From positions 117,552,001 to 117,616,000 of the forward strand of contig NC_091993.1 in the NCBI RefSeq assembly GCF_044704955.1: a stretch of DNA of 64,000 nucleotides, written 5' to 3'. This document shows positions 1 through 64,000 of the stretch, piece by piece. Position numbers and translations under genes: made by a program. The notes beneath the pieces were generated by a model. The model was not told where the DNA came from, ran no database searches, and worked only from the letters and a program-made list of their open reading frames with translations. This stretch comes from Pristiophorus japonicus (taxonomy: Eukaryota). Every line of letters starts with the position of its first letter. Position 1 is the first letter of the stretch.

Positions 1-620
1 CCCAATATGGACCACGACCTCTGGCTGTTCACCCTCTCCACCCAGAATGCCCTGCAGCCGCTCAGTGACATCTTTGACCCTGGCACCAGGGAGGCAACAT
101 ACCATCCTGGAGTCACGTCTGTGGCCGCAGAAACGTCTGCCTGTTCCCCTAACTATCGAATCCCTTACCACTACTGCTCTTCATTCTTCTTCCTCCCCCC
201 CTCCCCCGCCCACACCGTGTAGCTGAGCCACCTGTGATGCTGTGGATTTGGCTCTGGCTGCATCAGAACAGAGTACCGGTTGGAGTACGAGATGGACTCG
301 GGGGACTCCAGCACTTCCTGTCTCGTCCTCCTGTCCGGCGTCACCCAATCCCTTTCTGCCTGTACACTCTTAAGCTGCGTGGTGACCACCTCTCAGAACG
401 TGCTACCCACATAGCTCTCAGTCTCGTGGATGCACTGCAGTGAATCCAGCCACCGCTCAAGCTCCAAAACACGGAGCTCAAGTTGGTGCAGCTGGAGACA
501 CCTCCTGCACACATGGATGTCCCGGCTGCGCGAAGCAGCCAGGATTTCCCACATGCCACAGGATGTGTAATTCATGGGACTGAGCTGCCCTGCCATCCCT
601 CTAGTTAGATTCGGAACGAT
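1..620 (-). mobile_element. CR1 LINE ORF1 N-terminal remnant
   Basis: Frameshifted peptides SCGMWEIL...HVCRRCLQLHQLELRVLELE (Cys motif plus leucine zipper) and ISYSNRYSVL resemble CR1 ORF1. Confidence 0.65.
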
Positions 621-1276
621 CAAGTAGAATTAAATTCTAAACCTTAGCAAAACACAGCCTGCCGCTACTCAGCAAACAGCTGATTTAATTAATTAGTTTT
701 CCTTAGATAATAAAGATCACTTATCTATTTAATTGCAGTTCCTAACTTCCACCAATGCCCAAGGTTTTTTAAAGAAAAGAAAAATACTCACCAATCCACC
801 AGCCAATCACTTACCTGCTTGACTATGACGTCATACTTCGATTTCGAATCTTTTTACTTTTTCTCCCTTACTTTAGTCGCTGCTGCAGCTCCTTGTTCCC
901 GATCTCCGACTCCTCCTGATCTCCGGCTCCTCCTGATCCGTGGCTCCTCCCGATCTCAGGCTCCTCCGACTGCCGCTGCCCTTTAGAAGTCCTGTGTTCA
1001 TGTCTCGCGATGCTCGCTCCTCATGAATGGGAGTGTGCCCACTTCCTGTCTGCATAACTTAACTTCTTGTTTCACATTTTTATTACAATTATTGTGTCAA
1101 TTTTGTAAACCTGAAAATATCACAAACACATGAACAATATTCTGTAAGAAATCGGCCACTTGACTTATTCATGCACTGGAAGCCGGTAGCTCTCATAATA
1201 TTTTGCACTTTTACTTGGGATGGAACTATAATGTATGCACCTGTGAGTATGCTCACAGGTTGGTAGAGCTGTTGCC

Positions 1277-2027
1277 CCTGGAAGAGTCCGTGTTCCATGT
1301 TTTAATTGAATATGCGAGGTTGCAGCCCTTATTCCAATATTTGAAGGGGCTGCTCCTCAAATTCTGGTTGCACTTCAGTCCCACACTCCTGATCTTTGGA
1401 CACCCTGTGCGGAGGCGAGCGGGCAGGTCGGAAGGCCTCCTGGAAGGACTGCTCCTAGGCATGGCCAAGGAGGCCATCAGCCGGTCCAGGCAGCGGGCGG
1501 TCGAGGGGGTCGTTCAGCCTGATTGCCTGCCTCTCTTCTGTGGTTACATCCGAGCCATGATGTCCCTGGAGATGGAGCACGCGGTGTCCACCGGTACGCT
1601 CGCGGCCTTCCGCGAGAGGTGGGCACCGGAGGGATTGGAGTGAATCATCAGCCCCGGCAATCAAATTTTAATTTGATTTTATGTCTAAATATTAATTTAT
1701 TTAACTTGCTGGTTTTAGTGCCCTCCGCCATTTAGCCAGGGCTCACTTGTATAATTTGTGTTTCAGTGCCCTCAAAAAAAAAAACAAGGGGGCACTTGAA
1801 AAGTTTTTGGAGTGTGCCCCCCCCCTTTCAGGGGGCACTTGATTACTGATTGCAACTAAAATAGTTGTAGAGCTGTTGCACCAGTGGGACTGAAGTGCAT
1901 CATCACCCCTGGCAACCAAATTTTAATTTGATTTAAGTTCACGGTAAAAAGATCATTTGTTTATTTGTCGGTTTTAGTGCCCCTCGTTAATAAGAGGACA
2001 CTTGATTTATAGTTTTGCACTAAAATA
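1277..2027 (+). mobile_element. Two 5'-truncated Tx1-clade LINE 3' ends (1277-1863 and ~1880-2027)
   Basis: EESVFHVLIEYARLQPLFQYLKGLLLKFWLHFSPTLLIFG... is the ORF2 C-terminus at and after the zinc knuckle. Each copy ends ...CTAAAATA followed by GTTGTAGAGCTG(T/C)TGC. Confidence 0.75.
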
Positions 2028-2255
2028 GTTGTAGAGCTGCTGCATTGTGAGTTGCTTAACCAATCACGTGATGTTCACAAGACTCAATAAAACCCCAGAC
2101 AGTTGGGTCTAGGTCATCCATGATGAGGTATGCGGTTGTGAGCCGAGTGGATGAACTGGTAATGTGTAGTGTGATTGTTAAACCTTTGTTAATAAACTAA
2201 CTAGTTCTGAATAGCAATGTGTTGCTATGAATTCTTAAGCAAAGAACCCATGAAG

Positions 2256-3170
2256 TTTGGGTCCCCAGTGGAGTGCACTCTATCTGGGAGTCCTCCCTCT
2301 ATTTATTGGGAACTTGGCCTGGAGGGTGTTGCACGGAGCAGTCCCGTGCAATAAGTTTTTAAGTTGGGTCACGGGCTCTCAGGCTGCCTCTAATTTCTGC
2401 GGTCGGGAAGAGCCCGTGTTCCACATTTTTAACGAATGTGTGTGGTTGCAGCCCCTCTTCCAATATTTGAAGGGGCTGCTCCTGAAATTCTGGTTGTACT
2501 TCAGTCCCACACTCCTGATCTTTGGGCACCCTGTGCGGAGGGGAGCAGGCAGGTCGGAAGGCCTCCTCATAGGAGTGCTCCTGGGCATGGCCAAGTGGGC
2601 CATCAGCCAGTCCAGGCAGCGGGCAATCGAAGGGGTCATTCAGCCCGACTGCCTGCCTCTCTTCCGAGGTTACATCCGAGCTAGGGTGTCCCTGGAGATG
2701 GAGCATGCAGTGTCCTCCGGTAAACTCACAGCCTTCCACGAGAGTTCAGCGCCGGAGGGACTGGAGTGAATCATCACCTCTGGCAACCAAATTTTAAATT
2801 GATTTTATGTGCAAAAGTTAATTTGTTTAATTTGGCACTTTTAGTGCTCCACCCCCATTTAGCCAGGGGGCACTTGTATAATTTGTGTTTCAGTGCCCTC
2901 AAAAAAAAACAAGGAGGCACTTGAAAAGTTCTTTTGGAGTGTGTCCCCCCTCCCCCCACCTCCGCTTTAATCAGGGGGCACTTGATTATTGTCTTCAACT
3001 AAAATAGTTGTAGAGCTGTTGGGCCGGTAGAACTGGAGTGCATCATCACCCCTGGCAACCAAATTTTAATTTGATTTAAGTTCATGATAAAAGGTTAATT
3101 TGTTTATTTGTCGGTTTTACTGTCCCCTATTAATAAGGGGGCACTTGATTTATAGTTTTGCACTAAAATA
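2256..3170 (+). mobile_element. Second pair of Tx1-clade LINE 3' ends (2256-3006 and ~3022-3170)
   Basis: LAWRVLHGAVPCNKFL...NFCGREEPVFHIFNEC is a zf-RVT CCHC-type knuckle; same tail and target motif as the first pair. Confidence 0.8.
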
Positions 3171-3418
3171 GTTGTAGAGCTGTTGCATTGTGAGTTGCTT
3201 AGCCAATCACGTGATGTTCACAGACTCAATAAAACCCCAGTCAGTTGGGTCTAAGTCATCCACGATGAGGTATGCAGTTGTGAGCCTAGTGGATGAACTG
3301 GTAATGTGTAGTGTGATAGTTTATTAACAAAGGTTTAACAAACTAGTTCTGAATAGCAATGTGTTGCTATGAATACTTAAGCAAAGAATCCATGAAGAAA
3401 ATACATTACAAGAACAGT

Positions 3419-5644
3419 GGCCCTGATTTTGTGTTGAGAATGAAGGTAAAGCGAACAGTGTTCACCGGAATTACGGAGTAAATGGGATCAGGAACTTCCT
3501 GAGTACACACATGCGCAGTTAAACATGGAAATCCAGAAGTTGCGATCCGAGTTACCCTCGGCATTGAAATCAGTGAATGGGTACTTACCCACTAGTTACC
3601 CATTATATATGGCAGGAAAAGGGCTGTTGCATTCAGGTGTAACTGAATTTTTAACAGCATGATAAATCATAATTACTGTCAAACAACCGCTCTTTTTATT
3701 TCACAAGTGTGGATGCTCATTCCTTCAGAATTTAGTTAATGTTTTAGAATTAAAAGTAAGAAATATATACATTTTTAAACTTTTTCTGTCTGTCTATTTT
3801 ATCTCTCTCTCTTAATCCAATCTTTTCCTCCAATCTTTATTTTGTTTCTGTACGTGATTTAAATCCATTTTATACCACCTGCTTTAGATTCTGCCGCGGC
3901 GAAGTTGGTCTCTGGAGCGCCGCTTATCCTGCTGCATCCTGTTGTTTGCCACCTGCTCCTGCAAGAAAGAGGGAAATGTATCAATGAGTGTGGTGCAATA
4001 TGTTTGGGTGGTGTGGTTGTCATGATTCAATAGCTGTCGGTGTGTGCAGGCTGTGGGATGTGCTGTGAGTCTTGCACCAGTGCTAAATGTGTGAGGGTCA
4101 GGTACAGTATATGAATGTTTGGAATGAGTCTTGGTTGATAGATATTGTTGGTAGACGAGTGATGGGTGTTATATGAATAGAGCAGTGGAGGAGGTTAATG
4201 ATGCAGTTGGTAGGATTTGACATTTGGAGATGCAGTCACTGACCTTGACAAATCTTGTGGGATCATTAAGGGGCCGATTTTCATCCAGGCCTCCGCCCAT
4301 CCAAGTGCCGCCCAAAGTGCTGCTGATGACCGCCCAGGTACCGGATGGTACTTTCGGTGGGATATTCATCGCCGAGGTCCCTCGAAGGTCGGCGGGCGGC
4401 AAGTGGACGATGCACGCCGCCAATCGAGGCAGCAGCGGGCGGGAGGTCCCATTCTCGGCGGCAGAGACGCTTGCTGCCCGAGTGTCACCGAGGATGGAAT
4501 CGGGCCTATGGAGGGTTGAAGACCTGAAAAAAAAAATGCAGGAGTAAAAAATAAAAAAACTATTGGAAGACCTCCAGGGGACCCCATGCAGGTACGTCAC
4601 TGTGGAATTAAAAAAAAATGTTCACTTACCTTTTTTTCAGGTTCTTCATACTGACCGTCGGGGACAGACCAGCCTCCATGCAGTGGTCCACCCCCGTTCT
4701 GCCACCGAGCCTCGCCGACTCCCACCCGCAGAAATCTGGCAGCTCGGCGGGCGGGAGGTCTGTCGCGCCACTCGGCTGGCCGCTGATGTCAGCACGCGGT
4801 TACCAGCGGCTCTCCCCTCCCTCCTGCTCCAGGCCACCTCGAATGTGGCACTGGGCGGAGCAAGAAGAGCATTGTCGGTGGCAGTGAGCGGCAGCGAGCA
4901 GTGAGGTGATGGATTTCAGCCCCGAAACTTCTTCCTTCACTGCATCCAGTTCCCTAGGGCTGTTCTCCGAGCATTAATCTCCTCTGCTATCACTTCCCAC
5001 TGCCTTCTGAGCTTGTTTCTGGAGGGTCCCCACCCCACCCTGAGGATACAAGACTTCTCTCCTTTCCATCTCTTCCACCAAGACCTACGGTGCAGTGTCT
5101 GAAAAACCTTGGTGCATGTTCTCTCCCGTGGTCAGCCATTGTTGATTCTTCCACAGCACAATATTCAGAATGTTCTCAGCCCCACCAGCAGCCACAATGC
5201 ACCTCCCCTTTCAGAGGTAGGGCCAGATTGAAGTAGTACTAGCCACTGCTGATGAGTGCCACCAATGAATCATGTGGGGAGCGCTGGCTGCAAACAAAAA
5301 CTAAGGAAATGAACAGGCAGCACAAAGTTGGTGCCTTGCCTGGGTTGCAATAAATGGGCACGGGTTAATCCTCAATAGCGATCCCTTTGCCCATTTTGTG
5401 GGGCTTATCCAAATTAGCACCCTGCGTGTCTCAGTGTGGATCCTGTAATCTGATTCATTGAAGAGACTTACTGTTTCTTGACTTGCTCACTGATGCCACA
5501 GATCCCCTATAGAGGGCGCCGCTCTCAATCAGCTGCCAGATGACAGCAAGTCTACGCTCAAATGTTGCAAAATCTCCGTGGGCAGCTGTCAGTGTAGTGA
5601 ACGGTGAGCATCGTTCCTTTGCCGCTGATCGCAAAATCCAGGCC
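3419..5644. mobile_element. Non-autonomous Harbinger-like TIR element with a nested Myb/SANT-gene remnant (- strand, ~3880-5420)
   Basis: Imperfect ~45-bp inverted termini (GGCCCTGATTTTG.../...CAAAATCCAGGCC). The - strand reads approximately APRFSDTA..VLVEEMERR and KKFND, typical of Harbinger Myb/SANT proteins. Confidence 0.55.
4270..4923. mobile_element. GC-rich Harbinger-type MITE inserted in the Myb/SANT remnant
   Basis: TIRs GGGGCCGATTTTCATC / GATGGATTTCAGCCCC with 3-bp flanks TAA/GAA. Removing it rejoins the KKFND-coding sequence. Confidence 0.65.
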
Positions 5645-5799
5645 TAGGAGACGCACTGTTATAAGTAATAATGTGTATTTCTTTATTGTAACAGATATAT
5701 CTCCACTTGTGAAGTGTTCCCAAATACTACAACCGTAATTACATGCATAAAGCCTGATCCCCAGATAGACCAGCCTGTTTGTCCAATATCCAGTCCTGG

Positions 5800-6600
5800 A
5801 TGTGTTAAAATATCTTCCAATTAAAATTGATAGGACCAAAGCAATTGTCTTCATCCCCGCCACAAACACCGATCGCTAGCCATGGATTTCACCCACTTCC
5901 CAGGCCCCAGTCTGAAGCTAAACCAGGCTGTGCGCGACCTCAGTGTCCTATTTGAACCTGAGCTGAGCTCCCGACCCCGGAATGCTTTCTATCACCAAGA
6001 CCGACAACATCCACCTGCGTAATAACACCCATCTCCAACCTTGCCTCAGCCCATCTGCTGCTGAAATCTTCATCCATACTGTTGTTTAACTCTCGACTCC
6101 ACTATACCAATGCTCTCCTGGCCAGCCTCCCACCTTCCACCCTCCATCAACTTAAGCTTATCCAAAACTCTGCAGCCCGTATCCTAACTCGTACCGAGTC
6201 CTATTCACTCATCACCCCCATGCTCACTGATCTACATTGGCACCCAGTCCCCAAATGCCTCGATTTTAAAATTCTTATCCTTGTGTTCAAATCCCTCCAT
6301 GGCCTCGGCCCTTCCTATATTTGTAACCCCTCCACAAACTCTGTGTTCCTCCAACTCCAACTCTTGTTCATTCCCCCACTTCCTTCACCCCACCATTGAT
6401 GGCAATGTCTTCAGCCATCTAGGTCCTAATCTCCAGAATTGCCTTACTAAAGCTCACCACTTTCTTTGACCTAACATTTTGTCACCTGTCCTAATGGCTC
6501 CTTCTTTGGCTCTGTCTCAATTTTGTCTGATTACATTCCTATAAAGTGCCTTGGGACAATTTACTTTCTTGACGGCGCTATATAAATGCAAGTAATTGCT
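5800..6600 (+). mobile_element. L2-clade LINE 3' fragment
   Basis: SRLHYTNALLASLP...LIQNSAARILT...ITPMLTDLHWHPV...FKILILVFKSLHGLGPSY, with a 3' end GGCGCTATATAAATGCAAG. Confidence 0.8.
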
Positions 6601-7695
6601 GTTGTTGATGTTAATCCCAGTAATGAGTCAACAACAATAAATGAACGTGCTTCTCAAGCAACGGCTGTTGCAATGAGAGGTCTATCTTTTTAATTTTGTT
6701 AAGAGTGAAACTTTATGCATGTACAGCAGTTTATATTTAAAGACCTGAATTTCCCCACTGCAAACAACGGTTAGGAAATTTTGGGTATGCAGAGAATGCA
6801 GTGGATAAATGTTTTATCCTAAATGAACACGAATTCAGTTTTAGCACAATTCCATTAATTACTTAAATACTTTAGGGGTTGAGAGAGTTGGGCTCTTAAT
6901 AAAATGTGTTTTCAAGTTTGCTGCAGCTTGCGATGGTCATTGTGGTTTGAAACTGCAAATAAATGTGTTGTAATTGTCAGGGTGGATGTGTGACAGAAAC
7001 CCATCAATGTACAATGGCAGGAGGTGTCAGTTACTAAATGAAGGGTTGTGTGTGAAAGTGGGAGAAGAAGAACTACAATATTACAGGGCTTTTTACAGAC
7101 AGGCATCATGGGTGCTGGTCCATTTATTGGACACCAGATGATGCAGATGGAAGAAACAGTGGAGAGGTGTACAGGGGACATGCGGGCCACACCATGGTGT
7201 GGACCACTGACCCCAGGGGGAAGCATTACTGAGCTAGATGTAGTTTTATAAATCTTAAAGAGAAGGAGAGGCTAAAGCTGAGCAAAGACTATTTAATTGA
7301 TCCATATGACGTGCTCCCAAAAGACCTAAGGAAGCAGTCAACATTTAAACTGTGCTGTTCGGGGAAGTCAGAGTTACCACAGTTCTCAACATTGACATAC
7401 CTTCCAAGAACGAGTGGCAGATATCTCAGGAGTCGGTGGAAATGCTGTCAACTGTTGCACAAGGGACATTACAGAGGTCTTCCAAAGGCACCCTCATGGG
7501 CACACAACATTCAGCAATACCAAACGGGAACAGCAGGCAAGGCTGTTTGCTTCTCACTGTGTGTGTAGGTTCTCAAAGGTGCAGGGCTGCGCTTTCCCCA
7601 TAGCCCTGCTTTGTTTTTCTTGACAAGTATATATCCAATTCCCTATTCAAGATCTTTTGGGTAGTTTTCCACAGAAAGGATTTTGAAAAGTTGTT

Positions 7696-7800
7696 ATAGA
7701 AACATAGAAACATAGAAACATAGAAACTAGGTGCAGGAGTAGGCCATTTGGCCCTTCGAGCCTGCACCACCATTCAATAAGATCATGGCTGATCATTCAA
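7696..7800 (-). mobile_element. CR1 3'-end fragment with (ATAGAAAC)n tail
   Basis: Octamer tail plus the conserved 3' terminal sequence shared with the other CR1 copies in the window. Confidence 0.75.
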
Positions 7801-8532
7801 CTTCAGACAGCATCTGTGAAGAGAGAAACAGTTTTTCAGGTCAATGGGCTTGAATGAGAACTGGGTTCTGTGGTCCTGATCATTTGCGTCTCATTCCACA
7901 GATGCTGCCTGGCCTGTAAGGTTATGGAAACATATTCAGCTCATCTAAAATCTGCCAACGCTGATTTTAGAGCAATTAGGTTAATGGCTATAATTATGTT
8001 TTAAAGCGTAATGTATTCATCAAAGTTAAAATAAAAAGGGAAGGAGGGTTTGAAATGATAAATAGTTAAGATGCAAATGAAGTAACTTTGTTGTTGTTCC
8101 CTCATAGATTGTAAATAATAAGCAATGCGTTAGGTTATCTTGGTAATCAATAAGCAAACCGCACGATTTGTTTGGGGAACTTTTGGTCCCAGGTGCTCAG
8201 TAGTAGGTTTAGCCGGCTTTTATTTTCAGGTTGTGATTAATGGGAGATAAACCACACCGAGGCAGGCAAACATGGAGAGACTTTCTGAAACAGCAATGCT
8301 ACAATGGCACTCAGGTTTGCTAAAGAGCAACCTATAAGGGCTTCACTGAAGTGAAGAAGTTAGACATTTTAGAGGATTCTTTGTCTAAGTGAGGTAAGGT
8401 GACCCACTGATGTGGGCCAGCATGGCATGAAGTGGATTGAGCCTCTTCGAGCTGCTGCACAGATCCATACAGTGAAGGTCATTGGCCGTAAGACTGGTTA
8501 CTGTGGTTACACAGGCAACCGTGGCAGCCAAC

Positions 8533-9335
8533 TTACACACAGCAAGGCCCCATAAACACGTATGAAATAAATGAGCAGTTAATATCTTTTGGTGGCGTCG
8601 TTTCAGTGATAAATAGAGGTGAGGAAACCAGAAAAACAGAAGAACATAAGAAATAGGAGCAAGAGTAGGTCAGTAGGCGCCTCGAGCCTGAGACCATTAC
8701 ATTCCCAGCTGGCTTTGTATCATCAGCAAACTTGGATATATTACATTTGGTCCCCTCATCCAAATCATTGATATATATTGTGAATAGTTGAGGCCCAAGC
8801 ACCGATCCTTGCGACATCCCACTAGTTACAGCCTGACAACCCAAAAATGACAAGTTTATTCCTACTCTCGGTTTTCTGTCCGTTAACCAATCCTCAATCC
8901 ATGCTAGTATATTACCCTCAATCCCATAAACCCTGAGTTTATTTAATAGAACTCCCCTGCTTCTCTTTGAATAGTGCCGTGGGATCTTTTATGCCACCTG
9001 AACAGGTTGATGGGATCGCAACATCTTATTTGAAAGTTAGCACTGCATTTAGGTGTCAGCGTAGAGTTTGTGCACAAGTCTTGCATGGGGCTTGAACCCG
9101 TGACCTTCTGAGTCAGCGGCAGCTGTGGTGTCTGAATGTCCACAATGTGAGGCTTTTGTTACTTAGAAAAGTTGTTGTTCCAGTGAGGGAGCTGCACCAA
9201 TTAAATCCTGCTTATTGGGGATTTGCTTACTGTTAACGATTTGAAAGAAAGAACTTGCATTTCTATCGTGCCTTTCACATCTTCTGGACATCCCAAAGCA
9301 CTTTGCAGCCAATTAATTAATATTGAGGTGCAGTC
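8533..9335 (-). mobile_element. SacSINE1/DeuSINE-like fragments with a nested CR1 RT fragment (~8636-8935)
   Basis: [33 protein letters not shown]. Flanks match the SINE at 46415-46835. Confidence 0.65.
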
Positions 9336-12300
9336 ACACGCGTAGGGGCATCATGAGCCAGGTGGCGAGGCCGTACCCTTTGTCTCCCAGTCGCCAGCTC
9401 TGCCCTTCTGCCTGCATCTGAAACATGGCAGATGTAATGAACGCATCATGGGTGCTCCCAGGGTATCTTGCATCAACTGACATGATGCGATGCATGTTGT
9501 CACACACGAGCTGCACATTAATGGAGTGGAAGCTGTTTCTGTTCCTGTACATCTCGGAATCCTCCAAAGGTGCTCGCAACGTGATGTGGGTACAATCAAT
9601 GCAGCCCTGTACCTTGGGCAAACCAGCAATCCTGGAGAAACCCACAGCCCTGTCACACATTGCCTGGGTGATCATGGGGAACTTTATGTAGTCATTCTTC
9701 CGGAGATGTAGTGCAGCAATCACCTGCCGAATGCAGATATGTGTTGCAAGTCGAGAAATAAATGGCGCACACATCCTCAGTTGTAGCTTGGAACGATGCA
9801 GATTCATAGAATGAAAGTGCAGCTTTAACCTTCATTTCGACTGAAAAAGCAGTATTCCTGATGCTTCTAGGTTGCAGGTTTACTAACTCACAGCTCTCAA
9901 TTACAACTTCTTTGCGGAAACTCAGCCTTCTGACACAGTCTGCATCACTCAGGTGCAGGTAGAAACGCCTGTCTCGATATACCCGATGTGGGTAAGGCGT
10001 CCTGCCCATCACCCTATGTGCTCTGAGCTTCCTCATACGATGACGTCAAATCAACTGTCTCCTCCGCAGCACCATCATGCAGAAGGCTTGCAGAAGTTAT
10101 GGCATTGTCAGTATTGCCCCCATGATTAAATGTTACCTTTGCAAGAAGCTCAAAACGGCAGGCAGGCAGGACAAGTTTCATTGTTCTCTCTACCCACAAG
10201 GTCTGTATGGATCATACACAGGTCTGAGCAGGCACAGTGATCGGGAACGCCCCCCCCCCCCCACCCCCTGCAAACCCCCAGGCTTCATTTGATGCGGTGT
10301 CGGCTTCTGATGCCTTCTGTATACATTCCACAGCCCCCCCCGACTCCACTTCCCTGGGCTTGATTTGATGGGTAGTGCAGGCTTCATTTGCCTTCTGTAT
10401 GCCTTCTACAGCCCCCCACCTCCCCCTCCCCCCACCCTGCCGGAAACTTAGCCCCGAGCCCCTGTGTTCGTGCGAATATCAAATTCTGCCGGCCGACACT
10501 CCGATCCTTGAGCCCCGTGGTGGCGTGTCAGTTTTAAAAAGATGAAAACTTCAAGAATTCCATTAAGGTTCCATTTTCTGCGTTTTATGGTAAAAGAATT
10601 AAGCTTTATTCTGCATGTTTAAGTAGAAACATAGAAAATAGCTGCAGGAGTAGGCCATTCGGCCCTTCTAGCCTGCACCGCCATTCAATGAGTTCATGGC
10701 TGAACATGCAACTTCAGTACCCCATTCCTGCTTTCTCACCATACCCCTTGATCCCCCTAGTAGTAAGGACTTCATCTAACTCCTTTTTGAATATATTTAA
10801 TGAATTGGCCTCAACAACTTTCTGTGGTAGAGAATTCCACAGGTTCACCACTCTCTGGGTGAAGAAATTCCTCCTCATCTCGGTCCTAAATGGCTTCCCC
10901 CTTATCCTTAGACTGTGTCCCCTGGTTCTGGACTTCCCCAACATTGGGAACATTCTTCCTGCATCTAACCTGTCTAACCCCGTCAGAATTTTAAATGTTT
11001 CTATGAGGTCGCCTCTCATTCTTCTGAACTCCAGTGAATACAAGCCCAGTTGATCCAGTCTTTCTTGATAGGTCAGTCCCGCCATCCCGGGAATCAGTCT
11101 GGTGAACCTTCGCTGCACTCCCTCAATAGCAAGAATGTCCTTCCTCAGGTTAGGAGACCAAAACTGTACACAATACTCCAGGTGTGGCCTCACCAAGGCC
11201 CTGTACAATTGTAGCAACACCTCCCTGCCCTTGTACTCAAATCCCCTCGCTATGAAGGCCAACATGCCATTTGCTTTCTTAACCGCCTGCTGTACCTGCA
11301 TGCCAACCTTCAATGACTGATGTACCATGACACCCAGGTCTCTTTGCACCTGCCCTTTTCCTAATCTGTCACCATTCAGATAATAGTCTGTCTCTCTGTT
11401 TTTACCACCAAAGTGGATAACCTCACATTTATCCACATTATACTTCATCTGCCATGCATTTGCCCACTCACCTAACCTATCCAAGTCACTCTGCAGCCTC
11501 ATAGAATCCTCCTTGCAGCTCACACTGCCACCCAACTTAGTGTCATCCGCAAATTTGGAGATACTACATTTAATCCCCTCGTCTAAATCATTAATGTACA
11601 GTGTAAACAGCTGGGGCCCCAGCACAGAACCCTGCGGCACCCCACTAGTCACTGCCTGCCATTCTGAAAAGTCCCCATTTACTCCTACTCTTTGCTTCCT
11701 GTCTGACAACCTGTTCTCAATCCATGTCAGCACACTACCCCCAATCCCATGTGCTTTAACTTTGCACATTAATCTCTTGTGTGGGACTTTGTCGAAAGCC
11801 TTCTGAAAGTCCAAATATACCACATCAACTGGTTCTCCCTTGTCTACTCTACTGGAAACATCCTCAAAAAATTCCAGAAGATTTGTCAAGCATGATTTCC
11901 CTTTCACAAATCCATGCTGACTTGGACCTATCATATTACCTCTTTCCAAATGCACTGCGATGACATCCTTAATAATTGATTCCATCATTTTACCCACTAC
12001 CGATGTCAGGCTGACCGGTCTGCAATTCCCAATTTTCTCTCTCCCTCCTTTTTTAAAAAGTGGGGTTACATTGGCTACCCTCCACTCCATAGGAACTGAT
12101 CCAGAGTCAATGGAATGTTGGAAAATGACTGTCAATGCATCCACTATTTCCAAGGCCACCTCCTTAAGTACTCTGGGATGCAGTCCATCAGGCCCTGGGG
12201 ATTTATCGGTCTTCAATCCCATCAATTTCCCCAACACAATTTCCCGACTAATAAGGATTTCCCTCAGTTCCTCCTCCTTACTAGACCCTCCGACCCCTTT

Positions 12301-13907
12301 TATATCCGGAAGGTTGTTTGTGTCCTCCTCAGTGAATACCGAACCAAAGTACTTGTTCAATTGGTCCGCCATTTCTTTGTTCCCCGTTATGACTTCCCCT
12401 GATTCTGACTGCAGGGGACCCACGTTTGTCTTTACTAACATTTTTCTCTTTACATATCTATAGAAACTTTTGCAATCCGTCTTAATGTTCCCTGCAAGCT
12501 TCTTCTCGTACTCCATTTTCCCTGCCCTAATCAAACCCTTTGTCCTCCTCTGCTGAGTTCTAAATTTCTCCCAGTCCCCGGGTTCTCTGCTATTTCTGGC
12601 CAATTTGTATGCCACTTCCTTGGCTTTAATGCTATCCCTGATTTCCCTTGATAGCCACGGTTGAGTCACCTTCCCTTTTTTATTTTTACGACAGACAGGA
12701 ATGTACAATTGTTGTAGTTCATCCATGCGGTCTCTAAATGTCTGCCATTGCCCATCCACAGTCAACCCCTTCAGTATCATTCGTCAATCTATCCTAGCCA
12801 ATTGACGCCTCATACCTTCAAAGTTACCCTTCTTTAAGTTCTGGACCATGGTCTCTGAATTAACTGTTTCATTCTCCATCCTAATGCAGAATTCCACCAT
12901 ATTATGGTCACTCTTCCCCAAGGGGCCTCGCACAACGAGATTGCTAATTAATCCTCTCTCATTACACAACACCCAGTCTAAGATGGCCTCCCCCCTAGTT
13001 GGTTCCTCGACATATTGGTCTAAAAAACCATCCCTTATGCACTCCAGGAAATCCTCCTCTACCGTATTGCTTCCAGTTTGGTTAACCCAATCTATGTGCA
13101 TATTAAAGTCACCCATTATAACTGATGCACCTTTATTGCACGCACCCCTAATTTCATGTTTGATGCCCTCCCCAACATCACTACTACTGTTTGGAGGTCT
13201 GTACACAACTCCCACTAACGTTTTTTGTCCTTTGGTATTCTGCAGCTCTACCCATATAGATTCCACATCATCCAAGCTAATGTCCTTCCGAACTATTGCC
13301 TTAATTTGCTCCTTAACCAGCAATGCTACCCCACCTCCTTTTCCTTTTATTCTATCTTTCCTGAATGTTGAATATCCCTGGATGTTAAGTTCCCAGCCCT
13401 GATCATCCTGGAGCCACATCTCCGTAATCCCAATCACATCATATTTGTTAACATCTATTTGCACAGTTAATTCATCCACTTTATTGCGGATACTCCTTGC
13501 ATTAAGACACAAAGCCTTCAGGCTTGTTCTTTTAACACCCTTTGTCCTTTTAGAATTTTGCTGTACAGTGGCCCTTTTTTTCGGTTCTTCAGTGTTCTTC
13601 ACTCCCACCAAAATTTTGCATAAAAACAACGCCGTCTTTCTGCGCCGATATTTTGATGTGAGCTGGTTTTTCTTAAGTCACCAGAATGTTTTTCGGGAGT
13701 GGTCACATCCGCCAAACGAGGAGAAATTTAAATTGGCCAAACTTACATAATTGTGAAAAACTGGCGCAGACATCAGGTTACACACAAAAAAAACTAACCG
13801 AAAAAAATTGCAACTGAGTTACGCTGGCGCACGTTGATCGGGGAAACTTGTATTTTTTAAACTTAGGCCAGAAAAAACGGCACAAATCACTGAGGAAATT
13901 TGAGCCC
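9334..13907 (-). mobile_element. Degenerate Harbinger transposon (HARBI1-type DDE transposase at ~9334-10150), interrupted by a CR1
   Basis: VQGCIDCTHI...YRNRNSFHSINVQLVCD...VDARYPGSTHDAFI...LGDKGY, with frameshifts; TIR-like end GGAAATTTGAGCCC at ~13894-13907. Confidence 0.8.
10625..13579 (-). mobile_element. Young 5'-truncated CR1 LINE with near-intact ORF2 (APE endonuclease + RT) and one nonsense codon
   Basis: ORFs 12784-13629 and 10714-12780 are in the same frame, separated by TGA at 12784-12786 (TGG in the sister copy at ~34923). Motifs LNARSIRNK, MGDFN, SDH, QGSVLGP, FADD; 3' tail present. Confidence 0.95.
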
Positions 13908-15193
13908 ATATATTCCGGTGGACCAAACCTAAATGGCTGGATTTAGAAATTGCTGAAGAGGGATGTGAGTGCTAGATTTACAATCCAGCATTGTCCCTTG
14001 CCCCCCCTCCTTGAATATTTTCATCGCCACAAGTTACTGGCTGATTTAAACATTAATAAAGGCCTGCGTTGTTTGCACATCGTTATTTTGTCCGCATGTT
14101 CTGAGCTGCTCTATTTGTCTGCAATATTACAGGAAATAAGACATGTCAGGGTGATTCAATAGCAAGCATAACCTGCTTGCACGCACCTCCCAAGATGTTA
14201 ACAACCATATCTGCAGGCATTGGAACATCCTCCTGGCAGCAATTGTCTGCAGTTCATCAAAGGGACAGGTGTAGAGCTGTGCCTTCTGCTGCAAGGACAT
14301 CTGCAGCTAATGTGCAGCATAAAGCTGGCACAGCCAGTGACAGTAATAATAATAACTTTTAATAATAACTTTTATTTATACAGCACCGTCAACGTAGTAA
14401 AACGTCCCAAGGCTCTTCAGAACAATTTTACAACTCGTTAAATATTGACCATTGAGGGAAAGAGAGAAAAAGCGTGAGAAGGAAGCGTAAAAAGAGGTTA
14501 AAGGCTCGGGTCTGAAGCGGCAGCCAAAATGTGCACGCAGATAGACACAGGCGGAAAAATGAAAAAAAAATTCAAATTACATTGTCAATAATACAATAAG
14601 GAGTATACAATAGTAAAATTAGTATAATAAAGATTAATTATAATCAAACAAAATTAAATAATATATAACATAATTATAAATTGTTAAAAGCAGAAAATCA
14701 GCAATTGAAGCAAATTAAATCAGTTATTAGCTGTCTTTAAGGTTCATTCCCTGAATGGCCAGCTATGATCCCAATTCTGGAGGAACATGACGGGTGGAAT
14801 TGTCTGAGAGCCCATGCCACCATCCATTAATGTTAATAAACAGGATATTGTGGCTGGTGCACCCTGTGGTATTCAAGGTCCTGCTGGTGGTTTGGGGGCA
14901 GCTGCCCATTAAGCACAACTCCTGGGAAGGACTTGGATGGAAATCCCAGGGTCATGCTCATCTACATATTGTGGGCAGTTCCCTGGACCAATCCACGGCA
15001 AATGGGACGTATATCCTACTGGGGGGAGGAATATTGAAGCAAATGTTTGCCACAGAGAAACGGACATATAGAAAGCGGCTGAGTGCATGTCTACCAGGAT
15101 GTGGTTCTGACACAGACATATCACTTCACAGGGTCTCCGACTGCTTGGCCAGATATTCTTCATGCTGTTAATAAGCACTGCATTAACTACTTC

Positions 15194-15540
15194 ATCGCTT
15201 CTCGGCCTTTTGGCTAAGATCTGCATAACTAACCTGACCAGCCACCATGACCTCAGGGTGGTTTCTCCCTGGTCAGGAAGGTATATGCTTACATTTTTGT
15301 AAACAGGAGGTGGGTGGGATGGCTTGACCCATCCACCTCCACGGAGGTGTGTGGGGGACCTGACCCATCCACCTCCATGGCACGAACCTGGTATTGCAGT
15401 ACTTCCAGGAATGGTGCAGTGGCTCTAGGCCTTTTGGCTAAGAGCATTGGCGCAGAGTGATCCTTGACTGGTGCAGGGTGACCTCTGGCGTTTGTGACTT
15501 GACAAAGAATTGGAAACGATTGGCTACGAATTTAAAAAAA
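15194..15540 (+). mobile_element. U2 snRNA-derived retroposon (candidate SINE or retrocopy of a U2-variant RNA)
   Basis: Begins with U2 nt 1-28 (ATCGCTTCTCGGCCTTTTGGCTAAGATC). Has an Sm-like ATTTTTG (15293-15299), two stem-loop III-like hairpins, stem-loop IV CCTGGTATTGCAGTACTTCCAGG and an A tail. Flanked by the direct repeat AACTACTTC (15185-15193 and 15541-15549). Confidence 0.88.
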
Positions 15541-15604
15541 AACTACTTCATCTGTCAATCTAATTTACATACCCAGCACTCTGTGGGAAGAGGCGGTGAT
15601 TGAA

Positions 15605-15743
15605 TTTTCCTTGTGTTCGAGCTCTCCCCACAATTCCCTGTGTTCTAGCTCACCACACAATTCCCTGTGTTCTAGCTCTCCCCACAATTCCCTGTGTTCT
15701 AGCTCTCCCCACAATTCCTTATGTTCTAGCTCACCACACAATT
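15605..15743. repeat. 27-bp minisatellite, ~5 units (ACAATTCCCTGTGTTCTAGCTC + TCCCC or ACCAC)
   Basis: Directly visible tandem units; they generate the repeated TIPCVLA peptide in the spurious ORF 15600-15866. Confidence 0.85.
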
Positions 15744-15900
15744 CAGCATAAACTCCTCGCTTGGGTCGCCATTATCCATTCCTCCTTACATTTTAACTCT
15801 CTTGTTTCCAGAATGTTCTATCCTTTGACAACAATTAGATTAGTTCAGTTTGTTAAATATAACTGAGACTATTTCAAGGTCCTGGAGATTAGATCTCCAT

Positions 15901-15935
15901 CAGCTGGCATTTGTGGTTTCATGACCTGTTTCCTG
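15901..15935 (+). promoter_or_regulatory. Putative proximal promoter cluster: E-box CAGCTG, RUNX TGTGGTT, ETS core (CAGGAAA on - strand)
   Basis: Three motifs within 35 bp, about 115-150 bp upstream of the ATG. The combination is typical of haematopoietic promoters, but the motifs are short. Confidence 0.4.
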
Positions 15936-16051
15936 CTAACTACTTTCTCATTTAAATTCCTCCTATCATGTATGTTAGATTTATTTCGATGTGAGAGCTA
16001 AGAGCTGGGTGACTGGCGACAAGTGCTGACCTGAACTTTGCAAAGAAAACG

Positions 16052-16088
16052 ATGTGGATTCTGATTCTTCTCATGTGTTCCCGGCCCG
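16052..16088 (+). CDS. Exon 1: signal peptide [12 protein letters not shown] (phase 1)
   Basis: ATG in AACGATGT context, hydrophobic stretch, strong donor G|GTGAGT at 16089. Joins exon 2 in frame to give ...RPVSGA-LWA, a plausible cleavage site. Confidence 0.85.
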
Positions 16089-19000
16089 GTGAGTGACATT
16101 CAGAGCGGGATATTCAGATAATCAGTGTTAGTTTGAGTCTAGTGTACGGTTCATGCAGCAGCGATGTTTAAATACTTGTAGACATGTAAAGGCACAAGAT
16201 ACTCAGCAAAAATATACAATGTATAATATTTGTGTGAAGTCTTGTAATCTCTTTTTGACTGCACTATATTGTACCACACACATATTTACCAATATATACT
16301 AAACTGCATTATTTATTGTGAATGGAAAATAAAGGGTGCATTTAATTTTTTTTAAAGCTACACGAGTAACATAATCAAGATGCAAAGGACACCCATTTTA
16401 ATCTGTAAAAAGTGATTTTTACTGTAGTCTGATGTCCAATATACACTGAAGACTGCAGTGGTAATAATCCCTCACACAGAACATGTCTGGAGCTTGCAAT
16501 TGTTTCTGTTATTTAAAGTACAGCTGATGAAGTATTGCTTTATGAGGCTCTGTCAGTGACACTGTTTCTCACTGCTAGAGGCTGGGTCTATATTAAGCAA
16601 CCATTTCCTTCTCACTCTTTAACTCGAAACAAGTAAATTTAGCTTTTTCACTCCCGCCCCATATTAACCTAACGGTATTATGCTATAATGGAAGATTGGA
16701 TTAATACTGCCACCTCTCCTCCATTTATGACGAATCTTTATTCCCAGCAATGCTGAACTCCCAGTCTCACCCTACCCTAAGCCACGACAGTTAATTCTAT
16801 TGCATCAAACCTCCCCATGAAGATTTGTGTCTCCAGCTTACCAATTTTACGCAGAATACTTTATGAACTTCTGTACATGCAACTGACGCGAGCCTCTGTC
16901 TGTTTGGCATCTTCCTCTTTTCAGTCCTTCCTCCTTCTGATCTGATCTCATTTACCTCCCCGATTCCACCTTTTATCTTTCCTATCTCCTTTTCCCTATC
17001 AACTCTTCTCTCTGCCTCTTCACATTTTTAACCTCCCTCCGCCATTTTAGTGTAAACTCTTTTCCCACAGCACGAGCTGCTCTCCCAGCAAGGCCATTGG
17101 TCTAATAACTGTTCAACTAAAGTCCCCCCGTCCTTAACAGGCCGCTCCTCTTCCAGAACTGGCCCCAATGTGCCAGGAATCTGAACCCTTTTCTTCCAAA
17201 CCATCTCTCTAGACAAAGAATCATGTCCTTTATCTCATTATTTTCTCTCTCTCCTCGCTCCCCCCCCCGCCCCACCACTATTCTCTCTCCCCACGATGTC
17301 TCTCTCTCTCACTCTCCCTTCTCTCACTCTCCCCACTCTCCCTCCGTTCCCCACTATCTCTCGCTCTCTCACCCCTCCCCCACTCTCTCTCTCTCAACCC
17401 CACCCTTCTTCTCTTTCTCCCTTCCACCCTCTCCTCTTTCTCTCTCCTCCCCGTCTCTCTCTCTCCCCCTTAGTCTCTCTCTGTCTTCCCCTGTCTCTCG
17501 TTTGCCCTATCTCTCTGTCTCTGTCTCACCCGTCCCTCTCTCTCTCCCCCCCACCCCGTCTCTCTCCACCTCATCCCTCCCGCTTCTCGCTCTCTCTCCC
17601 CAGTCTCTCTCTCTCTCTCACTCTGCCATCCTCCCTCATCTCTCTCTCTCCCTCTCTCTCTCCCCTCCCTTCTTCACTCAGTCTCTGCCTCTCATCTCTC
17701 TCTCCCCCTTCTCCACTCTCTCCCACCAGTCGCTCTCTTGCCCTGTCTCTCTCTTACCCCCATCTCATTCTCTCTTCGCCCCCCCCCCATCATTCGCTCT
17801 CTTCTCCCCCCATCTCTCTCTCTCTCACTAACCCGTCTCTCTCTCTCCCCGCCCTATTCTCCACCCCCGTATCTCTCTCTGTTTGCCCTCAATTTCTCTC
17901 TCCCCCCCCTTTCATCTCTCTGTCCGTCCCTCTCAATCTCGCTCCCCTGCCCCTCCTCTCTCTCTCCCCCTTCCTCCTCTCATCTCTCTTTCTGCCCAAT
18001 CTCCCCCCTCCCTCTGCCTCTTTCTCTCTCTTCTCCCCCTCCTCTCTCACTCTCTCTCCCTCCCTCTACTGTCCCTGTTCCCCATTTCTCTGTCTCTCTC
18101 CCCCCCTCTCTCTCTCTTCCACCCCTCTCTTATCTCTCTCAGCCCATGGCTCTATCTCTCCCATCTCTCACCCCCCTTTTCTCTCTCCCCTCTCCTCTTT
18201 CTCTCACCACCCCCCCCCCAAGTCTTGCTCCTCCCAGTCTCTCTGTCCCTCCTTCCAGTCTCTCTCTTCCCCACCCCACCGTCTCTCTCTTTCACCCCCC
18301 TTCTCCCTCTCTATCTTTCTCCCCCATCTTTCTCTCTTCCCCCCCATCTTTCTCTCTTCCCCATCTCTCTCTCCCCCCCATGTCTTTCTCTCTCTCTTAC
18401 CCCCCCACTTTTCGCTTCCCCATCTCTCTCTTCCTCCCTGACTCTCTCTCTCTCTCTCTCACGCCACTCCACCCCCCCATCCCCCATCCCCTAGTCTCTC
18501 TCTCTTTCCCTGCTCCCAGTCTCTCTCTCCCCGCTCGCGTATCTCTCTCTTCCACACCCCCCTTTCCTTTTTCTCGACCCCCCCCTCTCTCCTCTCTCTC
18601 TCTTGCCCCTCCCCTCACGCCAACCCCCCACACCGGTCTCTCTCTCTCTGTGCCCCCAGTCTCTCTCTCCACGCTCGCATATCTCTCTCTCGGCCCCTTT
18701 CATTTTTCTCAACCACCCCCCCTCGCTCTTCCCCTACCCCCACTCCGCCCATCTCTCTCTCTCTCCTCCTTCCCTTCTCTCTCCCCCTTCCCTTCTCCCT
18801 CTCTCTCTCTCCCTCACCCCAGTCTCTCTCGTCCATGGGTTTCTCTCTTTCTTCTCCCCCGTCTCTTTCTTTCCCCCCATCTCTCTCTCTTCCCCCTCCC
18901 CCTGTCTCTCTCTCTCTCTTCCCCCGTCTCTCTCTCTCTCTTAGACCCCCGTCTCTCTCTCACTCGATCCCCCCCAGTCCCTCTCTCTCCCGTGTCTCTC

Positions 19001-22000
19001 TCTTCACCCCATCTTTCTCTCCCACCCGCCACCCCCCCGTCTTTCTCTTCCCCGCCCGCCGCCCCCCCGCCGGTCTCCCTCTCCCTCTGTCCCCAGTCTC
19101 TCTCTCCCTGCTCTCATATTTCTCTCTCCCTCCCTTTCATTTTACTCGACCCTCTCCCCCCGAAGTGTCTTGCTCCCCCCCAGTCTCTCTATCTCTCTTC
19201 CCCCCCATCTCCCTCTCCCCATCATCTCTTTGTCTCTCCCCCACATCTCTCTCTGTCTCTCTCCCCCTTCTCCTCTCTCTCTTCCCCATTTATCTATCTG
19301 TCCCCGCAGACTCTACCAACCCCTCATGTCTCTCTCCCCCAACACCCCCCCACTGAGGTGAATGATCAGCCATGATCTTATTGAATGGTGGTGCAGGCTC
19401 GAAGGGCCGAATGGCCTACTCCTGCACCTATTTTCTTTGTTTCTATGTTTCCACTCTCTTTCTCCGCCCCCCACCTCCCTCCCCCCACATCTCACTGTCT
19501 CTGATCCGTGTGTCTCTGGCTCTTCCCGCTTCTCCACACTCTCTCCCCACATTCTCCTCTCTCCCCCCGTGTCTCTCTCTCTAACTTGCCTCCATGTCTC
19601 TCTTCTCACCGTCTATCTCTTCCGCCCCCCCCGCCCCGTCTCTCTCTCAATTCCAACCCCCCGGAACTCTCTCTCTTCCCCCCTCCCCTGTCTATCTCTA
19701 TCTCATCCCCACCCAGTCTCTCTGTTCCCCGCCTGCCCTCGCTCACCCCCCGCTCTTTCTCTTCCCCCTCTCATCTCTCTCTCCACCCTCTCCCCCCGAC
19801 TCCCTCTCTCTCTCTCTACCACTCCTTTCTCACTCTCTCTCCCTTCATCTACTCTTTCTGTCCACCCTGCTTCTCTGTCTCTCTCTCCCCCCTCCTCTCT
19901 CTCTCTCCCCCCCTCTCTTATTTCCCACCTCTCCCTTTGTGTGTCTCTCTCACCCTTCTCTCTCCCCCCTTTCCTCTTTCTCTCCCCTACCCATATCTTT
20001 CTCCACCATCTCTCTCTCTCTCTTCCCGTCTCTCTCTCCCCCTTGTCTCTCTCCCCTGTCTCTCTCTCTCTCACTCTCGCACCCCCCCGTGACTCCCTCT
20101 CTCTCCCCCTCTCCTATCTCTCTCCCCCTTTCTCTCTTGCCCCTCTCCTCTTTCTTTCTCCCCGCCACCCCGTGTCTTGCACCCCCCAATCTCTCTATCT
20201 CTCTCTTCCCCCATCTCTCTGCCCCATGTCTCTCTCTCTCTCCCTTGTCTCTCTATCACGCCCCCGAATCTCTCTCTTCCCCCCCACCCCGTGTCTCACT
20301 TGTTCTCTTCCCCCCATCTTTCCCTTTTCCCCACATCTCTCTCTTTCCCCCGTGTCTCTTGCTCTCTTGCCCCCCGCCCAACCTGGTGTCTCCCCTCTCA
20401 TATCTCGTTCACACTCACCCCCTCTCACCTATCTCTCTCCCCCCTTTCATTTCTCTCTCCCCCCTTCTCTCTCTCTCTCTCTCTCTCTCTCCCACCCGTC
20501 TCCCTCTCTCCTGCCCGTCTCTCACTCTCTCTCCCCCCTCCCCTTCTCTCTCTCTCTCGACCCAGTCTCTCTGTCTCGCCACCGTGTTTCTCTCTCTCGT
20601 CCCCCCTCGTCTCTCACTCTCTCTTCCCCCCCATCTCTCTCTCACCCCCCCACCTGTCTATCTCTCTCTCAAACCCCCTCTCCGTCTCTCTCTCTTTCTC
20701 TCTCTCCCATCCCCCGTCTCCCTCTCTCTCTCTCCGCTCCTCCCCTCTATCTCCCCTCTCTCCCCCATCTGCCATTTCTCTCTCTCCCCCCTCTCTTCTC
20801 TCCCGCCACCCCCCACCCCCCAGCCACCCCCCCACCCCCGTCTCTCTCTCTCTCTCTCCCTGTAATGTATATAATGACTCAAAATACTTGTTACTGTAAA
20901 CTCACTCAGGTACAAACCTGGTTCAACTTTATTCACAGCCAAAGTGCCACATGACATGATACTCGCTCTTATGTACCAGGGCCCATGCGCACGCGCACAC
21001 AGCCCGATGACCTCCAACAGTGGCACCCCCTGGTGTCTGGTGACCCCAAGTGTCAATACGTAACAACATCCCCTTCAAGATCTTAGTATCAGTCTCTTTA
21101 CAAATTAAGATGGACTGGGGCTCTTCGCTCATGAGTTGATCGCCTCAGTTCAACTCCAGTTCTGGGCAAGCGTTCTGAGACAGTTATGACTGGAGGCTGA
21201 GTAACTAATCTGATGGGAGCGGTAATGACCCTATCAGAGACTGAAAGTCCAGATTCAGTAATGACAGTAGAGACTTCTGATAAATGAATATTGGTTGGTT
21301 GCTCACTGACTGCATCTTCCTCAACTGGTTCCGGTTCATTCGTGTGCCGCAGTTTTATCTGATCAACATGTTTCCTGCATGTTTGCCCATTCTTGAGCAT
21401 GAAATAAACACTCTGTTACCCTCCTTGGCCGTAACAGTACCGGTGATCCATTTTGGACCATGACCATAATTCAGCACATCAACTGGATCGTTGACAGAGA
21501 TGCCATGTGACACAGCAGCAAGGTCATGATACCATTGCTGATTTTGCCGTCTATTTTCAACATGATCATTCAAATCAGGATGGACAAGAGAAAGCTTGGT
21601 CTTGAGACTTCTCTTCATCAGTAGTTCAGCATGTGAGGTAAGCGCGTGAGGTCTTGTCCTGTAACTAAGCAATATACGTGACAAATGAGTCTGCAGTGAA
21701 TCCTGAGTCACACATTTCATGCTTTGCTTGACCGTTTGAACCGCACGCTCTGCTCGACCATTAGACGAAGGTTTGAATGGAGCAGACCTTTCATGTCTGA
21801 TACCATTGAGTTTCATGAACTCCTGAAACTCAAGACGTGTGAAGCGAGATCCGTTATCGCTCACAACAATGTCAGGCAAACCATGAATAGCAAACATGAC
21901 ACAAAGGCTCTCAATAGTAGCTGTGGACATACTGGATGACATGATAATACACTCTATCCACTTCGAATATGCATCCACCAGAACAAAAATCATCTTTCCC

Positions 22001-25000
22001 TGGAAAGGGTCCGCAAAATCGATGTGTATCCTCGACCATGGTTTAAGTACTGCTGGTACTTTACTTAGCTGCATGCATGTATTGCACTGATGCACACATG
22101 ATTCCAGATCAGAGTCAATTCCAGGCCACCAAACATGAGCCCTGGCAATGGCTTTCATCATGACTATGTAGTTCATGTACAAATTTTTCTCTGCCTTTCT
22201 TAGGCATAACAACACGATTGCCCCACAGTAGACAATCTGACTGAATGGATAGTTCACCTTTGCGACGGTTGTAAGGTTTGGTCTCATCACACATTTCCAT
22301 AGGTATTGCAGACCAATCACCATTGAGGACACAATGTTTCACAACCAATAAAATAGGATCATGGCTGGTCCAGATCCTCACTTGTTGAGCAGTGACAGGA
22401 GTTCCTTCACTCTCAAAAGCATCCATTACCAACAGGAGATCTGCAGGTTGAGGCGTCTCCACTTGAAGTGTGAGCAACAGCAGACGACTCAGTGTATCGG
22501 CACAGTTCTCAGTGCCAGGTCTATGATGAATAACATAATCATAGGCAGACAATGTCAACGCCCACCTCTGGGTACAGGACGATGCATTGGTGTTAATACA
22601 TTTGTTTTCCGAAAACAATGAAATGAGTGGCTTGTGATCCGTTTTGAGTTCAAAACGAAGACCAAGCAGGTACTGATACATCTTTTTGACCCCATACACA
22701 CAGGCCAAATCTTTTTCTACCATGCAGTAAGCTCTTTCTGCCTTTGACAAACTTTTTGAAGCATACACAACAGGTTGTAGCTTACCTGATTCATTTGCTT
22801 TTTGTAGTACACAGCCAACCCCATATGATAAAGCATCACCGGCCAATACAAGACGCTTACACGGATCATAGTGAACAAGCAGCTTGTTCGAACAGAGCAA
22901 ATTCTTGGCTTTCTCAAAAGCTCTATCTTGAGATACACCCCAGGCCCAGTTGTTGCCTTTTCTGAGCAGTATGTGCAGTGGCTCTAATAAAGTGCTCAAT
23001 CTGGGTAAGAAATTACCGAAGTAGTTGAGTAGTCCAAGGAATGAACGCAGCTCTGTCACATTCTGAGGTCTGGGTGCATTTTTGATGGCCTTGGTTTTCG
23101 AATCAGTAGGTCTGATGCCATCAGCAGCAATTTTCCTCCCCAGGAATTCAACTTCAGGTGCCATGAAGACACACTTTGAACGTTTCAGCCTGAGTGCCAC
23201 TTTGTCCAGACGATGTAGGGCTTCTTCAAGATTGTTCAGATGTTCAGCAGTGTCGCAACCCATGACCAGAATGTCATCTTGAAACACGACGGTTCTAGGA
23301 ATGGACTTCAGTAGACTCTCCATGTTCCTCTGAAATATGGTTGCAGCCGAACGGATTGCAAAAGGACACCTGTTTTAGACAACAAGTCCTTCATGGGTGT
23401 TGATGCAGATGATGCAGTTTCTTTGAAGTGTCGACAAGCTCCTGCGTCATATAGGCCGGCATCAGATCCAGTTTCGTGAATGACTTTCCACCAGCTAGCG
23501 TGGCGAACAGGTCATCAGCCTTTGGTAGCGGATACTGATCCTGTTTCGGAAATTTGTTAATCGTAACCTTGTAGTCTCCACAGATCCTGACAGTGCCATC
23601 ACTCTTTAACACAGGAACAATAGGATTGGCCCATTCGTTAAATTCGACCTGCGATATGACCCCTTCATGTTGGAGTCTGTTAAGCTCAATTTCGACCTTC
23701 CCCCTCATCATGTACAGAACAGACTGAGCTTTATGATAGACAGGTCTTGCATCAGAATCCAGGTGAATCTGCACCTTGGCTCCAGTAAAATTGCCAATGC
23801 CCTGTTCAAACAAAGAAGGAAACCTCTTCAGCACTTGAGCACACCAAGTGTCATCCACACTTTGATATCATTCCAGTTCCACTTGATTTTCTCGAGCCAA
23901 ATTCTGCCGAACAGCGTTGGACCATTGTCTGGGACGATCCATAATGGTAAGTCGTGAACCACACCATCATACGACACCTTGACTATGCACTGCATATGAG
24001 TTCCTTAGTGCAGGTACGCAACTTGGCATTGACTGGACTCAGCTTAGGCTTCACAGCCTCGGTGCCCCACAGCTTGTCGAATGTTCTTTGGCTCATTATC
24101 GACTGACTCGCACCCATGTCCAGCTCCATTGCTACAGGCACGCCATTAGCTTAACATTAACGATTATCGGCTGGCTCTTTCCCAAGGATGAAAACAGACC
24201 ATACACCTCCTCCTCGGCTTGTGTATCCGAACCAGCACTGGACTGGTCATCATCAGCAATGTGATTAGCGGCACCACGTCTGCTTAGTTCTCTGAAGATG
24301 CCCCATTTTTGAACAGCCTTTCCAGATGTACTGTTTAAACTGACACTGATGAGGCCGATGATTGCCCCCACAACGCCAACAGGGTGAAATCGGATTCGTA
24401 CCAGTTGGCTGACTTTGAGCAGCTACAGGTTTCACATAAGCAGTCGAATAGGCCCTGCCATAAGCAGCTCTGTCAGACGACGACACAATCTTGTTTACAG
24501 TACTTGCCGTGGAGCTCCAACTCTTCAATGATATCTGCCTTAAATTATCATCAGTTGCCATTCATGCCTGGGCAGTCGTGATGGCCTTGCTCAAATCCAG
24601 CGTTTCTGCAGCCAATATTTTCCGAAGGATCACACCATGGTTGATGCCTATCACAAAGAAATCTCACAGCTTGTTTTCCAACGCGTTTCCGAATTTACAC
24701 GCCTCAGCGAGATGTCTTAGATTGGCGACGAATCCCGACACATCCAGACCCTCATCACGAACATGTGGGTAGAAGCGATAGCGTGAGATGATGATCCCCT
24801 CTTTTGGCTTTAGATGTTCACACACCAGAGCGCACAAATCCCCATACTCTTTGTCCGTTGGACGTGCAGGCGAGAAGATTCTTTGAGGTCATAAATTTTT
24901 GGACCACAAACGGTGAGGAAAACCGCCCTGCGCCTAACTGCGTCACCAGCTTCCTCCATTTTGTTGGCCACGAAATACTGATCCAGGCAGTCGATAGAAT

Positions 25001-28000
25001 CCGCCTAATCCTCACCATCCACGAATCTCTCCAGAATTCCAATGGTACCCATTGTGCATGCGAAGATTCTTAAATTATCTCGTCGCCAAATGTAATGTAT
25101 ATAATGACTCAAAAGAGTTGTTACTGTAAACTCACTCAGATGCAAACTTGGTTCAACTTTATTCGCGCCCAAAGTGCCACATGACATGGTAATCACTCTT
25201 ATACACCAGGGCTTGCGCATATGCGCATACAGCCCGATGACCTCCGACAGTAGCGCCCCCTGGTACCTGGTGACATAACACTCCCCCCCCCCCCCCCCAC
25301 CCCCATCTCACTCTCTCTCCTCTTCCCCATCTCGCTCTCTCTCCTCCATTGCTCTCTCCCTCACACACTCATCTCTCTCTCGCCCTCCCGCTCTCTCTTC
25401 CCCACCCCACATCTCTTTGTCTCTGGCCCCCGTGTCTCTCTCTCTCACCCCTTCTCCTCTCTCTTTCCCCCCCCCCTCGCCCCGTGTCTCTCTCTCTCTC
25501 CTCCCCACATCTCGCTCTCTGTCCTCCATCTCTCTCTCTCCCTCCCATCCTGATCTCTCTCTCGCCCCTCTCTCTCTCCCTACCTCTCTCTCTCCAACCC
25601 CGCCCCCCATCTCTCTGTCTCTGGCCCCCATATCTTTCTTTTGCCTCTTCTCCTCTCTCCCTCTCCCCCCCCCCAGCCCCCGTCTCTCTCTCACCCCGGC
25701 TCTCCCTTCCCCCCCCCCCATCCCCGTCTCCCCCCCCTAGCGTCTCTCTCTCTCTCTCTTCCCCCTCCCCATCTCTCTTTTCCCCCCTCCCGTCTCCATC
25801 TCCTTCCCACCCCCATCCCGCTCTCTCTCCTCAGTCTCTCCCTCACTCTCCCCCCCTCATCTCTCTCTCTCCCAACTGTCTCTGCCTCCCATCTCTCTCT
25901 CACCCTTCTCCTCTCACTTTCCCCCCCCCCCCACCCCCGTGTCTCTCTCTCTCTCTCTCTGTCCCTAGTCTCTCTCTTCCATCCACTCATATCTTTCTCG
26001 CTGCCCCGCAACCTCTCTCCCCTCCACTCATTTCTCTCTCCGCCCCCTCTCCTTTCTCTCTTCCCCCACCTGCCCCCGTCTCTCTCTCTCTCTCTCTTCC
26101 CCCTCTCATCTCCCTCTCTATTCCCTCCCTTGCTCTCCCCCCTCTACTCTCTCTCTCCCACCTTCTCCCATCTGTCTCTCTCTCTCCCCGCCAGTCTCCA
26201 CCACCGCCCCCCCCAGTCTCTCTCTCTCCCCAATGTCTCTCTCTCTCTCTCTCCCCTCCCGTCTCTCACTCTCTCCCACCCTCCCATCTCTCTCTCCACA
26301 CCTCTCTCTCTTCCCCCTCCTCTAACATTGTCCCCTGTCTCTCCCTCTTCTCCTCTCTTTCAGTCCCCCTCTCCCTCCGTCTCTCTCTCTCTCTTCCCCC
26401 CCAGTCTCTCTCTTCCCCCCATCTCTCTCTCTTCCCCCATCTCTCCCCCCTCCGTCTCTCTTAGTTCCACCCATTCCCGCACCAAACCCCCCCCCCCACC
26501 GGCTCTCTCTCCCTCCCTCTTCCCCCAGTATCTCTCTTTCCCCTGCCTCCCTCTATCCCCTGCCCCTCTCCCTCATCCCTCTCTCACCCCATCTCATCTC
26601 TCTCTCCCCTCCTCCACCCCCCATCTCTCTCCCCCTCTACCCCCATCTTCCCCCCACCACCCCCGTATCGCTCTCCCACCCCCATCTTTCTTTCCCTGCT
26701 CCTCCTGTCTCTCCCTCTCTGCTCCATCCTGTCTCTCTCTCTCTCCCCCTTCCACCCCGCCCAATCCTCTTCCTCCCCCCCGACTCTCTCTCTCTCTCTC
26801 TCTCCACCCGCCATGCCCCACGCTCCCCGCCCCGGTCTCGCTCTCTCTCCCCCTTGTCTCTCTCTCTCCCTCTTTCCCCCGTGTCTCTCTCTCTCTCTCT
26901 CCCCCCACATCCCTGTCTCCCTACTCCCCGACCCCGGTGTTTCTCTCTTCCTCCCCCATGTCTCTCTCACTCTCCCCCCATGTCACTCTCTCTGCCCCTC
27001 ATCTCTCTCTCTTTCTCTCTCCACCAGTCTCTCTCCTTCTCTCTCCCCCAGTATCCCTCTCTCCCCCCGCCCCTCTGCCTCACTCTCCCTCCCACCTCTG
27101 TCTCTCTCTCTCGCTCCGACCCCTGTCTCATTCTCTCCCTCCCCTCCCGTCACTCTCTCCCTCCCCTCCCCTCCTGTTATTCTCTCCCTCCACCCCCACC
27201 ACCGTTCTTTCTGTTCCTCCCCCACATTTCTCACTCCCCCATGTCGCTCTCTCTTTCCCCCCCCAGTCTCTCTCTCCCCCAGTCTGTCTCTCCTCCACCC
27301 TCCGTCTCACTCTCCCTCCCACCCGTCTCTCTCTCCCCCCCCGCCCCCGTCTCTCATTCTCCCCCCCCACCATCTCTCTCTCCCCCCTTTCATCTCTCTC
27401 TCCCCACCTCGCAACTCTCGCTCCCTTCTCCTCTCTCTCCTCCCTTCTCCTCTCTTTCCCCCCAGTCTCTCTCTCTCTCTCTCCCCCAGTCTCTCTCTCT
27501 CTCCCCAGTCTCTCTCTCTCTCTCTCCCTCTCTACCCCAGTCTCTCTCTCTCTCTCCTCCCAGTCTCTCCCTCTCTCCCCCCGTCTCTCTCTCTCCCCCC
27601 GTCTCTCTCTCTCTCCCCCCGTCTCTCTCTCTCTCCCCCCAGTCGCTCTCTCTCTCTCCCCTCAATCTCTCGATCTCTCCCCTCAATCTCTCGATCTCTC
27701 CCCCCAGTCTCTCTCTCTCTCCCCCAGTCTCTCTCTCTCTCTCCCTCCCCCCTAGTTTATTTCGCCCCCCTCCCCAGCTACCCCCCCCCCACCAATCCTG
27801 TCTGTCTCTCTCTCTCTCTCCCCGTCTCACTCTCTTCCCTCCGCCGCCCCCACCTGCCACTGTCTCTCTCTCTCTCTCATTGTCTTTCTCCCCCTCCTCT
27901 GTCTCCCCGTCTCTCTCTCTTACCACCCCAGTCTCTCTCTCTCTTGCTCGCCCCCCAGTATCCCTCTCTCTCTCTCCCACTCCGACAATGTTTTCTCTCA

Positions 28001-31000
28001 CACCGAAGGCCGCAAAAATATTCCAAATAATGCAAAAGCGGGAAGCAAATCCAGCTCCAGGCTCCAGCGGCAGAAAATGTTTCAGCAGTGATGAGCTCCA
28101 CCGGGCTCATGGTTTGGCTCCCAGTGACTGTATTCAAAAATAAATCATTGGCTGTGAAGCGCTTTGGCACATCCTGAGCATGTGATCAGACACTATATTA
28201 ACGTTTTCTTCCATCACAAACTAGAAGGAATTCACCTGTATCAATAGATGTAGTGGAGATGTAGTACAGAGTGGTAACTCTTATTCAATCGTAACTGTTT
28301 GTATTAAGCAGTTATTTCCTGTTCAATTTCTGAAATATTGTCTCCTCAGTTTCAGGTGCATTGTGGGCAAATAAACGAGTAAGAGGAATTGTGGGAAGAG
28401 CGATCACCATAGAATGTCACTATGACCAAAGGTACCGGTCACATGTGAAATATTGGTGTCAGGGCTGGACTCACCAATGCTCAGTTGTAGTAACAACAAA
28501 TGATCAACATGGATGGGGAAGAAGAGTGTCAATCACAGATAACCAGACAGCAGGAATATTTGTTGTTACGATGAAGGACCTTCGCTCAGCAGATGCAGGA
28601 TGGTACAGTTGTGGTATTACAGAATCAGGCAGCTTCGATAAACGTTTCAATATAGAGCTACAAATATCTCACGGTACGTTTCTCAGAGATGTGCTTTGTT
28701 ACTCTCTACTGAACTGTCTGATCAATGTTGTATCTGGGAGGAAACATGAGAGCTCCGATATCCCGAGGCTCCGCAGCAGTGCAGAGTCTCACAGGTAGTG
28801 GGCAGAGGTGGGGAAATCCGACTCACGGTGCACACTCCCAATCCGTGGCCTGCCCAACTTCCCGACCAGGAATTTCAAGTATTATGGGACTAACAATTCC
28901 TTTAACTACAGGGTGTTGTGCCAGACATCACATGGGAGGCTCACCACATGTCCCTGTTTCTGAGCTGTTTTAAATGTCCCACTGTCAGAGGTTTGCCTTC
29001 AGACTGAAACTAATAGACAATAACAAAAGCAGTGAGCAGCAAGTCGTTACTAATGGTATCAATTCCTTGAAATTAATAAAAATACCTGTAATCCACAGAG
29101 TTTAACAGGTTTCCTGTTTTCTTGATATGATGGGTGGCTCACATCATCAATGAGATATTTGGTCAACTTTACAAACAATATAAAATAAAATTGAAAAGCT
29201 GGTCACTGTTTTGATTGTAAAAGAAGCCTCTTTATTAAATGTTGAGACATTATCTTCCTCCCCAGCATAACCTCCTGATGGATCAACTATTAGATGCAAT
29301 GGTCCGGATATTAACTTCGAGACATGTTCGGTGCAGGGGATCCAATATCGCGTGGGAAACCCGGAAGTAATTTCAGTCTGTCTGTGGCATTTTAACGCAG
29401 CCGGCTCATTATAATTTACTCCCGGGTTTGGCGTTGCATGCGTGGTAACGGGAGTGCTGCGGGCACGCATGATGCGATCTTAACTGAAGTATTTAAAGGA
29501 CCAATCCAAAGATGGAATTCTAGGAGTTGGGCGGTTGGGAACAGAGACGGCAATTGTAGAAGATAGACTCAGGACGCTCAAAGCCCGCGCCCCACTTTAA
29601 CAACGACTCCCTTGACGTACTAAAGGGGGCAGTGAGGAGTCGGGGAGAGATACTCTTCCCCAGAACCGAGAGGAAGAAACCTACAAAGGAGCCATGCCTG
29701 GATGTGACTGAAGATGTCAGCAGCAGGAGCATTATCCCACACTCCTGGAGTCAGCACAGGTAGCTCTTTAATCACCTAACCCGGTTAGGAAAGGTGAGTA
29801 TAGCTGCTCCTTCTACCTGTTGTGCATATCACCCACCCCCTCAGCCTGTCTTTTCAAGTCTACTCCATCATATCACTCCTCACACCCACTTACCTTGCGT
29901 GCACACCCATCCTTCTCTTTCTAAGCACTTCCTCACATCCCCGTCTCTCCATCACCACTGCCACTCGCCCGAATCCTTATACAATTTCATCCCTCTCACT
30001 GATCATCACCCTCATCACATGCACTGCATCCATCAGGTGAACACATGCCAATACCGTCACTCAAAGGTCTGTTATTCCTTCCCAGGGTGCACCATCACAG
30101 GACTCATGCTTACCATGCACCAATGCAGATACTCACACTTCGGTGGGTCCAGTTAGACAGATAGTTGTGTTTTCACCTGGAGACTCACACTGCACAAGTG
30201 AGCAAGAACAGAGAGTGGTGGCAGGGACAGCACCGGAGGGTACAGCACTCTCCAAACCCTGCTCAGCTGGACACAGGTCCTGTACCCGGGGGCCGTTGAT
30301 GAAAAGGATAATCATTTAGGGGCAGCAGATAATCTGCAAAGTACTGACAGGCCTCCCATGCACACTGTCTACAATTGCAGAGGAGTCTACCTCAAGCATG
30401 AGTGGGTTGGTGTCACAGGGCATTGCGAGGATGTCTTCTTCCATGGATAGAATGGCCAACTCTGTGGAACATCAGTCGTGACAATCAAATGAGTCCATGC
30501 AAGCCACAGCCATAGATATCTGGCACCTTAAATAGGATGGCAGACACCTTAGCCTTGTCCTTACAGCACATCACTGATCTGCTCAACAGCAGAGAGGTAG
30601 GAGTGAAGTGCGATTGGGCCATCAGAGGGATGATGGTGAAAGGCGATATGGAAGTGGGGACTCCAATCAAAGTGCTCCCACTTCTCCACCACTGTCCCAC
30701 CCCACCCCTCAGTCGGTACCTGACATGCTGCCTCCTCTCCCGATGGCTGAGTCTGCCCCTGCACAGGTGCAGGTGAAGCAGTCTTTGGCAGGGCCCTCGT
30801 GGGCTCCAAACAGAGGACGGCGACCACTCAGCAGTCAGAGCAGGGAGCTGAGCAGCCTATCTTTACCTCTGCGTAAGTCATAAATGTTGCACCACATAGG
30901 AGCGTTAAGAAAAGTGTAAAGTTTTGTAGTTGCACAAGCCTATGCACAGTGTGTTTGAGAAATTGCTATGCTGTTAAGTAATGGTCCTTGAGCAGAACCA

Positions 31001-34000
31001 CATAAAATATTTAACTTTGCACCACTTTAACTTGTTGCCCCTTATTGGCTGCTGGAATGCAACTGGTCTTTTCAGTTGCTCGTTAATGAATGGGAAGACG
31101 TGAATTGATGGGGAGATGAGCAATGGTGGTTGGTGGGTAGCAGGTCTGCTTTGTGTCAGTGGGATTGGTGCAGGGGTGGGGGCGTTGGGTGGGGTGGAGG
31201 TGGGGGTGGGGAGTTGGGAACAGCCATTGGATGTGGTTGTTACATCAGCCCAGTTGTGGTAACTGACTGAACCTTACAGCTATAAAGGAAACACTGGCAT
31301 CGCGGGCAGCAATTTGAGTGACTGGTGCTGTGTTAGGGTCGCAATCTCTTCCTCCTCTTCCTGCTTCTTTTCCTCTTATCTTCCTCCTTTTCCTCTTATC
31401 TTCCTCCTCTGTCTCGGAATGGTCCACAGACAACGTGTGCTCAGCTCCTTGTCCCTCCTGCAGCTCCAATCTCGCTGCTGCGCAGTGTTGTGCAGAGCGC
31501 AGCAAACCACCATCATTCTGTAGGCCCAGGCTGGTGAGCACTGAAGGGCGCCTCCAGATCTGTCCAGGCAACTTGAGGGTGATGTCAGGAAACACTTCTT
31601 CCCACAAAGGGTAGTGGAACTATCGAAATCTCTACCCCAGAAATCTGTTGATGCTGAGGGTCAATTGAAAATTGCAAAACTGTCATTGGCCAATTTGCTT
31701 AGGCAAAGGTACTCAGGGTTATGGAACCAAGGCCGGTAGATGGAGATAAGATATAGATCAGCCAAGATTTAATTGAATGGCGGAACAGGCCCAAGGGGCT
31801 GAAACGCTTACTCCTTTTCCTATGTTCAGGACCTCCTGTTTATTTTTCAATGAATCTGAGTGTGTGAATAGAAAAGTGATTAAACCCACAAAACATGTAA
31901 CAGATATCTGCCAGTTTTTTGCCGTCTTATTCTGCTGTAGTTTTCAATCTCTCTATAACTAGTCCACATTCAAGAGTTAAACAATGAAATAACGTTGGAG
32001 GCTGGCTACCTGCTACTGAGAGAAATTGTTAGCCCTGATTTTCACATTGACACATCCTCAGTATCATTGCTGCTGTCCCGATCTGGAGCCCTGCTATGTT
32101 CTGATATAATGGCAGACATGGTAGTTCAGGCTGCTGGGAGGATGGAGAGACATGGAGAGGGAGATGTGCTGGTGAGATTCCAACATGGCAGGCCCTGGCT
32201 GAGATGCAGAAGTGCTGAAAATTGGAGAGTGTTTGATTTTTAAATGTTCAGTCAGTATCTGAATGTTTGTTTCTTTCCCACAGAATCCGTGTCAGTTCCT
32301 GTACTTAGATATTTTTCGCCACCAAATGTCTCATGTTCTGGGGGCTTGGTGTCAGTTTTCTGTGAGTCTGACCAGGGATCCCTTCCCATTCAGTACACAT
32401 GGTATGAACAGACCCCGATTAAAGGTTCAAAGATCTCCGACACCAATAAACTGGACCTACATTGTCAATCCTTCAAACAGCAACATCATCAATATTACTG
32501 CACAGTCTCAAATAATCAGGGAGAGGAATCCAGTGAAATGGTCGATGTGACAGTCTTCAACACAGCAGGGAAACACTGCAGTTATGTGACACAAATCAGC
32601 GGCATTGGTAAGTGTTACTTTAAACAAACATAGAAACATAGAAAATAGGTGCAGGAGTAGGCCATTCGGCCGTTCGAGCCTGCAACGCCATTCAATGAGT
32701 TCATGGCTGATCATGCAACTTTAGTACCCCATTCCTGTTTTCTGGCCATACCCCTTGATCCCCCTAGTAGTAAGGACTACATCTAACTCCTTTTTGAATA
32801 TATTTAGTGAATTGGCCTCAACAACTTTCTGTGGTAGAGAATTCCACAGGTTCACCACTCTCTGGAGGAAGAAGTTTCTCCTCATCTCAGATACTGACTG
32901 AACATTTAAAAATCAAACACTCTCCAATTTTCAGCACTTCTGCATCTCAGCCAGGGCCTGCCATGTTGGAATCTCACCAGCACATCTCCCTTTCCATGTC
33001 TCTCCATCCTCCCAGCAGCCTGAACTACCATGACTTACCCCTTATCCTAAGACTGTGACCCCTGGTTCTGGACTTCCCCAACATTGGGAACATTCTTCCT
33101 GCATCTAACCTGCCTAAATCCATCAGAATTTTAAACGTTTCTATGAGATCCCCTCTCATTCTTCTGAACGCCAGTGAATACAAGCCCAGTTTATCCAGTC
33201 TTTCTTGATATGTCAGTCCCGCCATCCCGGGAATCAGTTTGGTGAACCTTTGCTGCACTCCCTCAATAGCAAGAATGTCCTTCCTCAAGTTAGGAGACCA
33301 AAACTGTACACAATACTCCAGGTGTGGCCTCACCAAGGCCCTGTACAACTGTAGCAACACCTCCCTGCCCCTGTACTCAAATCTCCTCGCTATGAAGGCC
33401 AACATGCCATTTGCTTCCTTAACCACCTGCTGTACCTGCATGCCAACCTTCAATGACTGATGTACCATGACACCCAGGTCTCGTTGCACCTCCCCTTTTC
33501 CTAATCTGTCACCATTCAGATAATAGTCTGTCTCTCTCTTTTTACCACCAAAGTAGATAACCTCACATTTATCCACATTATACTTCATCTGCCATGCATT
33601 TGCCCACTCACCTAACCTATCCAAGTCACTCTGCAGCCTCATAGCATCGTCCTCGCAGCTCACACTGCCACCCAACTTAGTGTCATCCGCAAATTTGGAG
33701 ATACTACATTTAATCCTCTTGTCTAAATCATTAATGTACAGTGTAAACAGCTGGGGCCCCAGCACAGAACCTTGCGGTACCCCACTAGTCACTGCCTGCC
33801 ATTCTGAAAAGTACCCATTTACTCCTGCTCTTTGCTTCCTGTCTGCCACCAGTTCTCAATCCACATCAGCACACTACCCCCAATCCCATGTGCTTTAACT
33901 TTGCACATTAATCTCTTGTGTGGGACCTTGTCGAAAGCCTTCTGAAAGTCCAAATACATCACATCAACTGGTTCTTCCTTGTCCACTCTACTGGAAACAT

Positions 34001-37000
34001 CCTCAAAAATTTCCAGAAGATTTATCAAGCATGATTTCCCTTTCACAAATCCATGCTGACTTGGACCTATCATGTCACCTCTTTCCAAATGCGCAGCTAT
34101 GACATCCTTAATAATTGATTCCATCATTTTACCCACTACCGATGTCAGGCTGACCGGTCTATAATGCTCTGTTTTCTCTCTCTCTCCTTTTTTAAAAAGT
34201 TGGTTTACATTGGCTACCCTCCACTCCATAGGAACTGATCCAGAGTCTATGGAATGTTGGAAAATGACTGTCAATACATCAGCTATTTCCAAGGCCACCT
34301 CCTTAAGTACTCTGGGATGCAGACCATCAGGCCCTGGGAATTTATCGGCCTTCAATCCCATCAATTTCCCCAACACAGTTTCCCGACTAATAAGGATTTC
34401 CCTCAGTTCCTCCTTCTTACTAGACCCTCTGACCCCTTTTATATCCGGAAGATTGTTTGTGCCCTCCTTAGTGAATACCGAACCAAAGTACTTGTTCAAT
34501 TGGTCTGCCATTTCTTTGTTCCCCGTTATGACGTCCCCTGATTCTGCCTGCAGGGGACCTATGTTTGTCTTTACTAACCTTTTTCTCTTTACATATCTAT
34601 AGAAGCTTTTGCAGTACGTTTTAATGTTCCCTGCAAGCTTCCTCTCGTACTCTATTTTCCCTGCCCTAATCAAACCCTTTGTCCTCCTCTGCTGAGTTCT
34701 AAATTTCTCCCAGTCCCTGGGTTCATTGCTATTTCTGGCCAATTTGTATGCCACTTCCTTGGCTTTAATACTATCCCTGATTTCCCTTGATAGCCACGGT
34801 TGAGCCACCTTCCCTTTTTTATTTTTACGCCAGACAGGGATGTACAATTGTTGTAGTTCATCCATGCGGTCTCTAAATGTCTGCCATTGCCCATCCACTG
34901 TCAACCCCTTAAGTATCATTCGCCAATCTATCCTAGCCAATTCACGCCTCATACCTTCAAAGTTACCCTTCTTTAAGTTCTGGACCATGGTCTCTGAATT
35001 AACTGTTTCATTCTCCATCCTAATGTAGAATTCCACCATATTATGGTCACTCTTCCCCAAGGGGCCTCGCACAACGAGATTGCTAATTAATCCTCTCTCA
35101 TTACACAATATGGTTAATGAATTTTTTAAATGAGTATCTATCCAAACTGGTCGCTGGTTAAATGCTTTCAGTCACTGAGCGACTTCAAGTGGCCAAATTC
35201 ACTCCATTTGGATCCCTCAATAGTTAAAAACAGAATTATTCAGTCACCATAACACTATGTCCCTGGTTCTGAATTAAGGAGGACTTAAGCTAATTTAAAT
35301 GTATTGGTTTAATTTTTCGCAGAGTGGGCACATGAAAACGTAAGAAATAGGAGTAGGAGTAGGCCATATGGCCCCTTGAGCCTGCTCTGCCATTCAATAA
35401 GATCATGGACTCAGGTCCACTTTCCTGCCCACTCCCCATGACCCCTTATCCCCTTATCATTAAAGAAACTGTCTATTTCTGTCTTAAATTTATTCAATTT
35501 CCCAGCTTCCACAGCTCTCTGAGGCAGCGAATTCCACAGATTTACAACCCTCAGAGAAGAAATTTCTCCTCATCTCTGTTTTAAATGGGCAGCCTCTTAT
35601 TCTAAGATCATGCCCTCTAGTTCTAGTCTCCCCCATCAGTGGAAATATCCTCTCTGCATCCACCTTGTCAAGCCACCTCATAATCTTATACGTTTCGATA
35701 AGATCACCTCTCTTTCTTTTGAATTCCAGTGAGTAGAGGCCCAACCTACTCAACCTTTCCTCATAAGTCAACCCCCTCATCCCCGAAATCAACCTCGTGA
35801 ACCTTCTCTGAACTGTGTCCAAAATAAGTATGTCCTTTTCGTAAATATGGAAACCAAAACTGCACGCAGTATTCCAGGTGTGGCCTTACCAATACCTTGT
35901 ATAACTGTAACAAGACATCCCTACTTTTATACACCATCCCCATTGCAATAAAGGCCAAGATACCATTGGCTTTCCTGATCACTTGCTGTACCTGCATACT
36001 AACCATTTGTGTTTCATGCACAAGTACCCCCAGATCCTGCTGTACTGCTGCACTTTGCAATCTTTCTCCATTTCAGAGGATAGAAGCAATATGTTCACCA
36101 GTGGCTGCGCTGAGAAACATCAAAATGGTCAGAAAACAAAGAGAAATGCATTTCCTCCTAAGCAGCAATAAATATAAATGAACATATGCAAATATTTTCT
36201 CCGGCCATATGCTCGTGGATTCACTTGCAGAGATAACGTTTCAGGTCGATGACCCTTTGCCAGAACTGGAAAAGGTTAAAGATCTAACAGGTTTTTAAGC
36301 AAGTATAGGGGCAGTGAAAGGGGGAGGGGAGGAAAGAACAAAAGGTAAGGTCTGTGATAGGGTGGAAGGCAGGAGAGATTAAGAAAGAAAAGGGATGATG
36401 GTGCAATGCAAAAGGAGTTGGTAATGAGAATTCTGTGGGGAGAGGGTGAACAGCCAGAGGTCATGGTCCATATTGGTACCAATGACAGAGGTAGAAAGAA
36501 GGATGAAGTCATGCAGGCAGATTTCAGAGAGCAAGCAGAGAGATTAAAAAGCAGAACCCCAAAGATAGTAATCGGCGGATTACTCCCGGTGCCACGTGCT
36601 AGTGAGTATAGAAATCGGAGGATAGAGCAGATGATTGCGTGGCTGGAGAGATGGTGCACCAGGGAGGGCTTTAGGTTCCTGATCCATTGGGACCGTTTCC
36701 AGGGGAGGTGGGACCTGTACACCTCAATAGAACCGGGACCAATATCCTCGTGGGGGGGAGCGGGCGGTGGGATGTTGCTAGTGCTGTTGGGGAGGAGTTA
36801 ATCTAGATTGGCGGGGGATGGGAAGCTGGGAATAAATTCAGAAGGAAGAGAAGCAAAGCTGAAATTGGAAAGCAGAAAAGTAGAAAGTGAATTTGGAAGG
36901 CAGAGGAAACAATGGCTAGAAAACAGACAATAAGGGAGTTTGGTAGTGCTAAATGCTATATATTTCAATGCAAGGAGTCTGGGGAATAAGGCAGATGAGC

Positions 37001-40000
37001 TGAGAGCACAGATAGACACTTGGGAGTAGGATGTTATAGCTATTTCTGAGACATGGCTGAAAGAAGCGAAGGTATGGCAGCTCAACATTCCTAGTTACAG
37101 GGTTTTCAGATGGGATAGAGAGGGGGATAAAGAGGATGGGGGCGTGGCAGTATTGATTAAAGAAACAATTACACCTGTGAGGAACGATGATTTGTTAGCA
37201 GGATTATCAAATGAGGCCATGTGGGTTAAATTGAACAACAAAAAAGTGGCGCTCACACTGCTGGGAGTGTACTATTGACCCACAGTCAGAGGATGATCGA
37301 AGAGCAAACATGCAGGCAGATTTCTGAGTATTGCAAAAACTATAGGGCTGCAATAGTAGGGGATTTCAACTGCCCTAATATTAACTGGGATAACGTTAGT
37401 GTGAAAGTTATACAGGGTGCGAAATTCCTAAAATGCATTCAGGAGAACTTTTTTAGCCAGTATGTAGCAAGCCCAACAAGGGAGGGGGCGGTTTTGGACT
37501 TAGTTTTAGGGAATGAAGCCTGCAGATGGAAGGTGTATCAATGGAAGAGTATTTTGGTGCTAGTGATCATAATTCAGATAGATTTAGGGTAGTTATGGAA
37601 AAGGACAAGATAGACCAGGAATAAAAGTGCTCAATTGGGGAAAAGCCAATTTTGTTATGCTGAGATGGTATTTAGCCAAAGTAGACTGGGAACAGCTGTT
37701 TGAAGGTAAATCAGTGTTGGAGCGGTGGGAGACATTCAAGGAGGAGATCCTGAATGTTCAGAGCAAGTATGTTCCCTTCAAGAAAAAGGGTGGGACTAAC
37801 AAATCTGGAGCCTCCTGGATGTCATGGGGCATACAGGGTAGGAGAAAGGAAAAAAAGGGAGGCATGTGACAGATACCAAGGACTCAAAACTTCAGAAACT
37901 CTAGAGAAGTATAGTAAGTGCAGGGGTGAAATTAAAAAGGAAATTAGGAAAGCAAAGAGAGAGAATGAAAACATTTTGGCAAGTAAATTCAAGGAAAACC
38001 CAAAGATTTTTCATAAATACATTAACAGCAAGAGGATAACTAAAGAAAAAGTAGGGCCCATTAGAAACAAAAAGGTAATCTGTGTGTGGAATCAGATGTG
38101 TGTAGGGTTCTTAATGAATACTTTGCATCTGTTTTCACAAAAGAAAGAGGTGATGCAGACATTGCAATGAGGGAGAAGTAACATGAAATATTGGATGAAA
38201 TAAACATAGAGAGAGAGGAAGTATTAAGGGGTTTAGCAGCTTTGAAAGTGGATAAGTCCCCAGGCCCGGATGAAATGTGTGCCAGGCTGTTGAGAAGCAA
38301 AAGAGGAAATAGCAGAGGCTTTGACCATCATTTTCCAAACCTCTCTGGCAACAGGTGTGGTGCCTGATGACTGGAGGACTGCTAATGTTGTACCTCTGTT
38401 TAAAAAAGGAGAAAGGGATAGACTGAGTAATTACAGGCCAGTCAGCCGAACCTCCGTGGTGGCAAAATTATTGGAAAAAATGGTGTGGGACAGGATAAAT
38501 CTTCATTTAGAAACACACACATTAATCAAGGACAGGCAGCATGGATGTTTTAAGGGAAGGTCGTGTCTGACTAACTTGATTGCATTTTTTGAGGAGGTAA
38601 CAAGGAGGGTCGATGAGGGTAGCACGTTTGATGTAGTGTCTATGGATTTTAGCAAGGCTTTTGATAAGTTCCCACATGGCAGACTGGTTGCAAAATTAAA
38701 AGCCCATGGGACCAAGGCAAAGTGGCAAGTTGGATCCAAAATTGGCACAGAGGCAGGAAGCAAAGGGTAATGGTTGGTGGGTGGTTTTGTGACTGGAAGG
38801 CTGTTTCCAGTGGATTTCCACAGGGCTCAGTACTAGGTCCCTTGCTTTTTGTAGTATATATCAATGATTTAGACTTGAATGTAGAGTGTATGATTAAGAA
38901 GTTTGCAGATGATACAAAAATTGGCTGTGTGGTTGATAATGAAGAAAAAAGCTGTAGACTGCAGGAAGATATCATTGAACTGGTGGGCAGAACAGTGACA
39001 AATGGAATTCAATCCGGAGAAGTGTGAGGCAATGCATTTCGGGAGGAGTAACAAGACAAGAGAATACACATTAAATGGTAGGACACTGAGAAGTGTAGAG
39101 GAACAAAGGGACCTTGGAGTGCAGGTCCACAGATCCCTGAAAGTAGCAAGTCAGATAGATAAGGTGCGAAGAAGCCATTCGGAATACTTGCCTTCATAAG
39201 CCGAGGCATAGAATACAAGCGTAGGGAGGTTATGCTTGAACTATATAAAACACTAGTTAGGCCACAGCTAGAGTACTACGTGCAGTTCTGGTCACCACAT
39301 TACAGGAAAGATGTGATTGCACTGGACAGGGTACAGAAGAGATTTACGAGGATGTTGCCTGGACTGGAGAATTTTAGCTATGAGGAAAGATTGGATAGGC
39401 TGGGATTGTTTTCTTTGAGGATGAGAGGAGATCTTATTGAGGTGTATAAAATTATGACGGACCTACATAAAGTGGATAGGAAGAACCTATGTCCCTTAGC
39501 AGAGGGGTCACCAACCAGGGGGCATAGATTTAAAGTAATTGGTAGGACGTTTAGAGGGGAAATGTTTTCACACAGAGGGTGGTGGGGGTTTGGAACTCAC
39601 TGCCTGAAAGGGTGGGAGAGGCAGAAACCCTCACCACATTTAAAAGATACTTGGGCGTATACTTCGAGCGCTGTAACCTACAGGGCCATGGACCGAGAGC
39701 TGGAAAATGGGATTAGGCTGGATAGTGGGATTAGGCTGGATAAGTAGTTGTGGCCCGAAATGGCCTCCTTCTGTGCTGTAAATTTCTATGATTCTATTCT
39801 ATGAATGGGTCAAGTTAAGAAACAAAATATAAGTCTAGATAGGGTGTAAATGGAGATGGCAGAATCATCAACAGCTGCTGTGAGAAAGAGAAAAAACATT
39901 AAAAAAATAAAAAAATAGAGGCGGTTATTATAGTTTGAAATTGTTGAACTCGATGTTGAGTTCAGAAGGGTGTAAAGTGCCTAAACGAAATATGAGGTGC

Positions 40001-43000
40001 TATTCCTCGAGCTTGCCTTGAGATTCATTAGAACAGTGCAAGGGGCCCTTTAACTGCCACAACAGTAACTCTGTACCACCAACTCTCAGATATGGAAAAG
40101 AAACGGAAATTATCAGTAAAAATGGGTCACAGCCCAGTGTCAGCAGCCTCTCCTTGCTACTGGAGAAGGGGAAATTACACAGAAATTTAATCATCCAAAT
40201 CCATTATATCAACCAGGCTTTTACATAAGTAACGAAGTTCCATTTGACAATCGTGCTCTCTTGGTTGACTACAAATGAAAATTAGGTGAATCTAAATATT
40301 ATTTTGTTGTTTCAATAGGACTTGAATATTCTTGTGAAGTTTTTTCAACTGTATCACCAACAACTGCACATTCGACAAGTACAAATGTTATTTCCACTGA
40401 TAATCAAAAACAATCTTCAGGATCCAAATCCACTAAAAGGTACAATGTTCTCATTGTTGATGTTTTGACTGGCATTGCCTCCATCTGAGAGATTAAATAT
40501 TCTTTAATAGTTTTGGCATAAGGGTTGATAATCATTTATTATTTTGGAATGTTGCTCATCAGAATGGAAATGGTGGCTGGGTTTACATCATGCTGCTGTG
40601 TTAGCTTCCTAATGAAAGTGCTGCCTTTGTTGGTAGGAAATAAGCACCTCCATTTTGCCGCCCCTCAGATGGTGTTCTTTGCATTATTCACCATGATTAC
40701 TTCACCACTGACCTACTCTCATGGTGTATGATGAGTTGCACTTGCCAAACTTACCTTGCCGATATCTGTTCTGGTGTGGGGCTGACAGTAAAGTTTCTGT
40801 TGGTGAAAGTGAGCAATAGCAGCAATATATCTGCACCGCCCTTGATATCACCAGTGAGCAACATCTTCAGCTTTGGTCCAATTCTCAGTGTCGCTCACTA
40901 CAACTGCAGGAAGTTTCTTCTCTTAAAATGTATTATTGGGAGGTGGGCAATGCTGACAAGGTTACATTTATTGCCCTTCGCTAGATGCTCTGAGAAGGTG
41001 GTGCTGGGCCGCCTTCTTGATCTGCTGATCAATGGTGGTAAGAAATGCTATGATTTTGACCTAACAATAAAGAAACAGCAGTCTGTTTGCAAGCCAGAAC
41101 TGTGTGTAACTTCGAGGAGGTGGTGTTTGCATGATGTTGCTTGCCTTAATGGTACAGACATAGAAACATAGACATTTACAGCATTTACAGAAGGAGGCCA
41201 TTTTGGCCTATCGTGTCCGTGCCGGCCGACAAAGAGCCGCACGGCCCTCGGTCAGCAGCCTTGAAGATTACATGTAAACCTATGAACAATGAACAATGGC
41301 AGAAAGGTAAAGCGCACCCAGTCCAACCAGTCCGCCCCACACAACTGCGACATCCCTTATACTGAAACCTTCTGCATTCCACCCCAACCGGTGCCATGTG
41401 ATCTCCTGGGAGAGGCAAAAACCCGACAAAGACCCAGGCCAATTGAGGGAAAAAATCTGGGAAAATTCCTCTCCGACCCATCCAGGTGGTCAAAATTAGT
41501 CCAGGAGATCACCCTGGCCATATTCATTTCCCTGCAGTACTTACCATCGTATCTGCACCTGCCAACAAGAGGTTATCCAGTTTAATCCCAATTACCAGCT
41601 CTAGGTCCATAACCCTGCAGGTTACGGCACTTTAAGTGCCCATCCAAGCACCTTTTAAATGTAGTGAGGGTTTCTGCATCCACCACCCTTCCAGACAGTG
41701 AGTTCCAAACCCCCACAATCTTCTGCATGAAAAAGCCCCCCCTCAATTCCCCTCGAAACCTTCCACCAACCACCTTAAAACTATGCCCCCTCGAAAGTGA
41801 CTCCTCCACCAATGGAAATAGGCCCTTGCTATCCACTATATCCAGGCCCTTCAAAATGTTGTACACCTCATTGAGGTCTCCTCTCAACCTCCTCTGTTTC
41901 AATGAGAACAAACCCAGCCTATCCAATTGTCCTCATAGCTAAGATTCTCCATTCCAGGCAGCTTCCTAGTAAATCTCCTCTGCACAGTCTCTAGTGCAAT
42001 CACATCTTTCCTATAATACAGCGACCAGAACTGCACGCAGTACTCCAGCTGTGGCCCAATCAGAGTATTATACAATTTAAGTATAACCTCCCTGCTCTTG
42101 TATTCTATGCCTCGGCTAATAAAGGCAAGCATTCCGTATGTCTTCTTAACCACATGATCCACCTGGCCTGCTACTTTCAGGGATCTGTGGACAAGCACTC
42201 CAAGGTCCCTTTGTTCATCTACACTGTTAAGTGGCCAAATGCTTAATGTGTATACCCTTTCCTTATTAGCCCTCCCAAAGTGCATTACCTCACACATCTC
42301 CAAATTAAATTCCATTTGCCATTGCTCTGCCCACCTAACCAGTAGATGGATTTCCTCCTGCAGTCCATGACTTTTCTCTTCATTATCAACCACACAGCCA
42401 ATTTTAGTGTTATCTGCAAACTTCTTAATCATATTCCCTATATTCAAATCAAAATAATTGATATATACCACAAAAAGCAAGGGACTCAGAACTGAGTCCT
42501 GCGGAACCCCACTGGAATCATCCTTCCAGTCACAAAAACATCTATCCTTACCATTACCCTTTGCTTCCTACCTCTAAGCCAATTTTGAATCCAACTAGCC
42601 ACTTTGCCCTGGATCCCATGGGCTTTAACTTTCGTGACCAGTCTATCATGTGTGACCTTATCAAAAGCTTTGCTAAAGTCCATATACACTACATCATATG
42701 CACTAACCTCATCGACCCTCTTGGTTACCTCCTCAAAAAATTCAATCAGCTTAGTCAAATACGATCTTCCCTTAACAAATCCGTGCTGACTGTCCCTAAT
42801 TAATCCTTGCCTTTCCAAATGTAGATTTATCCTGTCTTTCAGGAGCTTTTTCAATAATTTTCCCACCACCACGATTATGCTGACAGGCCTGTAATTACAC
42901 GGCCTATCCCTTTCTCCCTTCTGAAACAAGGGTACCACATTAGCAGTCCTCCAGTCCTTCGGCACCATGTCAAAATCCAAAGATGACTGGAAAATGATGG

Positions 43001-46000
43001 TGAAGGCCTCTAATATTTCCTCTTTTTTATTTCGCTCAACAGCCTGGGATGCATTTCATCTGGGTCTGCGGACTTATCTACTTTCATAACTGTTAAATCC
43101 CTTAATACCTCCTCTGTCACTATGTTTATTTCATCCAGAATTCCACACTCCTCCTCCATAACAGTATTTGTATTGTCCATTTCCTTTGTGAAAACAGACG
43201 CAAAGTATTCATTCAGAACCATACCAACATCTTCTGCCTCCACAGAAAGATTATCCTCATGGTCTCGAATAGGCCCTACCCTTTCTTTAGTTACCCTCTT
43301 GCTCTTAATGTATTTATAGAACATCTTTGACCATTGGGCTCAGTGGTGATTTTAAGTTAAGCTGGGCAAGTTGTTTTAATAGATTCTCCGGATGTGGGTG
43401 TTGCTGCAGTGTGACCTGTAGATGGTGCGTACTGTAGCCACCGCGCGCCTGTAGTGGAGGAGATGGATATTGAGCTCAGCAGCAGGGGCACTGACCATAT
43501 GGACTTTGTCTTAAATAGTGGTGAACCTCAGTGTTATTACAGCTGCACCCATCCAAGGTGAGTACTCCCATCACACTCCAGGCTTGAGCACTGCAGATGA
43601 TGGAGAGGCTCGGAGGGATTAGCGGGTGAGATACTCGTTGCAAAGTACCCAGTCTCTTCCCTGCTTTTGTAGCCACAATGTTGGCGTGGCTGGTCCAGTT
43701 AAACTTCTGGCCAACAGTGACCCCTAGGATGTTGATGGCATGGGCCTCGTGTTTAGTGATGCCGTTTTAGGTCAGGGCTTGGAGGAGGATCTCCAATTCA
43801 TATTCTGTGGTTATATATTTCACCCAATGTGCTTGGGATGTAAATACTCAATTAATGTAACTAATTGCCGTATTATTAACCGAGATGTAGGTAACGAGCA
43901 GCAGAAATTGTAGTCCTATGTGAACACTAAGGAATTGGGTTTTTGACATTTAGTTGGTGTTTTCTCCTTATTACCATTGCAACTTCAAACAAATGTAGTA
44001 ACTGCTGGAAACACAAGACCGGTCTGTAGAGAAAACAGACACATTTATGGTTCGGGTGCAGACACTTCCTCAGAATTCTAGTTCACACCATAACCTAAAG
44101 ATATCTGTTCACCCCACAGCTGCCGACTGACCTGCTGAGTGTTTCTAGAAATTTCTGTTTTTCTTTCAGATTTCCTGCATATGCCAGATAAATTTACCAG
44201 ATAAATGTTAATTATGTAACAAATATTCAAAATCTATGCATTTTATTTTAGGACATATCCCTGTGTCTGTTCTGTTATATACAAACATAGAAAATAGGTG
44301 CAGGAGTAGGCCATTCGGCCCTTCGAGCCTGCACCACCATTCAATAAGATTATGGCTGATCATCACCTCAGTACCCCTTTCCTGCTTTCTCTCCATACCC
44401 CTTGATCCCTTTAGCCATAAGGACCATATCTAACTCCCTCTTTAATATATCCAACAAACTGGCATCAACAATTCTCTGCGGTAGAGAATTCCACAGATTA
44501 ACAACTCTCTGAGTGAAGAAGTTTCTCCTCATCTCGGTCCTAAATGGCTCCCCCCTTATCCTTAGATGGTGTCCCTGGTTCTGGACTTCCCCAACATCAG
44601 AAACATTCTTCCTGCATCTAACCTGTCCAGTCCCGTCAGAATTTTATATGTTTCTATGAGATCCCCTCTCATCCTTCTAAACTCCAGTGAATACAGGCCC
44701 AGTCGATCCAGTCTCTCCTCATATGTCAGCTCTGCCATCTGGTGAACCTTTGCTGCACTCCTTCAATACCAAGAATGTCCTTCCTCAGATTAGGAGACCA
44801 AAACTGAACACAATATTCCAGGTGAGGCCTCACCAAGGCCCTGTACAACTGCAGTAAGACCTCTCTGCTCTATACACAAATTCCCTAGTTATGAAGACCA
44901 ACAAGCCATTTGCCTTCTTCACCGCCTGCTGTACCTGCATGCCAATTTTCAATGACTGATGTACCATGACACCCAGGTCTCGTTGCACCTCCCCTTTTCC
45001 TAATCTGCCACCATTCAGATATTTTGCCTTTGTGTTTTTGCCACCAAAGTGGATAACCTCACATTTATCCACATTATATTGCATCTGCCATGCATTTGCC
45101 CTCTCGCCTAACCTGTCCAAGTCACCCTGCAGCCTCTTAGCATCCTCCTCACAGCTCACACCACCACCCACCTTAGTATCATCTGCAAACTTGGAGATAT
45201 TACACTCAATTCCTTCATCTAAATCATTAATGTATATTGTAAAAGCTGGGGTCCCAGGACTGAGCCCTGCGGCATCCCACTAGTCACTGCCTGCCATTCT
45301 GAAAAGGACCCGTTTATCTTGACTCTCTGCTTCCTGTCTGTCAACCAGTTCTCTATCCACGTCAATACATTACCCCCAATACCATGTGCTTTAATTTTGC
45401 ACACCAATCTTTTGTGTGGGACCTTGTCAAAAGCCTTTTGAAAGTCCAAATACACCACATCCACTGGTTCTCCCCTGTCCACTCTACTCATTACATCCTC
45501 AAAAAATTCTCGAAGATTTGTCAAGTATGATTTCCCTTTCATCAATCCATGCTGACTTGGACCGATCCTGTCACTGCTTTCCAAATGCGCTGCTATTTCA
45601 TCTTTAATAATTGATTACAACATTTTCCCCATTACTGATGTCAGGCTAACCAGTCTATAATTCCCCATTTTCTCTCTCCCTCCTTTCTTTAAAAAATGGT
45701 GTTTCATTAGCTACCCTCCAGTCCATAGGAACTGATCCAGAGTCGATAGAATGTTGGAAAATGACCACCAATGCATCCACTATTTCTAGGGCCACTTCCT
45801 TAAGTACTCTGGGGTGCAGACTATCAGGCCCTGGGGATTTATTGGCCTTCAATCCCATCAATTTCCCAAATGCAATTTCCTGACTAATAAGGATTTCCTT
45901 CAGTTCCTTCTTCTCATTAGAGCCTCGGTCCCCTAGTATTTCCGGAAGGATATTTGTGTCTTCCTTTGTGAAGACAGAATCAAGTATTTGTTCAATTGGC

Positions 46001-49000
46001 CTGCCATTTCTTTGCTCCCCATTATAAATTCACCTGATTCTGACTGCAAGGGACGTGAGCTTGTCTTCACTAATCCTTTTTCCCTTCACATATCTATAGA
46101 AGCTTTTGCAGTCAGTTTTTATGTTCCCAGCAAGCTTCCTCTCGTACTCCATTTTCCCCCTCCTAATTAAACCCTTTGTCCTCCTCTGCAAATTCTAAAT
46201 TTCTCCCAGTCCTCAGGTTTGCTGCTTGTTCTGGCCAATTTATATACCTCTTCCTTGGATTTAACACTATCCTTTGACTATAAATTTGACTATGAAGATC
46301 ATCTGACTATAAAATCCAGATAATGCATCAAAATGTTGTTACTTCTATATTGTCAGGTGTCACCAGGTATTCTTTTGTTCTGTTTGTTGTATATGAAACT
46401 TACCACGCATTAAAATGGCTCAGTGTTAGCACACTCATTTTCTGAGTCAGAAGGTCGTAGTTTCACGTCCCAATCCAGGGTCTTGAGCGCAATATCTAGG
46501 CTGATGCTCCAGTGCAGTACTGAGGGGGTGCTGCCTTTCAGATGAGACCTTAAATCAAGGGCCCATCTGCCCTCTCAGGTGGATGTAACAGGTTCCATGG
46601 CAATATTTGGAGAAGAGCAGGGGAGCTCTCCCTACTGTCCTTAACCAACACCACTAAAAAAAAAATACAGATCATCTGGTCATTATCACATTGCTGTTTG
46701 TGGGACCTTGTTGTGTGCATATTTGGCTGCCGTGTTATCTGCATTACAGCAATACATTCAAAAGTACTTCATTGACTGTAAAGTGCTTTGGGATGTCCTG
46801 AGGCCATGAAAGGTGCTATATAAATGCAAGTTCTTTAAACAAATAGCCAAGAATCAATAGAGAACCAGCGCTGACCCTTTCCTATTCTCTGTACCACAGG
46901 CTGATTTACATTGTGCTCGGTGTGCCGGGGGCCTTTATTGTTGTGCTTGCTGTTTGCCGACTTTTGTACCTGATGCAAAACAAGAAGGGTGAGTTTCTAT
47001 TTTTCTGCAATCATTTCATTATATGTCAATAATTTGCTGCAGAATATAAAGAGAACATAGTTTGTTGCAAACAACGAACACCTATGATTGTAGTATGCTG
47101 CACATTCTAGTCTAAATGTATAAAATATGGAAGAATAATTAAGTTGTTACGCTTGCTAGGTAACAGCAAATATTGGGTTTAGAATTTGACCCGTCGAGCC
47201 CGAGCCATCTCTCTGCAAGATCATTTCAGCCAGTCCCTCTCCCCTACCCTTTTCCCGTAGCCCTGCAAAAATGTTTCCTTCAGGTACATATCCAATTCCC
47301 TTTTTGAAAGCCGTGATTGAGTCTGCCTCCACCACCCTTTCAGGCCGTGCATTCCAGATCCTAACCACTCGCTGCATAAAAAGTTTTTCCTCATGTCGCC
47401 TTTGCTTCTTCTGCCAATCACCTTAAATCTGTGTCCTTTGGTTCTCAACCCTTCTGCCAATGAGGAATCTGAAGAAATTAATCTTGAAGCAGCTTGTAAG
47501 TTGTTGCACCTCACCACAGATGGTATAATAAAGTAACTTGTAATCTCCAGTAAGAGCACAGGGTCAGTAGGATTCCCACAGAAACCATCCTCTAAGTCTT
47601 TCATAAGAACATAAGAAATAGGAGCAGGAGTCGGCCATTTGGCCCCTCGAGCCTGCTCTGCCAATCAATAAGATCATTGCTGATATGATCCGGGCCTCAA
47701 AAAAAAATACTCCACTTCCCCACCAGCTCCTCATAACCCTTGACTCCCTTATCATTCAAAAATCTGTCTATCTCCATCTTAAATATATTCAAAGACCCAG
47801 CATCCACAGCTCTCTGGGATAGAGAATTCCACAGATTCACGACCCTCTGAGACAAGAAATTCCTCCTCATCTAAATTTTAAACGGGCGACCACTTATTCT
47901 GAAACTATGCCCCCTAGTTCTAGATTCCTCCATGAGGGGAAACATCCTCTCTGCATCTACCCTATCAAACCCCCTCAGAATCTTACATGTTTCAATAAGA
48001 TCACCTCTCATTCTTCTAAACTCCAAGAAGTATAGGCCCAACCTGCTCAATCTTTCTTTATATGACAACCTCTTCATCTCTGGAATCAACCTAGTGAACC
48101 TTCTCTGAACTGCCTCCAATGCAAGTATATCTTTCCTTAAATAAGGAGACCAAAACTGTACGCAGTACTCCAGGTGTGGTCTTACCAACTCCCTGTACAG
48201 TTGGAGCAGGACTTCCCTACTTTTATACTCTATCTCCCTTGCAATAAAGCCCAGCATTCCATTTGCCTTCCTGATTACTTGCTGGACCTGCATGCTAACT
48301 TTTTGCCTTTCCTGCACAAGAACCCCCAGATCCCTCTGTACCGCAGATTTTGTAACTTCTCCCCAGTTAAATAATAATTTGCTTTTTTTATTTTTCCCAC
48401 CAAAGTGGATAACCTCACATTTTCCCACATTATAGTCCATCTGCCAAATTTTTGTCCACTCACTGAGCCTCTCTATATCTCTTTGTAGATTCTTTGCTTC
48501 ATCCTCACAACTTGCTTTCCCACCTATCTTTTTATCATCAAATTTGGTTACATTACACTTGGTCCCTTCGTCCAATTCATTAATATAAATTGTAAATAGT
48601 TGAGGCCCCAGCACTGATCCCTGTGGCACCCCACTAGTTACAGTTTGCCAGCTGAAAGTGACCCATTTATCCCAATTCTCTGTTTTCTGTTAGTTAGCCA
48701 CTCCTCTATCCATGCTAATATAACACCCCCAAACCCGTGAGCTCTTATCTTGTGCAGTACCTTTTGTGTGGCACCTTATCGAATACTTTCTGGAAATCCA
48801 AATATACAACATCAACTGGTTCTCTTTTATCCACTCTACTCATTACATCCTCAAAGAACACCATCAAATTTGTCAAACATGTTTTCCCTTTAATAAAACC
48901 ACGCTGACGCTGCTTGACTGGATTATGATTTTCTAAATGTCCTGCTACTACTTCCTTAATGGTGGACTCCAGCATTTTCCCAATGACAGATGTTAGGCTA

Positions 49001-52000
49001 ACTGGTCTATAGTTTCCTGCTTTCTGTCTCCCTCCTTTCTTAAATAGAGGTGTTACATTTGTGGTTTTCCAGTCCGCTGGGACCTCTCCATAATTCAGGG
49101 AGTTTTTCTAGATTACAACTAATGCATCCACTATCTCTGCAGCCACTTCTTTTCAGACCCTAGGATGCAACCGTCAGGTCCAGAGAACTTGTCCACCTTT
49201 CGTCCCATTAGTAATTCTTTCATTAGGAGACAGGTGTTTAAAAGTGGTGATTTATTAAATCTGGTCCTAATGTTATGATGATAATCAAGTTTACAATCAT
49301 CATTGCATATACAAGCTATGTACAGGTTGAACCGCTCTTATCCGGGATTCCCTTATCCGGCACCACCCCTCGTCCGGAACCATTCCCGGCCGCTGGGTGG
49401 CGCATGCGCAGAACACAACCGTCAAAATCCTACTTGCCAATATAATCTTTCTCCTCGATCGGCTGCCTCCTCCTCGTCACCCTGCTGGAACTCCTGTAGC
49501 CACAGTCCTCGGGCCAGCCGCTCCTCTCCACAGCACTCCCTCTGGGGGGGTCGGGCTGACTGTTCTGGGCTCGCCAACTCGCCGACTCTTCTGGGTCTGC
49601 CGGCTCTTCGGGGCCCGCCAGCTCTTCGGGGCCCACCAACTCGCCGACTCTTCTGGGTCTGCTGGCTCTTTGGAGCCCACCAACTCTTCTCAGCCTCCTG
49701 CACACTGATTGGCTGACTGACAGTTATTCCAGCCAATCGGCGCACACACACACTGACCGCAGCAACACCTCAGCCCAGCCTAGTAACAGCACTTAAAGGC
49801 GCAGTTCATCCAAACACGTGAACTCCCCTCATCCGGCAAAATCCCTCATTCGGAACAGGCCAGATCCCGAGGATGTCGGATAAGGGAGGTTCAACTTGTA
49901 TTAACAACAAACTTGTTTCCTTTTTTCTTTTGTTTCTAAGTTACCTCATAGTTTCTTCCCTTCCCCTTCTCGTTTACTGGAGGTTTTCAATGATATGAAT
50001 GGTCCTGATCAAGTGAATGGAGAAAAATGGTTTTCTCTGGTTGGGGAGTCAGAGTTAAAGGGGTCATCAATTTAAAATTGTTACCAAGAGAGTGAGCAGA
50101 AAAGTAAGGAGACATTTCTTTATTCAGAGGGTTGCTGGAGCATGGAATGTTTTGTCACAGGGAGTGGCAATAACCCTTGGACCTTTTTAAAGGTAAATTG
50201 GGTAATGATTTGAAGCAGAGGGATATACAGAGCATTGAATAGTGAGCAAAGGCATTAGAATTAGTTTTGGATTGCTCCAGCAAAGAGCTGCCAGACAGAC
50301 TTCTCTAAGACTCATGGACCAACAAGGTGGACCAGTTTTCCGCTGCTAATGCTGCACCTGAGATCAATAAGGTGAGAACTCCTAAGATTTCTCCCGTCTG
50401 CTTATAGTGAAACCACTATTCTCGGCCATGGAGATGATTGGGTAATTCCCCGTCAATCACACCTGGAGACTGCACTGCTGTAAGTGACTGGGATTGAATT
50501 TATGCTCAGAATTTGCATGTAGCTATCATCCACACTACGTTTTGCTGGAGAAATAATTAATTTGTATTTTGTAACTACCCTTTGCTGGAGAAACCATCCT
50601 ATTATCATCAGGAGAAATGGCCATAGTTTTGGTCAGGAGTTCTGTTCCTCTAGTCCATAGAGACTCTTTTTAAATAGACCATGAAGACTGTTTGCTGTAA
50701 TGCACTGTTTAAATAGACTCTGCAGACTGTTTGCTGTAATGCACTGTTTAAATAGACTCTGCTGAGTAAATAGACTTTGCATTACTGTTTTCTTAATAAA
50801 TACATTTTGTTTTCTGCAAAATAAACTAGTCCTGCCCCGCCTCCAACTCATTGGCTGACACAGTGCAATTCATTGGCTGACACAGTGCAACTCATTGGCT
50901 GACATTGTGGTGTCAGTAGAAAAAAGAAAGAATTATATAATGACCATCAGACGTCCCAAAACACTTTTTAGACAAAGAAGTACTTCTTGAAGTTTAGTCA
51001 CTGTTATCATGTAGGAAACGCGGCAGACAATTTGCACACAGCAAGGTCCCACAAACAGCAATATGATAATCATCAGAAAATCTGTTTTCGTTATGTTGGT
51101 TGAGGGATAAATATTGGCCAGGAAACCAGGGATAACTCCCCTACTCTTCTTTGAAATAGTGCCATGGGATTTTTTATATCCACCTGAGAGCTGGCAATGC
51201 CTTGCATTAACATCTCATCCGAAAGATGGCACCTCCGACAGTGCAGCACTCCCTCAGTGCCTGAGCGTCAGCCAAGATTTTTGTGCTCTAGTCTCTGGAA
51301 TGAGACTTGAACCCACGACCTTCTGACTCAGAGGCGAGGGTGCTGCCAAATGAGCCACTCGCTGATACAACTCAGTCACTGGCTGACTCTGATTTCTCCC
51401 TGTGATGAATTGTTTGGCCTCCCACTGATGGCACAACATGTCAGGAGCTCATTTTCTGGGTAGAATTGATCGGTCTTTGTCTCGTAAAACCCTAAACACA
51501 CGGGAAGCTAATTTTCATCTTCACATCTTGAGCGATAATCTGGCAGAGTGCCTTGTAGAAATCAATCAGATTCTACTCGGGCGAGTTCTGCAACAGGCAG
51601 ATGATCGACAGCGTCAAACAGTGAAGGTGAAAGTTACCTCCGTGCTTTCTGAATATTGTGCATAATAACCAGAACAGTTTTTTGCTCTATGTGGGGAATC
51701 ATGTGTGTAATGCAGATGAGGTCCACATGAATGTAGATCAATGTAAGATCATACACTCTGAAACACATGCTCAGTTTGTACATTTAAATATATTAATTGT
51801 TCTTGTTATAGCTCTTTCAACAGCAACATTGTAATTTTTCAGATACAAATTGCATAATATGTCACAGAGAAGACGAGACTCTTCACGATAATCAGGTAAG
51901 GGTATTAAGTATGGATCCTCTGAATAACATTTGGAAATTATGAAACTGAAAATTAGGATTTTGGGCCAGGATGTGCACATGCATTATTTTAACCTTTTAA

Positions 52001-53288
52001 CCTCCTCCAGCCCGACAACTCTCCAAGAACTCTGCGTTCCTCCCACTCCGGCCTTATGCATCCTCCACTTCCTTAACACCACCATTGGCGGACTTGACTT
52101 CAGACATCTAGGCCCTAAGCTCTGGAATTTTCTCCTTAAACCTCTCCGCTGCTATCTCCTCCTTTTAAGATGCTCCTTAAAATATTTTGCCTTAAAACCT
52201 TAGAAGTTTTTGGCCAACTGCCCTGATGTCTCCTTATTTGGCTCGGTTTCAATTTTTAACTGATTATGCTCCTGTGAAGCTCCATGGGACATTTTACTAT
52301 GTTGAAGGCACTCTATGAAAGCAAGTTGTTGTTGTTGTAAATATAGATGTAGTTAATATTGATTCAGGATCACTGCTACTTCACCTATGAGATGTAATGT
52401 GTTATGATACTCTCCTGGAAAATTAAAAATTTATGGAAAGATTGAACAGGCTGGGGCTCTTTTCTGAAAAGAGAAAACTGAGGGGTGACCTGAAAGAGGT
52501 TTTCAAGATTATAGAAGGGTTGGATAGAGTAGACATAGAGAATATGTTTCCATTTGCAAGCAAGGCGAGAACTAGGGACCATATAAGACACTAATAAATC
52601 CAATCGGGAATTCAGGAAGAACTTCTTTACCCAGAGAGTGGTCAGAATGTGGAACTCGCTACCACAGGGAGTAGTTGAGGCAAATAGCATAAATGCATTC
52701 AAGGGGAAGTTAAATAAGCACATGGGGAGAAAGGAATAGAGGGGTATGTTGATGGGGTTAGATGAAGAGGGGTGGAAGGAGGCTCGTGTGGAGCATAAAC
52801 ACCGACATGGACCCATTGGGCCGAATGGCCTGTTTCTGTGCTGTAAATAATTTGTCGTACTTTGTAAATTGATTTGCAATAATCTAGAAATATATTTTAC
52901 CTCATAACAGCACAAATCACCATTCATGTTAATCAGAGATAAATTGGATCTTGTATTTTTTTTATTTTAGCAATTTTCAGCAGTGGAAGGAAGCACTGTA
53001 TATGCAAGTCTAAAGCCCCTTCGACGTAACTCAGCAGAAATGCCCAGTGAGGGAACTGCCCAGTTGAGTAACGCCGAAAATGGAATCACCTTTGCAGCAG
53101 TGCAGTTTCAGAAGAAATCAACAGCACGGAGCGGTGAGGTGGCCAGGCACTCAGTTAACAACAAGGACAGTGTCACCTACAGTGCTATCAAGGTTCAAAC
53201 CTATCCCCCAACGAACAACAGAGACCCTCCATCACCTGATACTCCACAGGACTCTGAAATGGCAATTTATGCTAACGTTAGATGTTAG
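16052..53288 (+). CDS. Complete 7-exon CD300/CMRF35/pIgR-like (MDIR-like) Ig-superfamily receptor, 421 aa: join(16052-16088,28350-28673,32284-32607,40319-40439,46900-46988,51843-51895,52971-53288)
   Basis: All six introns are GT-AG with compatible phases (1,1,1,2,1,0). Exon lengths 37+324+324+121+89+53+318 = 1266 nt with no internal stop. Domain order is signal peptide, V-set, C2-like, S/T stalk, TM, tyrosine-motif tail. Confidence 0.88.
16640..17200 (-). mobile_element. Very old CR1-like fragment (ORF2 start region)
   Basis: Weak degenerate similarity to the endonuclease N-terminus. Confidence 0.3.
17241..27980 (+). repeat. ~6.3-kb CT-rich polypyrimidine low-complexity tract in intron 1 (17241-20860 and 25281-27980)
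   Basis: Overwhelmingly C/T on the + strand, irregular (CT)n and Cn runs. Interrupted by a Gypsy element and by a CR1 3' end at ~19355-19450. Confidence 0.95.
20861..25280 (-). mobile_element. Full-length, decayed Gypsy/Ty3 LTR retrotransposon
   Basis: LTRs at 20861-21065 and 25091-25280 (TG...CA), 5-bp TSD CTCCC, PBS TGGCGACGAG next to the 5' LTR. Gag CCHC (CWRCGGNH), RT (FQDD), RNase H and integrase (HVWWPG, SDNG) fragments with frameshifts. Confidence 0.93.
28350..28673 (+). CDS. Exon 2: Ig V-set domain of CD300/pIgR/TREM type
   Basis: ITIEC (B-strand Cys), KYWC-x6-C (extra C-C' disulfide typical of CD300/pIgR), DAGWYSC (D-x-G-x-Y-x-C). Acceptor tctcctcAG at 28348-28349, donor G|GTACGT at 28674. 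Confidence 0.93.
29300..31560. mobile_element. Degenerate Harbinger-type element (Myb/SANT remnant on +, transposase C-terminal remnant on -)
   Basis: [25 protein letters not shown]-like reading near 29587 and an acidic transposase tail near 31250-31560; boundaries uncertain. Confidence 0.45.
32117..33032. repeat. 146-bp inverted repeat pair (32117-32262 / 32887-33032) enclosing exon 3
   Basis: Manual reverse-complement alignment gives 145/146 identity; the single difference is a G-U pair in RNA. Confidence 0.95.
32284..32607 (+). CDS. Exon 3: C2-like Ig domain
   Basis: VSVPVL...VSVFCES[11 protein letters not shown]...YYCTVSN. Acceptor ttctttcccacAG, donor G|GTAAGT, symmetric phase 1-1. Confidence 0.92.
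32626..35108 (-). mobile_element. CR1 LINE (same subfamily as 10625-13579), frameshifted, carrying a 146-bp templated insertion
   Basis: ORFs 33819-35108 and 33025-33849 are nearly identical to the 10714-12780 protein; frameshift near 33845. Confidence 0.93.
35340..36075 (-). mobile_element. CR1 3' fragment
   Basis: [13 protein letters not shown] motif and CR1 3' end. Confidence 0.85.
36430..39800 (+). mobile_element. Degenerate CR1 LINE (ORF1 esterase end plus whole ORF2), sense to the gene
   Basis: VMVHIGTND (SGNH-like), [23 protein letters not shown]; many stops and frameshifts; tail TTCTATGATTCTATTCTATG. Confidence 0.9.
40319..40439 (+). CDS. Exon 4: Ser/Thr-rich stalk ([23 protein letters not shown]...STK)
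   Basis: Acceptor ttttgttgtttcaatAG, open frame continuing exon 3, donor AG|GTACAA (phase 2). Not in the ORF track because it lacks a start codon. Confidence 0.82.
41160..43330 (-). mobile_element. CR1 LINE, 3' half
   Basis: ORFs 41582-43324 carry RT motifs; 3' UTR with an ATAGAAACATAGA tail. Confidence 0.88.
44283..46275 (-). mobile_element. CR1 LINE, 3' half
   Basis: RT fragments in ORFs 44830-45861. Confidence 0.88.
46415..46835 (+). mobile_element. SacSINE1/DeuSINE-like SINE (tRNA-like head, Deu-like core, L2-like tail)
   Basis: GGCTCAGTG...GAGTCAGAAGGT head, CAGTACTGAGGG...CTCTCAGGTGGA core, tail GCTATATAAATGCAAGT. Ends ~65 nt before the TM exon. Confidence 0.75.
46900..46988 (+). CDS. 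Exon 5: transmembrane segment [30 protein letters not shown]
   Basis: Acceptor ttctctgtaccacAG, hydrophobic run followed by basic residues, donor G|GTGAGT. Confidence 0.87.
47600..49215 (-). mobile_element. CR1 LINE, 3' half
   Basis: ORFs 47871-48629 and 48745-48975. Confidence 0.88.
49323..49898. mobile_element. Tc1/mariner (Tigger/pogo-like) MITE
   Basis: TA|CAGGTTGAACC...GGTTCAACTTG|TA termini, sub-terminal CTTATCCG(G/A) repeats and internal ~40-bp repeats. Confidence 0.8.
50660..50905. repeat. Two short tandem arrays: ~39-bp unit x2.5 and 22-bp unit (CTCATTGGCTGACACAGTGCAA) x~3
   Basis: Directly visible. Confidence 0.7.
50920..51365 (-). mobile_element. SacSINE1/DeuSINE-like SINE
   Basis: Reverse complement of the 46415-46835 family. 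Confidence 0.75.
51843..51895 (+). CDS. Exon 6: juxtamembrane cytoplasmic segment [18 protein letters not shown]
   Basis: Acceptor taatttttcAG, donor CAG|GTAAGG. Converts phase 1 to phase 0 as exon 7 requires. Confidence 0.75.
51995..52845 (+). mobile_element. L2-like 3' end (~51995-52340) and CR1 3' end (~52425-52845) in intron 6
   Basis: L2-type tail with (TTG)n; CR1 3' coding end and terminal sequence. Confidence 0.65.
52971..53288 (+). CDS. Exon 7: cytoplasmic tail with TVYASL, ITFAAV, VTYSAI and AIYANV motifs; TAG stop
   Basis: Acceptor tttttttattttAG at 52969-52970, in frame with ORF 52983-53288; regularly spaced YxxL/I/V motifs. Confidence 0.88.
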   Translation, partial: QFSAVEGSTVYASLKPLRRNSAEMPSEGTAQLSNAENGITFAAVQFQKKSTARSGEVARHSVNNKDSVTYSAIKVQTYPPTNNRDPPSPDTPQDSEMAIYANVRC

Positions 53289-53479
53289 GCAAACCATTAA
53301 TGTGGTACATGTCTTGCTTATTGTTGCATCTTACTTTGCATTTCAGTTGCATTGAATTTCAGCTGCCATGAGCTGCCCGCATACCTATTTTGTCCAATTC
53401 ATTCTGTAACGTCTGAGCTGTTCCCTCCAACACCATTGCTCTCCCAGTTTAGCATCATCAGCAAGTTTGTGTTTATGAG

Positions 53480-53870
53480 ACTCCAGGGGCTTGAGCACAA
53501 AAAATCTAGACTGACACTCCAGTGCAGTACTGAGGGAGTGCTGCACTGGCTGAGGTGCCGTCTTTCGGATGAGATGACTACTCTCTCAAGTGGACGTAAA
53601 AATCCTGTGACACTATTGCAAAGAAGAGCAGGGGAGTTATCCCCGGTGTCCTGGCCAATATTTAGCCCTCAATCAACACAACAAAAACAAACAGATTATC
53701 TTGTCATTATCACATTGCTGTTTGTGGGAGCTTGCTTGTGCGCAAGTTGGCTGCCACGTTTCCTGCAACACAACAGTGACTATACTCCAAAAGTACTCCA
53801 TTGGCTGTAAAGCACTTTGAGACGTCTGGTGGTCATGAAGGGCGCTATATAAATACAAGTCTTTCTTTCT
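53480..53870 (+). mobile_element. SacSINE1/DeuSINE-like SINE ~190 bp after the stop codon (probable 3' UTR)
   Basis: Same core and tail as the other copies. Confidence 0.75.
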
Positions 53871-55878
53871 TTCTCTGTCCTCAGCCTCCTACACTGTTCC
53901 AATGACGCTCAACATAAGCTCAAGGAACAGCTCTTCAACTTTCTATGAGGCATTTTATAACCTTCCGGACTCAACATTGAGTTCAATCATTTCACATCAT
54001 CGTCTTTGCCACCATTTTTTCGGATGGCAGCTGATGCTGGTGATTCTGCTTTTCCCATTTACACCTCCTCTCGACCCATCTTTTGTTTCTTTACTGGTCC
54101 CATTACCATCTACTTTTGTCTTGCACCATTATCCCTTTTTGTCATGTAATCACTCCTGCCTTCCACCCCATCACGGATATTCCCCTTTTGTTCTTTCCTC
54201 CCCTCCCCCATTTCCCTGCCTCTGTACTTATTTAAAACCTGTTACATCGCTAACCTTTTCCAGTCTGACGAAAGGTCATCGACCTGAAACGTTGACCGGA
54301 ATATTCCCAGCCCCCGAGTGCGGGTTTGGAGGCGGGCCTGCTGTCAAAATGGCCCTGATTGATAGTGGGACGGGATCCCTCTCTGAACCCGCCTCTGTGC
54401 CTGTTTCCCAACTGTCTGGTGTGCCTGCGGATCGCAGACCCGTCACCAAGCCACGGGCTAGTTAATTAAGATAGTTAACCGGTGGTTGAATGCTAATTAA
54501 GTAGGCACTTACAATTTTACCAAACTTTTGATGACTTTGCCGTCCCTCGGGGAACACACGAGGTAAGTGGAGTCGGGTTCTCCATGACTCTCCATTACTT
54601 TGGCTAGTTGACATCTGCAAAAGTGATATAAAAGCTACCATTTCACAGCTGTTCACTTTCCAATGTCAGAAGCTGAAGCCATCAGGATTTGGAAGAAACT
54701 TTTGAGCTGTATGCAGTTTGGAAGTATTTGCAGTGAACTCTCTATTCACTGTCACCTAATTGGAGCAACCTCTCTCATAATTGACAGATCACTTCTTTCA
54801 TCTCAACCTCATCTGCCATCTATTCCAGCAGCATTGTTGCCCTTGAAAGAGTCTCACCTTGGTCCTCAGAATCCCACCACGATCAGCCCCAACACCAACA
54901 TCATCAACAACACCAACCTTCTCCGCAAACTCTTGATGCTGCATGGACACAGGGCATCAGCACCCGACCATATTGCTGCCTGGGAGGGCAGGGATGGCCT
55001 CACTATGGCCACATTTACTTCACTTGACGCTGTACACCCTGGCTGCCACATGATGCGCCAGGTTGGCACCACCTCACAACAGCTCCATCAAGCATCCCTG
55101 CAATGGCCAAGTCATTCCTTTTACACTCATCACCATTGTGGGGAGTGCAGAACACTGACCGAAGAACTATCAAAATCAATGTGGGCATGGTCCCTTTAAT
55201 TAGACCCGCTTCCTGTTAATTAGCCAGGAACCTCGCAGGGCGGGCTTAACACACTGTCTCCCTCTCTCTCACACACACTCGCTCTCACACACACACTCTC
55301 TCCCTCTCACTCGCTCTCTCTCTCTCCCTCTCACTCGCTCTCTCTCCCTCTCACTCGCTCTCTCTCCCTCTCATTCGCTCTCTCTCCCTCTCACATGCTC
55401 CCTCTCTCTCTCTGGAAGATTGCTTCAATTGCCACCGATGCGAGCCACTCCGGACCCACCATGGGTGGCAGAATCGCCGCCGTTAACTCTGTTTCTCCGC
55501 AGGTGCTGCCTGATCTGCGTATTTCTACCATTTTCTGTTTTTATTTCAGCATTTTAGCATCCGCAGTATTTTGCTTTTGTCCAAACTAAATATATGTTGT
55601 AGTGTACCCATGTACTCCTTCAGATTAAAATTAACCAGAAGAACAGGAGCAAACATTTTACAGTTGCGATAAATGTTGACCAGATCAATGGGAGAAACCA
55701 CGGCTCTTCTTCAAACTATGGGATCTTTTATGTCCACCTGAGAGGGCAGGCAGGGTTAACATCTCAACCAAAGTGTAGCACCTATTGACAGTGCAGCACC
55801 CCCTCAGTACTGCACTGAACTGCCAGCCTGGATTATATGCTCAAGTCTCTGGAATGGGGCTTGAACCCACAACCTTCT

Positions 55879-58800
55879 GGGCTAGACTTTCCAGAAGTTT
55901 TGCATCGCTACCGCTCACTTAACATCCATTTTAACGCTGAGATGAAGTATCACGCACAGATATCGCCCATTTAGCAGAAAAATGGAAACTTACGCCCATT
56001 TATCGCGCAGCGTTACTTTCGCCATCTCGCTCACATATCGCTGAAAATATCGCTCGCCAGAACAAACGCTGAGAAAAAGCTGCACTCACCTGACCTTTAC
56101 CCAGCGGTATGGACGCCGTTTTGTATATCGAAGGATTTTTCATATAAAAGGCTGCTTCAACTTCTGGGGAGTTTTGATGTAATCTGGAGTTATTTTAAGG
56201 TGATTTGAAAATCTGAACAAATATCTTATACTGTGGATGAATTGAATTTATTTTATTTGTTTAAGTAGATAAATTTGTTTGTGAACAATAGGTATAATAC
56301 TGATTGTTATTGTAATGGGGCCTGTAATTTCTCTACCTGTCTCGATGACCACGCACATGCTGCAGACTACAGATGGCAGAAGGTATATTGAAGAGCATTA
56401 TGTGCTCAATCAAAGAGGTGGCAGACTGAGGAAGAGGAGGACGAGGAGGTGGACGATGACCTCGGAGCAGACAATCCGGCTGAAGATGAAACCATGTCCC
56501 CGCCCCCCCTGTAGACGACAGGAAATGGCCCGTGGTGACTACAGAGCTGCAGGGCTTTTACGTCAGCAGCTCATTAATGAGCGCTTTGCTTGAAATAACG
56601 TTGGTTGGTGATATTTACGAAACTACAAGACTGCTGGGTCTGCAGCTCATACATGAATGGTGTAGATTGCCTTGGTGACAGTTAAAGTTAAAGTTGATTC
56701 AAGTTACATTTAATTATGCCCTTTCATGTTAAGGAATCACCAGTGTTTAACGTTACAACTATCTGAGAAAATGCGCAATGTTATGTTAAATAAAATAAGT
56801 TTAATGATAACATTTGTATTAATTCATAATTCTAACTGTAAAAAACACCCCACCCCACAACAAATTTATAACAGTTTTAACATTTCCATTAACACACATG
56901 CAAATACAACAAGGTACCCCTTCCCCCAAACCTCCCAACATTCATTAACTAGCAACAAAAACAAGAACAATACTGTGAGAACTCCAACTCCTGCGGCCAT
57001 GCACCTCATTCTCCTATTCCCCCCGCATCGTCTCCCCAGCTTTACTACTTTCCAACCCGACTCCAAGCCGCCTTGCCGCAGTGCTCCTCGGGCACTGCTT
57101 CATTGGGGGGATGACAGCAGATCCGCTGGTTGGCCGGAAGCTGGAGAGGATGTTCCCAAGCGAGAAATATCTTCCCAGCCAGAAACAAGAGCTTCCTCGT
57201 GTTGTTGGCAATGGGGGTTCAGTGCCGCATTCCGGGAACACGGGTAGTCCTCTGGCACCAGTGTTCCTGGCTATCTCCTCCAGGGACATCGCTATCTGCG
57301 GCGTGTACTCGGTCATGTTTGCGGATGTGGTGTCCATCTGTTGGGATATGCCCCCCATTGTCTGGAGGATCTGCTGACCTATGTCAACACTCCTTCTGGA
57401 CAAATATACCATGTCCCCGCTGAGATCTACCGATCATGGAGCAGTGCTGCTGCGTTGAACCAACCTCTGTGGGATCGGCGCCGGCGTGGAGATACTTGGA
57501 GTGCCCTGCGGCAAAGTGCTTGGCCCGCTACCTCCATGATGGACGAGGAGATGGCCGCAGGAGCACTAAAAGTAATAGGTGTGCTTGATCTTGAGCTTCT
57601 TACTGTAGGCTCCTCCAACTTTTCACTGTCCTCAGTGGGGAGGACAACCTGCTGCTCAATGGGCGATATTCGGGGCTCCTCACCACCAGAAGCACGATCC
57701 ACCGCAGTCACCGCCGCAGGATCATCACCGCGCCTCAGTGGTGTTGGCAGTGACTGCGCTCTTGGCTGAGCTACAAAACATAAATGAGATAATTAGAGGA
57801 GAAGGGGGTGCTAGGATCACAGGGTGATTCAAACACTGCACACAGCATATGCACGAGAACAGCACTACCGCAGTCAAAATAATCACAGACATCACATTTA
57901 ATGAACATAACCAAATTCTGCATTACAATGATTTTCGTGAGCCCATCATTAATTATATCACACTTTCATCAATCATTTATCATATATTGTGCGGATATGA
58001 GTGGGTGTGGCATCTATTGACTTTACATCACGCAATGGTGTATACTTTAGTCAAGTGGCATAACATCAGGTTCTGCTGCTGCACAGGTGGCCGACCTTGT
58101 ATGGATCCCCACTAGTGCCACGCCCGCTCCTCAAGGTCGGTCAGCTCACACATCACTGGTGGGCCGCCACCTGTGCGCCGCTGCTCAGCCCTATTCTTCG
58201 AAAGCTTCTTCTGCAAAAGCTAACAGCAGCAAAATATGGCATAAGATCATTGCGTAAGATCATTGCTAGGTAATGTCACAGATACTGGTACAACACATAA
58301 TGAACAGATGTCATCATTTTTATTATCATTATTAACCTAAACCACATATACCATAAATGGAGAATTGCAGTAAAACGTTACCGGTCTAACTGCAATACAT
58401 CAGATCTTAATTTACTTCCTCATTACACTTACAATTCCAATTATATAAATATATAAGTAAATGTAAATAAATGTAATACTTACTCTGCCGGAGCCGACAA
58501 GGTCATTCCAGCGCATGCAGCACTGGTTACCCTCACGCATCTCGTGCATCACCGACGAGACCACCTCAGCAATTTCAGCCCAAATCTTCTGATAAACCTT
58601 CGGGGTAGGCTTCTCACGCCCGCCCCGGGTCTATTGACTCCAACGTGACTCCATCTCCTGCAGGAGGGCCCCATTTACCTCGTCCAAAAATCTCCTTGCC
58701 CTTTTTCAGCCTCCCATCTCCACTTCCTCTCCAACCTCACTGCCCTCACCAGCCTCCTCCACCTCCACATCGTGATCTCTTGCCTCCTCCATGCCTTCCA

Positions 58801-59233
58801 TTTTTAAACTATTTTTGTGACAGAAATTTCTGTCTCACAGAACTAAATGGTGCTATTTTTAATGAGTACTCCTCATAAAACTCCTTCCAAACTCCCACAA
58901 CAGCCAAACAAACCACAAATACCTACACAACAAACCCACACTAGCTTTCTCTTCCTCTGCTCTCTCGATCCTCTTCTGCGCATGTATTGATGACCCCTGA
59001 CCTCCTAAAAGGCGGGAAAAGACCGTTGCTATGGACGCCGACATTTTACGACAGAAGAAAAAAAAAATACCGCTAATGCCCATTTCACATCACTCCCACT
59101 AATGCCCATTTTATAAAGTGGAAACTAGGGTTTGAAAATGGCCAATAATCCGGCGATCTCAAAACCCATAATAAACACCACCGCTGGAAATAACGCCCAT
59201 TTTGGGCGATCTGCGTAATAGAAAGTCTAGCCC
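55879..59233. mobile_element. Harbinger internal-deletion derivative: truncated transposase (+) and convergent Myb/SANT gene remnant (-)
   Basis: TIRs GGGCTAGACTTTC / GAAAGTCTAGCCC and 3-bp TSD TCT inside a SINE. ORF 56315-56593 fuses an N-terminal stub to the C-terminal LRQQLINERFA. Confidence 0.82.
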
Positions 59234-59769
59234 TCTGACTCAGAGGTGAGTGCTACCCACTGAGCCATGACTGACACTTTTTGATTTTCATTCTCAATAT
59301 TTTCCACTGTGTCCCATGTCACTCCTATAGGTTAGTCCTTCTCCCCCATGGCACAGAATAAGTCTCTCTCTACCTGCTGGACTTTCAAGAAGTGTTTTCT
59401 TACAGATGGAATGCTCCAATCATTGTTTTATCCATTTATTTGAAAGTTGGAGTGATTTAATTCAATATTCCGCTCTCAGAGTTAGATAGACGAGGATGAA
59501 TTATAAGAACAACAAGCATTACATAAATGCAAGTTCTTTCTTTCTTAGCGCAGAATACAAAAGGTTATCCATTAGTACAACAGGAAAGTCTGCCGACTTC
59601 TGCAATGTGTATACAATACCCAGTACCTTCCAGCACTGGAAACTTTTATGGTTGCATTCAACATAAAATATATAGATAGTAAAAGTTACAAAAACTATTA
59701 CTGCCATAGCTGTGTGATGGATGCTCGGATATATAGTATTCATCCTCCTCTCTGTCTCTGGTACCATCT

Positions 59770-62490
59770 CCACAATATACACAAATTAATGAAGTGGCAG
59801 GACAAGCTGAGAAGGCTGTTTAAAAAAAAACATACGAGATTCCTGACTTTATGAACAGAGGAATAGAGTACAAAAGCAAGGAAGTTACACTAAACTTTCT
59901 AATACACTGGATAGGCTTCAGTTGGAGTATTGTGCCCAATTCTGGGCACCACTCTTTAGAAAGGATGCCAAGGCCTTGGAGATTTACTGAAATGGTACCA
60001 GGGATGAGGGACTTCAGTTGTGTGGAGACTAGAGAAGTTGGGGTTGTTCTCTGTGGAGCAGAGATGGTTGAGAGGAGATTTGATACGTGTTTAAAACCAT
60101 GAATGGTTTTGATAGAGTAAAGAAGGAGAAACAGTTTCCAGTGGCAGAATGGCCAGTAACCAGAGGATACAGATTTAAGGTGATTGTCACAAGAACCAGA
60201 GCAGACACAAGGAAACATTTTTTACACAGCAAGTGGTTGTGATCTGGAATGCACTCCGTGAAAGGATGGTAGAAGCAGATTCAATAGTAACATTCAAAAG
60301 AGAATTGGATAAACACATAAGAACATAAAAATAGGAGCAGGAGTAGGCCATTCGGCCCATCGAACCTGCTACACCATTCAATAAGATCATGGCTGATCTA
60401 CTACCTCAACTCCACTTTCCTGCACTATACCCATTACCCTTGATAGAAACATAGAAAATAGGTGCAGGAGTAGGCCATTCGGCCCTTCTAGCCTGCACCG
60501 CCATTCAATGAGTTCATGGCTGAACATGCAACTTCAGTACCCCATTCCTGCTTTCTCACCATACCCCTTGATCCCCCCTAGTAGTAAGGACTTCATCTAA
60601 CTCCTTTTTGAATATATTTAGTGATGCCCTTAATATCCAAAAATCTACCAATCTCTGTCTTGAATATACTCAAAGACTGAGCCTCTACAGCCCTCTGGGG
60701 TAGAGAATTCAAGATTCACAACCCTCTGAGTGAAGATCACCTCTCTTTCTTCCACACTCCAATGTGTATAGGCCCAACCTACTCAACCTATCCTCATAAA
60801 TCAACCCCCTCCTCTCCAGAATCAACCTCGTGAACCTTCTCTGAACAGCCTCCAATGCAAGTATATCCTTCCTTAAATATGGAGACCAAAACTGTACGCA
60901 GTACTCCAGGTGTAGCCTCACTAATACTGTATACAGATGTAGCAGGACTTCTCTGTTTTTATACTCTAACCCCCTTGCAATAAAGGCCAACAGTATATTT
61001 GCCTTCCTGATTACTTGCTGTACCTGCATACTAACTTTTTGTGTTTCATGCACAAGGACCCCCAGGTCTCTCTGTCCTGCAGCACTCTGCAATTTTTCTC
61101 CATTTAAATTATAATTTGCTTGTCTACTATTTCTGCCAAAGTGGATACCTCACATTTTCCCACATAATACTCCATCTGCCAAATTTTTGCCTACTCAATT
61201 AGCCTGTCTATATCATATCACTTTGCAGATTTTTTATGCCCTCCTTACAATTTGCTTTCCCACCCATCTTTGTATCATCGGCAAACTTGGCTACATTACA
61301 CTCGGTCCCTTCATCCAAGTCATTAATATAGATTGTAAATAGTTGAGGGCCCGGCACCAATCCTTGCGGCACCCCATTAGCCACTGTTTGCCAACCGGAA
61401 AAAGACCAATTTAACCCGACTCTCAGTTTTCTGTTAGTTAGCCAATCCTCTATCCGTGCTAATATATTACCCCCAACCCTGTGAGCTTTTATCTTGTGCA
61501 GTAACCTCTTATGTGGCACCTTATCGAATGCCTTCTGGAAATCCAAATACACCACATCCACTGGTTCCCCCTTATCCACCATGCTCGTTACATCCTCAAA
61601 GAACTCCAGCAAATTTGTCGAACATGATTTCCCTCTGGCCACGATTTGATAGGTAAGAATGCAACCAGGCGGGTGCAGTCCCACCGAGCTGGATGACAGT
61701 GGAGAGGCATTGGAGAAGGATAGAGTGACCAACCGTGACAAAGGCTGCGGACAAGTCAACAAGGACGAGGAGTGATACTCAACAGCTGAGCTTCCACAGC
61801 TCCCTGGGTAAAGAATTCCAAAGATTAACAACACTCTGAGTGAAGAAATTTCTCCTCATCTCAGTCCTAAATGGCTTGCCCCTTATTTTGAGACTGTGAT
61901 CCCTGGTTCTAGATTCCCCAGCCAGGGAAAACACCCTCCCAGCATCTACCCTGTCAAACCCGATAAGAATTTTGCATGTTTCAATTAGATCACCACTCAT
62001 TCTTCTAAACTCTAGAGAATATAGGCCTAGTCTACTCAATTTCTCCTCATAGGACAATCCCCCCCATCCCAGGAATCAGTCTGGTGAACCTTTGTTGCAC
62101 TCCCTCTATACAAGTATATCCTTCCTTAAGTAAGGAGACAAAAACTGTACACAATACTTCAGATGTGGTCTGACCAGGGCCCTATATAATTGCAGTAAGA
62201 CGTCTTTACTCTTATACTCAAATCTTCTTGTAATAAAGGCCAACACGCCATTGCTCTCTTAATTGCTTGCTGTACCTGCATGTTAACTTTCAGTGATTCG
62301 TGTACAAGGACACCCAGGTCCCTCTGAACACCAACATTTCCTGATCTCTCACCATTTAAAAAATACTCCGCTTTTCTATTTTTCCTACCAAAGTGGCTAA
62401 CTTCACATTTCTCCACATTATATTCCATTTGCCATGTTCCTGCCCACTCACTTAGCCTATCTACATCCCCTTGAAGTCTCTTTGCATACT
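59770..62490. mobile_element. Cluster of CR1 fragments (+ 59770-60315; - 60316-61630 with a nested young 3' end at 60445-60622; - 61780-62490)
   Basis: RT motifs in ORFs 60709-62428; repeated CR1 3' ends. Confidence 0.85.
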
Positions 62491-62496
62491 TCTTAC

Positions 62497-64000
62497 TGAT
62501 ACGTCCTTACTACACAATATAAATGCACACGAGGCCCATGCTTGAGAGAAGGTCAGTCTGTGACCTGTCCTTTATTCCTTAGCACTCAAGTGATGAAGGT
62601 GGGTGGAGCTTCCCCTTTTATACCTGAAGGTCCAGGTTAGGAGTGTCTCCCACCTAGTGGTCAGTGTTCTCACGGTGTATAACTTATGTCAGTTTATACA
62701 TGGGTTACAATGCTGGTTGAATACATGACATCACCTACCCCCCCAAAGTCTTATTGGGATCACAGGTTGAGTCTCTCTGGTGGTTTACGCTCCCTTGTAG
62801 AGCGCCTGAGTTGGGCGCAGGCCTGAGCGTCTGCTGTTTGCAGTGCCTCAGCCCTGTCCGGACTGCCCACAGTGACTGGGCTCTCCTCCCTTTGGTTCCG
62901 GTGTTCGGTCACCTGTGGTGGAGTGAACTCTATATCGTGTTCTTCCTCTGCTTCTTCTATGGGGTTGCTGAACCTCCTTTTTGTTTGATCCACATGTTTG
63001 CGGCAGATTTGTCCATTGGTAAGTTTAACTACCAGAATCCTATTTCCCTCTTTGGCAACCACAGTGCCTGCGAGCCATTTGGGCCCTGCAGCGTAGTTGA
63101 GGACAAAAACAGGATCATTTACATCAATACATCGCGCCCTCGCATTCCTGTCAATGGTAGTGATATTGTGACTGGCGTCTGCTCTCGACAATTTCTTTCA
63201 TGGTGGGGTGTATAAGGGATAATCGGGTTTTGAGCGTCCTTTTCATTAGTAGCTCTGCGGGTGGAACCCCTGTGAGCGAGTGTGGTCGGGTTCTATAGGC
63301 CAACAGGAGGCGTGATAAGCGGGTTTGTAGGGAACCCCCTTGGAATCTGAGCATCCCCTGTTTGATTATCTGCACTGCTCGTTCTGCCTGGCCGTTTGAG
63401 GCCGGCTTGAACGGTGCCATTCTAACATGGTTAATTCCATTGCCTGCCATGAAGTCTTGGAATTCAGTGCTTGTGAAGCACGGGCCAGTGTCGCTGACCA
63501 AGATGTCCGGTAGACCGTGGGCGGCGAACATTGCCCGTAGACTTTCAACCGTGGCAGAGGATGTGCTTGAATTTAAAATGTCACACTCGATCCATTTGGA
63601 GTAGGCGTCTACTACAACCAAAAACATTTTCCCCATGAAAGGACATGCGTAGTCCACATGGATACGTGACCAAGGCTTGGTGGACCATGGCCAGAGGCTA
63701 AGGGGGGCTTCTGTGGGCGCATGGCCCAGCTGGGCACACGTGTTGCACCTGCGAGCACAAAGTTCCAGATCTGCGTCTATCCCTGGCCACCAAACATGTG
63801 ACCTGGCAATCGCCTTCATCGTGACAATGCCCGGGTGCCCATTGTGGAGTTCTCTGATGAACACCTCTCTGCCCATCTGGGGCATGACTACGCGGTTTCC
63901 CCACAGTAGGCAATCGGCCTGAATCGAGAGTTCATCCTTGCGCCTGTGAAATGGTTTAAATTTCTCAGGGCATGCCCTGTACGTGGCTGCCCAGTCCCCA
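62497..64000 (-). mobile_element. Gypsy LTR retrotransposon 3' end: integrase, polypurine tract and 3' LTR (62497-62730)
   Basis: HNGHPG...HVWWPG...CNTC zinc-binding motif and integrase core (VDY, SDTG, QAERAV); purine tract GGGGGGGTAGGTGA on the - strand before the LTR; runs off the window. Confidence 0.9.

Follow-up and report, generated by a model that had tools for sequence, protein, structure and literature searches.

In a 64-kb stretch of Pristiophorus japonicus DNA (the window, that is, the whole sequence analysed), fragments of a Tx1-like LINE lie within an LTR, where they were probably stacked by an endonuclease that nicks a 15-bp LTR site, each insertion duplicating that site. We put the probability of this reading at about 0.75. 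The locus begins with the flank GGAAC and LTR sequence (1227–1260), followed by a copy of the 15-bp motif, a long LINE fragment (long 1), a motif, a short fragment (short 1), a motif and the 3' part of the LTR; there follow long 2, a motif, short 2, a motif, the LTR 3' part for a second time and AGAAC (Table 1). All four LINE fragments share one orientation.

Table 1. Positions of the LTR, motif and LINE features in the window.
Feature	Position	Strand	Remarks
Left 5-bp flanking duplication, GGAAC	1222..1226	.	4/5 bases match 3411-3415
Probable solo LTR, 5' part through motif 1	1227..1275	+	Unlike flanks before 1229 in contigs
Perfect 9-bp inverted repeat	1239..1260	.	Equally long in 9/20,000 shuffled 49-mers
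Motif 1 (probable LTR target site)	1261..1275	+	Motif search; base 1262 minority variant
Long fragment 1	1276..1864	+	Tx1-like ORF2 C-terminus, ~190-nt 3' UTR, three stem-loop modules, no poly(A)
Stem-loop modules, long fragments	1716-1842, 2842-2985	.	Sequence
Motif 2	1865..1879	+	Motif search
Short fragment 1	1880..2028	+	Second subfamily; last ~16 codons, short UTR, one stem-loop module
Stem-loop modules, short fragments	1975-2005, 3117-3148	.	Sequence
Motif 3	2029..2043	+	Motif search
LTR 3' part, copy a	2044..2255	+	Without last 13 bases; CCAAT 2060, AATAAA 2086 and 2191
Long fragment 2	2256..3007	+	ORF2 frame at 2257-2766, zf-RVT zinc knuckle (weak match); 5' end without motif
Motif 4	3008..3022	+	Motif search
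Short fragment 2	3023..3171	+	5' truncation point as in short 1; 134/148 aligned bases identical
Motif 5	3172..3186	+	Motif search
LTR 3' part, copy b	3187..3410	+	Complete to ATACATTACA; 25-bp inversion 3317-3341
Right 5-bp flanking duplication, AGAAC	3411..3415	.	Sequence

The 12-mer core of the motif, TAGAGCTGTTGC, searched with at most one mismatch, was found five times in the window (at 1264, 1868, 2032, 3011 and 3175), all within 1264–3186, against 0.32 copies expected by chance, and none of 100 shuffled sequences reached five. The best reading of the duplicated unit is the 15-mer TTGTAGAGCTGTTGC, which starts at 1261, 1865, 2029, 3008 and 3172; a search for it with three mismatches allowed returned just two further matches in the window, both isolated and both with three mismatches. 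A preliminary description of this DNA had rightly recorded the repeat from 1259, 1864, 2028, 3007 and 3171, always at the boundary of a LINE fragment (five of the five copies adjoin one), and had given its length as 16 bp. The G at 1864, 2028, 3007 and 3171, however, is the final base of the LINE end CTAAAATAG, which leaves 15 bp for the duplicated unit. The extra G at base 1262 is a minority variant: T accounted for about 89–91% of contig depth in each of the four runs introduced below, and the 15-mer is therefore the site common to the LTR and the junction. The LTR does resume after the last motif, as had been described, but it also resumes after the third. Upstream of motif 1, the arms of the perfect inverted repeat in the LTR (1239–1247 and 1252–1260) end exactly at the inferred first nick, a position that was noted post hoc.

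The host repeat, which spans 1227–3410 including the insertions, is about 273 bp long and, to judge from its sequence, is probably a solo LTR of Gypsy type. It has TG...CA ends, short inverted termini (TATAATGTAT and ATACATTACA, 10 bp with 9 of 10 positions complementary), 5-bp flanks, a CCAAT box and AATAAA signals, all features by which LTRs are recognized. A non-autonomous DNA transposon was also considered and is disfavoured by the TG/CA-type ends, the 5-bp duplication and the CCAAT and AATAAA signals. An internal Gypsy region linked to the LTR was not seen in the window. The RT-RNaseH-integrase remnant of an LTR retrotransposon lies at 20861–25274 (minus strand) between two 87%-identical repeats, and degenerate CT-rich low-complexity tracts (17200–20860 and 25270–27920) flank this remnant on both sides. 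The terminal 10-mer is identical in the focal LTR and in these repeats; the body of the LTR aligned with them no better than shuffled sequences did. The two LTR 3' copies also differ by an exact 25-bp micro-inversion (2175–2199 versus 3317–3341), which abolishes the second AATAAA in copy b.

Contigs of four DNA runs (X1–X4) were placed on 1100–2405 at 80% likeness, 53,885–63,687 of them per run. The runs represent one sample of one study, possibly the source of the window itself, X2 and X3 resemble one data set, and contig depth was not taken as copy number. Unlike flanks before 1229 were present in 729, 980, 980 and 914 contigs of X1–X4, respectively (agreement 0.36–0.37), and past 2255, 677–747 contigs per run went on into the LTR end and then into unlike flanks; the LTR, bordered on either side by hundreds of unlike sequences, is thus dispersed. 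Empty LTRs with a single motif, which the preliminary description had proposed to look for, were present: 475, 515, 514 and 491 contigs (X1–X4) passed from the LTR 5' part via the motif straight into the LTR, their divergence from the window sequence falling after 1274/1275. These empty LTRs formed two groups that diverge from the window at 1274 or at 1275, which suggests that the LTR exists in two variants differing at the final motif base. Among the joints listed (15 of 908), 1272→2041, 1272→2045, 1274→2054 and 1269→2049 omit the entire insert. Another of the joints listed, 1274→1858, found in 5, 3, 3 and 3 contigs, connects the LTR with only the last LINE bases and a motif. In these contigs about 10 bases of the LINE 3' end stand between two motifs, and such forms are possibly abortive insertions. 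Joints 1254→1858 and 1261→1858 contain unknown letters, may be alignment breaks and were excluded from nick placement. In run X1, the rows listed (12 of 800) included motifs after which the LINE began at 1563 or 1597. Altogether, the LINE starts at no fewer than five different 5' points after the motif, two of them in the window (1276 and 1880) and the others in contigs (about 1858, 1597 and 1563).

A fixed LINE 3' end, variable 5' starts and an empty site with one motif together make up the footprint of target-primed reverse transcription. Because the contigs include empty LTRs with one motif and, in a few cases, other truncation points, duplication of the target site is the most likely origin of the motif copies. 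The earlier idea that the motif is the duplication of a site-specific LINE is thereby supported in part, but the duplication has 15 bp and only two or three events stand behind it. Compared with the Kojima criterion (>20% of flanks genome-wide), what was observed here is four of four LINE ends in the window, which amount to 2–3 independent events.

All four LINE 3' ends in the window read CTAAAATAG and then the motif, and this 9-mer is absent from the rest of the 64 kb. Long and short fragments represent two subfamilies, about 78% identical over the part that aligns, which have different UTRs and sit in one register at the motif. Their UTRs contain stem-loop modules of the form AGTGCCC...GGGCACT, the loops of which are unrelated; the long subfamily has three such modules and the short one has one. 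In both long copies a TGA lies ten codons ahead of the position at which the short copies stop. Short 1 was extended 5' into ORF2 by 72 and 53 contigs (loose ends at 1886). The ORF bins were roughly 10–30 times deeper than the 3'-terminal bins, depth being a rough sign only; given this excess, much of the lineage probably has other UTRs, and most of it may differ in UTR and target alike.

Placement of the LINE in the Tx1 clade is well supported but indirect. The open frame at 2257–2766 encodes 170 residues with a weak zf-RVT match (E=0.005, below the Pfam cut-off). A phmmer search with the C-terminal frame gave 243 relatives at E<=0.001, 150 of them listed. Twenty were looked up; sturgeon, medaka, Prochilodus and Amia were represented among the first ten, and the second ten included six from whale shark, one from sawfish and one from turtle, which points to a shark or ray as the probable host of the LINE. 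The window piece was 34% identical (E=2e-27) to the medaka protein P0158, whose cluster holds a ‘transposon TX1 uncharacterized 149 kDa protein’, and showed no similarity to the CR1 ORF of the window. A profile search yielded 11 longer proteins, including P0160 (62% identical) and a full-length turtle ORF2, P0162 (38%); full-length relatives, the turtle protein among them, carry an APE endonuclease and an RT. For the Tx1-like LINE itself, neither an RT nor an endonuclease was found within the 64-kb window. In a tree of 18 C-terminal pieces (18 rows, without an outgroup and without families of known target), the two window pieces grouped with three proteins (100/99), and this group was nested with sturgeon and turtle proteins (100/99). 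The view of these fragments as Tx1-type 3' ends is therefore borne out, by the phmmer relatives and the C-terminal tree, as Tx1-like ORF2 3' ends.

The best match of the turtle ORF2 among solved structures was L1 ORF2p. Its endonuclease reached 80 bits with the L1 enzyme that carries the grafted Tx1L loop (2V0R) and 71.6 bits with wild-type L1, and among solved endonuclease-only chains the LTx chimera scored highest. As read from the sequence of this 38%-identical proxy, the B5-B6 loop has 11 residues, the length described for the Tx1L loop in PMC1950540. A PDB search with the C-terminal profile gave no match. The DNA of the relatives with its flanks had no matches in viral contigs and none in metagenome contigs, and protein-pattern scans for relatives yielded 3 and 21 candidates, none of which was confirmed. 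One locus from a rumen MAG (L001) was rejected as a relative, its match of 22 residues being put down to chance. In two sawfish gene models, P0002 (monoglyceride lipase-like) and P0030 (dynein heavy chain-like), a piece of the LINE C-terminus is spliced in, which reflects either mis-annotation or exonisation.

Other elements were also noticed in the window. Many LINE copies are present, for example at 10624–13677 (minus strand), 32630–35171 and 44279–46272, which we take to be CR1-like; one has long open endonuclease and RT frames, and a fourfold ATAGAAAC repeat at 7696 adjoins the end of one such LINE. A DDE_Tnp_4 nuclease fragment, presumably of Harbinger type, lies at 9334–9831 (minus strand). 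The only clear host-gene piece noticed was an immunoglobulin V-set exon at 28334–28798 (plus strand; Pfam E=3e-11), presumably CD300/pIgR-like.

The number of insertions is smaller than the number of motifs. Positions 1280–2255 and 2406–3397 are one repeated block, 86% identical, and short 1 and short 2 begin at the identical base, which points to a single short insertion. Four independent insertions are ruled out by this common truncation point. Nor does simple tandem duplication suffice by itself: long 2 extends 146 bases further 5' than long 1, and divergence is uneven. Mismatches between the blocks numbered 51/368 in the ORF, 26/219 in the UTR, 14/148 in the short fragment and 12/204 in the LTR (chi-square p=0.028); the long fragments (77/587) differed from short plus LTR (26/352) with a Fisher p of 0.007, or 0.023 without CpG-type changes. 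Copy 2 had the minority base of copy 1 at 4 of 8 positions in the LTR, 1 of 7 in the short fragment and 2 of 20 in the long one, a count based on 35 of the 40 rows listed (of 394) after leaving out 1262 and four rows without a second copy. The best reading of the five motifs is 2–3 insertion events plus a block duplication. Most simply, the short fragment would have been inserted once and the long one once or twice, and duplication at the DNA level or unequal exchange would have created the joint at 2255/2256. Thus, the head-to-tail stacking of long and short copies at the motif, as first described, holds for the layout, but the second long, short and LTR block is largely a duplicate.

Three other explanations were weighed against site-preferring insertion. 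The motif could be the LINE's own captured 3' tail, with the element entering many kinds of site and the LTR being one landing place reached by homology, an alternative that the preliminary description had raised and that we consider unlikely. Neither LINE UTR has a poly(A) tail, an AATAAA or an ATTAAA, and the first 6–11 motif bases pair with the LINE end, both as would be expected of a captured tail. However, hundreds of contigs show the motif as part of an LTR in which no LINE has inserted, and within the window the motif that follows a LINE end always leads into the LTR or another LINE fragment. The loose ends point the same way, as no abundant unlike flank followed the LINE end or the motif among the 24 listed of more than 5,000, a weak observation since their ranking is opaque. 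It is also conceivable, with a low probability in our estimate, that the LINE has no site preference and entered the LTR once or twice by chance, the further copies being due to retrotransposition of the LTR or to segmental duplication. The truncation point shared by short 1 and short 2, the minority bases common to the LTR 3' copies (4 of 8 listed) and the extensive copying of the first block in the second would all fit such passive spread, but two different subfamilies occupying the same nucleotide and the at least five 5' start points after the motif do not.

Finally, the second block could be a 3' transduction, in which a read-through RNA comprising LINE, motif, short fragment, motif and LTR was reverse-transcribed into an LTR end by homology. 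This would account for the 146 additional bases of long 2, for the greater divergence of the long copies than of the LTR copies, and would suit a UTR without its own poly(A) signal. But the block reaches the true LTR end and a matching 5-bp flank, beyond both AATAAA signals and without a poly(A) scar, and the same facts are explained by unequal exchange between alleles sharing the short insertion; we regard a transduction as highly improbable.

Under the preferred reading of site-preferring insertion, and by analogy with Tx1L and other APE LINEs, the bottom strand would be nicked between 1260 and 1261 and target-primed reverse transcription would follow. The duplication would result from a further cut, placed about 15 bases downstream. 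Each insertion would regenerate the target, so that later copies could stack head to tail, and the long, short and LTR block would have been doubled afterwards, when duplication at the DNA level or unequal exchange broke and rejoined the locus at 2255/2256. More speculatively, an RNA without its own poly(A) signal might read through the motif to the AATAAA of the LTR, and the copied target might aid priming. If the LINE RNA does carry target sequence, the register of the nick cannot be fixed.

The junctions themselves may bear on this last point. At all four (1850–1879, 2010–2043, 2990–3022 and 3153–3186), the last bases of the LINE and the first bases of the motif are complementary and can form a hairpin with an AAA loop. 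In the short copies, 10–11 pairs form with the motif (P=0.002–0.003 with one bulge allowed, in a post hoc test of copies that represent one event); this hairpin relies on G-U pairs, with -9.7 and -11.0 kcal/mol for the sense strand versus -2.2 for the opposite strand. Long 1 has six pairs (P=0.011 without a bulge and 0.067 with one). Folding energy was not significant in either long copy (P 0.15–0.30), nor was the register test in long 2 (P 0.12–0.16). The hairpin hints that read-through RNA helps in site choice. A tentative and rather doubtful extension would be a tail-less Tx1 lineage that carries its target in its RNA: after read-through, the 3' end would fold with the first ~10 target bases as a signal for RT binding and then pair with the nicked DNA. 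Site choice would then be partly RNA-guided and perhaps reprogrammable, and the palindrome at the nick would serve as a structural cue. Precedents for read-through RNA, as described in PMC4494074 and PMC7265360, are R1Bm and co-transcription with targets. R1Bm resembles the window LINE in a read-through RNA whose target sequence aids priming, which for the latter is an inferred property only, and differs in belonging to the R1 clade and in its rDNA target. If the hairpin proved to be selected, the choice of target would be linked to the RNA for the L1/Tx1 group.

It has been reported that the crocodilian families Tx1-8_Crp and Tx1-4_AMi prefer LTR retrotransposons (PMC4494074). These are the nearest precedents and had been left out of the earlier list of Tx1 families; they are likewise Tx1-type LINEs with an LTR retrotransposon as preferred target, although in another host lineage, and the comparison is one of target descriptions as given in that source. 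For Tx1-Mar and SINEU-3, which insert in Mariner-N4_AMi, the same paper describes a duplication of 16 bp and insertions in tandem with a duplication sandwiched between them (PMC4494074). As here, the target is in an abundant mobile element, the duplication is of similar kind (16 bp there versus 15 bp here), insertions occur in tandem and the question of hitchhiking arises; in contrast, their target is a DNA transposon and has another sequence. The Tx1L endonuclease of Xenopus laevis is reported to nick its Tx1D target almost exclusively in vitro (PMC1950540, PMC4494074). Tx1L is similarly a Tx1-type APE LINE specific for a site within another transposon, but its target is a DNA transposon of piggyBac type, and the window element is known without its endonuclease. 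Keno, also of the Tx1 clade, targets U2 snRNA genes (PMC4640811); it is likewise a site-specific LINE, and the 15-bp motif loosely resembles the U2 site motifs printed in that paper. An Rfam scan of 1000–3700 gave five weak matches, all below the gathering score and none to U2. A U2-like, Keno-type target was rejected: the flank is LTR, no U2 match was obtained, and the resemblance is, as we take it, apparently out of register with the Keno junction in U2 numbering.

No published shark Tx1 family with a 15-bp target was found in the literature; Repbase or the supplements of these papers may record one. A preference for LTRs is known from published Tx1 relatives; what is probably new here is the 15-bp target of a LINE that is itself probably site-preferring. 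The locus is a probable cartilaginous-fish case of a LINE, from a very abundant lineage, that parasitises a mobile element at one nucleotide. It would add a further natural specificity to those of APE-type endonucleases, and as such may be relevant to tools for site-specific insertion.

Follow-up and report, generated by a model that had tools for sequence, protein, structure and literature searches.

The locus considered here raises the question of what a 347-bp unit can be that opens like U2 snRNA, ends in a run of adenines and retains several stem-loops of U2 without its branch-point recognition sequence: a variant snRNA gene, a single chimeric pseudogene, a retrocopy of a functional snRNA-like transcript, or one member of a mobile family. 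Our analysis of the window, by which we mean the whole 64-kb stretch of Pristiophorus japonicus DNA, points to the last of these. The unit (15194-15540) is very probably a recently inserted representative of a non-autonomous poly(A) retroposon that exists in many copies and is of the SINEU type, polymorphic in its presence at this site and moved by an L1-clade LINE, SINEU being, to our knowledge, the only class of SINEs whose heads derive from RNA polymerase II snRNAs.

A scan of the whole 64-kb window with Rfam at gathering thresholds returned a sole match, to U2 (RF00004), on the forward strand at 15194-15424 (58 bits against a cut-off of 46, E 7e-09, model positions 1-192). Model positions 1-28 align without mismatch and with a posterior of about 1, after which U2 nt 29 to ~84, comprising the branch-point recognition sequence and stems IIa/IIb, are missing and 56 nt are substituted for them; the alignment picks up again 5' of the Sm site and continues across stem-loop III and stem-loop IV as far as the 3' end of U2 (Table 1). 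The initial annotation had described a loss of GTAGTA and of stems IIa/IIb, and both parts of this description are borne out, given that the corresponding model positions stay unaligned and that a motif search of the 347-bp unit found no GTAGTA. The modules that it had described as retained, namely stem-loop I, the Sm site, a doubled stem-loop III and stem-loop IV, are likewise recovered by Rfam, motif search and TRF, the duplication of stem-loop III having a period of 36, 2.0 copies and 86% matches, with each copy predicted to form its own separate hairpin.

The two ends of the unit call for a more qualified statement. A start exactly at U2 nt 1 had been proposed, and the U2 match does run from nt 1, but the exactness of the start does not stand, for the bases ATC are common to the flanking duplication and the start consequently lies within nt 1-4. 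Similarly, the ~115 nt that had been counted beyond the U2 3' end are there (roughly 116 nt), but they are not anonymous throughout, since their first part is a repeat of U2 stem-loop I that both BLASTN and pairwise alignment place against the original one. The closing A run comprises 9 A, the last two of which are common to the flanking duplication. Folded as a whole, the unit reaches -147 kcal/mol (z = -7.3 against shuffled sequence), and the only open reading frame of at least 50 aa that lies fully inside it is an antisense one of 52 aa.

Table 1. Features of the U2-headed unit and of its flanking duplication (positions of the window)
Feature	Position	Strand	Evidence and remarks
Target-site duplication, 5' copy, AACTACTTCATC	15185..15196	+	final 3 bases are also U2 nt 1-3; 2 exact matches in the window, empty-site contig
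Head, U2 nt 1-28 (5' end and stem-loop I)	15194..15221	+	Rfam alignment
56-nt hairpin in place of U2 nt 29 to ~84	15222..15277	+	predicted fold
Hairpin stems, outer CCTGACCAG/CTGGTCAGG, inner CCACC/GGTGG	within 15222..15277	+	predicted fold
U2 single-stranded region, Sm site ATTTTTG at 15293-15299	15278..15304	+	Rfam alignment, motif search
U2 stem-loop III, tandem pair (15306-15341 and 15343-15377)	15306..15377	+	TRF, alignment, fold
U2 stem-loop IV, loop ATTGCAGTAC at 15393, and U2 3' end	15379..15424	+	Rfam to model position 192, motif
Second partial U2 5' module (stem-loop I, ~nt 7-30)	15424..15446	+	15424-15443 with 19/20 identity to 15200-15219
~85-nt non-snRNA tail	15447..15533	+	no match in Rfam, no further copy in the 64-kb window
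A run, 9 A, last two common to the duplication	15534..15542	+	direct reading
Target-site duplication, 3' copy	15541..15552	+	exact match, empty-site contig

The 56-nt insert is predicted to fold into a clean long hairpin with no unstructured filler. The hairpin may well derive from the 5' third of U1. The stretch 15225-15236 is similar to the 5' end of vertebrate U1, and 15243-15270 is similar to its stem-loop I apart from an altered loop. Permissive Rfam scans of 15150-15600 and of 15216-15300 in isolation gave no match to U1 at E<=10, and the comparison of 15243-15264 with the U1-derived 26-mer printed for SINEU-2 (PMC4494074) yielded a weak match that was equalled by 28 of 2000 shuffles. 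The sub-threshold Rfam matches, among them Prion_pknot, mir-1224 and U8, arise from the GGTGG-rich doubled hairpin and are attributable to chance.

How the unit reached its present position can be read from its borders. The 12-mer AACTACTTCATC occurs exactly at two places only in the 64 kb, which are the two that bracket the unit, against a chance expectation in the window of 0.36 matches with at most one mismatch; the flanking direct repeat reported in the initial annotation is therefore real, although its length amounts to 9-12 bp, the first three U2 bases (ATC) being common to its 5' copy. The pre-insertion site reads ...CATT/AACTACTTCATC/TGTC, which gives a TT/AA nick site, the type of nick site that L1-clade endonucleases use.

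An allele without the unit was found when contigs of four public runs (X3, X5, X6 and X8; all of them Logan contigs) were mapped on 13800-17000. In X3, a DNA run from the same organism and probably from the assembly sample, one contig joins 15184 straight to 15541, with 356 bases skipped and with 12 letters that fit either side, the content between the joined sides being listed as 'between: not known'. Its depth of 37.4 is about half of the 77.7 summed in the adjoining flank bin. A second X3 contig, with a depth of 37.8, has the stretch from 15611 to 15718, a 27-bp tandem array just downstream, swapped for 34 other letters, and the near-equal depths of the two contigs indicate an alternative haplotype that differs at two neighbouring places. 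A false join by way of the 12-bp repeat is impossible, because the assembly is made of 31-letter words. We conclude that the insertion is carried by one haplotype and absent from the other, and that it is thus polymorphic and very young.

The hallmarks of an L1-clade (APE endonuclease) insertion are all present, i.e. an A-tailed insert, a duplication (12 bp at its longest), a nick of the TT/AA type and a precise empty site, and the retroposition by a LINE that had been suggested from the letters of this locus is supported. The flanks of the unit are unique low-depth DNA, some 1.5 kb from the closest LINE open reading frame, which rules out an insertion into a CR1 target site. The A tail, with 7-9 A, is short for so young an insertion of the L1 type, and this counts against the explanation that we favour.

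The size of the family was approached through the depth of the contigs that cover the unit (Table 2), a quantity that differs from copy number and is usable as an order of magnitude only. Unique flanks in X3 have depths of roughly 14-200, and the bins of the unit are ~10^3-10^4 times deeper; by this proxy, the family would comprise on the order of 10^3 to 10^4 copies. Such depth cannot come from ordinary U2 genes, since in X3 the hairpin and the non-snRNA tail are covered just as deeply as the parts that resemble U2. The shallowest X3 bin is the 5' one, as expected of the 5' truncation that accompanies LINE-mediated copying.

Table 2. Summed contig depth over the unit and over a neighbouring repeat in three runs (order of magnitude only)
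Region	X3	X5	X6
Unit bin 15191-15297	98,168	394,727	251
Unit bin 15298-15404	906,079	554,365	14,588
Unit bin 15405-15511	535,966	600,225	9,287
Neighbouring repeat 14335-14441	80,580	3,957	6,511
Deepest unit bin / neighbouring repeat	~11	~140	~2.2

Further testimony to a family comes from the joints that the mapped contigs contain. At least seven distinct ones connect 15542/15543 to a point at 15194-15204, with between 1 and 16 varied letters inserted, and they are independent head-to-tail copies at other loci, in which the downstream member starts at U2 nt 1-11. The family majority, as judged from the contigs, differs from the copy at 15194-15540 at about eight shown positions, one of them being 15412, where this copy has a T at a CpG of the canonical AACGG. 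Within the 64-kb window, a BLASTN search with a word size of 7 found no second copy of the unit, its sole internal match being the second stem-loop I; two exact-pattern scans of metagenomes, for the head/hairpin and the second head/tail junctions, returned nothing, as expected for a vertebrate repeat, and run X8, from organism B, covers the AT-rich upstream stretch only and nothing on the unit. The initial annotation had envisaged a SINE or retroposon family, as opposed to a single copy with no relatives, and the thousands-fold depth in X3 together with the head-to-tail copies elsewhere supports the former.

Runs X5 and X6 belong to a different study of the same organism, with other samples, and their library type is not on record; their contig totals of 165 and 137 million letters, respectively, and their longest records of ~15.5 kb fit transcriptomes. 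The unique flanks of the unit are almost wholly missing in both, with a depth of 0 in X5, and the depth of X5 is even along the unit (Table 2), unlike the 5'-depleted profile of the X3 DNA. A gap of 60-fold in the ratio of unit to neighbouring repeat between two samples of one species (X5 and X6) is hard to explain at the level of DNA. Besides, X5 is dominated by a single form, marked by 15252G, 15255C and 15412C, at a depth of ~500,000, and 15252G occurs in the X3 DNA in one contig only, with a depth of ~2,000 out of 84,210. Judging from these depth ratios, and with contig depth being a poor measure of expression, X5 is likely to be an RNA library in which a minor subfamily is represented by an abundant transcript of full length.

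With regard to the polymerase that would make such a transcript, the motif search located T4-T5 runs at 15208, 15294 and 15432 and detected no tRNA-type A or B box in the unit, which has no Rfam match to tRNA, 7SL or 5S either; the internal T runs and the lack of box motifs make RNA polymerase III unlikely. The same search found no AATAAA polyadenylation signal in the copy at 15194-15540, a further point against the favoured explanation, and some family members end in ...CGAATAAA (a loose end at 15512 in X5).

These results bear unequally on the other ways in which the unit may be understood. Were it a variant U2 snRNA gene that functions here or did so until recently, its passing of the Rfam gathering score for U2 would be accounted for, but the branch-point recognition sequence and stems IIa/IIb are missing, a duplication and an A tail bracket the unit, and an allele without it exists, so that this account is scarcely credible and we reject it. 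We also reject, as highly improbable, the view that the unit is a chimeric processed pseudogene without relatives, born of a single insertion in which the reverse transcriptase of a LINE changed template between U2 and other RNAs; snRNA chimeras that arose by template switching do occur in mammals, at least through the cases cited in PMC4494074, and the unit is the sole copy in the 64-kb window, yet in X3 the whole of it, including junctions and tail, is thousands-fold deeper than the flanks, and many head-to-tail contigs lie elsewhere.

A more searching challenge is that the copies might be retropseudogenes of a functional and abundant hybrid RNA of the Sm class, endowed with a stem-loop I of the U2 type, an Sm site and both stem-loop III and stem-loop IV but devoid of branch-point recognition, and transcribed from a single gene or a small number of genes under an upstream snRNA promoter; the dispersed copies would then be by-products, and there would be no self-propagating SINE. 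Such an RNA would sit well with copies that begin at U2 nt 1, with the intact Sm site and stem-loop IV loop of the unit and with its strong fold (z = -7.3), and the dominance in X5 of one variant that is minor in the X3 DNA agrees with expression of a single form from a small set of source genes. This reasoning leans, however, on X5, whose library type is not on record, and a source gene of the hybrid RNA was not seen. Moreover, snRNA-type transcripts are non-polyadenylated, and retrocopies of them are in most cases truncated at the 3' end or without a tail (earlier work cited in PMC4494074), whereas here a uniform A run follows a tail that is not of snRNA origin; thousands of copies, a division into structural subfamilies and stacking in tandem have the look of a propagating family. 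We therefore regard a source ncRNA of this kind as a minority possibility, and an unlikely one. It is quite unlikely that the family reflects an abundant, Sm-assembling hybrid of U2 and U1 that has retained an Sm site and the stem-loop IV bound by U2A'/U2B'' but lacks branch-point recognition, has a cellular role of its own (e.g. titrating snRNP proteins) and issues from snRNA-type source genes; if true, one and the same molecule would be a novel RNA akin to snRNAs and the source from which an active family of retroposons is fed.

Returning to the SINEU-type retroposon as the preferred reading, the events behind the unit may be outlined as follows. The mosaic RNA would consist, in this order, of U2 nt 1-28, the 56-nt hairpin, which may stem from the 5' third of U1, the U2 portion that extends from the Sm site as far as its 3' end and includes the doubled stem-loop III, a second U2 stem-loop I, the 85-nt tail and a short A run. 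A full-length polyadenylated transcript starting at U2 position +1, presumably a product of RNA polymerase II, would be taken up by the machinery of an L1-clade LINE, probably of the Tx1 type, whose endonuclease and reverse transcriptase would insert a copy of it; the tail at 15447-15533 is presumed to be what this LINE recognises. Target-primed reverse transcription at the TT/AA nick would leave the duplication of 9-12 bp. The snRNA modules would most likely have been gained one by one, each time by a switch of the reverse transcriptase from its template onto an snRNA and by run-off at the 5' end of the latter, a model put forward for crocodilian SINEU (PMC4494074), and the module starts lie at or near snRNA nt 1 (15194 and 15424 for U2, ~15225 for the possible U1), as template switching and run-off would leave them. 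The element's own 3' end, TTT/AAAAAAA, is a good nick site and would in this way account for the head-to-tail copies.

A partner LINE of the Tx1 type is plausible by analogy, given that crocodilian SINEU has been tied to Tx1 (PMC4494074). The 64-kb window holds no L1/Tx1 LINE, every reverse-transcriptase open reading frame or fragment in it belonging to one CR1-like group, and none of these has the tail at 15447-15533.

[quoted passage not shown] On both sides there is a short non-coding retroposon of less than 500 bp with a head taken from U1 or U2 snRNA, a 3' poly(A) tail and duplications of ~10 bp (12 bp exact in the unit), tandem copies and 5' truncation are frequent, and internal oligo-T runs argue against RNA polymerase III, an argument made in the same form for the crocodilian elements (Kojima, PMC4494074). 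The mosaic build of SINEU by repeated 5' addition of snRNA pieces (PMC4494074) may be mirrored by the two separate U2 5' modules of the unit. SINEU-3, composed of U2 nt 1-32, a later 83-nt piece of U2 and ~40 unrelated nt, comes close to the U2 parts of the unit, and SINEU-2, in which the 5' part of U1 precedes the 3' part of U2, is like 15222-15424 if the hairpin is derived from U1. The comparison with SINEU drawn in the initial annotation is an apt one.

The shark family nevertheless departs from SINEU in several respects. Its host is an elasmobranch and not a crocodilian; the order of its modules differs (U2 head, hairpin, U2 body with doubled stem-loop III, second U2 head and 85-nt tail); the copy studied here lies in unique DNA instead of a preferred transposon target; its polymorphism implies that the family is active now or was so very recently; and one sample appears to contain abundant full-length RNA, whereas no cDNA evidence was found for crocodilian SINEU.

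Other systems share individual traits with the unit. Keno, of the Tx1 group, and Utopia are LINEs that insert into U2 snRNA genes (PMC4640811), so that they too tie U2 sequence to LINE activity, and read-through from a U2 gene could provide an element with a U2 head. Their U2 cut site was considered as the origin of the junctions and rejected: U2 resumes at nt 39 there, as against junctions after nt 28 and ~nt 30 in the unit, which is moreover non-coding and located outside any U2 gene. The snRNA chimeras of the U6/L1 type and the poly(A) retrocopies of mammals have in common with the unit a 5' snRNA part from nt 1, a reverse transcriptase of the L1 type and duplications; in the mammalian cases that the cited literature covers, however, the chimeras are independent single events with varied 3' partners, whereas the unit is a fixed composite present in thousands of copies. 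Monomeric Alu (FLAM/FRAM) and other SINEs derived from small RNAs resemble the unit in being internally deleted versions of a small RNA with an A tail, mobilised by an L1-clade LINE and retaining protein-binding hairpins, but the parent RNAs of the unit are RNA polymerase II snRNAs without an internal promoter.

Our searches of the available literature found no report of a SINEU or of any other snRNA-derived SINE in sharks. The best reading of the data is that the family is a further member of the SINEU type, outside crocodilians, and that the single copy described here is an ordinary one for its family. The founding paper on SINEU left the route of transcription open, the crocodilian families being mostly old and no transcripts of them having been found (PMC4494074). 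In the cartilaginous-fish family, presence/absence polymorphism is ongoing, copies start from U2 +1 and abundant transcription may occur in one sample; taken together, these properties could render the question of SINEU transcription directly testable. At a broader scale, retroposons built as snRNA mosaics would have arisen at least twice in vertebrates or else be much older than thought, and young insertion markers for the population genetics of elasmobranchs would follow.

The same-organism DNA run contains a contig (depth 37.8) in which 34 unrelated letters stand in place of 15612-15717, within the 27-bp tandem array immediately downstream of the U2 snRNA-derived retroposon. The alternative haplotype without the retroposon thus appears to carry this second structural change as well.

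Within the retroposon, Rfam reports a sub-threshold "Prion pseudoknot" match on the minus strand at 15329-15380, in the doubled stem-loop III (two tandem U2 hairpins), scoring 31 bits where the cut-off is 39; since the match arises from repetition of the GGTGG/CCACC motif, we rejected it as an artefact that corresponds to no genuine feature.

A second very high-copy repeat lies shortly upstream of the retroposon, at 14335-14760, beginning after a (TAATAATAACTTT)x2 repeat and becoming A-rich and AT-rich in its 3' half. Its depth summed over the contigs of the DNA run, which is not a copy number, reaches 80,580 as compared with roughly 14-200 for unique DNA; contig ends are numerous at 14367-14374 and 14413-14419, and the substitutions among contigs are family-wide.

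Repeats and low-complexity sequence in the window
Feature	Position	Strand	Remarks
LINE ORF2, nearly intact	10714-13629	-	endonuclease and reverse-transcriptase domains
Reverse-transcriptase domain of ORF2	10714-12780	-
Endonuclease domain of ORF2	12784-13629	-
Tandem array, 27 bp	15607-15744		5.1 copies, 90% matches
CT-rich low-complexity sequence	17223-20954; ~25349-28143		kilobases of TC and CTCTCCC-type repeats
LTR-retrotransposon pol fragments	21355-23323; 63151-63885	-	Pfam
Second LINE copy	33025-35108	-	~90% identity to ORF2
More diverged CR1-like fragments	~35.4-36.1, 38.1-39.7, 41.6-43.3, 44.4-46.3, 47.7-49.2, 60.0-62.5 kb		same group as ORF2

Elsewhere in the window, the CT-rich stretches give rise to long spurious Ser/Leu/Pro "ORFs" on the plus strand and partly account for the strand asymmetry in base composition (C 17,523 versus G 12,120). 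In the pol fragments, Pfam recognises domains for reverse transcriptase, RNase H and integrase. In the nearly intact LINE ORF2, one in-frame stop splits the endonuclease from the reverse-transcriptase domain; this LINE, its second copy and the diverged fragments constitute one CR1-like group.

What the first reader, a model, noticed from the sequence alone, without database searches (positions are those of the whole stretch)
32117..33032. Near-perfect 146-bp inverted duplication bracketing the C2-domain exon: possible RNA-structure switch between two-domain and one-domain receptors
Seen: intron sequence 32117-32262, ending 21 nt before exon 3 and covering the likely branch-point zone, is copied in reverse at 32887-33032, 280 nt after the donor. 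Identity is 145/146 and the difference pairs as G-U. Exon 3 is 324 nt and phase 1-1. Known: flanking inverted repeats promote exon skipping, back-splicing and ADAR editing. Inference: the duplex would loop out exon 3 and give an in-frame V-only (CD300-like) isoform and/or an exon-3 circRNA, a possible route to modular domain variation in this receptor family.
Basis: partly seen in the sequence, partly recalled or inferred. Interest (0 to 1): 0.75.

Follow-up and report, generated by a model that had tools for sequence, protein, structure and literature searches.

The report
Template-switch hairpin around shark receptor exon
In one of nine near-identical shark immune-receptor genes, a 146-base piece of intron sits copied backwards on the far side of an exon, most likely as a recent DNA-copying slip, so the RNA is predicted to fold over that exon's branch-point region and would likely cause some exon skipping as an unselected side effect that no data here has yet shown.

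Summary
The repeat is real in the assembly: 32117-32262 against 32887-33032, 145/146. It is not an old family feature. The gene is one of nine paralogs. The downstream arm lies inside an antisense LINE; three sister genes carry the same LINE at the same site without the arm. In this copy 141 new bases replaced 8, with TC and ATG microhomologies: a 3-2-1-4 template-switch insertion. Similar short-range inverted pairs occur elsewhere (2 in 620 kb of control DNA), and earlier scan notes report look-alikes in other genomes. The predicted stem covers 7 of 7 branch-point candidates, so some skipping is plausible; human CHM and MANBA inverted duplications are precedents. No usable RNA evidence was obtained. 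Verdict: a young mutational scar with a likely splicing side effect, not an evolved switch. Its value is the built-in set of arm-less sister controls.

The parts
32117..32262 (+). Upstream arm: original intron-2 sequence (-167 to -22 from the 3' splice site), the template of the copy; holds all 7 branch-point candidates
   Evidence: Present in all 9 paralogs at 92.5-100%; branch-point scan and pairing probabilities
32887..33032 (-). Downstream arm: inverted copy. 141 new bases (32889-33029) plus microhomologies TC (32887-32888) and ATG (33030-33032); replaced 8 bases of the LINE
   Evidence: Junctions against sisters L002, L007, L008; other genomic LINE copies skip it (joint 32888 to 33030)
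32284..32607 (+). Exon 3, second Ig domain (C2-like), 324 nt, phase 1-1, in the 624-nt loop
   Evidence: Pfam Ig_2 at its cut-off, E 5.4e-6
32626..35171 (-). Antisense non-LTR retrotransposon (LINE) with reverse-transcriptase frames, host of the inserted arm; the right end is approximate; the label CR1-like is recalled, not tested
   Evidence: Matches to other copies; ORFs; Pfam RVT_1 in both frames; same insertion in 3 sisters
16052..16088 (+). Exon 1 coding part (leader peptide)
28356..28673 (+). Exon 2, V-set Ig domain of the CD300/pIgR type; 100% identical in two upstream sister genes
   Evidence: Pfam V-set E 1.1e-11; pIgR and CD300 best PDB hits; identity
40319..40439 (+). Exon 4, stalk with the conserved EYSC cysteine; 100% identical in three upstream sister genes
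46900..46988 (+). Exon 5, transmembrane exon of the uncharged type B, absent from the three sister genes; the marker that tells this gene's transcripts apart
51843..51895 (+). Exon 6, short cytoplasmic exon
52971..53288 (+). Exon 7, cytoplasmic tail with ITIM-like motifs TVYASL, VTYSAI, AIYANV (and ITFAAV, Phe in place of Tyr) and the stop codon

Best explanation
The downstream arm is a copy-specific inverted insertion inside an intronic LINE of one receptor gene, most likely made by a DNA template switch, and the RNA stem it is predicted to form would likely cause some exon-3 skipping or back-splicing as an unselected side effect. Shown: 141 new bases copied from the opposite strand about 630 nt upstream replaced 8 bases, with 2-nt and 3-nt microhomologies. 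Inferred origin: synthesis stalled at 32888, primed on TC at the opposite strand near 32261, copied back to about 32120, and returned via ATG, 8 nt further on (event type 3-2-1-4). Inferred effect: once 32887-33032 is transcribed it pairs with -167 to -22 of intron 2, hides the branch-point candidates from U2 and brings the exon's ends together. Transcripts that commit exon 3 before the 770 nt between branch point and arm end are made escape. The product of skipping would be an in-frame 311-aa V-stalk inhibitory-type receptor with an odd cysteine.
For: Arm in 1 of 9 paralogs; 3 of 3 sisters with the same LINE lack it and keep the 8-nt pre-insertion sequence also seen in another LINE copy in the window; microhomology at both junctions. 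A second clear inverted insertion with a deletion (C17:117376778-938, two homologous copies lack it) and an 81-nt one in paralog L009 lie in the same cluster. Comparable pairs occur in control DNA: 2 in 619,600 bases. Duplex -302.7 kcal/mol; unpaired probability 0.00-0.08 across 32250-32262. Precedents: type 3-2-1-4 creates inverted repeats (PMC5453318, passages); germline MMBIR-like insertions with microhomology (PMC8421209, passages); CHM and MANBA inverted duplications with observed exon skipping (PMC8756506, PMC6549551, passages); enrichment of inverted Alu pairs near skipped exons rises with proximity (PMC13019944, first part of Results).
Against: No RNA observation of skipping, circle or editing. 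In CHM and MANBA the inverted copy includes the exon itself and is 1.75-13 kb long; here both splice sites and the pyrimidine tract stay outside the stem. The equilibrium fold also pairs part of the branch-point region in the arm-less sister (32259-32262 unpaired 0.01-0.04 in L002), so the folding contrast at the nearest candidate is weak. The database protein P0003 includes this exon 3, but it is a model that fuses several neighbouring genes, so it says little. The junctions were not seen in reads.
Confidence: 0.55

Rival explanations
1. Same template-switch origin, but functionally silent: exon 3 is defined co-transcriptionally before the downstream arm can pair, or helicases and RNA-binding proteins keep the stem open, so splicing is unchanged.
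For: Consensus GTAAGT donor and an intact CAG acceptor with pyrimidine tract lie outside the stem. The gene is intact, 419 aa, while two other type-B paralogs carry stops, so a strongly disabling stem might be costly. Inverted pairs of at least 100 nt and 75% flank 5 of 27 exons tested in the cluster, so bracketing is not rare.
Against: Of those 5, this is the closest (21 and 279 nt) and most perfect (98.7%), and it covers every branch-point candidate. Proximity raises the association with skipping in human data.
Confidence: 0.33
2. One reading: a selected RNA-structure switch that toggles two-domain and one-domain receptors.
For: Geometry is ideal (in-frame symmetric exon, branch-point cover). 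V-only receptors exist in the family: P0025 and the last module of P0008/P0009. An annotated skate isoform pair differs by one C2 exon (P0008 against P0009).
Against: Private to one copy and young: 1 difference in 141, 95% interval 0.02-4%. No covariation. The V-only skate module has a different, cysteine-free stalk start, whereas skipping here strands a cysteine conserved in 8 of 10 homologues and 9 of 9 paralogs. The skate isoforms come from a model with an internal transmembrane segment, so likely fused genes.
Confidence: 0.07
3. Assembly or sequencing artefact (chimeric or fold-back read).
For: No read or contig across the junctions was shown; the region is a tandem array that is hard to assemble.
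Against: The sequence returns to the same LINE 8 nt further on, with microhomology at both ends and one substitution not found in any of the 7 paralog templates aligned. A fold-back chimera would give a palindrome, not a 624-nt spacer. The only assembly gap in the 436-kb cluster is about 220 kb away.
Confidence: 0.05

Closest known systems
Short-range template-switch mutations, type 3-2-1-4 (four-point model, PMC5453318)
   Same: Order of switch points 3 (about 32120), 2 (about 32261), 1 (32888), 4 (8 nt on); creates an inverted repeat; polarised by comparison with close homologues.
   Different: Larger (141 nt copied, about 630-nt jump) than the mutation clusters of tens of bases that the paper's passages describe; polarised here by paralogs, not by species.
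MMBIR-like templated insertions (PMC8421209); polymerase-theta templated insertions (seen as search listing only)
   Same: Nearby template, microhomology at both junctions, return to the original template with a small deletion.
   Different: The enzyme cannot be told from sequence; 2-3 nt microhomology is at the short end of the 2-12 nt given for the tumour sample.
CHM exon-12 and MANBA intragenic inverted duplications (PMC8756506, PMC6549551)
   Same: Template switch a few hundred bases downstream of an exon, microhomology, small gap, predicted pre-mRNA hairpin; exon skipping was observed in those patients. In CHM the insertion point is 693 nt past the exon and the loop is 274 nt.
   Different: Those copies contain the exon(s) and pair with them; here only intron sequence is copied and the exon sits in the loop. 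Skipping is shown there, untested here.
Loop-out exon skipping by inverted Alu pairs, including TBXT (PMC13019027, PMC13019944; PMC10901737 as listing only)
   Same: Intronic inverted arms on both sides of a cassette exon.
   Different: Arms here are unique intron sequence and its own copy, not two retroelements; 99% identical; one arm overlaps the branch-point zone.
Modular domain immune-type receptors (MDIR) and CD300/pIgR-like paired receptors of cartilaginous fish
   Same: CD300/pIgR-type V domain; multigene cluster with two transmembrane types, one with an arginine and short tail, one with ITIM-like motifs. PMC3031540 (passages) describes MDIRs as multigene activating/inhibitory families related to CD300 and pIgR.
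   Different: No MDIR sequence was compared, so orthology is untested; database homologues are named pIgR-like, CMRF35-like or uncharacterized.

Membership tests
Template-switch / templated inverted insertion | Insertion absent from the ancestral allele | tested here: met
   3 of 3 sisters with the same LINE lack it
Template-switch / templated inverted insertion | Inserted bases copy a nearby sequence in reverse complement | tested here: met
   145/146 to a template 624 nt away
Template-switch / templated inverted insertion | Microhomology at the junctions and return to the original template | tested here: met
   TC and ATG, 8-nt deletion
Template-switch / templated inverted insertion | Present in the DNA of the organism (read support) | tested here: inconclusive
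   One search was swamped by LINE contigs; junctions not shown
Template-switch / templated inverted insertion | Responsible pathway (FoSTeS/MMBIR or polymerase theta) | not testable with these tools
   Signatures overlap
Loop-out exon skipping / circRNA by flanking inverted repeats | Stable complementary arms in both flanking introns | tested here: met
   Predicted only:
Loop-out exon skipping / circRNA by flanking inverted repeats | Skipped, back-spliced or edited transcripts | tested here: inconclusive
   No usable RNA data
Evolved RNA-structure splicing switch | Conservation of both arms across homologues with compensatory changes | tested here: not met
   1 of 9 paralogs; one G-U change only; other species not examined at DNA level
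Evolved RNA-structure splicing switch | Regulated use by tissue or stimulus | not testable with these tools
   Needs gene-specific RNA data
CD300/pIgR-like (MDIR-type) paired receptors | CD300/pIgR-type V domain with four cysteines | tested here: met
   Cys 20, 34, 41, 85; best PDB hits pIgR and CD300
CD300/pIgR-like (MDIR-type) paired receptors | Cluster with activating-type and inhibitory-type members | tested here: met
   By motif only: 5 type-A transmembrane exons (arginine) and 4 type-B cytoplasmic exons with tyrosine motifs
CD300/pIgR-like (MDIR-type) paired receptors | Orthology to skate MDIR1-4 | not tested
   No MDIR sequence was fetched

The most novel reading that the evidence does not exclude
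A single replication slip converted the newest inhibitory member of a paired-receptor array into a two-isoform gene: the hairpin removes the C2 exon from part of the transcripts and yields a short V-stalk inhibitory receptor whose freed stalk cysteine makes a disulfide-linked dimer, while three sister genes with the same stalk and LINE (two with the same V domain) stay two-domain. This would be a splicing innovation caught at birth, with natural isogenic controls, and a retroelement-independent route to new cassette exons in slowly evolving shark genomes.
Probability: 0.12. Interest if true: 0.62.

Novelty: new member of a known kind. Interest (0 to 1): 0.3.

Why it matters
As a mechanism it is known: template switches make inverted repeats, and inverted repeats can cause exon skipping. 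What is useful is the setting. The event can be read base by base against three sister genes that share the LINE but lack the arm, so one RT-PCR or long-read experiment measures what a 146-bp near-perfect stem over the branch point does in a native gene. The control sample suggests on the order of ten thousand such pairs in this genome (2 in 620 kb; 95% interval about 2,000-69,000), so most will be noise. A positive result would show that such scars can seed alternative splicing in fast-turnover immune gene families; a negative result would show how well exon definition resists intronic stems.

Tried and rejected
RNA evidence: no RNA holder listed (24 runs, best holders DNA-like); this is no evidence either way. 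Four runs were laid as contigs on 28300-33300. LINE copies swamped the arm region, 136 joints were not shown, and no junction-spanning contig was displayed, so neither the arm nor any splice junction could be read. In run X5 (kind unknown) one contig stops at the end of exon 2 with 30 unplaced letters and another starts at exon 3, a weak hint of spliced RNA; the 8 listed exon-3 differences match sisters L007/L008 (8 of 8) and not this gene (0 of 8), so it says nothing on this copy. The exon 2-exon 4 span could not be examined in reads, which leaves skipping open. Structure prediction of the V-C2-stalk ectodomain failed (mean pLDDT 40.2), so the proposed disulfide rests on co-conservation alone. 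Dating: 1 difference in 141 cannot be told from the age of the split from the nearest sister (P = 0.10-0.18); only the order (after LINE insertion, absent in sisters) is firm. Ten of the control stretches asked for did not exist; the control is 619,600 bases from six places chosen by round coordinates, not at random. Of the four other short-range pairs, one is a clear insertion, and three could not be polarised with the DNA held. Rejected: P0003 (1283 aa) as one giant receptor, because it holds an internal leader and transmembrane segment and each unit has its own leader and TM exon; two independent retroelement copies as the source of the arms, because the template is unique intron sequence found only in the paralogs; G-U as compensation. 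Literature: two searches for MDIR papers gave 0 and 1 hits and a third gave mostly unrelated hits; no search was aimed at this locus itself, so absence from print is not claimed. No supplements were read.

Full report
Observation. Exon 3 (32284-32607, 324 nt, phase 1-1) lies in the 624-nt spacer; the arms are 21 nt and 279 nt from it. The predicted RNA fold has one unbroken stem, -464.5 kcal/mol against -267.7 for 20 shuffles; the duplex alone is -302.7.

The gene. Seven exons give an open 419-aa protein: leader (16052-16088), V domain (28356-28673), second Ig domain (exon 3), stalk (40319-40439), transmembrane exon (46900-46988), and two cytoplasmic exons ending at 53288. The V domain hits Pfam V-set, and pIgR and CD300 in the PDB. 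All 25 homologues returned carry shark, skate or ray labels; residues 14-419 equal the last 406 residues of P0003, which its source labels Pristiophorus japonicus. P0003 is a fused model of several neighbours. The own-genome search found 11 matches from 10 of 10 candidates scored: nine paralogs within about 400 kb of C17 and two inverted pieces. Five paralogs have an arginine-bearing TM exon and short tail; four, including this one, have a tail with tyrosine motifs. That these are activating and inhibitory types is inferred from motifs. This gene ends a run of four 50-kb tandem units; its exon 2 is 100% identical in two sisters and exon 4 in three.

Where the arm came from. The downstream arm interrupts an antisense LINE that starts 19 nt after exon 3 (RVT_1 in both long frames). 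Sisters L002, L007 and L008 have the same LINE at the same place with no arm; the other five paralogs have no LINE there. The sisters read TC-8 nt-ATG at the site; this copy reads TC-141 nt-ATG, and the template also begins with TC and ends with ATG. Contigs of other LINE copies skip the same bases (tables 5 and 5c). This is a 3-2-1-4 template switch in the four-point model, a type that with its mirror made 31% of high-confidence human-chimp events (PMC5453318, passages), and fits germline MMBIR-like insertions (PMC8421209, passages). The one mismatch is derived in the copy: all 7 paralog templates that aligned keep G (L002, L007, L008 dropped out of that alignment through a script anchor error). 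The order of events is firm; the age is not (1 of 141).

How unusual. In 619,600 control bases from six places, 2 pairs had arms of 100-400 nt, at least 90% identity and a gap of at most 1 kb, one of them at 98%; the 436-kb cluster holds 3, this one included. One of the other two in the cluster is a clear inverted insertion that replaced about 690 nt. In paralog L009, 81 nt of the same intron segment sit inverted in another LINE 10 kb upstream; the sequence reads through the 5' junction of an inverted sister LINE into its flank, and it does not bracket any exon. Inverted pairs of at least 100 nt and 75% within 5 kb flank 5 of 27 exons tested. So the genome makes such things often; this one stands out for closeness and perfection only. 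Three notes of this scan on other genomes describe similar cases; I did not check them and they are not independent support.

What it would do. All 7 yTnA-type adenosines between -80 and -10 lie in the upstream arm, the nearest (A32262, -22) at the inner end of the stem; the pyrimidine tract, AG and donor lie in the loop. Branch points are predicted by a simple motif, recalled from general knowledge, not mapped. The stem can only form after 770 more nucleotides are made, so exon definition may win. The equilibrium model also pairs 32259-32262 in the arm-less sister, which weakens the contrast at that one site. In human CHM and MANBA, template-switch inverted duplications go with observed exon skipping, with a hairpin proposed (PMC8756506, PMC6549551, passages), but those copies include the exons. 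Inverted Alu pairs are enriched around skipped exons, more so near splice sites (PMC13019027 passages; PMC13019944 abstract and first part of Results). I put the chance of measurable skipping or circle formation a little above even.

The skipped product. Removing exon 3 keeps the frame (311 aa) but takes the ectodomain from 10 cysteines to 5. The last cysteine of exon 3 is kept in 10 of 10 aligned homologues and the exon-4 cysteine in 8 of 10, and 9 of 9 paralog stalks carry EYSC; a disulfide across the exon border is inferred, and the fold meant to test it failed. A V-only module in a skate model uses a different stalk start without this cysteine. The product is therefore not a plain CD300-like receptor: it could dimerise or be retained.

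What could not be shown. No RNA holder was listed and the laid contigs were uninformative on the junctions and on splicing. Because exons 2 and 4 are shared with sisters, only reads that reach exon 5 can test skipping.

Verdict. Observation confirmed in the assembly; interpretation partly supported. Best reading: young template-switch scar with a likely, unselected splicing side effect (0.55); silent scar 0.33; selected switch 0.07; artefact 0.05. New member of a known kind; interest 0.3, mainly for the natural sister controls.

Noticed in passing
G000:C17:117385157-117385237 (L011), paralog L009 intron 2: A second inverted copy (81 nt, 100%) of the same intron segment (window 32099-32179) inside another LINE; looks like read-through of an inverted sister LINE's 5' junction. 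It matches this gene's and two other paralogs' version better than L009's own. Why two events overlap on one template is unexplained.
   Followed up: partly
window 38094-39724 and 41574-43232: A 1.76-kb, 79.5% inverted LINE pair brackets exon 4 (594 and 1134 nt away); also present around the stalk exon of L005, absent in the three sisters. Exon 4 is 121 nt, so skipping it would shift the frame.
   Followed up: partly
G000:C17:117240001-117676000: Paired-receptor-like cluster of nine V-C2 genes. This tyrosine-motif gene shares an almost identical ectodomain with three upstream arginine-TM genes, suggesting recent unequal crossing-over or conversion; V domains of other copies differ strongly.
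   Followed up: partly
L005 exon 3; L006 exon 2 and last exon: Stop codons in two of the four type-B paralogs, so this gene may be one of only two intact inhibitory-type members.
   Followed up: partly
window 52971-53288: The second tyrosine motif reads ITFAAV here, while the three other type-B tails have Tyr.
   Followed up: no
P0003 and several homologues: Database gene models fuse neighbouring paralogs into 600-1350 aa proteins with internal leaders or TM segments.
   Followed up: partly
G000:C17:117376778-117376938: 161-nt inverted insertion (92% to a template 797 nt away) replacing about 690 nt relative to two homologous copies.
   Followed up: partly
window 17200-20860 and 25280-27950: Two multi-kilobase degenerate (TC)n pyrimidine tracts in intron 1.
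   Followed up: no
G000:C13:70083418-70084118: 215-nt, 98% inverted pair 272 nt apart in control DNA, a close look-alike; origin not polarised.
   Followed up: partly
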